Part shown: positions 1 to 64,000 of the stretch, piece by piece
How positions within the stretch are numbered: position 1 is the stretch's first letter
How the letters are laid out: each line of letters begins with the position of its first letter
From: Monocercomonoides exilis PA203
Lineage: Eukaryota > Protista > Preaxostyla
DNA: 64,000 nucleotides
Assembly: GCA_001643675.2 (NCBI GenBank)
Contig: LSRY02000035.1
Location: 868,001 to 932,000 of the forward strand
Reading direction: 5' to 3'
Translations under genes and position numbers: made by a program
Notes under the pieces: generated by a model
What the model saw: only the letters and a program-made list of their open reading frames with translations
What the model was told of the DNA's origin: nothing
Database searches by the model: none

Positions 1-446
1 TCCATTTCATTTTTTTCATTAATTTTTCTTCAATCTCAAAACGATAAACAATCCAAGTTTAATCGTAGATATTTTCTTTCAAATAATGTTGTTTCAATAT
101 TCACGACTCATTTTGAAGTTTGAAAGAATTAGAGTAAAATTCAGGATGTTATTAAATTTTCAATATTAAAAATAATAAATTAAACTTCCTAAAAACATAG
201 TCATAACGTTGAACAACATAATGAATAAAAACAAAGATATTGCTCTTTTTGTGATTCTTTCACGACAAATTCATAAATAATAAATTATTATTATTAAATA
301 AAAAATCTGATATTTCTCTTCATTCCGAAGCAATTTTGTTGTGTCCATATTTTTCATTTATAAATGTGTTTATAATTCACTGTCCTTTGTGAAAAAATAC
401 GAAAAAGATCAGTTAATGGGCAGTAGTGTCGATAATAATATAAATT

Positions 447-3400
447 ATGGCTTGTTTTTGGAACATGTCTTCCGACGAATTGCTTGGTCCACAGGACCCT
501 GTCGCAGTTGTAGGGCTTGGAGCTCGTTTGCCCGGAGGTGCTAATTCACCTGAACAGTTTTGGAAATTACTTCTTGAAGGATATGATGGAATTTCTGACA
601 TACCTAAAGAACGTTGGGACGGAGCGTATTTTCATGACCCAGAAAATCTTGGACTCGTTGGTAAATCTATTCAAAATAAAGGTGGTTTTTTGAAAGGATA
701 TAACATTGATGAAATTGACTTGAAATTCTTTTATCTTTCACCAAGAGAAGCAAAGACTCTTGATCCCAATCAGAGACTTTTGTTGGAGGTTACATATGAA
801 ACATTTGAAAATGCTGGTGTTCCCTTGGAGCATATCAGCGGTAGCAGGACTGGAGTTTTTGTGGGTATCTCTGCAACAGATTATTCACATTTACAATTTC
901 CAGACATCAACACAATCGATGTGCACACACAAACAGGCGTTTCCACTTCAATCAACGCAAATAGATTGTCATATTTTTACAATTTAATCGGTCCTTCATT
1001 CATTGTTGATACAGCTTGCTCATCAACACTTGTTGCATTAAACTGTGCTTGTCAATCAATGAGAACCAGAGAATGCGACTCAGCTTTGTGCGGAGCCGTT
1101 AACCTTATGATGTATCCAGAAATCTCAATTGGATTTTCAAAACTTGGAGTTCTCTCGCCTGACGGTCATTGCAAAGCATTTGATGCAAAAGCAAATGGAT
1201 ACGTGAGATCTGAAGGTTGCGGAATGGTTCTTTTGAAACGTCTTTCCGATGCAGAAAGGGATGGTAATCGTATCTATGCAGTTATCAGAGGAACTCATGT
1301 TGGCTCTGATGGGCATTATCAACAACAAATGACTTCTCCATCAGAACAACAACAAGCCGTTGTTTTGAGAGAAATTTTGAAGAAGTCATCAATTCAATCG
1401 GCAGATGTTGGATATGTTGAGTCACATGGAACAGGTACATTCGTTGGAGATCCTATTGAATGCCGTTCTGTAAGCTCAGTGTTGAATATCGGACGAAAGG
1501 ATGATGAACATATTTTAATTGGCTCCGTGAAATCAAATGTGGGCCATTTAGAGCCTGCAGCTGGTATTGTATCAATTATTAAAGTTTCAATGTGCCTTAA
1601 GGAGAAGATGATTCCAGCAACAATCAGCGTAAAAAAACCAAATCCAAATATCGACATGCAGAAACTGAACTTGAAGATCGTAACATCACATATGAAATAT
1701 CCAGAAGGCAGAAACGGAATGCCAAGAACTGCAGTTATTTCCGCTTTTGGCTTTGGAGGAACAAACGGAGGATGCGTGATGCAGGAATACACCGGAAATA
1801 AAGGCTTGAAGGATGTTCCAAGCGGACTTAAGGAAATTGAAAGAGAAGAACTGTTTATTCTTTCAGCCCGATCTGTCGATGCTTTGAAAGGATACGCCAA
1901 AAAATTGGCAGAATTCATGTCTTCACATTCTTGCCCACCCATCCAGCACATCGCATACACACTTGGCTGCCACAGAACACAACACAAGCAATGCAGACTC
2001 GCATTCATTGCCAGATCGAAAGAAGAAGCTGTTAAGGAGCTGAATGCATTTGTGAATGATGAGAAAGACACAGGAGCGGTCCAAACACGCTTCACAAGCA
2101 TGATGCCATCAGAGAAGAAGAGAAAGTTATGCCTTGTTTACTGCGGACAAGGATCACAATGGTTTGGAATGGGACGCGCTTTATACAGAGAAAACGTTGT
2201 ATTCAGAGAATGGATGGACAGAATCGATAACTGCCTGAAGGAAGCAGGAGCAGATTATTCAATTGTCGAGGAGATCATTACAGGAACAGAGGAGACATCT
2301 CATGTCGATCAAGTGGAATATCTCCAGCCAATCTTCTTTGCCATCCAGGTTTGCGTTTACAAGGTGATGGAAGCAGCAGGCTTGAAGCCTGACGCAGTTG
2401 TTGGCCATTCACTTGGAGAGATTGCAGCTGCTCATGTTTCTGGAGCCTTGTCAATTGAAGATGCCACCAAGGTTGCATGGGAAAGAGCAAAAGGACAGAA
2501 GTTCTGCAACGGTATGGGACACATGGCTGCTGTGACTGGTGAATATGCCGATCTGAAGAGACTTATTGAAGGCAGAGGAGTTGACATTGCAGGACACAAC
2601 GCTCCAACTCGATGGAACATTTCTGGTGAAACAGCTGGAATGGACGAAGTTGAGCGAATTGCAACTGAAGGAGAAGAAACACCAGTGCGCGTTAGAAGAC
2701 TTCTTGTCGACGAGCCAATGCATTCGCAGTTTGTCGATCTCATTCACGACCAGCTTGTTGGAGGATTGAAGAACATTGTTCCACAGCGCCCAACAATTCC
2801 ATTGATCTCAACATATACTCCACAACAGAAGGACTTCAAAATGGACGGAAAATACTGGTGGGCCTCTCTGCGTAGCCCTGTGCAATTTATGGATGCTATT
2901 CTGGAGATGGTTAGAAGGACATCTGCTGAGTCAGACGCTGAAGAAGAAGAAGCTGAGAAAGAAGGCGAAGAGGAAGGAGAGGACAATTCACATCACGATC
3001 ACAGAGAAACCGAATGGGTGTTCTTGGAATGCGGACCTCACAACGTTCTCAGAACATTCCTCGGAGAAATTATGGGTTCGGAAGGAAAGCCGTTTATTTA
3101 CGTGCCAACTTTGTTGAGAAAAGCAGAAAACGAACGTTTGCTGATGTTGCGAACATTGGCCAACATGTTCTCATTGGGATACAATTTGGATCTTAAGAAT
3201 TCTGTCTTCATTCCATACAACACATACTACGAAACTAAAGCCCGCGTTTTGTTCGAAGAGTCCTCGTTGTCCACAAAAGAAGACGTTCCTCAATATTACT
3301 ATGTACCAAATCTTCCTCTTTATGCTTGGGCTCGCACAAAATGCTGGAACGAGTCACCTGTTCAGCACGAGCACAGATTGGGATCAAGCGACAACCATCC

Positions 3401-6400
3401 AATCGCTCGTATCAGACAAGACACACTCAATCCTTGCTGGCAGAGCGATATCTCCACATCACACATTCCATGGGTCGTTGACCATTGCCTGCAAGGAAAC
3501 ATTGTTGTGCCAGGTGTCACATTCGTGGAATGCATCCTGACATGCGGACGTCGTGTCTTTGGTGACAGGCCGTTTTGGCTGAGGAATGTGCATTTCAAGA
3601 ACGCATTCTATATGAACAAAGGAGATGTGATGCGTGTGAACATCTCTCTTGATCCAATCTACAAAGAAGGCTCTCGCTCATCAACAGTCGATGCTTACAA
3701 TGTCACTTTATCTTCACGTGTCCTTCCAAAAGGAGAATATCAAGTGAATTGCGCTGTTGTGATTGAAGCCGAAGATTCCATTGCAGAGAAAGAAAAAGCA
3801 GCAGTCAAGAAAGTTCCAGGCCTTCCACCGAACTTCCAAATTTCGCATCCATCTCAGGCTTTCGATGATATCGATCTTGATGCCTTCAGAAAGCTGTGCC
3901 CAATTGAAATTCCAACCGATCAATTCTTCTCTCAACTGTGGGAAGATGGTTTGGAGCTGAGACGTCAGCTGCGTTTGTGCAGAAAGATCTGGATCAATGA
4001 CAGAAACAATCCTCTGATGTCCATTGCATACATTGAAGTCAACCCTGAGACCACCGAAGAAGAATTAGGCAGATGGGGATTCATGTACCCACCTTTCCTC
4101 GATTCTTGCCTGCAATCTGGTCTGTCTGCAAGAGAGAAAAGAGGAGCATTCTTCCCTGTTGAAGCTTATCGTGCCCGTTTCGCTCGTTCTGTGCCAAAGA
4201 CCGCTCGCCACTGCTGGGCCTTGTCACGAAAGGACCCTGTTACAGGCAGATTGTCAATGACATGCTGCGATGACGAAGGTAAGGTCTATGGATCACTTCA
4301 AGATGTCCTTATAAGATATTTGGAGTCAGGAAAGAGAGGAACCAAGCTTGGAATGATTGGAGGAACTGAGACACCAGTCTTTGAACACAAATGGGAATAC
4401 CTCTCAACAATTCCAGCACACGGAATTGAAGAGGAAACAGGAGACTCTCCCTTGCCATCCCCTGAAGACCCAGCTTTTGTTGCATCATGCGACGATATGA
4501 TGAGGAAAATTGGAGCAGAATTCCACACGCAAGAAATGGCAGATGTGATTATTCCACTGAACAACATGCTGACAAATGCTATTGTTTTGGAAGTGTTCAG
4601 AACAAAATTGAATCTGTGGAAACAAGAAGCCGAACTGATTCGCTCAAAGAAGATTGACGTTTCTGCAATCAAAGCTGTCCCAGTGAAGCAACTTGCTGAA
4701 TCAGTTAACATTCTTCCATTCTATCACAGACTTTTCTTGCTGCTCTGTCGCTATCTTTCTGAAGCTGGATACCTCGCTTTGTCATTAATTCCAGAAGCTC
4801 AACAAAAAGCGAAGAGCGAACCAACATTCTTCATTGAGAACTATGTTGCTGCTCCACTTGCACCATTCTTCCACGATGAGACTCAACCATTGCCGCACAA
4901 TGAGGACTGCGAGGCATTAACTGCTGAAATTCTTTCACGCTTCCCACAGATGCGTCCATCAACCATGCTCATGATGGATGTTGGCAGAAAAATGAAGGAT
5001 GTGATTGTCGATGGAGAAAAAGCCGTCACTCTTATCTTCAAAGATAAAGGACTTGCTGATGCTGTCTATAGAGATGATGGTGAAGTTCGTACCTTCAACT
5101 ATGTGGCTCAAGGTGTTCTTGCGTGCCTTATAAAGACAATGAAAGAAAAAGAGAAGAAAGAAGGAGAAGCAACCAGCGATAAGCCATTGAAGATTCTTGA
5201 AGTCGGTGCAGGAACTGGAGGTACCACTGCTTATTTGATGGAATTGCTTGATCCACTGACAACAACATACACATACACAGATATTTCTGCATCCTTCTTT
5301 GGAACAGCCAAACAGAGATTTGCTCGCTATGCATCTTTCATGAACTTCAAAACACTTAACATTGAAGAGCAACCAATTGAACAAGGATTTGAACCACATT
5401 CACAGGATATTATCGTTGCAGCCAACGTCGTTCACGCTACAACCGATCTTTCAGTGACTCTTTCTCACATCCAGCAACTTCTTAAACCAGGAGGGCACCT
5501 GATTCTCTTGGAAGCCTTGAATGGATTGAGATGGTTGGATATTGTATTTGGTCTTACCGACGGATGGTGGGCATTGCAAGACAAACAGTTTAGGCAGCAT
5601 CCTCTTCTTACTCCTGCAATGTGGACAGACATTCTGAAGCGTTCAGGATTTGAGTCCAGCCACGTGTTCTCTGAATGGAAAGAGTTCGGAACAAATGGAG
5701 CTAGAATGGGACGTGTTGGTATTCCAGTTGCACAAACACCAAAGACATCACAAAAGCAGAAAGAGGAACTTCAAGCTTCGATGAATGCCAAACAAGAAGA
5801 AACTCTCAAAAAGATCCAAACAGAAGCACCCACAACTTCAGCCATTGTGTTTGCTGAAGAGAGAAATGTTGTATCTGGAGCAGTTATTTCTTCACTTTTG
5901 CGCGATGGACATTATGTCATTGCCGCCTTGAAACAAAAGACCCAATTGAGCTCTGCTGACTTCTTGAAGGAGATTTGCACCAAGCCAGTTGACCACTCAA
6001 AGAATCATCTTCTGCTCTCTCAAAATGAGATCAGCGTGTTAGCTGCCAATTTCCATGTGATGTTTGTCGAAGAAGCAGCAACATCACGTGCAGGATATGA
6101 TGCAATCTTCAAACACATCACAGAAGCCTCTAAGCCTCCGGTTGTCTCAATAGTTCACGGATGGTCACTTGATCTGCCAGCAATGGCTGATACTGAAAAG
6201 GAAATCATGCAAGGATTCGAGCTGAACGTATACTCACCATTGTACCTTGTCCATACACTTTCTGACGTCTCAAAAACTTCAGCTGTGTCGTCTCATATTA
6301 CAACATGGGGCGTTACACAGGGCGTGTGGACTGTGGACGGAGCATCAAGACCAGGAACAGTGGGAGTTGGGCAAGCAACTCTGTGGGGTCTGAACAGATG

Positions 6401-9400
6401 TATCTTGAATGAATTAGGCTCTGTACATCCACGTTCAATTGATCTGTCACTTCATCCAGATCAGACTGAATTGGATTCATTTATCTCTGTAATAGTCTCA
6501 ACGGCATTTGATGCTAAGACCAAATGCAACTCGGTTGTTTCATCTTCTTCCCAGACAGCTGAAACAAGCGCAGTTGTTCCACTTTATGAAACTGAAATTG
6601 CAATCAGAGGAAACAAATGCTTCGCTCAAAGATTGATTCAACATCAACATTCAGATGAATTGCACTTGATCAATCAAATTGCACCATCTTCTGAAGGCTG
6701 CTACGCACTTACAACTCCAACAAACAACAAGCTCATCCTTGAAGAAAGAAAGAGATTGGATGTTATTCCAGCCGGAGAAGTTGAAGTCCATGTTGCTGCA
6801 TCAGGTATCGTGTACCGTGATATTATGATGTGGAGCGGAAGACTTCCAGAGAATGCAAGACAAGGTTCCAACGTTGGTTTGGAATTTGCTGGTGTTGTCA
6901 GCCGTGTTGGTGAAGGAGTTACAAACGTTGCTGTTGGAGATCGCGTGTTTGGTGTCGGAAGAGAATGCGCTTCATCTTACACAGTTGTCCACTCAACAAA
7001 CATCGGAAAAGCTCCTTCGACATATTCATGGGATCAGCTTGGTGGTATTGGTTTGGAATTGATTACAGCATACTACTCTTTGGTGACTGTGGGAAGAATG
7101 AAGAAGGGAGATTACGTTTTGATCCATGCTGCGACTGGTGGTGTTGGAATGTGCGCTCTCTCTCTTTGCCGCTGCTTCGGTGCTATTCCCATCTGCACCA
7201 CACGTTCTGAAATGAAGAAGAGATTCTTGGAATACATGGGAGTGAAACACATCGTTTCATCGGAAGATACTTCCTTCTGCGAGAAAGCTCGTGCCCTGAC
7301 ACCAAACGGACGTGGTGTTGATATCGTTTTGAACTCTCTTCCAGGACAAGAGAACATCCACGCCGGTCTTGCTGCATTGGCAAAAGGCGGAAGATTCGTT
7401 GAAATCGGAAAAGTTGATCTTTACGGAGGAACTATGATCTCATTGCAACCATTTATCGGAAATGTTTCATACAATGTTGTTGCTATTGATCAGAAAATCC
7501 TTGACGATGATGATCAGCTTGGACCAATCTTCGAAGATTGCTCAAAACTTTTGTTTGAAGGAACGTTTATTCCTCCACCAATTACAAGCTATCCATTGTC
7601 ACAAGCTGAAGATGCATACAACTTCTTCAAAGAAGGAAAACACATTGGAAAAGTTGTTCTTTCACCAGTTTCACTTTCATTTGCACCAACTGCCATTCCA
7701 CCAGTTCGTAGCATTCTTCCTCTGTCTTCTCAGGGCTCATACATCCTATCAGACGGAACATATCTCGTAACAGCCGGAACAGCTGGATTCTCATTCGAGC
7801 TTGCTGTTGGACTTCTTGAAAGAGGCGCTAAGCATCTGGCTCTTTCATCTCGTTCTGGAGCAGGAGACATTAACCGTCAAAGACAATTTGAAGCACTGAG
7901 AAAGAAATATGGAGCAGAAGTCAGAGTGTTCAGCTGCGATTCATCATCTGCTGAACAAACAAGAGAAATGCTGGCTGAGATCAGAAGAAGCATGCCTCCA
8001 CTGAGAGGACTTATCCATGGTGCTATGCTTCTTCACGATGGCTACATGATCAATTTGGATCACAAAGCATTCTTTGAAGTGCTTGGCCCCAAATCTCTTG
8101 GTGCATGGCTTCTTCACGATGATACAGTGAAGCACAATGATCCAATCGAACAGTTCATCGTTCTTTCTTCCTTGAACGTTGTTGTCGGAACACACGGACA
8201 GGCAAACTATGCCTCTGCCAATATGTTCCTGGATGGTCTTGTTCAGCACAGACGTGCACAGGGCTTGCCAGCCATGTCAGTCCAGTGGGGTGTGCTGGGT
8301 GGAGTTGGCTATGTCCACAGAAACAGCTCCACTTTGGGAGCAAACATGTCTCAGTTTGGCTTCCGTGCCTTCTCTCCACAATGGGCAAACAGAATGCTCC
8401 ACACATGCCTCGAAGCTCAGGCTGATATCGAAGAAGAGCATGTTGGAAACCTTCCAGCTGAACGCGCTCTTTCAGCTGCATTGGCCCAACAACAGGCAGA
8501 TGCATTCAAATCAATTCCAGTTGGTCTTCTCCCCGCTTCTCTTCGCCCTGAAAACGAAGCAAGCCATCCATCACACTTCTTCGAAGGTGCACACAACAGA
8601 AACAACATTGTGGCTGCACGCAAAGTGTTCAGATTCCCATCATCAGTACCAACATCTGTTGGTGTGTTCAATGTGAGCTGGGAGCCTTTGTTCGAGTTCA
8701 TGTCTGCCCTTCCTGAGACCGGCAGATTCAAATATATTAAGCAAGAGCTCGAAAAGGATCTGCAAATGAGCGGAAAGAAGAAGAAGTCTGGCGGAAGCGA
8801 AGGTCTTTCTGTGACTGAGAAAGGATTGGCTGGTTTGATGGATGATGGAGCCGATTCAACAGGAGCTGGAGAGTCATCACTTGATGAATCTCTGACAGTT
8901 TCAGAAAAACTGAAGACCATCACATCAGAAGAAGAAGCAATTGCATTCCTTTCTCGTGCCATTGCTGCTCAATCCGCTCAAGTTCTTGGCATCAGCTCAT
9001 CTGAGACCATTTCATTGGATGTTCCTCTGTCTCAATATGGGTTGGATTCTTTGACTGCTGTTGAAATGAAGAACTGGACTGAAAAGCAAGTGAAAGTTGA
9101 TATTCCCGTCGTCGACTTTGTTAGAGGTCCATCATCAGATCAACTGGCACACAGCATGTTGACTAAGTTCTACGAAAGCTACGGAAGACCAAAGGCGTCA
9201 GCCGCTCAAGCTGAAGCATCTGATTCCTCAAAAGCCGCAACATCTAGTCATCCTTCAGCATCAGCCTCGTCTGCATCTGCTTCAGCTGCAAGCAGCGCAT
9301 CATCTTCAGCGTTTGACTCAGCAAGCGGTGGAGCAACAATATCAGTTGACAAAGACGCACCAGTTCTGGAAGAGAAAGAAGAAGAGAAGCCAAAGAGAAA

Positions 9401-11045
9401 GTCTCCATTGACAGCATATGTATTCACTGGCCAATCAGGATTGAAAACAGGAGTTGGAATGGATCTTTATGATGCTTATCCAGAAGCAAGAGAAATTTGG
9501 GACAAATGCGATGCTCACTTTATGGATCAGCTTGGCGTTTCGCTCTTGAAGATTATTCGTGAAAACCCAGTATCATACAAAGTTGACTTTACAGACGGAG
9601 AAAGAGGAAAAGAGCTGCGCAAGAAGTTTATGAATCTGAGAGTTACTGACGACGATGAGGTGATGAAAGAGGTGCATGCAATTGATCCAACAATCGATGC
9701 ACGCGCATTCCCAACAGTCAACGAAGATACAGCCCATTACACTTTCTACTCTCCAAATGGACTTCTGAACATGACTCACTTTGCTCAGCCAATCATCATC
9801 ATCTACGAGTATGTTGCTTTGGCTATTCTGAATGCACAGAAAGAGAAGAGCGGAGGAAAAGACAGCAAGCACAAAGTGAATCATCTGTTCTGCGGACATT
9901 CATTGGGTGAATACTGTGCACTGACCGCAGTTGGTGGCATTGCACCTGCCCACGAAATGGCCATGGTGTGCTTCATCAGAGGAATGGTGATGCAGACGTG
10001 TGTGCCTCGTGACAGAATCACCCACATGACAGACTACGGAATGGCAGCTGTGTCTCCACTGCGTGTTGCTTCGTGGTTCAAGATTGAGCATCTGAGGAAA
10101 GTGATGGAATGCACCATCAACGCCTGCGGAGGCAGACTCCTTCAGATTGTGAACTACAACGTCTACAACGACCAGTATGTTGTGTCAGGTGAGCGATATG
10201 CCATCTGGCAATTGGGACTTGCACTGACCCACGTCGAAGAAGAAAGCAGAAAGAGACTCGACAACCCGAAGTCGAAGCTGAGCGGAGAAGCACTCGCTGA
10301 TTCAGTATTGGCTGATATTGAAACTGTGTGCTATGAGCATATCTTCCAACATCCATTCACTCAAACTCCACTCGAAGTGCCACGTACAACATCTGTGATG
10401 CCTCTGAAGGGTATTGACATGCCATTCCATTCTCGCCTTCTGAGAAAAGTGGTTCCATTGTTCCGATCATTCCTTGACTCCAGACTGCCAACAGTTGACA
10501 AATTCGATTATGCAGGCACATTGGTTGGGAGATTCATCACCAACACATACAGCAAAGAAGTGTTCTCTTTGAATCTTCCATATGTGAGACAGATCTTAGC
10601 AGTGACTGGATCACCTTATCTTCGCGATGCCATGGGACAGCTTGTCGATGAAAGCATGAACGAGATGGTGATGAGATATGAAATGAATGCAGCTGTGAAG
10701 AAAGAAGGAGAAGCAGCCAAGCAGAGATTCCCGCAGTGGCTGAGCATGACACCCAACGAGCGCTGTCGTCTGATTCTCAGAGAATCCCTTTCCTACCAGT
10801 TTGCCTCGCCTGTGCAGTGGATTGATGCCCAGAACACGCTGATGGGCAGCAAGATTAAGAGAGTTGTTGAGATCGGCCCATCAAAGACACTCTCAACAAT
10901 GTTCTCAAAGTCTATTTTGAAGGCCAAAGCAAGCGCAGAAGGAGACAGAAAGGCATTGATCAAGGAATTAGACCAGATTTCTGTATTTACATTCAGCACA
11001 GATAAAGATGCACTTATGAAAATGGCTGAAGAAGAGACCGAGTAA
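447..11045 (+). CDS. Iterative type I highly-reducing PKS/FAS-like megasynthase, KS-AT-DH-cMT-psiKR-ER-KR-ACP plus C-terminal fungal-FAS-type MPT domain (3532 aa, single exon; start may be ATG 465)
   Basis: KS triad DTACSS (~1008), ESHGTGT (~1420), VGHLE (~1540); AT GQGSQW and GHSLGE (~2403); DH DHCLQGNIVVP (~3480) and PPFLDSCLQ; MT ILEVGAGTGGTT (~5195) and ANVVHAT; ER LIHAATGGVG (~7120) and GKHIGKVVL; KR GQANYASAN; ACP GLDSL (Ser ~9048); MPT VFTGQ..GMDLY, GHSLGEY (~9894), DMPFHS, YQFASPVQW, VVEIGPS. Confidence 0.95.
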   Translation: MACFWNMSSDELLGPQDPVAVVGLGARLPGGANSPEQFWKLLLEGYDGISDIPKERWDGAYFHDPENLGLVGKSIQNKGGFLKGYNIDEIDLKFFYLSPREAKTLDPNQRLLLEVTYETFENAGVPLEHISGSRTGVFVGISATDYSHLQFPDINTIDVHTQTGVSTSINANRLSYFYNLIGPSFIVDTACSSTLVALNCACQSMRTRECDSALCGAVNLMMYPEISIGFSKLGVLSPDGHCKAFDAKANGYVRSEGCGMVLLKRLSDAERDGNRIYAVIRGTHVGSDGHYQQQMTSPSEQQQAVVLREILKKSSIQSADVGYVESHGTGTFVGDPIECRSVSSVLNIGRKDDEHILIGSVKSNVGHLEPAAGIVSIIKVSMCLKEKMIPATISVKKPNPNIDMQKLNLKIVTSHMKYPEGRNGMPRTAVISAFGFGGTNGGCVMQEYTGNKGLKDVPSGLKEIEREELFILSARSVDALKGYAKKLAEFMSSHSCPPIQHIAYTLGCHRTQHKQCRLAFIARSKEEAVKELNAFVNDEKDTGAVQTRFTSMMPSEKKRKLCLVYCGQGSQWFGMGRALYRENVVFREWMDRIDNCLKEAGADYSIVEEIITGTEETSHVDQVEYLQPIFFAIQVCVYKVMEAAGLKPDAVVGHSLGEIAAAHVSGALSIEDATKVAWERAKGQKFCNGMGHMAAVTGEYADLKRLIEGRGVDIAGHNAPTRWNISGETAGMDEVERIATEGEETPVRVRRLLVDEPMHSQFVDLIHDQLVGGLKNIVPQRPTIPLISTYTPQQKDFKMDGKYWWASLRSPVQFMDAILEMVRRTSAESDAEEEEAEKEGEEEGEDNSHHDHRETEWVFLECGPHNVLRTFLGEIMGSEGKPFIYVPTLLRKAENERLLMLRTLANMFSLGYNLDLKNSVFIPYNTYYETKARVLFEESSLSTKEDVPQYYYVPNLPLYAWARTKCWNESPVQHEHRLGSSDNHPIARIRQDTLNPCWQSDISTSHIPWVVDHCLQGNIVVPGVTFVECILTCGRRVFGDRPFWLRNVHFKNAFYMNKGDVMRVNISLDPIYKEGSRSSTVDAYNVTLSSRVLPKGEYQVNCAVVIEAEDSIAEKEKAAVKKVPGLPPNFQISHPSQAFDDIDLDAFRKLCPIEIPTDQFFSQLWEDGLELRRQLRLCRKIWINDRNNPLMSIAYIEVNPETTEEELGRWGFMYPPFLDSCLQSGLSAREKRGAFFPVEAYRARFARSVPKTARHCWALSRKDPVTGRLSMTCCDDEGKVYGSLQDVLIRYLESGKRGTKLGMIGGTETPVFEHKWEYLSTIPAHGIEEETGDSPLPSPEDPAFVASCDDMMRKIGAEFHTQEMADVIIPLNNMLTNAIVLEVFRTKLNLWKQEAELIRSKKIDVSAIKAVPVKQLAESVNILPFYHRLFLLLCRYLSEAGYLALSLIPEAQQKAKSEPTFFIENYVAAPLAPFFHDETQPLPHNEDCEALTAEILSRFPQMRPSTMLMMDVGRKMKDVIVDGEKAVTLIFKDKGLADAVYRDDGEVRTFNYVAQGVLACLIKTMKEKEKKEGEATSDKPLKILEVGAGTGGTTAYLMELLDPLTTTYTYTDISASFFGTAKQRFARYASFMNFKTLNIEEQPIEQGFEPHSQDIIVAANVVHATTDLSVTLSHIQQLLKPGGHLILLEALNGLRWLDIVFGLTDGWWALQDKQFRQHPLLTPAMWTDILKRSGFESSHVFSEWKEFGTNGARMGRVGIPVAQTPKTSQKQKEELQASMNAKQEETLKKIQTEAPTTSAIVFAEERNVVSGAVISSLLRDGHYVIAALKQKTQLSSADFLKEICTKPVDHSKNHLLLSQNEISVLAANFHVMFVEEAATSRAGYDAIFKHITEASKPPVVSIVHGWSLDLPAMADTEKEIMQGFELNVYSPLYLVHTLSDVSKTSAVSSHITTWGVTQGVWTVDGASRPGTVGVGQATLWGLNRCILNELGSVHPRSIDLSLHPDQTELDSFISVIVSTAFDAKTKCNSVVSSSSQTAETSAVVPLYETEIAIRGNKCFAQRLIQHQHSDELHLINQIAPSSEGCYALTTPTNNKLILEERKRLDVIPAGEVEVHVAASGIVYRDIMMWSGRLPENARQGSNVGLEFAGVVSRVGEGVTNVAVGDRVFGVGRECASSYTVVHSTNIGKAPSTYSWDQLGGIGLELITAYYSLVTVGRMKKGDYVLIHAATGGVGMCALSLCRCFGAIPICTTRSEMKKRFLEYMGVKHIVSSEDTSFCEKARALTPNGRGVDIVLNSLPGQENIHAGLAALAKGGRFVEIGKVDLYGGTMISLQPFIGNVSYNVVAIDQKILDDDDQLGPIFEDCSKLLFEGTFIPPPITSYPLSQAEDAYNFFKEGKHIGKVVLSPVSLSFAPTAIPPVRSILPLSSQGSYILSDGTYLVTAGTAGFSFELAVGLLERGAKHLALSSRSGAGDINRQRQFEALRKKYGAEVRVFSCDSSSAEQTREMLAEIRRSMPPLRGLIHGAMLLHDGYMINLDHKAFFEVLGPKSLGAWLLHDDTVKHNDPIEQFIVLSSLNVVVGTHGQANYASANMFLDGLVQHRRAQGLPAMSVQWGVLGGVGYVHRNSSTLGANMSQFGFRAFSPQWANRMLHTCLEAQADIEEEHVGNLPAERALSAALAQQQADAFKSIPVGLLPASLRPENEASHPSHFFEGAHNRNNIVAARKVFRFPSSVPTSVGVFNVSWEPLFEFMSALPETGRFKYIKQELEKDLQMSGKKKKSGGSEGLSVTEKGLAGLMDDGADSTGAGESSLDESLTVSEKLKTITSEEEAIAFLSRAIAAQSAQVLGISSSETISLDVPLSQYGLDSLTAVEMKNWTEKQVKVDIPVVDFVRGPSSDQLAHSMLTKFYESYGRPKASAAQAEASDSSKAATSSHPSASASSASASAASSASSSAFDSASGGATISVDKDAPVLEEKEEEKPKRKSPLTAYVFTGQSGLKTGVGMDLYDAYPEAREIWDKCDAHFMDQLGVSLLKIIRENPVSYKVDFTDGERGKELRKKFMNLRVTDDDEVMKEVHAIDPTIDARAFPTVNEDTAHYTFYSPNGLLNMTHFAQPIIIIYEYVALAILNAQKEKSGGKDSKHKVNHLFCGHSLGEYCALTAVGGIAPAHEMAMVCFIRGMVMQTCVPRDRITHMTDYGMAAVSPLRVASWFKIEHLRKVMECTINACGGRLLQIVNYNVYNDQYVVSGERYAIWQLGLALTHVEEESRKRLDNPKSKLSGEALADSVLADIETVCYEHIFQHPFTQTPLEVPRTTSVMPLKGIDMPFHSRLLRKVVPLFRSFLDSRLPTVDKFDYAGTLVGRFITNTYSKEVFSLNLPYVRQILAVTGSPYLRDAMGQLVDESMNEMVMRYEMNAAVKKEGEAAKQRFPQWLSMTPNERCRLILRESLSYQFASPVQWIDAQNTLMGSKIKRVVEIGPSKTLSTMFSKSILKAKASAEGDRKALIKELDQISVFTFSTDKDALMKMAEEETE

Positions 11046-11424
11046 AACAAAGGAAATTACAAATAAATTTAACCAATGAGAAAAATTAAAAACTAAGTTC
11101 TGTAAAATTTACAAAAGTCATTTGTCTCTATTTACCTTTTTTGATAAATCATTTCTTTTCTCGTTCTCAATCATATCAATAGCTTAGATCTCTAAAGAAT
11201 ATACGTATTATTCACTTTAGTCTTCACTCCATTTTACCAATTATTTTTGTGTTTTCTATTAATGATTTCAGCGGATTGTATTTTAGCGATATTTAACCAA
11301 CAACGCGCATTCGAAATCATGAATATTTAATTGTTATTTTTATATCTTACCAAGTCTCATTAAACATTTTTGTTCATTATTTTGGGAATTAAGATCAACA
11401 ATAAGTTTAGATTCAAAATTTTTT

Positions 11425-14400
11425 ATGGATGATGAATTTGTTCTTCCTTCCAAGCTGAATATTGATGATTTTTTATCGGTTATATTTAAATTTCATAAGA
11501 TTTTTTAAAATCAATTTATTCTTTATGCTTAAACACGATTTTAAATCGAAAAATTTGAATTTATTTCAGGCTCGGCAACAAGAGATCGAACAATTAAAGC
11601 AACTTATTAGAGCGGTATGATATATATTTTTGAAAATTTACATTTTGGCTTTTTTATTTTTTTTGTGATTTACAGAAAAGAAGAGAGAAAAATACTCGTT
11701 CTTTCCAAACTTTGCCTCGTTTTCTCAGAAGAAGGACACAAAGTCACAACCTTCATCGTGTTCCAGCATCAATAAGATGCTGGGCAGAAAAAGAATTTAA
11801 GGCGAGCCCCCCAAATCATCACCCACCGTCAAGGAAGAAAAGAAGATTTACAAATCATCTACTTCATCCTGATTACCGTTGGGCAAGAGAAAGCGTCGAA
11901 GATCGAAAGTTGGATCCAACACAACAGTCTTTGATAACACCTTCAAGCAGCTCAGAAGAAAAGACTTATCTGGATATTCACAACACCAATAGAGGTGTTT
12001 GGCTTGAAACTCACATATGGCATGCAAAAAGATTTCATATGGAAAACAAATGGGGATTTATGCTTGCAAAAAGTCCGACATGCAAATCATACACACAAAT
12101 ACATAAAGCACTATCTGAAGGTTGTGTGCTTCATGATGCTTCATATCTTACTCCTCTTCGAGTAAAAGCATCTCATGCAGAACTAGAGGCACTGTTGAAA
12201 AAGTCTGTTTATTGTGAAACCTGTGATTTTTCCGATACGTTATTTCTTGCGGGAGGGCGAGAAGTTCTTGGCCTGCTTCATTGGAGTAAAGGAGATAATG
12301 ATTTTTCAGGTCCTGCTCCAGATGGAATAATAGGAAGAGTTGGTATCATGTACGGATATGAATTGCCGAATGAAAACAACGATAATCAAAGCACTTCATC
12401 TGCAGCGGACTCGTTGGATTCTCTTCCGTTGAACGGATCATCATCTTCTTCATCTGAACAGGAATTTGACATTAATACTTCAACTTCTTCTTCTCCTGCA
12501 CCTTCGGTTTTGTTTTGGATCCATCCAACAATGCGCGCAGAAGCTATAGCTGCTCTCGTTCTGTGTGCAGTTGAAATAGAGAAAGAACGGATGCTCAAAG
12601 AATCAGCGGAAGAAATGCAGAATCAACAGCAACCGATGGACGAAAAAGAGTCAGCTGCGGAGAAATTGCAAAGCAAAATGAGAAAACGACTACGACTGTC
12701 ATTTCCGCGACTGCAAAAGCCGCTTAGCCAAGCGGTTCCATCGCCTTTAAACAAATTGAGGAGAAAGAAGCTTCGGTCAAGTTCGAGAAAAAGTGCAAGA
12801 GACTCAAACCAAATTAGAAAGGCATCACATGCAGAAACTTGGTATGCGGGGAATTTTTCGATTGCGGATGAAAGAAAGAGGCTATGCAGATTTCAGCTGA
12901 GAGGAGCGCAGGCGCTGCTTATGCTCCAGACAACTTTGTCACCATTTACAGTTAGACCTGATGATGAAGGCAACCAATTCTCAAATCAATCTTCGCTTTG
13001 CAATTCTTCTTCTATTCTTTCGTTGACTGACGACACATTCATCCAATCTTCACTTCACTCATTGCATCAATCGCTAATCACATCATTGCCTCCTCAAATT
13101 CAGACTCCCTCATTCCGTCAGAGCCTTCTTCGTCAGCTGGAGCAGTGGCGCACTCTGCTCTTTCTCCCATCTTCATCATTTCTCACACCGCAGCGCTGTA
13201 TCCTGCCATTCACTGTGACTGACCCGCGGCTTCGCTTGTCTGTCTCCGTCTTTTCATCATCCAAGAAAAGGGCAGCATTTCGTCTACCGACTGCTGTTCT
13301 CAGAGCACTCGCATTTCTGGCGCAAACAACGAACGAAGTTGTGTTGAGAGAATGGGTGGGCAAATGGGCAGAGCAGAAGAGATACAAGCAGCAGAATCCA
13401 AAAGAGTTCTCAAAGGTGAAAGAGGAACCAACAGTGGGTGCGATGGCTCCACTTCCAAATGGCCTTCCTCAGCCTGCTCAGAAGCGAAGGTTCGTTTTGC
13501 CAGATGATGATGAAGCAACCGAGGAGTTTTGCTGTTATGCCACTTCTCCCTCAAAGTGGATTGGCGGAATGACGCAGCATCGTCCATCTGAAGAATCTTC
13601 AGATGCTTCCTCCTCTTCTTCTTGTTCAATGTCTGTTGATGATCCTGCGTTAAGCGTCAAGTCTACTTCGGCTGCTCCTGAACGTTCTGCTCAAACAGCT
13701 GCAGTTGCCTCTCAATCATCCTTGACAAGCAAAGGTAGTAATCTGATTCCTCTTGTCAGTCCTCTTCATACTTCTTCACTTCTGTCGTGGATGTCATCTC
13801 CTGACCATTTTATAAGAACATCGCTTCTTTCCGAAATGAAATCAATGAATGTGATAAAGGCATCACAATCATCATCATCTTTTTCTTCTTCTGATGCTTC
13901 AACAGTCAATGATGAAATTTCCAATGGATCAGACTTGCAGCAACAACATTCGAAAGCTCAAACTTCTTCTGCATCTGTTTCTTCTTCTTTTTCTTCTTCC
14001 ACTTCAGTTAAAAACCATGTTTCTCTTCCATATTCAACGAATGCCTCAATTTCTCAGATGTTTATCGTTGCAGATGAATGCATTTCTGATTGGGTTCACA
14101 GAAGAACATACAGATTTGAGGAGAAAAAGAAGCAAAAAGCGAAAACGAAGGAAAAGCGAAGAAAAGCGAAAGAAGAAATAAGATTGAGGAAAAAAGAAAA
14201 AGCAAAGAAAAGGAAGGAAAAATTGAAGAAGAATAAGCAAAATTCTTCAGTTCAAAATGATGTTGTATCAAAGGATGCAACAACGCAGCCTGCAAATGCA
14301 TCTGAAGCAAAAACCGGAGAAATGGAAATAGAAATGAAAGATGAGGCTGAAAATGCATCTGATTTGCAATCAACGACGAAAGAAGTTGAATCTGGTACCA

Positions 14401-17400
14401 TTCAGCCAAAAGAAAAGGATGTGAAAAAGCAGCAAAAAAGACCCACATCTAAAGTTGTTTCGCAAAATAACAAACCGAAAGTCAATCAAAACAATTCAAT
14501 AACATCTTCTTCATCAACAATGGCTTTGGAGGAAGCTCCCTCAAAAGAGCCACAACCTCAGCATCGCAATCCTCCAAGCAGATATCCAGTCACACGGTGG
14601 AACCCTCCACAGCACCCGCTCTGCCTTACTCCATCTATCCTCGTTGTGCAACAGCCTGGCGTCTATATTCCGAAATTGTATGCAATTACCTCGCAAATAC
14701 AAACAAACGAAGACGGAAGCGTTACAGTTTTGGATGATGCTGAAAGGAAAAAGCTGAAGAACAAGAGGAAGAAAGAGAGGAAAAGAGCAAAGATGGAAAG
14801 GGAAATGGAAGAATTGACAAGGAAAAAGAATGAACAAAAAGGTCAAAGCAAAGAATCGAAAAACAAAACAGGAGCAGCTAAATCGCAAAAAAAGAATATG
14901 AGCAAAACAACGGAAGATACTCATTCAAAAGAAGATGAAGAGAAAATGGCTGAGAAAGAGAAGCTCGAAAAGGAGAAGAAAGAATTGGAAGCATCCATTT
15001 TGAAGGGACTTCTTCCAGAAAAGCCAAAAGTGAATGAGAAAAAAGGAAAGAATAACCAAAAAAGAAACAAGAATCAGCAACTCATTGTTCATTTGGAAGA
15101 CGACACAAAAGAAATAAAGTCAAATGAAACACAAACAAAAAAACGGAGTGCGAGTAAATCAAACGAAAGATCAGCTGCAGAAATTCAAGAAAAGAATATG
15201 TCCAAAGATTCATCTGGAAATGTCAATTCTTCGGAATTGATCCGAGACTCAAGTTATTCACAGAAAAAAGATGTTCATTCAAAGACAGTTTCTTTATCTT
15301 CATCAAATGATCAGAATTCGAAACATTTCTTTTCTGCTTTATCTTCGCCTCATTTTTCGTCTTCTTCCTTTTCTGAGACACAGCCATTGCTTCCTCTGGG
15401 TGGTGTGGATGTTATTCTCCCTTCACAATTTTCACTTCCATTCTTTCATTCGTTTGTGAAGGCTGGAGCTCTTCCGATTGGAATCGATGATGTTGAGTGG
15501 CTGAATGTTGATTCGTCTTCAGTCGGAATATGCACAAAATGTGAAGATTCAACATTGACTGATACAGACAGAACTTTATCTTTGTCGTCGCCTTCATCTT
15601 CATGTGATCCTTCAAATACCACAATTACAACAGAAAACTGTTCTACTCAAAATACTTTGCAATTATCGCAAACGACCAATTGTTTCAGTCAACCAACACT
15701 TTTATTCCCACTGTCTGCGCCAACATTTTTACCTGACACAGCTTCATTCTCTCGTCTATCTGCTTTGGAACATTATAAGCTTTTGGCCAAGCATGCAAGT
15801 CGGCCACCTTCTGCTCGCATAAATTACGAGAAAAAAGGAATTGACTTTCCATTTACGTGCGAATGGAAGCTTCTTTTTAGTGAGGAAGAAGCAAACGACA
15901 ATCAAAACAATTCATTAAATGCAATTGCAATGAGATCAGAGCCAGCCAAAGAAAATGCATCATCCGCAATCATTCAATCAAATTCTGAAGAGGAAGCAAG
16001 TACAGTGGAACATTTAAGCCACGAAAAGAAAGAGTTGCTAACAGACAGCGAACTTACACGAAGATTGGAGGAGAGAGAGAAAATGGAGCGGAGATACGAG
16101 GCAATGAAAAGGCAACTTAAAAAGGTCGAAAAATTAAGAGCTATTAGACGAGCCCGTCTGGGAGTTGAGAGACAAGATATTAGAGTTATTTATAAGAATT
16201 TGAAAAAAGAAGAAACAAAGAAAGAAGATGAAAAAATAAAAGAAGTTGTTGAAGTTAAAAAAGCTTTTGTTGAAGAAACAAAAAATATGGAAGAAGAAAA
16301 ACAACATAACGACAAAGACACAGAAAGAAATGCAGTTTCAAATGACGTTTCACAAGCAACAACCGAACCAGAAGCAAAAACTTTGTCAGCTGGTGTAAAT
16401 GCGAAAATTGACTCAAACTCAGAAGAGAGATCAGATAAAGCATTGTCGCTTCAGCCAACATCAATTTCTTTGGAAGTGAAAGATGTTCCTTTACCTGATA
16501 ATCCTTCTCCATTTGGTGGTAAAACAGATTCTTACATTCTTCCTCCTCCACCAATCGTCAAAGTTACGTTGTCTCCTCCTCCTCAGCCACTCACAGTAAT
16601 TCTACCATTTTACAAAGAAGCTTTTGTCAGGCCATATGAACTCGATGAGAGAGTGCTGATGAGGATGGCAGAGTACAAATGGAACGAAAAAAAAACAAAT
16701 GTGCCAGCGTCTTTGACAGGTAGCGCTGAACAAATGTGTTTAAAGAAAGCTGAAATACACAAAAATAAGATAACTGTAATCAGAAATATGTTGTTTCTTT
16801 CTTCTGTTTTCCCCGTTATTTCGAAATTTCATCCAATCCATCGAACTTTTCCAAATCGAAAAGGAGGTTTATATACTGATCCAATAATTAAAGATTCTTC
16901 CACAAAAAGAAAAGAAGACGATAAATCAAACAAAGAATCAAATGAATATGAAGATGAGATCGAAACGGATTTACTGAATGCAGAAGTGGCAGATATATCA
17001 TTCATTAAACCTATGAAACGATCAACTTTTGAACAGTTATCAGAAAAAGATTTGACAGAGAATATTAATAAGTCTTCAAGCATAAAACAGGATCGCTCAG
17101 AGGAATCTGACATTACTTCTGTTACGTCTTTCATTTCTTCAGCTAATACAGAGATGTCTTTTTGTACCACCTCTTCTCCACAATCCAACGATCATAAATT
17201 GGAATGCTTTGAAAGGACTGATCAATCAAATGTTTCTGCTGATATTTTCTCCACATCAAGCACAGATGAAAGTGTTTTTCAGAGAATGCCTTCTTTTTCA
17301 CTTGTTGCAGTATCGATTCGTTGCCTTTGTGGATCGTTGCCACCATATTCGCAAATATTTTCCCCACTTATTACAGATCACATTGCATTTTCATTATCGG

Positions 17401-17737
17401 GATATAATTGGAGGGGTGTGGATATTTCCAAAAAAGAACAACGAAGAAGACGAATGATGCTCGGCTTTGTTTTATCCGGGCATCATTCATTTTTGCATGG
17501 TGGAATCAGCGTTGGAATTGGCTTTGTTTCCGCGAGGAGATTATGGAAGCATCAGGAGATGGTAAATTCTTTAAGGTTAGCAATTGTTTATATTTTTATT
17601 TATTTGCTTTAACTTAGTTTTTATTTTCTATTTTTAGGAAAAGCAGTGATAACCCTGAGCATTTTCATTTGGCTCTTGTTCAACCTCCAAATTCTTCGGC
17701 TCTTTTTCCTGTAAATCTAACCATAACAGCATTATGA
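11425..17737 (+). CDS. POP1: RNase P/MRP protein subunit POP1, ~2032 aa; exons 11425-11478, 11570-11614, 11676-17575, 17638-17737
   Basis: GT-AG splicing joins MDDEFVLPSKLNIDDFLS-ARQQEIEQLKQLIRA-KRREKNTRSFQTLPRFLRRRTQSHN; POP1 motifs WLETHIWHAKRFHM, LHDASY, GGVDVILP, RPPSARINYEKKGIDFPF, LGFVLSGHHSF; spliced length 6099 nt is a multiple of 3. Confidence 0.88.
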
Positions 17738-18606
17738 ATGAGAGAATTGTAGTGATGAAAATTCTATTGTCTGGCAAAATAGCGTTTTCTTTTTCAATAT
17801 TGAAACCACCATTAAAATTTTGTTTTCTCTCATTTGAAATACAAAACTTTAGGAATTTTTGAGGTGATTGTGCGAACAAATATTTTGATGAAGAGAATTT
17901 TATTCAAATAACAAAACAAATTAATGTTGCTATTTTTTTTCTATTTTTCAAAAAAGAGAGCGAATGCTTTATGATTTATTTAATGCAAGTCTGAGAATTC
18001 TTTCAATTGGATAGTCTTTCGAATGGAGCAATTTTTTATCAACAGAAATTGAAAAAAAAGTTGCCTCAGGCAACGAAGCACTCGATAACTTACGGAACTT
18101 TTGGAATCAAACAAGACATATGGAATTCTTATTTTCAAAAGTTTTCTTTTTAATTTTTTTTATCTAACAAACAGAAAATTTTCAATTAAATTAATGCACT
18201 CCTGAAAACTATGGTTCTGAAAAATGAATGAAAATTTCTATGCATGTTATAAATTAATTGTTCACTAACAATGTCAACGTTGCATTAGCATTGTTTCACT
18301 AACGTCAATATCCTTCTCTTTCGGTTAAATGTAGTTTGTTTCTTTCATAATTTTTCTATTTTGCAAAAAAATGCAAAATGCAAAAGATGATCGAAAATCC
18401 ATTTTTTCTTTTGCAATTTTTACAACTATTCTGTAATTCCGTGATGATCTTTTTTGGAAACAAATGCAAATTTGAAACATATGCAGTCTGATCAAGCAAA
18501 TTAAACATGTATTTATAATCACATACACACACGAATATATATGTTAATTCATGTGATTTTTATATAATAGAAAAAAAAATAAATTATATAACGATCCTTT
18601 GTGAAT

Positions 18607-21243
18607 AGACCTATTTTAGTTAGAATCAATAAATTCAAATATGTTAACTCAATTTCAATTACCTTCAACTTATCCAAATTTGCTTAATCTAATTCGAATT
18701 CCCTTAAACTTTTTTTTGGTTAAAAGGGCAATTTTATGATCAACACAAAATGATCGCAAGTTTTTGTTTTTGTGCATTTTTCACTCACATTGAATGAAAA
18801 CTGAACAAAAGATTATGGCTCATCATTAAAAAGAAATGTGTGTGATCAATTTTTAAAAATTTTTGAGTTTTTTCTGTCAATTTTTCTTAAATGTGACTTT
18901 TTTTATTATTGATGTATTCTCTTTCTCATACACAAGCTTTGCATATTGTAACATGTTTTGGATATTCCATTTTAGCTTTTAACGAGATTCAAATTGTATT
19001 TTCTTAATTTTTTTCACATTTTGCAATATTTTCATTTCAACTTCAATTTTTATTGGCTATTAAATAACAAAGAATGAAAATGAAGTTTTAGTTAAAAAAT
19101 TTTTTTCAGAAAAATAAAACAAAAGAAAAAATCTTATAATTCAAAAAAAATTCTTTTTCCTTTTTTCAAAAAAAAAAAAAAAAGAAATGAGAGAGAAATT
19201 TGGTGAATGTTTATTTAAATAAATGATAAAGAGGATAACAGCCTTTATGTGGTTATTTGAATACAGTGATTGTTATTTTGTTTGACTATGATTTTCATTG
19301 GATGAGAAAGAAGATGATCGTGCCCGAGATAAGTTTGAAGCTGAAGATGCAGAAGAATCTGATTGTTGAGAAAATAAATGATGAGTTGAAATCAATTGCA
19401 AAGACGAAATTGGAGTATTTGACTGTAGTTGAGGAGAAATTGCCGTTTCATTCAGTGAAGCCTGAGAAGAATATTGTGTATTTATTAGGGGCAAAGGGGA
19501 ATTCAATAAAAACTGATTAGATGAAGTCGACTTCCGCAAACGAGTTGATTCCCATTGATCTGGAAGAAACCAAGAAAAAGGGCAACTTCTTGTATCATCA
19601 TCGTTTATTCTTTCTATTTCTTTCAATTTATCTTCATTTCTTTCAGTATTATTGAAATTGACAGTTTTTCTTTTTTCTTTTTCTTTTTCTTTTTCTCTTT
19701 CTCTTTCTTTTTCTTCAGAAGTTGAATCATCATCTATTTCTATTTCTTCTCTTTCTTCTAATTCCAATATTGAATGTTTTTGTTTTTTCTCTTGATCTGG
19801 ATGTTTGGAAAATCGTTCGCAGTATGGGTCATCTGATTCTGTTGATTCTTCTATAAATGATAAATAATGGAAATATGAAAGTGAAAAAATGTTCTTTTCA
19901 TGCTCAAAAGAACAATATGGGTGTAAAAACAAAAACAAACCAATTCTTTGGATTGGCTTTGAATATTCAAAAGTTGAATTCTCATTTGCAAGATTTAGTT
20001 TTTTTCTTTGTCTTTCTATATACTGCTCGTTCGCTTTCTTTTTCGCTTCCTTTTTTTGACAAAATTGAGTGTGAAGTTCGTAAATAATCAACTCGTTTGC
20101 ATCGCAATCTGATTTCGTTAAAGGATTATGTAAAATGTGAAAATTGGTTAAACAAACTGAAACAATAAAAAAATCTTCAACTGTTTTAATATCCATAGGC
20201 CAATTTCTTCTGAACACAGTAAATAAAGTCTTTAATCGTCCAAAAAATCTTTCCACAATAACCCTGTGCTTCGATAGATATGGCGTTCCTTGGGGCTTTG
20301 TAATAATAGCTCCCAATTCTGCTTTTGCTCCCATATAGGCCGAGTCTGCCATGATTTTGGAACCTTTGAGATGTTGAGAGAAGGTTGGATAGTGATTTTT
20401 GAATATTTCATAGTCATGAACGCTTCCTGGGTAAAAATCACTGATTGTGCTGGCTAATCCGTTCTTTGGGTTGACCCCAATTTCAACTTTAACACAGTAA
20501 GAATGATGTTTTCCACTAAAAAATTTTATTCCATCTGCCAATTTTCCACTTGGCCTGTTAATAGGCACAATTGTGCAATCCATAATTAGACCAACCTCTT
20601 GCAATTCTTTGATTCTATCTTTACGAAAAATCAAAAGTGAATTAACAAGTGTATCTTTTATGTTTCCAACGATGCTGTGTAATAACTGCGTAACTGAGCT
20701 ATGTGATTTGTAAAATGGATAAGTCACAAGTTCTGTCATTGATGTTGAGCCCAAATGAAGGAAATTGAGTAAAATAAAAAGTTGTTCGTCAATATTTTGA
20801 ATTGCCTTTTGCTTTCCACGATGTTGAGGTAACTCGTAATCAAGAAGAAGAAGCAACATATCGAATTCTGTTCTTGTGAAACCTGTCAAGCGGAAAAATC
20901 CGTGAATGGGATCTTCGCTTTTTTGACAAGCTTTTTCTATTAAGGAATTTTTTTTCTCTTCCGGAGTTATTGGCGTGTGCGTTGGAAGCGTTATTCTTTT
21001 TTCTGCACGCTCAAGAACCTCCAAAAAATTAAATCGTTCCATGACAAATATTTATTTGCAAAATTTCAATTGATCTTACACCATTTTTTGTTCAATCAAC
21101 TTTATGATCGACAAACCAGTATTTGAAGTTTTGAAATTGATTGAGTCATTTTGAAAAAGTATTTGTTTTATCGTATTTTTATCAAACTTATTTCAATTTT
21201 GTTCCACTTTTTCTAATTGAAAAAATATATTTAAAATAGGTCT
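18607..21243 (-). mobile_element. PIF/Harbinger-ISL2EU (IS5-like) DNA transposon, ~2.6 kb
   Basis: Inverted termini AGACCTATTTTA (18607-18618) / TAAAATAGGTCT (21232-21243), each flanked by AAT (18604-18606, 21244-21246), enclosing a DDE_Tnp_4-type transposase. Confidence 0.65.
19273..21042 (-). CDS. DDE_Tnp_4 (Harbinger/ISL2EU-like) transposase with low-complexity C-terminal tail; probable in-frame intron 19851-19940
   Basis: Motifs FFRLTGF, MDCTIVPINRP, FSGKHHSYCVK, GSVHD, IMADSAY, HRVIVERFFGRLKTLF. Confidence 0.85.
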   Translation of the reverse strand: MERFNFLEVLERAEKRITLPTHTPITPEEKKNSLIEKACQKSEDPIHGFFRLTGFTRTEFDMLLLLLDYELPQHRGKQKAIQNIDEQLFILLNFLHLGSTSMTELVTYPFYKSHSSVTQLLHSIVGNIKDTLVNSLLIFRKDRIKELQEVGLIMDCTIVPINRPSGKLADGIKFFSGKHHSYCVKVEIGVNPKNGLASTISDFYPGSVHDYEIFKNHYPTFSQHLKGSKIMADSAYMGAKAELGAIITKPQGTPYLSKHRVIVERFFGRLKTLFTVFRRNWPMDIKTVEDFFIVSVCLTNFHILHNPLTKSDCDANELIIYELHTQFCQKKEAKKKANEQYIERQRKKLNLANENSTFEYSKPIQRIGLFLFLHPYCSFEHEKNIFSLSYFHYLSFIEESTESDDPYCERFSKHPDQEKKQKHSILELEEREEIEIDDDSTSEEKEREREKEKEKEKRKTVNFNNTERNEDKLKEIERINDDDTRSCPFSWFLPDQWESTRLRKSTSSNQFLLNSPLPLINTQYSSQASLNETAISPQLQSNTPISSLQLISTHHLFSQQSDSSASSASNLSRARSSSFSSNENHSQTK

Positions 21244-21873
21244 AATGTTTTTTTTTCCACTTTTTTTTTCATTTGTTATTTTTATTCGGCTATTCAATTC
21301 GATTTACAAAAGGCTAATAATGAAAAATAATGAACTCAAAACAATCATCTCAATGAATTGAAACTTTTTGTTCAAAATTCAATTTGCTTAAATGGATTGA
21401 TCATATTATTACTGATATTTGAGAAAATTAACAACTTAATTATTATTTGATTTATCGTTTAGATTAAGAAAAGCACAATCATTTGCAAATATTGTTTAAA
21501 ATCTTAGCGTTCTTCACCAGTTGTTTGGCTTGAAGCTTTCATGAATTTAACTGTTCACTATGTTCCGATTTTCCAATACCTCCAACATTTCATGATCATT
21601 CTTTCAAATGTATCTATTATCAGCCACATACTGATTTTTCACAATTTGTAATGGGCGCGAACAAAGATATTTCATTTCATATTTAATGAATTTGTGCGTT
21701 TAATTTTTCAGATAGATTTTTCACACTTGTGTTGCTTGCACATTCCAAAATATTGTTTCAATCTCATTCCATGCGATCTCTTAAATTTCATTCACCATAC
21801 TTTGTGACTGACATGTGATCGATTTATGCTTGTGTCGATCAGTGGAAACACAGACAATTGAACATCAAAAGGA

Positions 21874-23175
21874 ATGTTTCTGAAATTCGTTTTAATCCAA
21901 GTTGCGATGATGACTCACTCTCAAGATGTTGATTCAACTGGCTTGACAGAAGCTTTTGTGAAGCAAAGTGGGAGTGAAAGCAGCAGTGGAGAATCAATCG
22001 ATCATGAAAAGAGTTCTTTGAAAAGTGCTTATGATCTGCTTGGAGACAATGAAGAGTGCCATTTGATGGTAGTGGATGATGCTGCTGCGCTGACAGCCGA
22101 GCCAATCACATTCAACAAGAGTCACGGAATAACCATTGAAGGAATAGAGAGCAACGGATACAGAAACACTGAAGCAACAATTGACTGCACTGTTTCAGCA
22201 TCATCAGTTTTATTCAATTGTGCAAAACATGTTGAATTCAAGTCTTTGGCATTCAACTTTCCAATATCAAGATCAAACAAATACACAGTCATTAGTGCAG
22301 GATCTGATTCTATTTCATTGGCAATCAGCGATTGCAGTTTTGTCAGGGTTAATATCAACCAACAAAATGGAGCTGTTGCTAATGTCAACGGAGACAATCT
22401 GGTTGCGAACAATCTTGTGAGGGTCACAACTGGGACAGCAACACTGAATGCAGTTTCATGTCAAGATGACACTGAAACAGTGACATTCTCGTATTCACCA
22501 TTCAGCTTCATTGGAGCAAGAGAAGTCTCATTGTTTGGAGTGGCAATCAACAAGGTGAATGTGCTTAATGGAGCCGCGATAAAAATCAAAGATCGGATTC
22601 ACAACTCAACAAAAGTTGTCATTGAGGGAATGAACATGATGGAAGTGAATTCAGAGGGAAGAACTGTTGGAGGTTTGCAAATATCTCTTGTATCTGAGGA
22701 ATCAACAGCAGACATCGGAAGAAGCAGTAAATGTACATTCAAATCGTGCACAGCACCAAATGGAAAATCTGGGGCAGTGTTTGTGAAAATGCCAGAGGCT
22801 ATGTCTCACTTGAAACTTCCATTGGCAAACAATTTGGATATCGACAGATCAAACATTGCACGTTCAACAGCCACATCTTTGTTCATTTCTGCACCAGATT
22901 ACGAAGAGTTCAGAGATCAAGAAGATGCATTTGAGTTTCAGCAGAGCTTCAACGGTGATATAGTTAACTTGGTTGATGGAGAGGAAGTTGAAATGGCTCA
23001 GGGAGATGTTGAAAATATATTAAATGGTATAAAGGATGTTGTCGATAATGTAGAAAATGTTGTAAATAAAGTCAAAGATAAAAGCACAACTGATTTTGGC
23101 ATAGAGATTGGAAATCTTGCCTTGAGCATTTTGAAGCTTATTATTATTTTAATTATTTATCGCAACACGAAATGA
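21874..23175 (+). CDS. Hypothetical beta-helix-like (pectin-lyase-like repeat) membrane protein, 433 aa, hydrophobic C-terminus; probably a truncated member of an expanded surface-protein family
   Basis: Long ORF with Asn/Ser/Cys-rich repeats (CTFKSCTAPNGKSGAVFV) and terminal LALSILKLIIILIIY. Confidence 0.55.
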   Translation: MFLKFVLIQVAMMTHSQDVDSTGLTEAFVKQSGSESSSGESIDHEKSSLKSAYDLLGDNEECHLMVVDDAAALTAEPITFNKSHGITIEGIESNGYRNTEATIDCTVSASSVLFNCAKHVEFKSLAFNFPISRSNKYTVISAGSDSISLAISDCSFVRVNINQQNGAVANVNGDNLVANNLVRVTTGTATLNAVSCQDDTETVTFSYSPFSFIGAREVSLFGVAINKVNVLNGAAIKIKDRIHNSTKVVIEGMNMMEVNSEGRTVGGLQISLVSEESTADIGRSSKCTFKSCTAPNGKSGAVFVKMPEAMSHLKLPLANNLDIDRSNIARSTATSLFISAPDYEEFRDQEDAFEFQQSFNGDIVNLVDGEEVEMAQGDVENILNGIKDVVDNVENVVNKVKDKSTTDFGIEIGNLALSILKLIIILIIYRNTK

Positions 23176-24041
23176 GACTCTAAACAGAAAACTTTTCAAG
23201 TTCCATAAAATTTTTATTTAACAGATGATATTTTCTTATGTTTTTTCTATTTCCCTATAGTTTTTGATTGCATTTTATGTTGAAACTTAATTTATTTTCG
23301 ATTTTTTTGAGATTTTTGTTTTTTTTTTAAAAGAAGTTTTGTCGAATATAAAACTTCATATGATGTCAAACAAGAAGAAAGAATATAGTAATTATTATTA
23401 TTATTATGATGTTGTATTGATTCAAAATCCAAGATGAAAAAAAGGATAAACATTAATTTTCATTTTGATAAATTGACAATAAATCAACTTTTTGATGTTC
23501 AACTTAAAAGTGATAAAGAGAAAGATTATCGAAACAAAGTTTGCCTTTAGGAAAAAAAAATACAAATCAGCGAAATATTAGATGAAATTTGAATAGACTT
23601 CTTCAATTAAAATAAACCCATTTAATTCAAATGAAATTGGTTCATTTTAATTAAAAACTGCATATGCAAATTAACGCTGAAATCCGTCTTGAAGAAGTTA
23701 TGAAAAATTATATGACATTTTGCAAAATAACTTAATGGTTCATTTGGTGTTATTTCTTAAAAAAAATTGAATTCAATTTTTTCAACAATTTTGATCTTTT
23801 TGTTTTTTATTGGAAATGTGACTAAATAACAACAAAATGAGCTTGAAAGACACCATAAAAAAATGAAGTGAGTTGAAGGTTTGTTTCGCTTATGTTTTTA
23901 TGTTTATTTTGAAAAAGAACACAGATGAAACGATCTTTATTTGGATAAAAATGTTGAAAGAAAAAGTGAAATGCTCCTTGCAATTTCGTTGTCTCAAACA
24001 ATAATTCCTGCAAAAATGCACTTAATGCAACGAAGCAGCTC

Positions 24042-25256
24042 ATGAACAAGCCTTTATTTTCTTCTTTTTCTTCTTCGTATCTCCATTCTTTTTGCATTGT
24101 TTTCTTTCTCATCCTCCACACTTGCAACCCCATCGATAGCGACATTCTCACCTCTCTCAGCAGCCTATCCACTTCTCTTTCTGCCTTCAATGCTTCTTTC
24201 CTCCATCAAACACGTTCTTCACCAAATAATCTTGGAAAATACAACGGATCCGAAACTCAAAGAAAGGAATTAAAAAGAATGTCCTCATTCAACCTAAATA
24301 GCTATCTCTTTGCATGGTGCGAATGGAATGATACAACTGGTAGGTCAAATCGTGGAGGTGCACTTTATGTTGTTTGTGAAAATGCAAATCTTTCAATCAC
24401 TTCTTGTTCATTCAACAATTGTTATTGCACAGGTGGCTGGGAAGGAGGAGCATTGTTCTGCGGAAATTTGTTAAAAATTGAAGCCACAAAATCGAAATTT
24501 CACAAACTGTTCTTCATTTCACGGAGGAGCAATTTGTACAGATGGTCAAAAATCATCTTCCGTTTATTCATTTTCTGATCACAAAGCAGAAAATTGTTCA
24601 GCCACAGATAATGGTTATGGTGGAGCATCACATTGTTTATATCTGTTAAAAATACCAATATCACAAAATCTGATTTCACAAACTGTTCTTCATTTCATGG
24701 AGGAGCAATTTGAATTGATGGAAGGCAATCATCTTCCGTTTATTCACTCTCAGAAAACAGAGCGGAAAGTTGTTCAATAACAAATTGGTGTGGAACTGGT
24801 TGGTATTTTGGGATCAATAACATGACCTCAACTTGTCAATTCCCGTTTTCCGAATGTTGGTGTATCGCAAATTCTGGTGGTGATTCTGCTGGTTCTTTTA
24901 CATTTTCTTATCCTCCACAAAATAAACCAAATCAATTTTTGGTTAATGATTGCCAATTCATAAACAACAAATTGACAAGTTCATCAACTTCCTATGGTGG
25001 CGCTGCGCTGTGTTGCACAGCAACTTATTCCTGGATGAGAGGAAATAAATTCATCACTTTCTGCTTCTTTAATGGTAACTCCGCCACAAATGGAAGAGGG
25101 AATGATTTCTTTTTCAATGGAAGCAGCATCATCCAATCTCCATTTCAGCAATGGAAACCAACCGTTGCACCCAGCATTATCCTGTATTGTTGTTCCACAG
25201 TCTTTATGTTGGAGTTGTTGATACGCAATCATCTTATCTCCTTTTTTTTCAAATGA
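24042..25256 (+). pseudogene. Frameshifted remnant of a secreted beta-helix (GGA-repeat) surface protein
   Basis: Signal-peptide-like N-terminus and repeated GGAL/GGAI plus CxFxNC motifs spread across three ORFs (24042-24578, 24478-24780, 24822-25256). Confidence 0.65.
24488..24777 (+). repeat. Imperfect ~110-bp direct duplication (about 24488-24600 and 24666-24777)
   Basis: ATTTCACAAACTGTTCTTCATTTCAYGGAGGAGCAATTTG...AATCATCTTCCGTTTATTCA occurs twice. Confidence 0.85.
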
Positions 25257-28200
25257 AAATTCATGAGAAATTTCATCTCTTCATTTTCTTCATTTTCTTC
25301 CTCACTCTCTCTTCCTATTCCTTCCGCTTCGATTATGTTTGTGAAAATATACCTTTTTTATGTGAAGCTAAAGCTATCGGCTTCCGTGTCCATTTCTCCT
25401 AAACCTCATGTTTTATTTCCTCTTTTTGCTTTTGTCCTTTATATTCCTTAAAAATTAACTTCATTACTCCATTGACTTTCTCTTCTTTCTCTTCTTCCTC
25501 CCCACTTCTCCTCCTCTTCTCACAACTTAAGCGTTGCCAGAGCATTCATCCCGCTTTCAACATAACCACATCTTCCACTTTCAGTCTTTTATTCTTAAGC
25601 GCCTTCTCCTCTATCTCTTCCACTTCACACGCTGCAACCCCTCACCAGATCGCTTAGTCGTCCTGTTTCACCATCACACGCATCGACTGCAGAGATCACC
25701 ATATCTGTAGTGAAGGGTCAAACAGATCGTTGGTGAACGGGAATGCTATTCACATCTGCCTCCGAAAAGATCCTCTTGCACCCCGACTTCGTTCCCATCG
25801 AAACTGCAACAACGGAAGTGGAGCTACCAGCTGAACAGAAAGCATCACCGAAAGCACCACATAATAGGCACATACGACACCCCCATACAACACAGCCCGC
25901 CGCGCCACATCACATCCCTGCAGCATCTGTAGCTCCATCAGAAACGACTATCTGTGATTTTCATACGTTTCAGCCGCCTCAGGCACCACAATACGTAGCC
26001 GCCTCTCGTTGTTGTCCATCGCTGTTTCAGACGTGTTTGAAGCCGCCACCTCCGACGCATCCGAAGGGTAAATTGCATGTGCAGATGAAGATGTTAATAA
26101 CTGTTCATCACCTCCCACCCACTTCTCTTCGCTTCTACACCTCTGGAGTGAAGATGCAGACCGGAGTCCTGCTCCATATCAGATTGATGAAAAAGATGAG
26201 GAAGATAGTATTTGATTTGGAAGAAGAAGAAGTTGATGAAGAAGAATGAGGAGACAATGAAAATAAACCTTTTCTTTCTACGGCACATGAGTGGCAGTAT
26301 TTCATAGAAGGGGAAAGAATTCATTTTCGAGTGTTTCTGCGTAGAATTCCCTTCAGTGATAAGTGAGGACTAGAAGGCAGGAATAGATCATTGAAGTTCG
26401 AAGGATATGAAGAAGAAAAAGAAGAAGTTATTGATGAGATTTTTTGATATTCAGAATAATGAAGTTTAACGATAACAAATACAAAGATTCTCGTTGAAAT
26501 CTATCTTTTTCTGTTTTAGATTTCTTTGGTATCATATTCTTCTTGCAAGCAGTAATTACTGTATCCTTCAAACATTCAACTTGCTCCTTAACCTCTTTCC
26601 AACAAAAAAGGAAACATTTAGAAATCCGTTTTTCCGTTTCTTCCTTTCCTCGTTTTCCTCTTTAATTTCCTCACTTCAATAAATAATATCGTTCAACTTA
26701 ATTATTTTTAAAGCAAGAACAAACGTTTTGTGTTTTGCGATATCATGAACACTGTCGATTTTCGTATTTCCTCTTTTCTTCATCTTGCTGAAAATGGATT
26801 TCTTCTTCATCTTAAAATCATTCGTCATATTTGAGTTCTTTTTTGCTTATATCTTTCATTAATCCAATCATTCCTTCAATCTTCTGTATTTGCTCTTCTT
26901 CATCGCAATTTTCCAGTTCAGAAAACAATTCTTCAAATAATAGATACAGAAAGAAAGAAATTCACTCATCAAGTGTTCTAATGCAACAACGAACATAAAA
27001 AAGTGAACTTTTTTGTGTTGTCCGTCATTTGCATTTTTACGAAAATATTGCATTCAGAAAACAACTGCAATCTTGCCTTTCACATTGAATTGGAGCATGT
27101 TGGGAAGAAGAAAATGACGATAATAAAAAACTCATAAAGATCATAGAAAAATATGCATTCAAACCGTTCCATCAAGCGTTGACATTTTCGACTTGTAATT
27201 TCAAAGAAAAAGAATTCTTTATCTTTTCTGTTTGTTGTTATGGTTTCAATGATCGAATCATTTACTTTAAACTGGAATATTCATACACAGAATGAGAAGT
27301 CAGTAAGTGAACATTACCTGTAGAACTAGAAATTATATTTCATGTGATGAAAGTTGACAATGGTAGAGATGCAATAATTCTGAAATTCTATCTGATGATT
27401 TTTGGAGATTGGAAGATAGAAGAAATACACCAATTTCATCAATTACACAAAAAGACATAACGTATGTATTTTGTATTGTTCTATTGATTGTGAAGATGTT
27501 TCCATCTGTATCATTTCCAAAGTGCAGGAATCCGTCTTATTGTTGAAATGGCAAATCTCCGCTTTGGAGAGCAATACGATGAGAACGGAGCTGATTATTA
27601 TATAGTCATTGGGAAATAAATGAAGTTACGCAAGATATATGATTTTTATTTGGAACAAGAGATGAAAACAAATTCAACTGAAGTTTTATTGAATGAAGAT
27701 TTATGGATGGAATTCTGTGAAGGACAAAATCTGCACAAAATTGTATAGCATTTTGGAATATAAGGCCTGATGGGTGGTTTGTGGTATTTTTTAACAAGGA
27801 AAGTGGTTGGCAATATCGAGGGAAGGATATTTATCACAAAAAAATACAACAGCTCAACGAAAAAAAAGGAGAAACCAAAAATATCGGTTTTATTTATAAG
27901 GTTTTCCTGTTTCTCGGACTGCGCCAGGCAGACATGGAAAGCGACGAAATTCTATTTCTGATTCCGCTTTTGCTTCAAAAGAGTGGAGAAACGCCAACTA
28001 CGAGACATCAAATTGATGAATATTAGTTGGCAGTTGAACAACATTCAGGCCAACAGCTCTTGAATTTCATTCTTCGAAGGGACAGCCATTTTGAGTGAGC
28101 AATGTGATTATCATTCGAAGTTTGCTTACTTCGATGCCACAGCCGATGAGAGAGAATTTGATGGTTTTTGTTTTCATCGTTTGTTTTTCAACAAAGCTGT

Positions 28201-29129
28201 TGTTTCGCTCAGTTTCTATGTTTGTACATGGTCCATTGAATTTTGTGCATTGTGCATCAGAGAATGCATTTCAGAAGCATTGTCATCTGCATCGTGAGCA
28301 TCGATGAATGAATGCCAACCTTTCCATCCATCTTCCTCCTCTTCGCTGTTGAAGCACAGCCAACTCATTCTCTTCGTTTTCATCAGGGTTTATCTTCCTC
28401 ATCCGCAATCTCGTTGGAATTTGGTGCCTTCCAATCACGCAGGCCGAAGAGCGATTTCCTTCAAGCACAGAAAGATGAGCATCCCTTCCTTCCTCGGCAT
28501 CCCCTTTTCGTCTGCTTCAATCCGCCGATCGTTGTTGTCTATTTCTTCTTCCCCTTTTTCTTCTGTGAAGCGAGCTTGGCGAATGCCCAAAAGCACAAAG
28601 TGTGGTCATTCAAGCCACAAGCACCCAAAGTCCGCAAACGCCATTGTTTTTTTTTAAATAATTGAGATTGTCTTCTTTTTTTATTCTTTTAATTTTCAGA
28701 TTTTGAAGAATGGAACAAACGAAGCAAAAAAAAAAAAAAAACTTTTACTTTCTTTGTTCATTTGGAGGAGGAAGCAAGAAGGCGAAAAGGAAGGGACAGG
28801 ACAAAATGGAGAGAAGAAGAAGAAGTAGTAGTAGTAGTAGAGAATATTAAAAAAAAAAATGAATGTTCGAAAGTGAATGGATGGGAAAGCACTTGGGTGG
28901 TCCTGTGGGCTTTTGTCGAATTGCTTAAAGCGATTTAGAAGCGGAAGGAATGCGCAGAGGGTGGATGGCGTGTCATTCTGCTTTGTCTGAATTATTTCTT
29001 TGTTTTGAAATTGGTTTTGGAGTTTGTTTTTTAGTCATATAAATATAATTTAAGTTTTAATAAATTATTTTATTATCTTTTTGTTTTGATTTCATATGCA
29101 ATCCTTCAACAATGCTGTAATATTTGTAG

Positions 29130-30449
29130 TCGTCATATCCTTCTTCGTTCAACTTCCAGTCAACCTTCCACCTTTTCTATTCTCGCCAGCTAGTCTCATC
29201 ACTCGACTGGATCAACACCCATCCGCTTTGCGCCGACTACCGCTCCAACACCCCTGACCAGTGCATGCAGCCCCTGGGACACGCCTACGAGCTTCCCTCT
29301 CTCATTGCCAATGGCACCCTCACACACATTCTGTCTGAGCAGCCAGGGGTGAAGACGCTGTTTGTGTGGAATGTGGATGGGATCGGCGTGTGGTGCGACA
29401 CAACGCTGCTGGGGAGGCATCGGAAGGGAGGAAGAGTGGTGGACTTTGAGGTGATGGAGAGAGGAGTGGACGACAAAGGGTGCTTTTTGAGGAGGGTGGA
29501 GACAGCGGGAGGGGAGGAAACGGAGACTGAGGCTGAAGAAGAGAATGGAGAAAGAGGAAAGGGAAAGAAATTGAATGAGATAGAAAGTGAGATAAGCAAC
29601 TCCAAAATTAATCAAAGCGAAAGAAAAGCATCAACAGAATGCGATAAAGACAAGACATCTTCAAACACATCTCAGTCGGAGCTTCCCGACAGCGCTCATT
29701 CAGCAGCTGATTCAGCGATGCTGTGCCTTCTTGGCGAGCACATGTTGAGTGAGGAAGAGAAATGGAAGCTCCGCTTTGTGGCAACAGGAGCCATGTGGAT
29801 CGATGTGGATGGGCTGCTGTCGCTGTTTGGGCTGACCAGAAGGGACATTCTGAAGCAGAATGAAGCGAATGTTGATGAAGCGAAAAGAGCACACAAAAAA
29901 ACAAAAGAACCCCACAATCCTTCTTTTGAAGCAACATCACAAGGCAAACAAAGCAATTTACTATTGAAATGCAATGAAACAACAGAAAAAGCACAAAACA
30001 TCATTTGTTGCACAGAAACACATCGAGTCAACCACAATTCCTTCCCCTTTGCTGCGTTCTCCTCCAACCAGCGCCCAGCACTCCCGCACTGCTTCTCTTT
30101 TCTCCCCTCTTTCCACTCGTTCCTCGCCCTGCTACCCACCCGCGTCTCCATCAAGCAGGTGCGGCGCACGAAAGACAACACAGGCGGTGAAGAGTCGCAT
30201 TCGACTGCTCAGATGGATAAGCTCTTCTCAGACATCACTCACGTCGACTGGCAAAGGCACTTTAAGGAGAGCCAGAAGAATTGCCAGATTGGAATTGGAC
30301 ATCAGAAGAAGGCAAACCTGTTTGGATACATTTGCGTTGAAAGGCTCAGAGGAATGAGCTTGAAGGAAAAAGGAAATGTGGATTCTTGGTCAGATGAAGG
30401 CGGTGATTTTTATGTTAATAAGCACTGCCTTTTTGAGGAAGACTTATAA
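29130..30449 (+). CDS. C-terminal part of a bacterial-type UTP--glucose-1-phosphate uridylyltransferase-like protein; 5' part missing or degenerate, possibly a pseudogene
   Basis: Frame opens after a TAG acceptor at 29129; DYRSNTPDQCMQPLGHAYELPSLIANGTL, WNVDGIG, FEVMER, WIDVDGLLSLFGLTRRD, PTRVSIKQV, AQMDKLFSDIT, RLRGMSLKE resemble that family as recalled, not searched. Confidence 0.6.
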   Translation, partial: SSYPSSFNFQSTFHLFYSRQLVSSLDWINTHPLCADYRSNTPDQCMQPLGHAYELPSLIANGTLTHILSEQPGVKTLFVWNVDGIGVWCDTTLLGRHRKGGRVVDFEVMERGVDDKGCFLRRVETAGGEETETEAEEENGERGKGKKLNEIESEISNSKINQSERKASTECDKDKTSSNTSQSELPDSAHSAADSAMLCLLGEHMLSEEEKWKLRFVATGAMWIDVDGLLSLFGLTRRDILKQNEANVDEAKRAHKKTKEPHNPSFEATSQGKQSNLLLKCNETTEKAQNIICCTETHRVNHNSFPFAAFSSNQRPALPHCFSFLPSFHSFLALLPTRVSIKQVRRTKDNTGGEESHSTAQMDKLFSDITHVDWQRHFKESQKNCQIGIGHQKKANLFGYICVERLRGMSLKEKGNVDSWSDEGGDFYVNKHCLFEEDL

Positions 30450-30575
30450 TGACAATTGTATTTGTTACAATTTTCTTGTTCATGTCATGAATATTTAGTA
30501 TTTTTTTGTTAACAATAATTATTTTATCCAAAAAGATTGGGAATTGATCATTCAATTGAAAAAATTAAAATTTTC

Positions 30576-30889
30576 ATGTGTCAAAAAGTTAGATGCACGA
30601 AATGGTTTATATGTTTAACTTATAACAAAATTCTTAATATCTTTTTAGTCGAAAATGGTTGATATTGTTTCGATTATTGCTTTTATAAGAAATGAATTAT
30701 TCTTTTCAAAGGACTTGGAAAGGATGCGGACAACACATTGAGCAATGCTTATCTGGTGTTCCCCAAAATGAAAGATGCACATGTACAGAACATTCACCTG
30801 AAATGCTCAGTCAAATGGAAAAAATGATAATTGGAGCCTTCACAGTTGTTATTGTTGCATTTGTTGGATATTCCTTCATGAAAAAGTAA
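30576..30889 (+). CDS. 71-aa Cys/His-rich small protein with C-terminal TM anchor; exons 30576-30604, 30649-30657, 30712-30889
   Basis: Two GT-AG introns give MCQKVRCTKCRKWTWKGCGQHIEQCLSGVPQNERCTCTEHSPEMLSQMEKMIIGAFTVVIVAFVGYSFMKK (216 nt, in frame), matching the MC-x4-CxxC-x3-TWxGCGxH...RCxC small-protein pattern. Confidence 0.8.
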
Positions 30890-32565
30890 CAGCTTGCTGT
30901 ATTATATTTACAAAATGTATTTTTGTGCATGTAATTTTAATTGTACAAATGTATTTTTCTTTTGGCGATTGATTTGCAAATTTTGTATCTTTTTTTTTTC
31001 TTTCTTGAATAATTATGTAGCATATGTATCAAATCATATTTGTATTTATTATCTTTTCATATTTTTTTTCAAAAATTTATGCAAATCTTTGTATTTTCAG
31101 AAGATTACAAATTTGAAAAAAAAGGAAATGCAACGAACAAAAAGGGAAAGTTAGCCATGGCAACAGGCTGAAAGCAAAAAAGATGATTGTGTTGATAAGT
31201 CAAAGGCAATAAATGAAACGTGCTCATATTTTACGATTATATCACATCGTTGGAGATTTCTCGTTTTTATTGAAGAAGTGGAACAATTTTACCTCAAGCA
31301 ACGATTTCGAACGAAAACAATCTCATTATTTGCATTGAACTCCTATGGAAAACATGCACTATTAACTACTTATATAAACGTTAATAAATTGGAGGAAATA
31401 ATATTCTTTGATGAAAATTGAGAAAGAAGAAGAAAAGAAATATGCATTTCAGAATCAATTCACAGAAAGAGCTACAACTGAAACGACACAAGCATGAACA
31501 AAAGAGAAGAAGAAGAAGAAGAAGAAAGCTACTGAAAGAATAGATTGCCTTTCATGAAATTTCTTCCACAAAAAATGAAGAAAAGTTAAAAAAATTCATT
31601 GCTCGAAAAATGACACGTTAATGGTTAATTTCACACTTTTACAGTCTGATAGTGCATTCAATATTTCCTTTTCCGTTTTACAGTCTCGATATCCGCTAAA
31701 TTCATTCTCTCAAGGAACATCCTTTTACGAAGAGACAGTTGCCTGATAGACAAATCTGAAAGCAGAATAAAAGCAGATGAATCTTTGGGAAAAAGAATCA
31801 TCAAGTGAAAATAGAAAAAGAACCTTTTTTTCTTTTTGAAAAGTTATTTCTTTCTTTTATTGAAAATTTGAATTTTGTTACTCGCACTCACCAATATGTC
31901 GTAGAAATTTGGAGTCGAATTGAAGAACTATTCCCGCAAGCCTTCGGAGCTCGGATCAATTTCATTCAATCATCTAACTTTCAATTACATTTCTCCAACA
32001 GGTTCCGATTTCTGTGAATTATGAAAATATTCAAAGCAAAATATTTGGAAACGCTATTTTATGCGCTGAGCAATGTGAAAGCTGTGATTTGAAAAACCGT
32101 CGAGTTCAGATTTTCAAGATGCCCATAAAAGCAAAGATCAGAGAATTTTTTCCATGTGGTTTGCATATTATTCAATGCTATTACATGGAGATTATCTGTT
32201 AAAAAATTCTTCAAGCAATGCTGACTACAAACACATCTTCATCTCTGACTATTCCTGAATTTATTGGCTTGATTTTTATAGAATTGAAAAATAATTAGAA
32301 AATGACTCTAATATGAATCATGAACCAACATCTTAATTCTTGATGCTCCCTGATTAGGAAGCACTCTCATTTTCAGAGAGAAAAATATCGATGATGGATT
32401 TGGCAGAAAAACACAAAAATAAAGCAATACCAAAACAAAAACAGAAAAGAGATGAAATAGGCTTCAACAAATCAAAAACGCATATCTTTTTATTGGGGAT
32501 AACAGCCATATTCTATTTTGTCATTGCTAACTATTTTGCACAGCTCCATTCGTTCCTCAACGACT

Positions 32566-35500
32566 TCACACGCTGCCAATGTTGACATCTGATTCACTGC
32601 TTCTATTTCTGCTTTTGCTGATATTTCTATTGACAACTTTGCTGCCTTTTTTGTCACAGCTCTCAGCATTGCAGGTGAAAAGAGCATCAGACATGGTGAG
32701 TACAACTGCACTTGCAGGGAAGTGCTGGATGAACTCTCTTTTCAGATCTCCCAAGCATGGCCTGCTCGCAGATGGCTGCACGAGACACATCTTGACTATT
32801 TCTCCAAAAGACGATTCCTCTGTCTTTTTTGTGTCTGGCCTTTCGCCATTCACAATCTTCTGTCCTGCCACTTCTGCCTCATGCTCCCCAAATGGTATAT
32901 CAAGTGTCAAACACTCCAAAAGCATCATCCCAATTGAAAATGCCACAGATTTCTCAGTTGCTCCCATGTTCCTGTTCATCTGCAACTCTGGTGCCTTCCA
33001 CCTCAAACATTCTATTTTGTAATAATCATCATCCTCAAAAGCCGAAGAAGGCAGAGAGTCACTATCATCATCATCATCATCACTTGCAGATGTTACAACA
33101 GTTGATGAAGAGATCAACGATGAATCTGAACTATCATCTGATAAAATGTCTGAATGCATTACAATGCAGATGACCATGTGCTCGGAGAATAGCACAATAT
33201 GGGGACTCAAGTTTGACAAGGAGGGAAGTTCATCTTCCTCATCTTCAATCGAGTGGAGTGCGAGATTAGCAACCCAGAACAGGATTTGAGCAGCAGTTAT
33301 TTCTCTCTCCTTTAATAAACCAATTTCCATCTCCTTCTTCTCATTTCTTCCATGAAGCAGCATGAACAGTGAATCTCTCAGATCCACAATCAGCTTCTCA
33401 TGAGGAGATGAACAGGCCATCGCATCCACCAGATTCGACATTGATGAAGTTGTTGGGCACAGACTCTCCGATCGAACAAATGTTGAATCCGAGTCAGTTG
33501 TTGAAGTGGATGAAATGGATGGTGATGGTGTTCTCTTTCTTATCTCTTCTTCTTCATCTTTCTCCAATGCCCATTCAGGGACCTTGTCTGAATCCTTTCC
33601 AAGAATATATTCAGTGGATCCACTCTCAGATAGAAGATGCTCTGATGATTCTGAATGTTGCATATTCGTGTCATATACCCTCTTCTTTATCCTCTCTTCA
33701 TTTTTCTTCTCTGCTTCCCTCTCAGCTCTCCTCCACTGCTCCTCTGGCGACATCTCCATCGTCACCATTTCAAATGCCTTTGGATCTTTTCTAATGTTGT
33801 CATTCACAATCTCTCTCAAATCTTCTGCTTCGTTCTTCACTTTCCTCCACCGAACAACAAATATAATAGATACAATAAGAACAATTAGTAATATGATACC
33901 CATGATAATCACAATTAACAACCAATACGATTTCCCTTCTTTTCCCCCTTCAACAATCCTTTCATTTCCACTTGACTGACTTTCACTCCTGTTCTTCAGA
34001 ATAAATGATTGTGTTGATGAGGAGGCTTCCTTGTTTCCAAACAGTATCGACACTGAAACTTCTGTTTCAGGGGGTGCATCTGCAACAACAGACAAGGGCA
34101 CTTTGCCATCCACCTCGCTCTCATCCACAAATTCAGAATCTTCAAACACATAATGGTCGATAACTTCCACATTGTTTGTCAGCGATATCACGCGGAATGA
34201 CAGGTTGCATGGAAGCAAAAGCGTTCCCTTGAAAATGAGCCTCAGGCTGTTTCCAGCATTTACCACTTCAACATTTCGAAGTGTTGGGATGAAGAACGGA
34301 GAAGCTCGCTCTTTCGCAATTCCTTCCAGTTCGCACCCTTCATTCAGAATCCACAGCGATGCGTTATCTTTTATTCCATCTCCGCCCTTCACACTCACAA
34401 CATTCAATTGCGCAGAATCCGAGCACTTCACATTTCTTCGAACAGATGGATATCCCTCAATCGATGGGTTGTTGTTATCGAATTTTCCATCTTCAATCTT
34501 TAAACTGCCTCCCCTCATGCTCAATCCTCCTCTTTTTCTATTTCGAATTGTTGTTTCCTTCATCTCCACATGGCTCTTCTCCATTTCAATCATTGATCCA
34601 TTCCAGTCACATATTTCGCATGTTATATCAAAAAGAGTTCGATCTGAAAAATTTGTTTCGCCTTGAAATTGGCAGGATTCGATCGAAACATTTTTGCAGC
34701 CATTCATTGAAATGCAACCTCCTTTTCCAATGATGTTGTCACAGCTCAAAAACGAGCAATTATGAAGTACAAGTAATTTATACAAGGAAGATTTGAAATC
34801 GACACTTAGAACTGAGCTTTTTTCTGAAAAGCAGGTAATATTGCAAAATGACGTTAGTACTAGAATGAAAGAGTTTGAAATATCGTTCAATGTGTCTCTT
34901 TGTGGTGATTGCACTGTTTCAAAACAGGAACAATCAATCAATGAATTTTCTATCAATAACTCTTGAATCGAAATATTTGGCAAGTTGCCAGTAAGTTTCA
35001 CAATCGATTCATTTGATGAAATGCCATAAACATGAAGGCCTTCAATGGAAAGTGAAACTTCGTTTTCAAAAAGGAGCATGATTGACTGCATTGTCATTGA
35101 CGCTATTGTAGAATTTCTAATTTGTATTGTACCACATTTTGAATGAAAAAGAGAAAAATTCAACAACAACATGGAAAAACCATCTTCTGATTCGATGAAA
35201 AAAGAAATTTCTTCAAGTTTCAAGAATCCTCTCTCTTGACATAAAAACGATGAATGGTTCGAAGAAATATTTGAATGAAAAACCAGTGAACAACGCTCAA
35301 CTTGAACTTTGCCTGTTAATGTCAGAATTGAATCTCTAGTTTTCGAGATGGATCCAACAACGTGTATTTCTGAATTCTCAGAGCTATCAATTGACTTGAT
35401 ACAAACATCACTTGCATCACTTTCAATGCAAAGACTAGTTTTTTCCGAAATCAGTAAGTGAGAAAACTGCGATGGAATAATATGACGCAATCCAACATCC

Positions 35501-38500
35501 AAAGAACTGCATGGAGCGGATATCTCTCCGCACTGATTTGAGTTGGAATTGTTGTCCAGTGATAGTGAGACAAATATGATTTCATTTCGATAAACAAGAA
35601 ATTGTGGAAATAGTATTCTTTCATCCGAAAAATCAAATTCAGCGCATCCCCAAAATGCATTTTCCATGTTATAAATCTTTTCGAAGTCTATCAGAAACTG
35701 AGATTCGCTGATCTGTGTTGTAATATCGGAACATTAAACAAAAATATGTTTTCCGCGAAAAGCTTTGTTTGAAGAAAATGTGATGTTGGAAAGTTCAATG
35801 TTTGCCAGTTGCGGCTGTGACGATCTGCATTCAATGAAAATTGCGCCACCTCTTCCTGATATTGCAGCATAGCAATGACTGAATTCGGAGTTTTTACTAA
35901 CGATATTTCCATTTTCTCTGAGAGAAAGCGAAAAGGCCCCTCCTTTAACTGAATTGACTGCTCTGCAATTTGAAAAGGTTGAATTGTGAATAAAAATATT
36001 GGAATCTTTTGTTGCTTCAAGGGAAAACAAAATTGCAGATTGATCATTAGTCGATTGATTAATTCCTTCAAATGTGCAACATTCAATCAGAACATTACTC
36101 GGAATGTTTTCTGCGTTTCTCATTTTTTGTTGAAAGCTTATTAGTGAGATGCAACTTTTTTCACTTGATATATTTTGAAAAGTGCAGTTGCGAAGTTCCA
36201 TTTATGTTTCTTCATATATCTGAAAAATCTCTTGTTCTGAAAATACATTACTGACCGTTAATAACTTCAGTCTTAAAGTTCCTCCTTCAACAGATATTAA
36301 GCAATATGACAGTGGAGTCAAATCTTCAATTTTCATGAAAAAAACACAATTAATCAAACTTATGCAACTGCTTTGAGTCTTTGACTGTATGGCATTATCA
36401 ATGGTATTTGAAGGAAATGGAACCAATTCAAAACAAATGTTTTCAAAATTGCTGTTTTGCGTTGAAACAAATATTGAATTCATTTCACCTTCGATCAATC
36501 CATCAAATTGAATGACAGAAGGTTTTTCAATTGATGACCGAATTGTTGCTCCACTGATGATAATTTTCTTTTTGATTGTGAGATTTCCACTGATACATAT
36601 ATCTCTTTTATTTTCACCTTCGACTTGTTTTAAGGAATATTCCAAGGTTTTGCAAGGATATTCCTGAAGACCGCAAACTATCGTATCTGCCCCTTTGTTT
36701 GATATATGCAAAATTTTTCCAGTTGTCCTCCAAAAATACACCAAAGGAATAGAATTATATTTGTCTTCTGCATCGAATCCTTCCATCGAATCCACAGAAA
36801 TTAGCGAAATATTCTCTCTTACAAACGGAAGAGAAGTATTTGTTATAGTTTTTACTAAATTCACTGAATCAACAAATATATCTCTTCCGTTTGAGTCTTT
36901 ATTCGGGGATGCTTGAGTAAATATCGGTTGAGAAATAACAAAGCAAGTATCTTCAGAATAGAGCTTCAGAAACATTCCTCCTCCAAAACCCTTGGAAGGA
37001 GGATCATTTGGAGCTTGGCACGATTCAAAAGTTGAATCAGTTATTCTTGCATAGGCTTGATCATTCATTTCAAAAAAGAGCGCACCGCCTCCACTTTCAT
37101 TTTCACATACAGAGCAATTATTGAAAATACAATTTTCAACAATTGTAATTGTGTTTGTGTTGCAGTTTCTTTTTTTGCTTATACACACTCCAGACCCAAC
37201 TGAACGAGAAATATTGGAAAATGAAGATTCAGTGATGTTAATCAATGCACCTTCACAAAAATCAATAATGCATCCTTCATTAACGATGTGATCGGAGAAA
37301 TTACTATTGTGAATTTCAATTGAGCCTATTTGAAGAGAACTGTTCAAAGTCAGAAGTGACCATTTCTCCTGCATAATATTCTTAATCGAGAAGTCAGTAA
37401 TTTTTAGTTCTCCTCCAACAACGGATGCAAACGAATAGGCTATTGAACCATCAGTTGAATAAGCATGGCAATGGCTTAAATGAGATTATTGCTTTTGCAT
37501 ATAATAAAGCATTCCAAGATTCCAAGTGTATTGGGTATAGAAAACAAAACTTCACTGATTGTTGCAGATACCGATGTTTTTATCATTCCCTCAGAAATAT
37601 TGCAATCTTTACAAGAAACAAGGCAATTTTGATGTGATTCGCATGTTACGATGCTCCATTCCAATGAATCAAGAATTAATTCTTCGTTTAAAACAAATCC
37701 CGGCATTATGGATATGTTGCGTTTTGTTTCATCAAATCGAAATAGAGCTGCCTTTGAAATTGATGAGCATGGATATTCAAAATATCCGCATCCGCTAAAG
37801 TCAGACCCTCTTCCACTGACATATGCAGGAGGTGTGAAGTTATACCAAAGATAAACTACTAATGGTATTTGCATTGTTTCATTTGTTGTTGATGTTTCAT
37901 ATCCGTTCAAACTTTCAAAATCTGAAAGTGAGCAACTAAATGCAAATGTGGAAGTGTTAATTATTGATTTAAAGTATTCGGCAACAATAAACATGTTGTT
38001 CCCTTTTTCCGCTGAACAAGACGAGAATTTGATGTGATTCAAGAATAAATTGCATTCATTTGAATCAACAACAAAATAGAATCCTCCTCCAAGCCCTCCA
38101 TCGTTATCTTCTTTCGTCGAAGAACATCTTTGCAAAAATAAAGAATTATCATTTGTATTTATATGTTCAATTTGACTTTTGTTGCCAATTATTATTGATG
38201 AATCAGCAGCCATCTTTGCACTCAAGCAACCTCCGTTGCCTCCGTGGCACACACAATTCGAAATAACTCCTCCATCAATTTCCAATGAGCACCCATTTTC
38301 TGCAACGCAACTAATTGCTCCACCATTTTTTCCATAGATGTCATAGCCTGTTATTGAATTGTTAGTCAATTTTGCATGCTCAACATTCAATATTGATATG
38401 CATCGAGATTCACATTCGTTTGAAGATATCAGAACGGATTCACAAAGTGAAAATTCAGAACTTTTAGAACTGCTTATCAGACAGCACACATTACCAGAAG

Positions 38501-41500
38501 ATGCAACAGTGAGAGACATTGATGATAAATAACCCTTTGTTGATGGACCGTCCAAAGAAATCAAAGATTTTCCTTTAAGCTTTATTGGCGCAATTGTTTT
38601 GATATAAGACGCTTTGAAACTTCCACCAGAGATATGGAAGACAGTGAAAGAGAGTGACTGTTCTTGGTGTTTCATCAAAAGGTTGATAGTTTCAAGAATA
38701 AGAGATTTTGAGGATTCAATGAACGAAGAGCACGAACCTATTGATGGAGAAAGTGATACAGTGATATTATTCAACGAAGTTTCACTCTTTGCGTTTATAA
38801 GCGAGGATGATGAACTTAAGTTTTCGCTGTCTGAAACATTAAAGCCACTTGTATCTCTTTTCCCTTTGATCACATGTTTGAATTCATCAAATTCAAAAGT
38901 GCATAATAATTGAATCATTCCATCAACAACAATATGCTTTTCAGTTTCTTGGCGAGTCAGTGAATACTCCAGCGTTCTGCACATAAAGAATGAGAATCCG
39001 CACATTTTTTGATCAAAAGAATTTTCTTCACTTACAAAAACTTCTGAAGACATTTCAATCAAATAGATGCATAATGGAATGGGTATTTCTTCATTGTTGT
39101 CAAAACCTCTGATTTTGTCAACGTTCTCAATTGATTCACTCAGAGCACTGATTTGATGCTTCAGAACAGTTGCATTCAAGTCAGGAGAAACCACAAAGAT
39201 ATCTAAGCCCCATTTTGCCATGTTTTCAGAGAAATCAATATTATCGATAAGAAATGTGTACTCAGCATCATTTAATTTTAAGTATATGCCTCCACCGCAG
39301 CCGACTGAATCTGAGCAAAAGCAGTTATGAACACTCCCTCCATTCATTGTGATTGATCTCCCATTTCCAACATTTAGCATCATTCCACCTCCTTTTAACG
39401 ATTCTATACACCCACAGCATGTTAATTCGCAGTTTATCATTTCAACAGAAAGATAAAGTGAGTTTGAATCAAACAAAGTTGCGCCAGATTCAAGTCTTTC
39501 TATTTCGTTGAAATTTGTATTTCTGAAGCTTAAAGAAACAGTATTTTTTCCCTCCACTTCAAAAAGTGGCTTCAATCCAATTGTGTTTCTCCAATTAGCA
39601 TCGAGCATCTCAAATGCTCCACCACAAATATGAATTGGAGATTTTTGAAGATATAATTCATTTGCGTGTTGATTACCTATCGAAACGTTGATATTTGCGA
39701 GATATTGTCTACCACTCCCAGATATTTCGAAGAGCCTTCATTGCGCATTCATAAATTGTGATGTATCGAACAATATCCCTATTTCACTGAGACTTAATTC
39801 TCCATTACCAACTTTAAATAAACAAGTTCCGGGAATGTCAAATGATACTTTAATTATCGGATTAGACTTATTCTTACCAATTATGTCAACAATAGAATCA
39901 TCAATATTTATGCATTGTCTTTCAATGATATTTCCAGGCAATATTTCAATTTCTTTAACATATCCTGGAATCAATTGTGTAAGGGCATGACTCACTGAAG
40001 CACAAGGTTTTGTCTCGTTCACTCCGCAAGTGAATGTATCAGATGCGTTTGAATTACGCAGAGCGGATTCAACGTATCTAATTCTTCCTCCATTATTTTG
40101 TAGCCAATCGCTTTTATCTTCATTATTATAATATCGAATTCCGTCAATATTTGTAGAGTAACTGTAACTGACTTGAGAAGCTCCAAATGATCCAATATCA
40201 CTTATATCATCTCCATGTGCTGCTTTGTTGTTGTGAAAAAAGCAAAACACGATAATTGAGCCTGAATATTCAGTTAAACTTTGCAAAGCAACACCTCCAC
40301 CTCTATAAGAGCAGAAACATTTTTGAAAAAGACAATTTGAAATGACAATTCTATCTATTTGACTCCAATGCAGGAAACCTCCTCCGTCTGAATTAGATTT
40401 ATCATTTTCTCCTGTACAATTGAAAAATGAACAGCCCAGGATGCATTCTTTTGTTTTTGTTGCGTTGCTTTTCCATATACCCATTCCTCCTCCATTGTGA
40501 GTTGAGTATCCATTTTGAAATTGACAGTTAATTGTTAATGATTGTGTTTTAATACCAATGATTGAAAGTCCGCCTCCGCCACCTCCATCAGAAGTTGAAG
40601 CAAAGCAGGAACAGTTATTGAAGATGCAATGCTTAATTGTGCATTCTGAAATATTTTTTGCAAATATTCCACCTCCAAGTGTCAAAGTTGCATTGCATTT
40701 AGTGAATGATGAATTGAATACTTCGAGAGTTGTTATTGAATTATCATGAACATATAGTGCTCCACCACAAGGTGCGCTGCAATCAATCCATTCTTCATTA
40801 AGAAATGTGAGTGATTCTGTTGAATCATTGTGCACTTCTTTGTTGGGATTGTTTATTCTTTCACTTTCAGAAAACGTTGTGTTTGAGCATGTGAAAGCTC
40901 TTGACTTTTCTGTTCCAGAAATGATGCCTCCTTCAAGTGAATTGATGCATGCATCGCACACGCTATTGGATAATGAGCTTTGAAAAATGTTGTCACGTTT
41001 TTCATGATCACAATCATTTGGATTTGAAATTTTCGTCATATTAAAGAAATAACATTCATTAATTTGCTCATATTGACCTCGACCACATCTTAGAAAATCG
41101 CACCACGAATGCAAAACGCAATTTTCAAAAATAGAGTTATGCAATTCAACATTGTCTTCAATTGAACACATTTTTAACAAACTTCTCAATTCTTGTGTTT
41201 TGCCACGATCAACAACTGTAAAGTTGTAAAGAATGATACAACTTTCAGACGAAATAAAAACACTTGAAATTGAAGAACTATACTGGCAGAATGTGTTTGA
41301 GCAAGATAGGTTTGAATTATTTGCCAATGAAAAGGTAAAGTTAAGTTTATGCTCCATAATGACATTATCAAATTGCAAAGAACAATTTTTCATCAAAATT
41401 GTTGTTTGGACATATGTTTGTCGGATGTAATTAGGTTCAAAGTTATCAATGGTGTTTTTATTTGCACATGCAATCTTGTTTATGAAATTCTGGTAAGTTT

Positions 41501-41660
41501 TCGAATTAGTCGATTCATTATCATTTAAAGATTTTGGAAAAAGTTGTGTATTGTGTATCCTGAAAATTGAATTATAATAATTTTCAGAGACTGATTTGTT
41601 TAATAATAGAAATATTAGAATAGGCGATCTATAAATTAATAGAACAATGAGACTTTGCAT
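32566..41660 (-). pseudogene. Giant (~3030 codon) receptor-like protein: signal peptide, beta-helix/Cys repeats, one TM, C-terminal degenerate TKL-like kinase; disrupted by TGA 39738-39740, a frameshift near 37480, TAA 36202-36204 and TAA 35734-35736
   Basis: Five consecutive ORFs (640, 710, 390, 155, 1033 aa) join by read-through or one frameshift; repeated CG-x4-PCx(T/S) and GGG-hydrophobic motifs; TM YWLLIVIIMGIILLIVLIVSIIFVV-RWRK; RWKAPE, SVAFSIGMMLLECLTLDIPF, ERP; no HRD or DFG. Confidence 0.8.
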
Positions 41661-41983
41661 GTATAAATAAAATGAGTATTTAAAAAACCAATTTGATCAA
41701 AATTTTTTGAATAATATGTGATAAAAAACAAATTATGCAAATTGCACATTTCTAAGCTTTTCAATTTCTTTATGTGACGCTAACACATTTATATTTTACA
41801 AAATGAAATCAAACAAAAATTTCTGAAAAATGAAGATAACTGTAACATTTTGAAAATTTTGTTAATTCAGTTGTTTGGCATCTTCAAAATAAGTTTTTTT
41901 GAAAGCCTTCACCAAATTATTGTATTTATAATTCATATCTCGTTTTCTTTTTAACACGGTGTTGAATTCAAACTTTTTTTTGA

Positions 41984-42047
41984 AATAATAATAATAATAA
42001 TAATAATAATATTTTTTTTTTTTCAAGTTGTTGTTGTTGTTGTTGTT
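41984..42047. repeat. Compound microsatellite (AAT)9, poly-T, (GTT)7
   Basis: Read directly from the sequence. Confidence 0.9.
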
Positions 42048-43688
42048 TCAACGCATTCAAAATTGAAAAAATAAATAAATAAAAGGGATGTTAAACTGGA
42101 AATCGCTCAATTTCATATATTTTTTTAACTGTTCGTTTCGAATATTTTTAATGATTACTATTAAAATCTTTTGCATGATTTAATTTTTTCGAAGTGAAAA
42201 TTCTTTATAAAATGTTTTTCAACTAATTGAATATACACGTTATTTCTTTATTTTCATATAAAACGAATAGGAAATTGGTGATTAGAAAAAAATTGAAAAA
42301 TAAAAATCCATTAAAAATTTCAATTTATGGTTATGGTTTTTATCAATAGCAAGTGAAATATTTATCTTCACTTCTGTTTGACTTCTTTATATTATCAAAA
42401 ATCTATTTTCTTTTAAAATGAATTCTTATTGAATGAGAAATCTTTTCTTGATAATAATAATTATTTCATCTTTTTCTATTTCACATTATTCTCCATTATT
42501 TCTTTATAAACGTCCGAATCACCGACACAACTCTCAGTTCTTTTTTCCTCTGGTGCATGTTTTCAAAAGTTCAAAAAACTGATCCTTTTCATGTTCGGAA
42601 TGCTATGTTTTTTTTTTAATATTTGATTTGATCAAACCCAAAATGTGATTATTTCATTCGATTTAGTAAAAAAAAACGGAAAACATAATCGGCATTATCA
42701 GGCATTTTTAAAATAACGTAAAGAATGTTCAAACTCACTTATGTTCGTGTCATAACAGAAAAAAAATAAGTTTTAAGGACTTCGATATTTTCCATAAATG
42801 CCAAATTATTATGTTAAGAAAAGTGATGATTCCAAAAAGAAAAAATGAAGTTAATTCTTTGTCTTTTTCATTGGTTAAAGAAACTGCTTTTAAATATTAT
42901 TATCTGAAATTATTATTCTCACACAAATGACAAAAAACTTTTATTGAATCCAACGTCTTGAAACTGGAGATGATTTCACAGTAAAAACCTGAAATAATAT
43001 GAGTAATTCTGTTTGAAAAGTCGCAAATGTTTAATTTGCAAATTAATCAAAAATTACATATTTTGCTCAAATTTTCGTTTCCACTTTCGAATCTTCTTTA
43101 GAATGTGTGAAATAGCATTGTTAAGTAATCAGTTCCATATTAATGATGTTTGGTGTATGAAAACAAAATTTTGAGTAATATATAAAAAATTTCATTTATT
43201 TGAAAATTAAACATTAACGACTTTTCAAAAAGAATTACAAATATGGCTTTTCAAAAACAAGAACATATTTTTCAAATGCATATTCCATATTTTCTGTCTG
43301 AGTAAAACACCAAAAATTGTTCAAAGTCGAAAAACTTTCAAACAAAGTCGAAAGTTCGAAAAACTTCAAATTTTCAAAAAGTTGGCAATTATCAATAAAA
43401 GTCAAAATAACATTTTTATTGAAGAAATATGAATGGTATTTGTCATTTTAATGATTTTTCATCTCTTTTCCGAAATATTTTTGTGCTTCCTTTTGTCCAA
43501 TTGCAAAATCAAAATATGAGAGGAATTTAAACACATTTTATCTCATTTCTATTGTTTGTTCATGGCTTTTCAGAAGATTTGCTAAAGAAATATTTTGTTT
43601 CTAATAAACCAACTTTTTTAGAAAATGATGAAAACAGTTTAACGTCTCTTGTTTCGTGTTTTATAAAATAAAATACTCATTTGGTGTG

Positions 43689-45541
43689 AAATATTTCCTT
43701 TCAGGCATTTTCACTTAAAAATAATGCACTTTTCATTGACTTTATCAGAACACAAAACACAATAAAAATGGGTTCTTTATTTGACATTCGTGAAATGTCG
43801 CCACACTTTATGTTTTGTTTTCAACGATGCATGTTTGCAGATATTAAAATCAAATTTATTTCAAAATTTAAGAAAGTGAAATAAAGTTATGAGTGAAGCA
43901 ATTCTTTAATGCCTTGTGAAAAAAAAACTTGAAAATTAGTGTTTTCCCCCATTTCTAATAAAATGAAACAAATATTTAGTGTTTCGTTTCGTGTTTATTT
44001 TTGTGTTTATTTTTGGCTTGAAACAATCAAAATTCGCAGAAAACATTTTCACAAATATTGTGATAATTTTTTCTTTAATAAACGAATAATAATTTTCATC
44101 ACTTGAATAACCTTTATAAAACATTTATTTTTCATGATGAAAATTTCGATTTCGATTGAAAGTTTTTCGACTTTGAATTATTTTTGGTGTAATTGATCGA
44201 GTATAATATTTGTGAGAAAAAATAAACGAGCCAAATTAAGTGAAATGCAAAGAGGGTTTGAAAACCATATAGATAGCTGATTTTGCCACCAATGAACATT
44301 CTGTTTTCTTTTTTATTGGTTAGAAAAATAATTTGAATTGATAATTTTGGAAAATCAATTTTTCGATGGATTTAGAGAAAATTATGACGATATGTTGCTG
44401 TTATATGTCAAAATTTTATTGATAAGTTCGTTTTATTGTATTTTCGATCTAATAAAAAACATCATATTCCGATCAAATTTCTGTTCCCACTAATAAAACT
44501 TTGCTGTAATTGAAATAATATCATTGCTTAGGTTCTGTTTTCATGATTGCGAAATTTGACGAGTGGAAACAGAAATTTGATCGAAATATGAAATTTTTAT
44601 TAAATTTGAAAAATAAACAAAGGAACTTTTCAAAAAAATTTTCACATTAATAATATTTCTTTGCTAATAAAAACATTTATTGTGTCATAAATCCGGGACA
44701 TGAAATCAATCCGAAACAACACTTTAAAATAAACTTCAATTTTGCATTTCGCTCATTTATTTAATACAAATAAATGAGCGAAATGCAAAATTGAAGTTTA
44801 TTTTAAAGTGTTGTTTCGGATTGATTTCATGTCCCGGATTTATGACACATTATTCATTTTTTGACGTTTGCAACATGTGTTCATATTTTGAGCGTTTGTG
44901 AAAAAAAAATCACTGGGTGGCGACTTTTTTCTTCAGTCATATCATTATTTGTCTTTCATTTCATTTCAAAAAATATTTGTGAAGATTTTTTTGTTGAGAA
45001 AATGTAAGTTTTAATTAAGTGGAACAGAATTCACAAAGATTAAAATAAATTCCCATAGTGAATTATTATTCATACACATTCATTATTTTGAACCTATTCA
45101 CATATAAAAAATGCATATCAATCTCATTGAAATTAACAATATGAAAAACTTCAACGCATTATATTTATCAATAATGAGGTACAATCCCAATTGGCGGACA
45201 TAACCCATAATTATTTATTTGAAAAAAGAAAAAAGAAATAAATACAAATATAAAAATCATGTTTATTTGTTGAAGATATGGGGGAAAATACGGACTTTCA
45301 AGCTTTTTTTGCACAAAGCATTGAAAAAATGCTTCACTCATAACTTTATTTCACTTTCTTTGATTTCAAAATTAATTTGATTTTCAAATCTGCACACAGG
45401 CGTCGTTGAAATCAAAACAAAAATCATTGTGTCATTTCACGAATTTCAAAAAATGGGCTCATTTTCATTGTGTTTTTTGTTCTCAAAAAGTTAATCGAAA
45501 ATGCATAATTTTTCAATGAAAATGCCTGAAGAGAAATATTT
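43689..45541. mobile_element. Old non-coding foldback/MITE-like element with long imperfect inverted repeats (~43689-43955 vs ~45275-45541) and a central hairpin (44462-44491 vs 44562-44591)
   Basis: 31-bp perfect inverted core 43870-43900 / 45330-45360 inside ~270-bp diverged arms; the central 30-bp stem has 2 mismatches. Confidence 0.6.
44681..44849. mobile_element. 169-bp perfect hairpin element (82-bp arms, 5-nt loop AATAC), TGT...ACA ends, TTAT flanking duplication; Ginger-like non-autonomous element
   Basis: 44681-44762 is the exact reverse complement of 44768-44849; TTAT at 44677-44680 and 44850-44853. Confidence 0.8.
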
Positions 45542-45781
45542 TGCCCCATATGTTAAAAATGAAAAGTGCTGGTGGGTGCTGTACTTAGAAAATAAAATTA
45601 TAGACAAAAATATTTTTTTATTGTTTGTTCATAAAAAAATTAGTAAAGAATAACACTGAATGGCTTGAAAAATTAATGAATAGAAAACAATAACTTAGTG
45701 AGTTATGTGCTTTAACCTGCAGCATTCTGAATCATCGATATTTTTTATTTCATCTGAAAAAAGAAAAAAAAGTTAATTGAC

Positions 45782-46699
45782 TTAAAAATTAAAATTTAAA
45801 ACTTCCATTTGTTTATAAATATTATTGACGGCCAAGGAATCCAAAAACGTGTAATAAGTGCTTTCTTCTTGCCTTTTGTAAGCGAAAGAATCCATGTAGG
45901 ATTGAATCACAGAATGTCTAACTCCATGTGGTGGTAAACTTTTACGAAACAAGGACCAGAGACCTTCTATACGGTTAGTGTGAGTGTTTGTATCTTTATT
46001 AATAAATGTTTTTTTGTGATTGACCATTCTATGTGTGTAACCAAGATTTTCCATTCCATTGTAGGCACGCCAGCTGTCACTGTTGATTATAGAACCCAAT
46101 TCAATGTTTCTTCTCACTGAAGAATGCAAAGTGTGCTTTTTTCTATCTGGAACCATTTCCATAAACATAATGCTTTTTCCTTTTCCTGTTTGAGGTAAGT
46201 CAATGCCACCGAAAACCCACTGTTGAGGTTTTTTTCTTCCTTTTTTATATTTTCTGCGAAATAATAGCATCTCATCTATTTGCACTATTCTATTGACTCC
46301 ACCAATCCTTCTCTTCATAATATGCATTTCCCGAGACACAGCGCTCCTAAAAAGAGAATAAATATGGCAAACCGTGTTTTTGGATAGATTTGTAAGTAAA
46401 GTTGCCTGTTTTGCTGTAATATTTATCCAAAAATATAGTGACAACTTCATAAATTGATGCATTTTTATTCGAATATTTTCAAATATTGTATTTTTTCTTA
46501 AGCTGACTGATTGGTGCTGGCAACGGTAGCGAAATCTTTCATCTACTTCTTTTTTGAATCCTATCATCTTTTTGCATTTGCTGCAGTAAATTTGCTTCTT
46601 AACCAAATTCCTTTCAACAAGAAAATCAACGGTTTTTTCTTCATCGTTGAAGGTTTGGCTCAATTTGGATATTTCTGATTTTTTATTTGAATTTTCCAT
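45782..46699 (-). CDS. Merlin / IS1595 (ISXO2-like) DDE transposase
   Basis: N-terminal CxxC..RYRC, SLRKNTIF, IGGVNRIVQIDE, WVFGGID, VPDRKKHTL, GSIINSDSWRAY, HRMVNH, HTNRIEGLW; first ATG at 46699. Confidence 0.92.
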   Translation of the reverse strand: MENSNKKSEISKLSQTFNDEEKTVDFLVERNLVKKQIYCSKCKKMIGFKKEVDERFRYRCQHQSVSLRKNTIFENIRIKMHQFMKLSLYFWINITAKQATLLTNLSKNTVCHIYSLFRSAVSREMHIMKRRIGGVNRIVQIDEMLLFRRKYKKGRKKPQQWVFGGIDLPQTGKGKSIMFMEMVPDRKKHTLHSSVRRNIELGSIINSDSWRAYNGMENLGYTHRMVNHKKTFINKDTNTHTNRIEGLWSLFRKSLPPHGVRHSVIQSYMDSFAYKRQEESTYYTFLDSLAVNNIYKQMEVLNFNF

Positions 46700-46817
46700 A
46701 TTTAATAATGGGTTATGTCCACCTATTGGGATTGTACAAATAATGAAAATGGAAATCACGAAAGGTTATGGGTACAGAAAAAATAAAAGATTGTTTAATT
46801 CATATTTATCATTATTT

Positions 46818-48053
46818 ATGGAGAAAGAAAATTTCGTCATGAATGATTTGATAGTCCCGCAACAAATCAAAGAGTTTGCGATGGGGTTGTCAGAAGAGCA
46901 AAGAAGAAAATGCCTCTGTTTGTTTTTGAACAGCTCGCCAAATTTACCAATATCAACGGAGATGGAAAGATTTTCAGAATCTCTTGGCGTTTTGGAAAAA
47001 GCGGATTTTTGGAAGGCTGTATCGGAAGTTCAGGCTCAATCGACAAATCTTGTTCCATTGCCAAGCTTACCCACTTCTAACAACATTTGCGCATATCCTG
47101 CTGCTCCACCGAATCTCGAGGGAGTTAACAGTTCAGTGCCAGTTGCAAACGAAGTTAGTTGCGAACCTCCCATTAACTTAGGAGATGCAGCTCCGAAGAA
47201 TAAATGGGAATTAAGCTTTATTGCTCCAATCATTGACGAAGAAGGCGTTCCTTCTCCGCAATTCTTTTCTCAGCTGATGAAAGGTGAAATAGCAATAAAA
47301 GATCTGGAAAAAGAAAAGCCACCATTTTCAAGTTCAACAGCCGCTCAGCGTGAAGTTGCAAGGAATTCAATCAAAAACGACACATTTCGAAACGACAAAT
47401 GCTTGAATGAGGACCAAAAGGCTGTTGCAGCAGAATACAAACGAATTTGGGAAAAAGAGAAGAAGAGAGTTGATTGCAACAAAATGTTTCGTATCAGTGA
47501 TGTTTGCTTAATGAGTTGCCTTGTGGCTGTGCTAATTATTGGAATTGTCATATGGATTGCAGGATTAGCGATCTTGGGAAATGATTTATCATTTTAAAGC
47601 GGGCTAGCACTTATTATTGTTGGATCGCTAATTATTATTATCTCTGTTATCATGTTAATTTGCATGTGCTGCCCTTTCTGTATGAATTCTTTAGGAACGG
47701 AAAGAGATTTATCCTCGAATGAGTTTTATTGTGATTTGAAAGAATGTGTAAGGTTGTGTGTGGAAAAAAGAGTTAAGAATTGGAGGAGAAGAAAGGAATG
47801 GAGATGGCTTATGACAAGAAAAGAAAGAGAGGCTGAAGAAAAGATTGACAAAGAGGAGGAAGAAAGAAAGAAAAAGGAAGAAGATGAAAAATTGAGCCGT
47901 GAAGCTGCAATTGAAATGGAGAAACTTCAACTTAAGCGAGCATTTTCTGAAAATGATGAAGAAGTTAACAGCAAATATCATAATTGCAATCACAGTACTT
48001 TGATTGTTGTGGATGTTGGATCAGGAGCACTCAAAAAGGACGATGATTATTAG
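46818..48053 (+). pseudogene. Hypothetical two-TM protein with Pro-rich N-terminal part and charged C-terminus, interrupted by one in-frame TAA (47595-47597)
   Basis: ORFs 46647-47597 and 47652-48053 are in the same frame; read-through gives ...IAGLAILGNDLSF*SGLALIIVGSLIIIISVIMLICMCC (two hydrophobic helices). Confidence 0.55.
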
Positions 48054-48789
48054 ACGTTGTGAATGATAGATTTTTTTCCATATGGATGAGAACGAGTCGC
48101 ATTTCTTTCTTTCTTTTGGGGAATTTTAAAATTGATGTTCAAACGCTTTTTTGGGTTTTTATTGCTTATTTTTGACGTTTAACTTTGTTTTATTTTGTTA
48201 AAATAATTTTTTCATTTTGAGTTAGAGTTTTTATATGTAAAATTTTTACAGATTGTTTTATGTGTATTGTTAAGTTTTTGTGAAACATGTTCAGTTTTCG
48301 TTAAAGATCTGCATTTGATTGATGAGGAATTTGGAAAATTAATTTTCCCCATCAACATCAAAAAATATGTACATTGATTTGTAAAATTCAAAACTAACAT
48401 TTCACTTTTTCTCTTTTTAGTGATTATGAATTTGAAAGAGCAATTTTTCTGTTCAAAAATTGAAATTTTATTGAAACAAGAGATCCAGTTTTTTTCAACT
48501 TAATTTCTGTGACAAGTTTACTGCTATTTTTAACTCATAAAAAAATTAGTGCCTTTTGAGAAAGAAAAGAAAATAAAAGAAAAGAAAGAATAAAAAAGCA
48601 AAGTCCTCAAATTTTTTGAATCAGTATACACAAATACGAAAAAGGTGAAATGCTTCCGAAAAGCGAAAGAGAGGGAGAACGAGAGAAAGAGAAAGAGAGA
48701 GGTTTTGCAGGAAATTAATGAGAAATGCAAAAATATACACAGAAGTGAGATGGAGGATGACATGACACAACGCAAACAGCGCAAAGCAC

Positions 48790-49937
48790 TCACCAAATTG
48801 GACACCAACCCAGGAAGAGCTGGCACAGATTCTCAGGATTGGTCGCTTCCTCAATAAGAAAATGGACTTGCAAAGCTGGCGGTATCGTTTCTCCGCCAAA
48901 CTCCTTTCCTTTCAGCTTGTCTTCAACACGCGCAATGGCAATGTTCGCTTTCCCTTTTGTCTTTTCTCGATTAGCCTCTGCAGGAAACATCTGAGCTCTT
49001 GTGTTTGGCCTGCCGACCGTTCTGCCGTCGGCGCCTGTGTCCTGCTGGCTGAACGACAGCGGGTTGTCTACGCGCGACGCAGCGGGTGTGGCAGGGGCGT
49101 GTGTTTTGTCTGTATCCAGAGTGAACCAGTTGGCGAGCGGGTCGAGCACAAAGGCCTCCAGCATTGCCATGATGGACCCTTTGTTCACCCGCAGCACAGA
49201 CATGATCCGCTCGCAGCTGCGTCTGAAGGCCCCGCGGATGGCGCCGATGTCCATTGCGTTGATCATCATGCGCGTCAGACGGAACGGAACACACTCGGCA
49301 AACCTCTCTCTGTCCTTGGCCACTTCGAAGCAGTCGCCGAAGTCGATGTGCACCACCCGCGCTGTCTTCCGCTCGAGCATCAGATTGCTCGGGTGTCTGT
49401 CTCCCAGCCCCAGCACATGCCCCACAATGCTCATCGCGGCATTCGTCTGGGTGAATGAACGCCGCCGCTCAAACCAGGCATCGGTTGTCTGTTGGAAGAT
49501 AATTTGATAGATAGAGTTGAAGCAAAGAAAGAGATGAGATAAAAATGATTGATAAAAAAAGGAATAAAGCAAAACAGAGATATTTCAATGTATTAAAATA
49601 AAGAAGAATAAGAAATTTACAAAGAAATAATGAAAATAACAATCAATTGTACATACATCGCTGTCCAACCACAGGATGTCGTAGAGATCTCTTCCTGGAG
49701 TGTTTGCTGAAACCCAGTTCAGAACATCGAGTTTTTCCATTTTTGTCAGCAGTTCGTAGGCTGTTCTCTTTGGATCCTGATGCTGTGCAGGTGGGCAGAT
49801 CTCTTCGGCTATCATTAAATGCTGCAAAAGAATAACAAAAAATACGTTTGAATGAAAAATTGACAAAAAAGGTAGAAATAAATAAAAAAAGTATTTTCAG
49901 AAACAATACATTATTGGAATAAAAAAATCAATAATTT

Positions 49938-49968
<31 letters not shown>

Positions 49969-52900
49969 CCAATAATTTCAATCTCCATATCTTCCACACC
50001 TCCAAGTCTGTCTTTATTCCTCTGTCTGCTCTGTACTGCCTGATCAGTGCATGCATTGTGTCGTGGCTGTTGAGCATGCCAATCAGCCCCGAGTTCGAAG
50101 AGAGAGGCACCACCGGATACTTCCTGATGACCAGCCCTTCCATCATCTCTGTCTGGAAGATCGTGTTGATCAGCCCAAACAGCTGCATCACCCGCTCGTC
50201 CATCCTCAGATCCTCTCTTCCCTTCAGCAGGAACTGGAAGTGGCTCCCGTCTGATCCCCTCATCGTCAGCAGGCGCGGCCTCTGCTTCGACGAGAACACA
50301 GTCAGCGTCTTCTCAAAGGCAGCCACATTCACACGCGTCTTGTCGCTCAGCCGCGCATCGCCCGAGGTGGTGCCAGGGACGGCGATGTGGAAGCTGTCCT
50401 TCACATTCAGAATGGGCGAGTGCAGAGACAACTCGATGGTCTGGAACTTCGTGAAGCGCAGCATCTCATACCAGATCGTCTTGTATCGGTCCCATGCTGC
50501 CTCAAAGTTCACAATCTCTTTCGTTGCATCATATTTCTGGATAAATCATAATTTGAAGAAATTGAATCAAATAAAATAAATAAATAAATAAATAAAATGA
50601 AAGAAAAATCCATCTCAAAAAAAGGAAGCAATTAATGCCAAACCATCACGTATTGTTTAGCGTCGATAAGCTTCGCCTCAAAGTTAGTCATAAAGTTCAT
50701 CTCAGGAATGGTGTTGAGGTCGTATGCAAACTGCACAATGATCTCTTCCAAGTCGCTTCGGCTGAGCTGAGCCAGACTCAGCTTCCTTCCACCAGACAGA
50801 ACAGAAGAAGGGTGGAAGGCATCGAGAAAGCCAGCAGTTGATGGCTGGGTGGGAGCAGCAGTGACCAAGTCAGTGTTAGTGAGCGGGTAAGCAGAAGAGG
50901 AAGAAGCAGACGCAGAGGAAGAAGACGATGATGAGGCAGAAGCAGAGGAAGACTGCTGATAAGCAGAGGATGAGGCAGATGCCGACTGCGACTGCTGGCC
51001 AGCCATTGCAGCAGCTCCTGTCTGCTGTGGAGATGGTATCATTTCGAGCTCCTTCGGAATCTGCTCTTCTGGAATGTACTTGAGGAGGATCTCTCCCACC
51101 AGCATGCCCAGCCTTTCCTTCAGCTGCGCCAAGTTCTGCATCGCCTTTTTGTGGTCCTTTTTGGAGTCTGAGAGAAGCGAGTACAGATGGGTGATGTCGT
51201 TGAAGGCACCGTCGATGTCTCTCTGTGTGTAGTACTTCCCGCTGATCTCGTCGAGCGCATAGCACCACAGCTCCTCCATCGTCACAGCCACTCTGATCAG
51301 CTCGTGCCCAACAAGCTTCGCATCATACACAATCCCCTTCGATCTGTCCACCATCTTCTGCAGCACATGGTTCGCAATGTCCTTCCGCAGCCCGTTCTCC
51401 GACTTCGACGCGACAAGCAGAGGAAACAGGATCACATCTGGGTGTGTGCGTGAGATGCCGACGAGCAGCTCGTGCAGCTGTCCTCTCACTGGAATGTCCA
51501 GATCGAGCTGGGCGATGATCTGCGGAATGACAGCCACCCAAATGTCCTGGTGCGCCTTCGTCATCTCGTCGAAGGACGGCTTCAGCGAGTCAATCACAAA
51601 CAGCTTGTGGTACGTGGACAGCAAGTTCAGCAGCCTCAGCGTGTCCTGCAGAGTGCTCTTTGTGTTGTGGACGATGGCACGGGTGAATGCCTCGACTGTT
51701 CTGTACAGCAGCTTCAGCCAGTCGACAGAGTCCTTCAGCACCTGATTCTTCGTATATGCATCTGCCAGTGGAATGGCCGCATTTGGATTGCCAATCGCGT
51801 TCAGACGAGGACAGCAGCACCAATCAGAATCGCCTCCATTGCCACCCACACCGCTGCCGATGTTGTTGCTACTACTTGCACTTGCACTGTTCATTCCTCT
51901 GTTGAGTCCACGGAGTGCCCTGTTTGCATGGTAGTTGACTGCCTCTGACACGCGTTTCTCGAGCTCTTCCTCAAAGTTGGTGAATGTGCTCATCACAAAT
52001 GGCAGCCGGCGGAAGAGCATCAGAATCTCCTCCAGAAACGGCGTGAACTCGTCGCGCTTCTGTCTCTTGACCAGCTCGTTCGTCGCCATCGCCAGCTTGT
52101 GCCACGACTTGTGCCATGTAGGTGCACAGTCTCTGGCGTGGATGTAGCACACTGCTGCGTCTTTGATGTCCTCCAGAGCTTTGCTCGGCTGCAGCTGCAT
52201 TCCTCTCCGAAGCCACATCTTCGCATTGATCGTCGTCCGCTCGTTTGTCGTGTACATTGAAAGAATCTCCTTTGCATCTTCTTCCTGCCCATTCGCTAAG
52301 AGATGTCTGATCTCTGCATATTTCAGCTCCTTCAGCTGCCCCTGTTTCAGCGTCCTCCTTTCCCCAGTCTCTGTCGAGTTCCCACATATCTCTCCACTCA
52401 TCAGCTGGTTGAGCACATTCCATGCCATCGCCACGTGCCCGTCCTTTCTGCAGTACGATGAATACTTCAGCCACGACCGCAGATCATCTGAAGGAGACAC
52501 CACAAGCGAGCGAATGGCGAGTGAGTCCCGCCAGGCGAGGCTGTCGAACTTGGTTGCTTCGAGTCTGGTGCGCCACATCGTTGTCATCCGCTCCTTCACT
52601 TCGATGTTCGACTTGCACAGCAGAATCTCCTCCAGCTCCACCAGCTCCTGTGCGCGGAATGTGGTTGGGTAGATCCTGTCATAGGCAGCAGACGCTGTGG
52701 CTGCAGGATCTGCGCGGAGGGCGCTGCGTGCTTCTTTGATGAAGTTGTGTGCCTCTTCAGCCTGCCCATTGCGCACTGCCAGGACAGCCGAGAAGAACGA
52801 GTGGTCAGACGAGAACTTGTCCATCTCTTCCACAAACACCCCCATCTCCTCAAACTGATGCAGATGCAGTGCTGCCTGCGCCCCGAGTGTCGCCAGCTTC

Positions 52901-55900
52901 TTTCGTTCTTCACCATCCACGTCTTTGATGTACTTCAATGCAATCTCCAGTGCTTTCTTCGAGTTGCCCAGCTCCACATGCGACCTCACCAGCCCCATCA
53001 CATCGCTCACCCTCTTCGGTCCATTTCCTGTGAGTGCCTCTTCATACTGCCTGATGGCCTCTCCCCAGTCCTTCAGGATTTCCAGCTTGGAGGAGTCGAT
53101 CTGGATGCCAAAGAGCGCCTGCCCCAGTGACACCACCCCTCTCGCAGCATCGTCCTCGTGCAGCTGTCCACTCAGAGAGAGCAGAGAGTCTACTAAATCT
53201 GGAATGCTGGGTGTATCTGTGGTGATGTTGGTGCTTAGGATGGAATGCCCTGGCGATGGGAAGCCAGAAGAAGTGGAGAGAGGAGAGGAGTAGATGGAGC
53301 GGGCAGAGGCAGAAGAGATAAAAGCTGACTGAGGAACAGGTGGGGCATCGATGAACAGGCGGCGGGGGTTTGAGTGGTCGCCGACGCGTGTGCAGATCAT
53401 AGAATGCCAGCAAGGGTAGAGCATGTCTCTGCTCTGCCTGACGTTCTTGATGAGGAGGAGCTCCCAATAGCGAAGGGCACGTGGGAGCGAGTGGCAGCAC
53501 TCAGCCACACGCGCCAGAAGAGCCATACTCAAATCGAAGCTCGTCTCTCTGCGCTCCATGAACTCATCAAGGGCTGTTATGAATGAAAAAGAAAATAACA
53601 ATAAATAATTAAATAATTAAATAAAAGAAATATTAATAAGTCAAATATAATAAAACAAACCAAGAAAAGAGTTTGCCAAGTCAATCGGAAGGTTCCTCTT
53701 GCTGAGCATTTTGTGTATCTTTTCAATCACCTCGCTCTGCCCCGGCGGCTTCAGGTCGTCCCAAAAGGCAGCAAAGGCGTGGCAGAAGAGGGAAAGAGGG
53801 ATGGATGGGATTTCGATGCTGATAGGGGCGCAGGTGGAGAGGGCGGTGTGAGGCGAGAACTGGAGCAAGCGTCTGGTGAGGGTGCGGTACCACTCTTGAA
53901 GATCTTCAGCAGTCATCGTCTCGTCCATATCGAGGGCAGTTATGATCGGCTGGAGGAGAGCAGAAGGCTTCTCTTTCTCTGTCTCTGAGAAGAATGGCGG
54001 CAGAATCTTCATCCGCTCGTTCTCTTCAGTCACACTCGCGTTCAGCCGCTGCTTGAAGATGGCGATGAATTCTGTATTGTCCTTCCCCACCATCACAAGC
54101 GAATGGCGGAAGAGATCAGCAAACGTGTCGCTCTGTGAATACACAGAAGACGCCATTGTCTGCACACCCCCTGTGGCCAGCCCGCCTTGAATGGCCAGAG
54201 CATACAGGATTTGGATGACATGCTCAATGACAAACAGGTCGCGGTAGCTGTAGGCACAGCTGGTGTCAGCAGCAGAAGAGGCACCGCTGGCAGAGACAGA
54301 CGTCTGGACGATGATTTGAGGGGGAGAAAGAGGGCGGGCGAATTGGGACTGGTAGGAAGTGGCAGAGACGAAGGAGGCGTAGGAAGGAGGAGTGGGGGTG
54401 GCAGAGGAGGAGGAGGAGTGGCTGGAGATGAGGCTGCTGCCTGAGAAAGAGGCAGATGAGGGCATGTTGATCATAGATGTGCCAAAGGTGTATGGAGTGT
54501 TTGGATTCTCTGCTGCTGCTGATGATGATGAAGCTGATGATGAGGAAGAAGAGGAAGAGGAAGAAGTAACAGAAGAAAGAGAAGGAGAAGACGAGGCAGA
54601 AGAAGAGGCAGAGGCAGAGGCAGCGCTTGGCGGGAGGCGTGGGCAGAAGAGGAATTCAGTGTCATCTTCTGGGCGATGAACAGGGCGAGGGGGGAAATAC
54701 TCGTCTTCAGCGAAGATGCGAAATGCCTTCAAAGCGAAGGCGAAGGGGTGGACGGGAGGGAGAGCGAACTGGGTGAGGCAGTGGGAGAGGGGGGCTCCAG
54801 GAGGGATGTTGAAGGAGAGGTTGGTCAGATGGTCGATCTGTTCAGCCACATTCTGCAGGGTGATCTGTCTGCTGTGGCCATGACGTGAGGAGCGGGTGGA
54901 GGCATTGGAGGAAGAAGAGGAGGAGGAAGAGGAAGAAGAAGAGGAAGAAGGAGAAGTGAAGGGAGCAACAGGTGCAGCAGCAGTGTTGGATGAGGTGTAT
55001 GAAGGATGAGCAGGGGTTGGGGCAGAGGCAGAAGAGGAAGACTGAGAAGAAGGAGAGGAGGAAGAGGAAGAGATGGAGAGATGCTGGAGAAGTGTGGCTG
55101 GTGAAGCAGAACGAGGAAGGCCTTGCGAAGATGAAGATGAAGAGGAAGCAGCAGAAGAAGAAGCAGAAAGAGAAGGAGGGGCGAGGGTGTTGAAAGGGAG
55201 GAGGCGGAGGATAGAGCGGAGGATGTGTGTGGAGAAGGAGTGGATGGGGAGGCGGTGGCCGAAGATGGACAGGGAATACAGCGCAGCCAGACGAGAAGTG
55301 AAAGGCAGAGTGATGTCGTCGATGATGCCGATGATGGCAGGGATGAGATGAGGGACGTATTCGTCGAGGTAGTTGGAGAGGATTTCGAGTAAGTAGAGCG
55401 TCTCGTGAAGGTACCCTCTCTTTTGGATGTTGGAGAGGAGGAGGGGAACAAGGGCAGGCATTGTCATGCGCATGTCCTGATAGACAGAGAGGAGCTGCTC
55501 GACGAGCGGGGCGATGAAGATGAAGTGCGTGTGCCACAGGCGCTGGATGAGGTTGAGGATGTGTCCGATGTGCTCCCTCATCTCCAGTTTGAGGTGCTTC
55601 ACGAAGAATGTGAGGATGCGGAGGACGTGGTGGTAGACACCTGCACACTCGGCATTGTCGGCGATGCGGAAGAGCAAAGAAAGTGCCTGCGACAAGAAGA
55701 CTGCAAAAGTGCCTGGATGAGAGTTGATGATCAGAGCAACTGTGTGAAGCAGCTTTCCCACATGGTCTGTGCTCCCTTGCTGCAGCTGCTCTTCAATCTC
55801 CTGCAATAACAATGATAGCACAGGCCGTGTCACATCCCCCTTTTTCGGTCTGAGAAGGAGCATGGCTGTTGTGGGTGGGGCGGGTCTCTGCTGTTGTGGT

Positions 55901-58900
55901 GGCTGCTGTGTCTGTTGCTGTTGTTGATTCTGCTGTTGATTCTGCTGCTGGGTGGCAGCGTTGTTGTTGTTGTTCTGCCCAGGAATGTCAGACAAGACAC
56001 GATGGATCTCAAACTCTGTCTGCTGCGGATGGAGCACTTCTGCTGCATGGAGTGGGGAGATGGCGCCAACAATGCCCAAAAGGCGGAGGGTCTCTCTGAA
56101 CACAGGTAGAGAAGAGGAATGGAGGAGGGAGATGATTGACTCCAACAGTGTGTCGAATGTGCGGTAAGGGGTGACCACACACCCAGCTGTCTGCACCAGA
56201 AGCCCAAACGCCCTCAGCGCAGACTCAACGACATACGGCTGCATCTGAGCAGCAGACGGGGTGAGGCAGGCGATGATGGGCGGGGCGAGGGCAGCAAAGT
56301 GCTCGTCGATGAGGATGCCGGAGATGCGTGCGAGCTCACCCACGATGTCGAGGGAGATGCGTATGAGCTCTGGCCAGCGGGAGTAGATGGGAGGGAGGAA
56401 GGAGGCGAGGATGGCGTTGATGTGGATGACAGCTGTGTCGGGGCAGTTGCGGATGAGGTGGATGATCCCTGCAGCCAGCATGCGCTTGTTCTCCCGCCCG
56501 TTGTGGAACTCGAAGGCCAGCAGATTCTCTTCAAACAGGTTGTGGAAGCGCGCCTTGATCATCGCTGGGTTCTTTGCACTTAGGCGGGAGAGGAGGGAGA
56601 TGCACTGCAGACGGATGTCTGAGTTCTCGTCGTTGAGGAGAGGGAAGATGAACGAGGTGAGGTTGGACGAGAGAGCCAAGTAAAAATCGTACTGAAACGT
56701 GAATGACTGGATGAGGGTGAGGCGCACGTCTTCGTCGGGGTCTGTGGCCATCACGATGAGCAGCTTGCGGAGGATCTCACATACAATCGACCAATACTGC
56801 CCGTCCACTGGGGGGTGCTGCCCGCGTGTCACAACCAGCTTGCAGCAGGCTTCAGCGCATTTCAAACGGACGTCGCGTGAGTGGTGGGAGAGATAAGGGC
56901 AGACAACATCGCGCAGGTAGTGGGCAAGGTAGTGGTGAGAGAAGTCGAATTCAGACAGAATTTGGAAGGCCTCGCAGATCTGCTTGGAAGACGCCTCATC
57001 GTTCATCAGGGCAGGCGGCTGGGATTGGAGGACAGCAGATGGAGAGATAAGCATGCTCGATGCAGAACCAGAGGAAGAAGAAGATGATGATGAGGCAGAG
57101 GAAGAGGAAGAAGAGGAAGACGTGATGAGGGATGCGAATGTGCTGGGCGTAGAGACTTGGATGGCAGGAGGTGGCTGATCAGCTTTGATGAAGCGCTGAC
57201 TGGCAGTCAAGACATGGCATCTGACATCATTCAAGTTCTCCACTTTGAATCCTGTGTGACACAGGGCCATTGGAGGGGAGTTGTGGATGACACAGGCAAT
57301 GCAGAGCTCAGTGTCCCTGCTGCAGTTTGAAGGGATGTGGACAACTGGAGAAGAGGAAGAGGAAGAGGAGGAAGAGGAGGAAGAAGAAGATGCAGAAGAA
57401 GAAGAAGCAAACGAAGTGACAGGCGCACGAGCAGAGGAGCCGAGACGAGTGACAGGGAAAGAGACAGACGAAGGGACAGATATACGGGAGACGAGGGGAG
57501 TGGCGAGGGCTTTCTTCTTCTGTGAGGCAGATGTTGGGACGAGGATTTCGTATTCCGTGATGAGCAGCCGTGTCTGGAAGGAGGAGAGGAGATGAGGGAA
57601 CACATCGCAGATGACGCTGAGGGTGCGGCAGAAGGCGGGGGAGAAAGGGAGGCGGAAGATGGACTCGAGGAATGATTCAGACAGCTGCATCTGAGTGCGC
57701 AGGCAGAGGAGCATCTCACACAGACAGTCAAGCACACACACGATGACGGAAGGATGCTTCAGTGTCTTGATCGTCTTGGCCATCACATCAGTCAGCCCTT
57801 TCTTCAGTGACTCAATAGGCAAGTTGAGTGATGTGTCTGAAGGGGGTAGTCTTGCCCGCTGGGTGGTGAGGTTCTTGATGAGGCGGGCGGCGATGGGGAA
57901 GGACAGTTTCTGCGTCTCTGGGTCAGATTCGCAGCAGGCGACGACGGTGTTGCTGCAGTGGGGCATCACTTTGGCCACGCTGGATGGGTTGGTCTTGACA
58001 AATGGAGGGAGGACTGCTATTGTCGCCTGTCGAACAAGATTGTCGGTGCTTGACTTGGCATATGACACAATCTGAAAAGATAAATATATTGAAAGATAAG
58101 CATATTGATAGATATATGTAATGTGATATTCTAAATGAGCGAATAAAGAAGAAGACACACAATAGCTGCCACTCTCTGCTGCAGTAGATAGGTGTCTATC
58201 GTGTTGAGTGTAAGCATCTCTGCCACCTCCAACAGCAGCCCGTGGCTCTTCGCAATCTGCTTTGTGGACGACTTCTGTATCATCTCCAGTTCATTCAGGC
58301 ATTTCTCGAACTCGTCACGAAAGAGATGGTGGTTGCGCCGCTCAAGCTGCCCAATGCACTCTCCGAAGCAGTGTGCGGCTTCTGAGTGAAGAGAAAAGTC
58401 TTCAGAGAGAAGTATGCTCTGAAGAGGTGGAGATGAAATGAAATGAAGAGGAAGAAGTTTAAGTTGGAAAATGGAAGAGGATGAAAAATAAATAAGAAGA
58501 TATTGTTGTTGGATGAGTTGATGTTGTTGAAATTTTAAAAAATGCGATAAAATAAGAAAAATTACACAATTATTCATTTTAAAAAATAAATGAAAATGGA
58601 ATCACGCTAATATTTCTAAGAAACAACTGATTTGCCAAAACCTTCATGATGTTTATTGTCTTCTCCAAATACTTTGCAAACTGCGCAGGTGATCGTTTTG
58701 AGCATTCTTCCAGCAAAATAAGTGAAGATGTACGCTTTCTTTTCTCTTCCTCTCTTTGCTGGGAATTCAGCTCTTGTGTTGAAGTGTTTGAAGATTTTGT
58801 TCTGTTTGAAATTTTTATTTATAACCCATCAAATAAAGCGATAAAAATGAATTTCTAGATAACAAAATTAATTTAGCCATACGTAATTGATGCTTGTTTT

Positions 58901-59677
58901 TGAAGATAGTTTTCTAAGTTTGTAAAAGCTTCAGACACTAATCGATCAATAAACTCGTCAGCTCCTAAAAAATTCTTTGCAATGTTTGCTTTAGTTTCAA
59001 AAAACATTCATTCAAATTAGAAAAGAAAAAGAAAGAAAAACAAGATTTAATAATTGGTACGTTAATTTTAATTTTTCAAACAAATATAAAAACAAACCAA
59101 TCACTTCAGCAGCTATTTTTGGAATTTCTTTTTGCGACGAATATAACGAACTTCGTAAAAATCCTTGGACTTTTGTGAATGAAAATGCAATTATGTTAAT
59201 AACCAAATGTTCTAGAAATATGTTTTATAAACATGAAAAAATGTATCGAAAAACAAAGCAGAATATTTCAAATATACGCTTCAAACAATTAATTTCAAAA
59301 GAACAAATGTCAACAACCTGTTGCAAGAATGCATGCAATATAAGAGTTAATGTTATTGGATTGAGGCGAAGCCAAAATGACAGGAAGAAAGTCATAAGTT
59401 GGATGCTGAAAAAGACAATAAATTCAAAATAATTAACAATTAAAATATATAAATCATTAAAACATATTAAAAAATGAAATGTTAATTTAAAAAATTCGAT
59501 TGAAACAACACTTTTCAAGCACACCTCTCCAATGATTTTTATTATCTCCTCCCGGATTTCTAATATTGAACTGGTGTAAAATGCAAACACAAATCACAAG
59601 ATTACATCAAATTAAATTAAGTCTGTTCACGCTTACCGTGCTCCTATGGATGTTAATGCAGCCTCTGCTGGATCCAT
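48790..59677 (-). CDS. TOR: Target of rapamycin (TOR) PIKK kinase, at least 12 exons (including 59677-59637, 59570-59525, 58418-58161, 58071-53661, 53573-50644, 50536-50000, 49821-49657, 49488-48790)
   Basis: HEAT repeats, FAT (LQDTLRLL, WVAVIPQIIA), FRB (ELIRVAV), kinase SKQRPR, FLLKGREDLRMDERVMQLFGLIN, LGLGDRHPSNLML, HIDFGDCFE, VPFRLTRM, FATC ending GWCPIW*; in-frame GT-AG junctions traced by eye. Confidence 0.95.
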
Positions 59678-59839
59678 AACCAAGAAGGGAGGTAAAGTAA
59701 AAATGGGTCAGAATATTCGCAATTTTTCTCAAAAATATCATATTATTGTGAGTTATTTAAGGTATAATTAACTGAAAAGTTTTTTGTTCGTTCAGCCATA
59801 ATTCATTGTTTGCAGTTCAATTGATTCTTTCTTTTGTTA
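59678..59839. promoter_or_regulatory. 162-bp shared divergent promoter region between TOR and TTLL
   Basis: Inferred start codons at 59677 (-) and 59840 (+). Confidence 0.5.
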
Positions 59840-62800
59840 ATGCCGCGCCACGAAATTGACTATGAGGAAGATGATGATACTGAGGAAGAAGATGACGATC
59901 CTTCATATGTCTTGCCATGCACAGTTCAATCAAAAAAGGAAGGAAAGAAATGTATCAGCTTGTATGATTGCCGATATGAAATTGGTTTGCATTTTTAATA
60001 AATTCAATAAAATATTTCTCTCCATTTACAAACAACTAATTTTTAATTTGTTTTCAACATTTAAATAAACACAGTGAGATATGTGGCGAAATGCCTCGAT
60101 TTTCGAGATTGTGATCGATTTGACCACTGCAAAGTTATCTGGACTGATTCACCACCGTCGTTTGATACCCTTTCACGAATGTCAAGGGGTCAGATGCTTT
60201 CACGGTTCCCTATGATGAATGAACTTTCAAAAAAGGGAATTTTTTTTGCACACATTAATCGAATGCGTTTGACATTTCCAAATGACTTTCGTTTTGTGCC
60301 CCGTACATGGGTCCTACCTCAAGATGCAGGAGAACTTCATGAAGAGTTTTCATTGGCAAAACCTGGTGAAAAACCGAGGACATATATTGTAAAGCCATCT
60401 GGTGGTTCACAAGGTCAAGGTATATATTTAGCTCAGCAAGAGACGGACATTCTTCCAAACGCTCAAGTTGTCCAGCGATATGTGGATAAGCCGTTTTTGA
60501 TTGATGGATACAAATTTGATTTCAGAATCTATGTTCTGGTTACATCTGTATCTCCTCTCAGGATCTGGCTTGGAAGGGAAGGGCTTGCTAGGTTCTGTAC
60601 AAAGAAATATGAAGGAAGTGTAACACGAGAGAATATGGGCAATGCGTTCATGCATCTGACGAACTATGCAGTCAACAAGCACTCGAAGGACTTTATTGCG
60701 AATGAAGATGCGAAGGAAGACGATAAAGGATCGAAGAGGAGTTTGTCGTCAGTGACGAAGCTGCTGAAAGAGATGGGCCACAACACAACAGCCATGTGGG
60801 AGCAGATAACAGACGTGATTGTGAAAACGATGATCGCCATCCACCCGTCGCTCCTGTCAGGCTATGCGCTCCACGCCGCCCAGCCCATTTCGCTTTACAC
60901 CTCAACACACTCTCACCATTCGTCTGATTCGAAAAGAAGCAAAACATCTGACCAATCAACATCCTCAACTGGATCATTAGAGTCTCAACGTGCTGCCTCA
61001 TCTTCTTCTGCGGGAGACGAAGGAAGCAAAAGGGGTATGCCATCCTCTTTGATGTCTTCTCTTCCTGATCTCAAAACAGGCTCTCCTCCTTCAACTGCTG
61101 GCAGTGGATCCAGAAGCTCTTCATCCTCTTCGTCTTCGCCTTCTTCAAACACTTCATCATCTTCTTCTCTTTCTTCTTCCTCCTCCTCCTCCTCATCTTC
61201 CTCTTCCTCTTCTACAACTTCCTCTTCTTCAAGTGCAGACACAAACAGCCGAGCTGCCTCTTATTCAGTCATGTCGCAGTGCTTCCACGTGATTGGCTTT
61301 GATATTCTGTTGGACTATCGCCTGCGCCCGTGGATTGTCGAGATCAACCACTCTGCCTCGTTTGTGTGTGATTCGCCGTTGGATCAGAAGATCAAATACC
61401 TCGTTCTCAGCTCTGCCCTCCGCTTAATGGCGCAGATTGAGGCGAAGGAGAAGAAGAGGGTGGAGATCAGCGAGCGGAGAATAGCAGCAGAGCAGCGAAG
61501 AAAAGAGAAAGAGAAAGAGAAAGCGCGCAGACGCATCAAGCGGAGGAAGGAGATGGAAGCGCGAGGGGAGGAGTGGATGGAGGATGAGGAGGAAGGAGGA
61601 GAGGAGGAAGAGAGCGACTCATCGTCTGTTGAGGAAGAAGCATTGTCTTCTGTGGCTGAGCCGACAGTGTCGCCAGATGGGTTCTACCGACTGATCTATT
61701 CCGAGACGCATCCCTCGTTTGCCAAGCGCAGCGACATCAAAAAGATGCACATTTACAACTCGGCTGTGCTGCACGAGGCATTCTACAAGGCGTGCGGGGC
61801 GAGAGGGCTGTACGGGCTGAAGATGATTGCAGCAGTGGGACACACAAACAGCGAGGAGTTTGAGAGGCATTTTGTGGAGTATGCTGAGCGGGCGACGGCG
61901 AATGGGGGGTTGGGCTGTGAGGAAAGGCCAGACAAGACAGCGCTGGTGAATGCACCTTCGTCGAGTGCGTGGGGCCCTCTCAAAGTGGGAATGGTGTCAC
62001 GCTCATCGTCCTCAGCATTTGTGTCAGCGTCGTCTTATTCGTCTGCTGTCTCCTTGAGTTATGCTGCTGCCAAGCGCCATGTCATCAGCCTTGCAAAGTT
62101 CTGCCAGTTTGGGCGGTCGACAGGTCTGGCAGACGGCAAGCGTGTCTCGCAGGCAGACCTCGATGTCATCTACAGAGAAGTCACTCGCCACTCCCCCGCA
62201 GACACCCCAGGCGGCGGCTCAGGTGTCTCCCACTCGTATTTCGGATACAACTCGAGGCCAGGCACTTCGTACTCGGCGATGGCATCGTCGGGAACAGGGG
62301 TTGGATCAATGTCGTTTGGGGACTTCTGCTCGGGTGTGCTCATTCTGGCAACGAGGCAGCATCCGGACTTGTCTGTGTATGAAGCATTGGAGTCAGTGCT
62401 ACTGAGTATGGAAGAGAAGTTCATGCACCAGACACCCTTGACACCTTCTGCACACATCCTGCCCCAGCTGCACCCATCCACTCCTGGCCCATTCTCCTCT
62501 TCTTCTTCCTCATCCTCTTCTTCCTCTTCCTCTTCAGACAGTCGCAGTTCCCATTCATCTCGTCCAATGTCTCCACGTTCCTCTCCTTTTGCTGTCCCCT
62601 CTGCGTATGTCTCCACCTCTTCCTCTCGCAGCGGGTCTCGTTCTGCTTACTCGTCTGACTCCTCATCGATGACAAGCAGCGCTTCTGTTGTGTCGATTGG
62701 GAGGCATGCGGTGCTTGCGCCAGTGACACAGCTGGAGATGAAGGTCAACAGCAGCCCTGCCTCTACCCCTTCCTCCTCAGAAAGAGGAAAAGAAGGCCGG

Positions 62801-63049
62801 TTTGACAGAGAAAGAGAGAGGAAAAGTGCCAGCCGAGAGAGAAGCTACGGGCAAAGAGGAGGTTCATCGGGTGGATCGTCGCAGCAGACGGCGGTGGGGA
62901 GCAGCTATGAGAAGTCTGTTGTTCAGCCGCGGAGTGCAGCGAGTTCGCAGCAAAGACGACACAATTCGCCTTCTTCGCAGAGTGCCTCAGGAACAGCTGC
63001 CAGTGCGACAAGAAAGACAGCCTCCAGCACTCAGCGCGCTCCCTCTCCT

Positions 63050-63081
<32 letters not shown>

Positions 63082-63289
63082 AAGCAGTGTGCCTCCATCG
63101 CGCAGGATGGTGTCGCGTTATGATGACAGTCCATATGCTGCTCCTGTGTCTCCTCAGCACAAACCAAGAATTGCACAAAGGAAAGAGAGAGAGGCAAAGT
63201 ACGTGAATGTTTCGAGCACAGCCAAGGAAGAAAAATCAGTAAATTACAGTAAAAACTCTTCAAATGCACAAGATTTAGAAGGAGGTTGA
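59840..63289 (+). CDS. TTLL11: Tubulin polyglutamylase, TTLL11-like; exons 59840-59984 and 60075-63289
   Basis: Splicing gives ..ISLYDCRYEIVRYVAK; motifs FVPRTWVLP, YIVKPSGGSQGQGIYL, KFDFRIYVLVTS, EGLARFCT, HLTNYAVNK, CFHVIGFDILLD, WIVEINHSASF; C-terminal helical region (ADLDVIYREV..MSFGDF) resembles TTLL11/p25-alpha. Confidence 0.85.
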
Positions 63290-63739
63290 ACATAAAGAGC
63301 GATTATTCTTTTCAACATTTCATTTCAAATGTGAATATTTACTTCATAGCACATCATTCATTTCATCCGAAGAAATTCAAGTTCATTTTTGTATTTATCT
63401 CAATGCAATTGCATTTTCCCTTCATTCTTATGATTACTTTTTTTTTATTTCCAATATGATTATTCAGCATTGATAGAAGTTTTTTCTCACGAAAATATAA
63501 AGAGTGATATTAAGGTTATTCAGATCCAATCCCGAAAACTGCTGATTCGTTTTTGCAAGTCTCACAACTTATTTATTAATTATTCATCTATAACAAAGTT
63601 TGTTTTAATTTTTAAAAATATATATAAATTGTGAAAACTTTTTTCCTTTTCTTTCTATATGTAATTTAATCATAACTAACTTTTTCAAAACATCTTTAAT
63701 AATTTGCAACTTTTTCAAATTAAATGCGCTATTTTTCAG

Positions 63740-64000
63740 TGAGTTCTCCTGAAGCAGTTTTCAATGTGATAAAAATTGGTAAAAAGGGCACAAAAGCACC
63801 ACGACAATTAACCGTATCAAAAGAAGGCCTTCGATGTTCGAGTTCTGGGGGTGTTACATGGACTCAACCAAATGGAACGATCGTAAGGTGTTTATCATGA
63901 ATTATCCTTTTGTATAATATATGTTTTTCATTGAATATCATTTTACAGCATCACTCCTGATGATCCAGAAGGAAAAATGTTCACTGTTACAACTGTCACT
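63740..64000 (+). CDS. 5' part of a spliced gene running out of the window, possibly a PH-like domain (intron ~63888-63948)
   Basis: After acceptor CAG 63739: SSPEAVFNVIKIGKKGTKAPRQLTVSKEGLRCSSSGGVTWTQPNGTIV-SITPDDPEGKMFTVTTVT. Confidence 0.45.

What the first reader, a model, noticed from the sequence alone, without database searches (positions are those of the whole stretch)
447..11045. Chimeric megasynthase: a reducing PKS module terminated by a fungal-FAS malonyl/palmitoyl transferase
Seen: domain order KS-AT-DH-cMT-psiKR-ER-KR-ACP, a Ser/Ala linker (~9190-9400), then a ~500-aa domain (~9410-10920) with TAYVFTGQ..GMDLY, NGLLNMTHFAQP, GHSLGEY, RGMVMQTCVPRD, IVNYNV, GIDMPFHS and YQFASPVQW. 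Established: the first part is the animal-FAS/HR-PKS architecture, which normally ends in TE, R, C or carnitine-acyltransferase release domains, or none. The second part matches the MPT of the structurally unrelated barrel-type (fungal/CMN) FAS, which loads malonyl and offloads product onto CoA. Inference: the two type I lineages have been fused here, giving a synthase that releases a fully reduced, possibly methyl-branched chain directly as acyl-CoA, with no ATP-dependent reactivation. That would suit an anaerobic protist. I do not know this architecture from described enzymes.
Basis: partly seen in the sequence, partly recalled or inferred. Interest (0 to 1): 0.92.

Follow-up and report, generated by a model that had tools for sequence, protein, structure and literature searches.

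The report
PKS-type synthase ending in FAS transferase
An oxymonad protist without mitochondria encodes a giant, expressed lipid-building enzyme that joins an animal-FAS/polyketide-type assembly line to the product-release domain of the unrelated yeast-type fatty acid synthase, a natural hybrid not described in the literature I could search; it may be the fatty acid synthase reported missing from this organism.

Summary
Window 447-11045 (+) is one uninterrupted 3532-aa ORF with the order KS-AT-DH-cMT-ER-KR-ACP, then an 80-aa Ser/Ala-rich linker, then a complete malonyl/palmitoyl transferase (MPT).

- **MPT identity.** It matches the fungal FAS beta-chain MPT (E 5e-64), and its last part matches the FAS alpha-chain N-terminus. 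FabD scores only 1e-10. The modelled fold agrees (pLDDT 95.6).
- **Organism.** The genome is Monocercomonoides exilis PA203; assembly size and contig number match exactly.
- **Not an artefact.** The genome holds three intronless paralogs. The same architecture occurs in Blattamonas and Paratrimastix, a matching MPT fragment in Streblomastix, and more in metagenomes. Contigs from RNA libraries cross the ACP-MPT junction without a mismatch.
- **Restricted to Preaxostyla.** Of 264 MPT-bearing proteins collected, only these Preaxostyla-like ones carry PKS domains.
- **Catalytic motifs.** All are intact in this copy, including the cMT His/Glu pair and the MPT Gln, Ser, Arg and His.

Most likely it is an iterative, fully reducing and possibly C-methylating synthase that passes its product from ACP to CoA through the MPT. 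That mechanism is inferred, not shown. A published M. exilis analysis found no de novo FAS, so this family is a candidate. I found no paper describing the architecture. The scan noted this gene before on this same DNA.

Verdict: a new variant of a known kind.

The parts
447..11045 (+). Whole gene: one intronless ORF of 3532 aa plus stop. The public model starts at nt 465.
   Evidence: RNA-library contigs are colinear over 5500-11320 with no joints.
495..1631 (+). Ketosynthase (KS), aa 17-395. It carries DTACSS (Cys190), HGTGT and NVGH.
   Evidence: Pfam PF00109 1.9e-83 and PF02801 3.4e-35. The motifs are conserved in 6 orthologs.
1638..2060 (+). KS-AT linker, aa 398-538.
   Evidence: PF16197, PF22621 and PF22336.
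2136..2909 (+). N-terminal acyltransferase (PKS/MAT type), aa 564-821, with GHSLGE (Ser655) and Arg680.
   Evidence: PF00698; motifs.
3426..4334 (+). Dehydratase (DH), aa 994-1296, with HxxxGxxxxP at aa 1013.
   Evidence: PF21089 and PF14765.
5133..5654 (+). C-methyltransferase (cMT), aa 1563-1736. It keeps the SAM motif EVGAGTGG, His1663 (NVVHAT) and Glu1689.
   Evidence: PF08242 5.5e-18. The best solved relative is the CurJ cMT, 8e-50, with the same motifs aligned. The dyad assignment is from memory of the literature.
6771..7661 (+). Enoylreductase (ER, MDR type), aa 2109-2405, with the canonical GGVG nucleotide motif.
   Evidence: PF08240, PF00107 and PF13602. The best solved relative is mycocerosic acid synthase, 7.5e-87. 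Motif comparison.
7755..8297 (+). Ketoreductase (KR), aa 2437-2617.
   Evidence: PF08659 5.7e-49.
8952..9170 (+). Acyl carrier protein (ACP), aa 2836-2908. The phosphopantetheine site is the DSL Ser2868 (nt 9048-9050).
   Evidence: PF00550 and PF23297.
9171..9410 (+). Low-complexity Ser/Ala/Lys/Glu linker, aa 2909-2988. Length (45-83 aa) and sequence vary between orthologs.
9411..10946 (+). Malonyl/palmitoyl transferase (MPT) of the barrel-type FAS lineage, aa 2989-3500. Key residues are Gln2996, Ser3152 (GHSLGEY, nt 9900-9902), Arg3178 and His3328 (PFHS). The segment at about aa 3438-3497 corresponds to the yeast FAS alpha N-terminus.
10947..11042 (+). Short C-terminal tail, aa 3501-3532, partly conserved among orthologs and modelled as helix/strand packed on the MPT.

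Best explanation
This is an expressed gene of Monocercomonoides exilis. It is one of three paralogs of a family found, in my searches, only in Preaxostyla. It encodes an iterative, single-module type I synthase.

Proposed cycle:
- The PKS-type AT loads malonyl, and probably the acetyl primer, onto the ACP.
- KS, KR, DH and ER run full reductive cycles.
- The cMT may add methyl branches in some cycles.
- The C-terminal MPT sits on a flexible 80-aa linker after the ACP, in the place where animal FAS has its thioesterase. It takes the finished acyl chain from the ACP onto its active-site serine and passes it to CoA.
- The product therefore leaves as acyl-CoA, as in yeast and mycobacterial FAS, without an ATP-consuming acyl-CoA synthetase step.

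What is shown: the domain identities, the intact catalytic residues, conservation of the architecture, and a continuous transcript. What is inferred: the direction of transfer, the chain length, methylation, and the physiological role as the cell's de novo fatty-acyl-CoA source.
For: - **Sequence.** The tail matches fungal FAS beta MPT at 5e-64, and its end matches the FAS alpha N-terminus. CMN FAS scores 5e-32 and FabD 1e-10.
- **Catalytic residues.** Gln, the GHSxG Ser, the malonate-binding Arg and the PFHS His are invariant over 53 MPTs. PMC12720414 shows that the equivalent yeast Arg1834 swings away to open the palmitate channel and that the serine carries palmitate.
- **Fold.** The AF2 model has pLDDT 95.6. 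Foldseek's top hits are fungal FAS MPT, with TM 0.88 to the isolated yeast MPT, then the Mtb FAS MPT, then FabD.
- **Tree.** The tails form one clade inside the barrel-FAS MPTs, far from the proteins' own AT domains. The branching follows the species order.
- **Intact PKS domains.** All PKS-domain motifs are intact in the window's copy.
- **Conservation.** Three paralogs lie in this genome. The same architecture is in Blattamonas and Paratrimastix, an MPT fragment of the same clade in Streblomastix, and more in metagenomes.
- **Transcript.** In three RNA runs a single contig spans 8182-11320 with 0 mismatches, at k-mer depth of about 170-200.
- **Supporting genes.** The genome holds a PPTase hit and carboxyltransferase (ACC-like) loci.
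- **No rival FAS.** KS domains occur only in six PKS-type ORFs, so no type II or barrel FAS was found. Karnkowska et al. 2019 could not find short-chain fatty acid synthesis genes in M. exilis.
- **Precedent.** Dictyostelium Pks16 is a PKS-type protein thought to be that organism's primary FAS.
Against: - There is no biochemical evidence for the product or for the direction of transfer.
- The protein already has a competent-looking AT, so the MPT could be a loader rather than a releaser.
- The cMT looks active, unlike the dead MT of animal FAS and Pks16. That fits a specialised methyl-branched product better than plain palmitate.
- The ER nucleotide motif is altered in paralog P0003 and in the Blattamonas copies, so the family is not uniformly fully reducing.
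- The ACP-MPT docking prediction gave no answer.
- Contigs from RNA libraries show presence, not transcript ends or expression level.
Confidence: 0.6

Rival explanations
1. It has the same chemistry but is not a housekeeping FAS. The family would make a specialised lipid or polyketide, methyl-branched or in some paralogs partly unsaturated, released as a CoA ester for further tailoring. Bulk fatty acids would come from ingested bacteria.
For: - The cMT keeps its SAM motif and His/Glu pair and is 8e-50 to the active CurJ cMT.
- There are several diverging paralogs, with ER the most diverged catalytic domain and its motif altered in some copies.
- The PKS part is closest to bacterial PKS and mycocerosic acid synthase, not to FAS.
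- M. exilis feeds on bacteria in a medium that contains fatty acids.
Against: - No other de novo FAS candidate turned up in the genome.
- The family is kept in both free-living and gut-dwelling Preaxostyla.
- Depth in the RNA libraries is high.
Confidence: 0.28
2. The MPT works mainly as a loader. It would transfer a starter acyl group (for example a dietary long-chain acyl-CoA) or malonyl from CoA to the ACP, like the SAT domain of non-reducing PKSs. Release would happen by another route.
For: - MPT catalysis is reversible, and palmitoyl-CoA acylates the yeast MPT serine.
- The malonate-binding Arg is invariant.
- The organism takes up lipids from prey.
Against: - An intact AT with Ser and Arg is already present and could load malonyl.
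- No TE, R or C domain, nor any other release domain, is present in any ortholog. Without release by the MPT the enzyme would have no offloading route in cis.
Confidence: 0.1
3. It is an assembly or annotation artefact, or the MPT is a decaying remnant without function.
For: None found. The assembly is based on Nanopore reads, which can carry indel errors.
Against: - The frame is uninterrupted in three paralogs.
- The same fusion occurs in independent assemblies of other genera.
- RNA-library contigs cross the junction with 0 mismatches and no joints or indels.
- The catalytic residues are invariant, and the MPT is 58-70% identical among the oxymonad copies and 42% to Paratrimastix, similar to the other domains.
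Confidence: 0.02

Closest known systems
MPT domain of fungal-type (barrel) type I FAS, e.g. S. cerevisiae Fas1 C-terminus plus Fas2 N-terminus. Relatives also occur in Diphylleia, Thecamonas, Aphanomyces and Ustilago.
   Same: The fold is the same, including the fungal-type extensions. The Gln, Ser, Arg and His active-site residues are retained. The segment that yeast encodes on the alpha chain is present. Identity is 35-42%.
   Different: Here the domain is not part of a barrel. No MaoC-type DH precedes it and no Fas_alpha_ACP follows it. It sits after a PKS-type ACP at the C-terminus of a KS-AT-DH-cMT-ER-KR-ACP chain.
Animal FAS, Dictyostelium Pks16 and mycobacterial mycocerosic acid synthase (iterative, fully reducing type I synthases).
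   Same: The domain order KS-AT-DH-(MT)-ER-KR-ACP is the same. ER-KR is 7.5e-87 to MAS and 1e-66 to pig FAS. KS-AT is 1.5e-150 to MAS and 9e-135 to Pks16. Pks16 is thought to be a protist's primary FAS.
   Different: Those enzymes end in a thioesterase or in nothing. Here the end is an MPT. The MT of animal FAS and Pks16 is inactive, whereas here the motifs are intact.
Bacterial cis-AT modular PKS modules with cMT (CurJ, CurL).
   Same: These are the best sequence matches for KS-AT (CurL 2e-162) and for cMT (CurJ 8e-50).
   Different: Those are single-pass modules of assembly lines. This is a stand-alone eukaryotic protein with its own transfer domain.
Fungal highly reducing PKSs with a C-terminal carnitine-acyltransferase-type release domain (recalled from the literature, not tested here).
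   Same: The concept is the same: an acyltransferase rather than a hydrolase ends a reducing PKS.
   Different: That domain has a different fold and family, and a different acceptor.
MPT of corynebacterial/mycobacterial (CMN) FAS I.
   Same: The superfamily and the role are the same: release as acyl-CoA.
   Different: It is more distant: E 5e-32, the alignment breaks into 4-5 pieces, and identity in structural alignment is 22-23%.

Membership tests
Barrel-type FAS malonyl/palmitoyl transferase (MPT) | Sequence is closer to FAS MPT than to FabD or PKS AT. | tested here: met
   The match is 5e-64 to fungal FAS beta 1690-2073, against 1e-10 to FabD. In the tree it is separated from the protein's own AT by a branch of about 4 substitutions per site.
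Barrel-type FAS malonyl/palmitoyl transferase (MPT) | Catalytic Ser (GHSxG), catalytic His, oxyanion Gln and malonate-binding Arg (yeast Arg1834). | tested here: met
   Q12, S168, R194 and H344 of the piece are invariant in 53 MPTs. The Arg lies 26 residues after the Ser, as in the T. lanuginosus chain aligned. The role of yeast Arg1834 is described.
Barrel-type FAS malonyl/palmitoyl transferase (MPT) | Complete domain, including the part carried by the alpha-chain N-terminus in yeast. | tested here: met
   Piece residues 454-513 match FAS alpha residues 8-67.
Barrel-type FAS malonyl/palmitoyl transferase (MPT) | Fold: alpha/beta-hydrolase core plus ferredoxin-like subdomain with the fungal-type additions. 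| tested here: met
   The model has pLDDT 95.6. Top Foldseek hits are fungal FAS MPT at E 1e-25, with TM 0.88 on the isolated yeast MPT 9pqz_G.
Barrel-type FAS malonyl/palmitoyl transferase (MPT) | Transfers malonyl to ACP and long-chain acyl from ACP to CoA. | not testable with these tools
   This needs enzyme assays. The ACP-MPT docking prediction gave no answer.
Barrel-type (fungal/CMN) type I FAS as a whole | MaoC-type DH, TIM-barrel ER, Fas_alpha_ACP and the scaffolding domains. | tested here: not met
   None of these Pfam families is in the protein. It is not a barrel FAS; only the MPT comes from that lineage.
Iterative fully reducing type I PKS / animal-type FAS | KS-AT-DH-ER-KR-ACP on one chain with intact active-site motifs. 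| tested here: met
Iterative fully reducing type I PKS / animal-type FAS | C-terminal thioesterase for release (animal FAS). | tested here: not met
   There is no TE hit. The MPT occupies that position.
PKS C-methyltransferase (active) | SAM-binding motif plus a His/Glu pair 26 residues apart. | tested here: met
   EVGAGTGG, NVVHAT (His1663) and LLEA (Glu1689) align with CurJ. The catalytic role of the pair is recalled from the literature.

The most novel reading that the evidence does not exclude
This family is the long-missing de novo fatty acid synthase of the amitochondriate oxymonads and their free-living relatives. It would be a natural hybrid in which an X-shaped, PKS-derived synthase offloads acyl-CoA through an MPT. 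The MPT could have been salvaged from an ancestral eukaryotic barrel-type FAS that the lineage otherwise lost, or acquired by gene transfer. It would be the first natural bridge between the two structurally unrelated type I FAS architectures.
Probability: 0.38. Interest if true: 0.82.

Novelty: new variant of a known kind. Interest (0 to 1): 0.72.

Why it matters
The two type I FAS architectures, the animal X-shape and the fungal/CMN barrel, are textbook examples of independent solutions. Their release chemistry differs: hydrolysis by a TE versus transfer to CoA by the MPT.

- **Portability of the MPT.** A natural enzyme that puts the barrel's MPT behind a PKS-type ACP shows that the MPT can be moved and can be matched to a foreign carrier protein. 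Engineers of FAS and PKS have wanted exactly this for making acyl-CoAs directly.
- **A gap in M. exilis biology.** The published genome analysis found elongases but no de novo fatty acid synthesis (PMC6759080). These three genes are concrete, testable candidates.
- **Energy economy.** Direct release as acyl-CoA saves the ATP-dependent reactivation step, which is plausible economy for an anaerobe living on substrate-level phosphorylation.

Tried and rejected
- **ACP-MPT docking** (complex prediction, aa 2822-2915 with the MPT): no answer, score 0.00, controls not run. It counts neither for nor against binding.
- **Careful tree.** The IQ-TREE search on 47 MPT rows did not finish in two 300-s runs, so only quick trees are reported. 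The grouping of the Preaxostyla clade with one long-branch Coemansia paralog (SH-aLRT 90-95) is not trusted, and the origin of the MPT is left open.
- **KS-AT homolog search**: the score ranking was swamped by multimodular bacterial PKSs whose scores add over modules. It shows only that nothing outside Preaxostyla exceeds about 40% identity. No proper KS phylogeny was made.
- **PF08326 (ACC_central) in the own genome**: nothing rang in the controls either, so the result is uninformative. PF01039 was used instead.
- **Supplementary tables** of Karnkowska et al. 2019 are not held, so I could not see whether these genes were listed there under another heading.
- **Rejected readings:** bacterial contamination (the neighbours are POP1, TOR and TTL), a chimeric assembly, and a tail that is an ordinary second PKS AT.
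Full report
**What is there**

Window 447-11045 (+) is a single open reading frame of 3532 codons. Pfam finds, in order:
- KS at aa 17-395
- KS-AT linker at 398-538
- AT at 564-821
- DH at 994-1296
- cMT at 1563-1736
- ER at 2109-2405
- KR at 2437-2617
- ACP at 2836-2908

A second acyltransferase-fold domain lies in the last 550 residues. The second GHSLGE begins at aa 3150, which is nt 9894. Between the ACP and the last domain lies an 80-residue stretch rich in Ser and Ala.

**What the C-terminal domain is**

- *Sequence against solved structures.* A search with aa 2985-3532 gives fungal FAS beta chains as best hits: 7q5s_B residues 1690-2073 at E 5e-64, and yeast 2uv8_G at 8e-56. This is exactly their MPT domain. 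Residues 454-513 of the piece separately match residues 8-67 of the FAS alpha chains. That is the part of the MPT which yeast encodes on the other subunit, so the domain here is complete and continuous. Mycobacterial FAS I follows at 5e-32, and FabD reaches only 1e-10.
- *Conserved residues.* In an alignment of 53 MPTs from Preaxostyla, other eukaryotes and bacteria, four residues are invariant: the oxyanion Gln (aa 2996), the GHSxG Ser (3152), the Arg 26 residues later (3178) and the PFHS His (3328). A 2025 cryo-EM study shows the equivalent yeast serine carrying palmitate. It also shows Arg1834 swinging away to open the acyl channel (PMC12720414).
- *Fold.* The AlphaFold2 model is confident (pLDDT 95.6). 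Its best structural matches are fungal FAS MPTs at E 1e-25, with TM 0.88 on the isolated yeast MPT. Next comes the M. tuberculosis FAS MPT, then FabD.
- *Tree.* The Preaxostyla tails form one well-supported clade inside the barrel-FAS MPTs. A very long branch separates them from the same proteins' N-terminal AT domains.

The tail is therefore an MPT of the barrel-type FAS lineage, not a second PKS AT.

**What the rest is**

The domain order is that of animal FAS and highly reducing PKSs. By sequence, however, the nearest solved relatives are bacterial:
- KS-AT: a bacterial PKS 7zma (3e-177), CurL (2e-162) and mycocerosic acid synthase (1.5e-150). These rank ahead of Dictyostelium Pks16 (9e-135), LovB (5e-110) and animal FAS (about 1e-100).
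- ER-KR: mycocerosic acid synthase (7.5e-87) ranks ahead of pig FAS (1e-66).
- cMT: CurJ (8e-50).

The active-site motifs are all present in this protein:
- KS: Cys, His and His
- AT: Ser655 and Arg680
- DH: HxxxGxxxxP
- cMT: the SAM motif, with His1663 and Glu1689 spaced 26 residues apart
- ER: GGVG
- KR: the conserved catalytic stretch
- ACP: DSL

I recall from the literature that this His/Glu spacing is the catalytic pair of PKS C-methyltransferases. The alignment to CurJ shows identical motifs.

**Whose gene it is, and whether it is real**

The window's genome has 82,301,135 bases in 101 contigs. These are exactly the figures of the Monocercomonoides exilis PA203 Nanopore assembly (PMC8767320). 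The neighbours are eukaryotic: POP1, TOR kinase and a tubulin-tyrosine-ligase family gene.

- *Paralogs.* The genome holds three paralogs with the MPT tail, all in uninterrupted frames of 3533, 3672 and 3639 codons.
- *Other species.* The same full architecture is in two Blattamonas nauphoetae proteins and one Paratrimastix pyriformis protein. Fragments come from Blattamonas (cMT to MPT), Streblomastix strix (a 406-aa piece covering only the MPT region) and three metagenome contigs.
- *Restricted distribution.* Among the 264 MPT-bearing proteins returned by two very large searches, only these ten carry the PKS modifying region. All others are barrel-type FASs.
- *Vertical descent.* Within the clade the branching follows the species relationships, which suggests the fusion was present in the Preaxostyla ancestor. 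The three M. exilis copies are recent duplicates.
- *Transcript.* Four metatranscriptome runs of one study hold the junction. In each of the three runs laid, a single contig covers 8182 to about 11320 with no mismatch, gap or joint. That span runs from the end of KR through ACP, linker, MPT and the stop codon into the 3' flank. K-mer depth is about 170-200, and further contigs tile 5500-8207. Contigs cannot give transcript ends or levels. That they stop short of the next gene, at that depth, speaks for RNA rather than contaminating DNA; this last point is my inference.

A chimeric assembly is excluded.

**How it most likely works (inferred)**

- The AT loads malonyl, and probably acetyl.
- KS, KR, DH and ER iterate, and the cMT may methylate in some rounds.
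- The ACP is tethered by a flexible linker to the MPT, which sits where animal FAS has its thioesterase. The ACP hands the finished chain to Ser3152.
- CoA then takes the chain, so the product is an acyl-CoA.

No TE, reductase or condensation domain exists in any ortholog, so the MPT is the only offloading candidate in cis.

**Is it the missing FAS?**

The genome supplies what such an enzyme needs: a phosphopantetheinyl transferase hit and three carboxyltransferase (ACC-like) loci.

KS domains occur only in six PKS-type ORFs:
- the three described here;
- two bimodular genes that also contain an ER, which an earlier scan note reads as FAAL-primed;
- one gene with ACP-KS-AT only.

No type II or barrel FAS was detected. 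Karnkowska et al. [quoted passage not shown] These genes are thus candidates for the missing de novo synthase. Dictyostelium Pks16 is a precedent for a PKS-type primary FAS.

**Cautions**

- The cMT looks active, which fits a branched or specialised product.
- The ER is the most diverged catalytic domain among the paralogs: 44% identity in P0003, against 76-89% for the KS, AT, DH, cMT, KR and ACP domains of that paralog.
- The ER GGVG motif reads GATG in P0003 and ADAIG or TEAVG in the Blattamonas copies. Not all family members need be fully reducing.
- The MPT reaction is reversible, so a loading role cannot be excluded.
- The docking prediction gave no answer.

**Origin**

Barrel-type FAS with this kind of MPT is widespread in eukaryotes, including Diphylleia, Thecamonas, Aphanomyces, Ustilago and Mucor. 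The Preaxostyla clade's position among them is unresolved. It attaches to a long-branch Coemansia paralog in quick trees only, and the careful search did not finish. Retention from a lost ancestral barrel FAS and gene transfer both remain possible. The PKS part has no relative above about 40% identity outside Preaxostyla.

**Novelty**

Full-text searches turned up no description of the architecture. The terms covered:
- Monocercomonoides, oxymonad or Preaxostyla together with polyketide or fatty acid synthase;
- palmitoyl transferase together with polyketide synthase.

The sequences are public under automatic names such as "putative polyketide synthase PksE". Both halves belong to well-known families, so I rate this a new variant of a known kind rather than categorically new. 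Other first-stage notes of this scan flagged the same gene on this same DNA.

Noticed in passing
P0003 (own genome C2:~1841916-1842854) and Blattamonas P0005/P0006, ER domain; window equivalent nt ~7119-7160: The ER nucleotide-binding motif GGVG is canonical in the window's copy, P0002, P0004 and Paratrimastix. It reads GATG in paralog P0003 and ADAIG or TEAVG in the Blattamonas copies. ER is the fastest-diverging catalytic domain, so some family members may have lost or changed enoyl reduction.
   Followed up: partly
own genome C28:714808-726186 and C28:1019581-1030896; C5:1337000-1346000 (L005): M. exilis has three further PKS genes. Two are bimodular ORFs of 5325 and 5237 codons, each with two KS and a PKS-type ER. 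One has ACP-KS-AT only.
   Followed up: partly
window 48790-58158 (-): A TOR kinase gene is split over at least three ORFs: mTOR/HEAT, FAT/FRB, and PI3K/FATC. It presumably has introns. The 54-58 kb part has unusually high GC (0.55) and strong GC skew (+0.3 to +0.39).
   Followed up: no
window 19273-21042 (-) and 45782-46759 (-): There are two transposase ORFs in AT-rich intergenic DNA: DDE_Tnp_4 (Harbinger/IS5-like, 589 aa) and an IS1595/ISXO2-like one (325 aa).
   Followed up: no
window 11712-17612 (+): This is a very long POP1 (RNase P/MRP subunit) homolog. POP1_N lies at its start and POPLD only at aa 1335-1385, which implies large insertions.
   Followed up: no
window 6586-6622 and 8178-8211: The RNA-library contigs of all three runs break at the same two places with overlaps of about 30 nt. 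These are probably assembly-graph branch points at words shared with the paralogs, not biological ends.
   Followed up: no
own genome C51:187187-187390 (L004): This is the only 4'-phosphopantetheinyl transferase (PF01648) hit in the genome, in a 350-codon frame. It is the likely activator of all six carrier-protein synthases.
   Followed up: no
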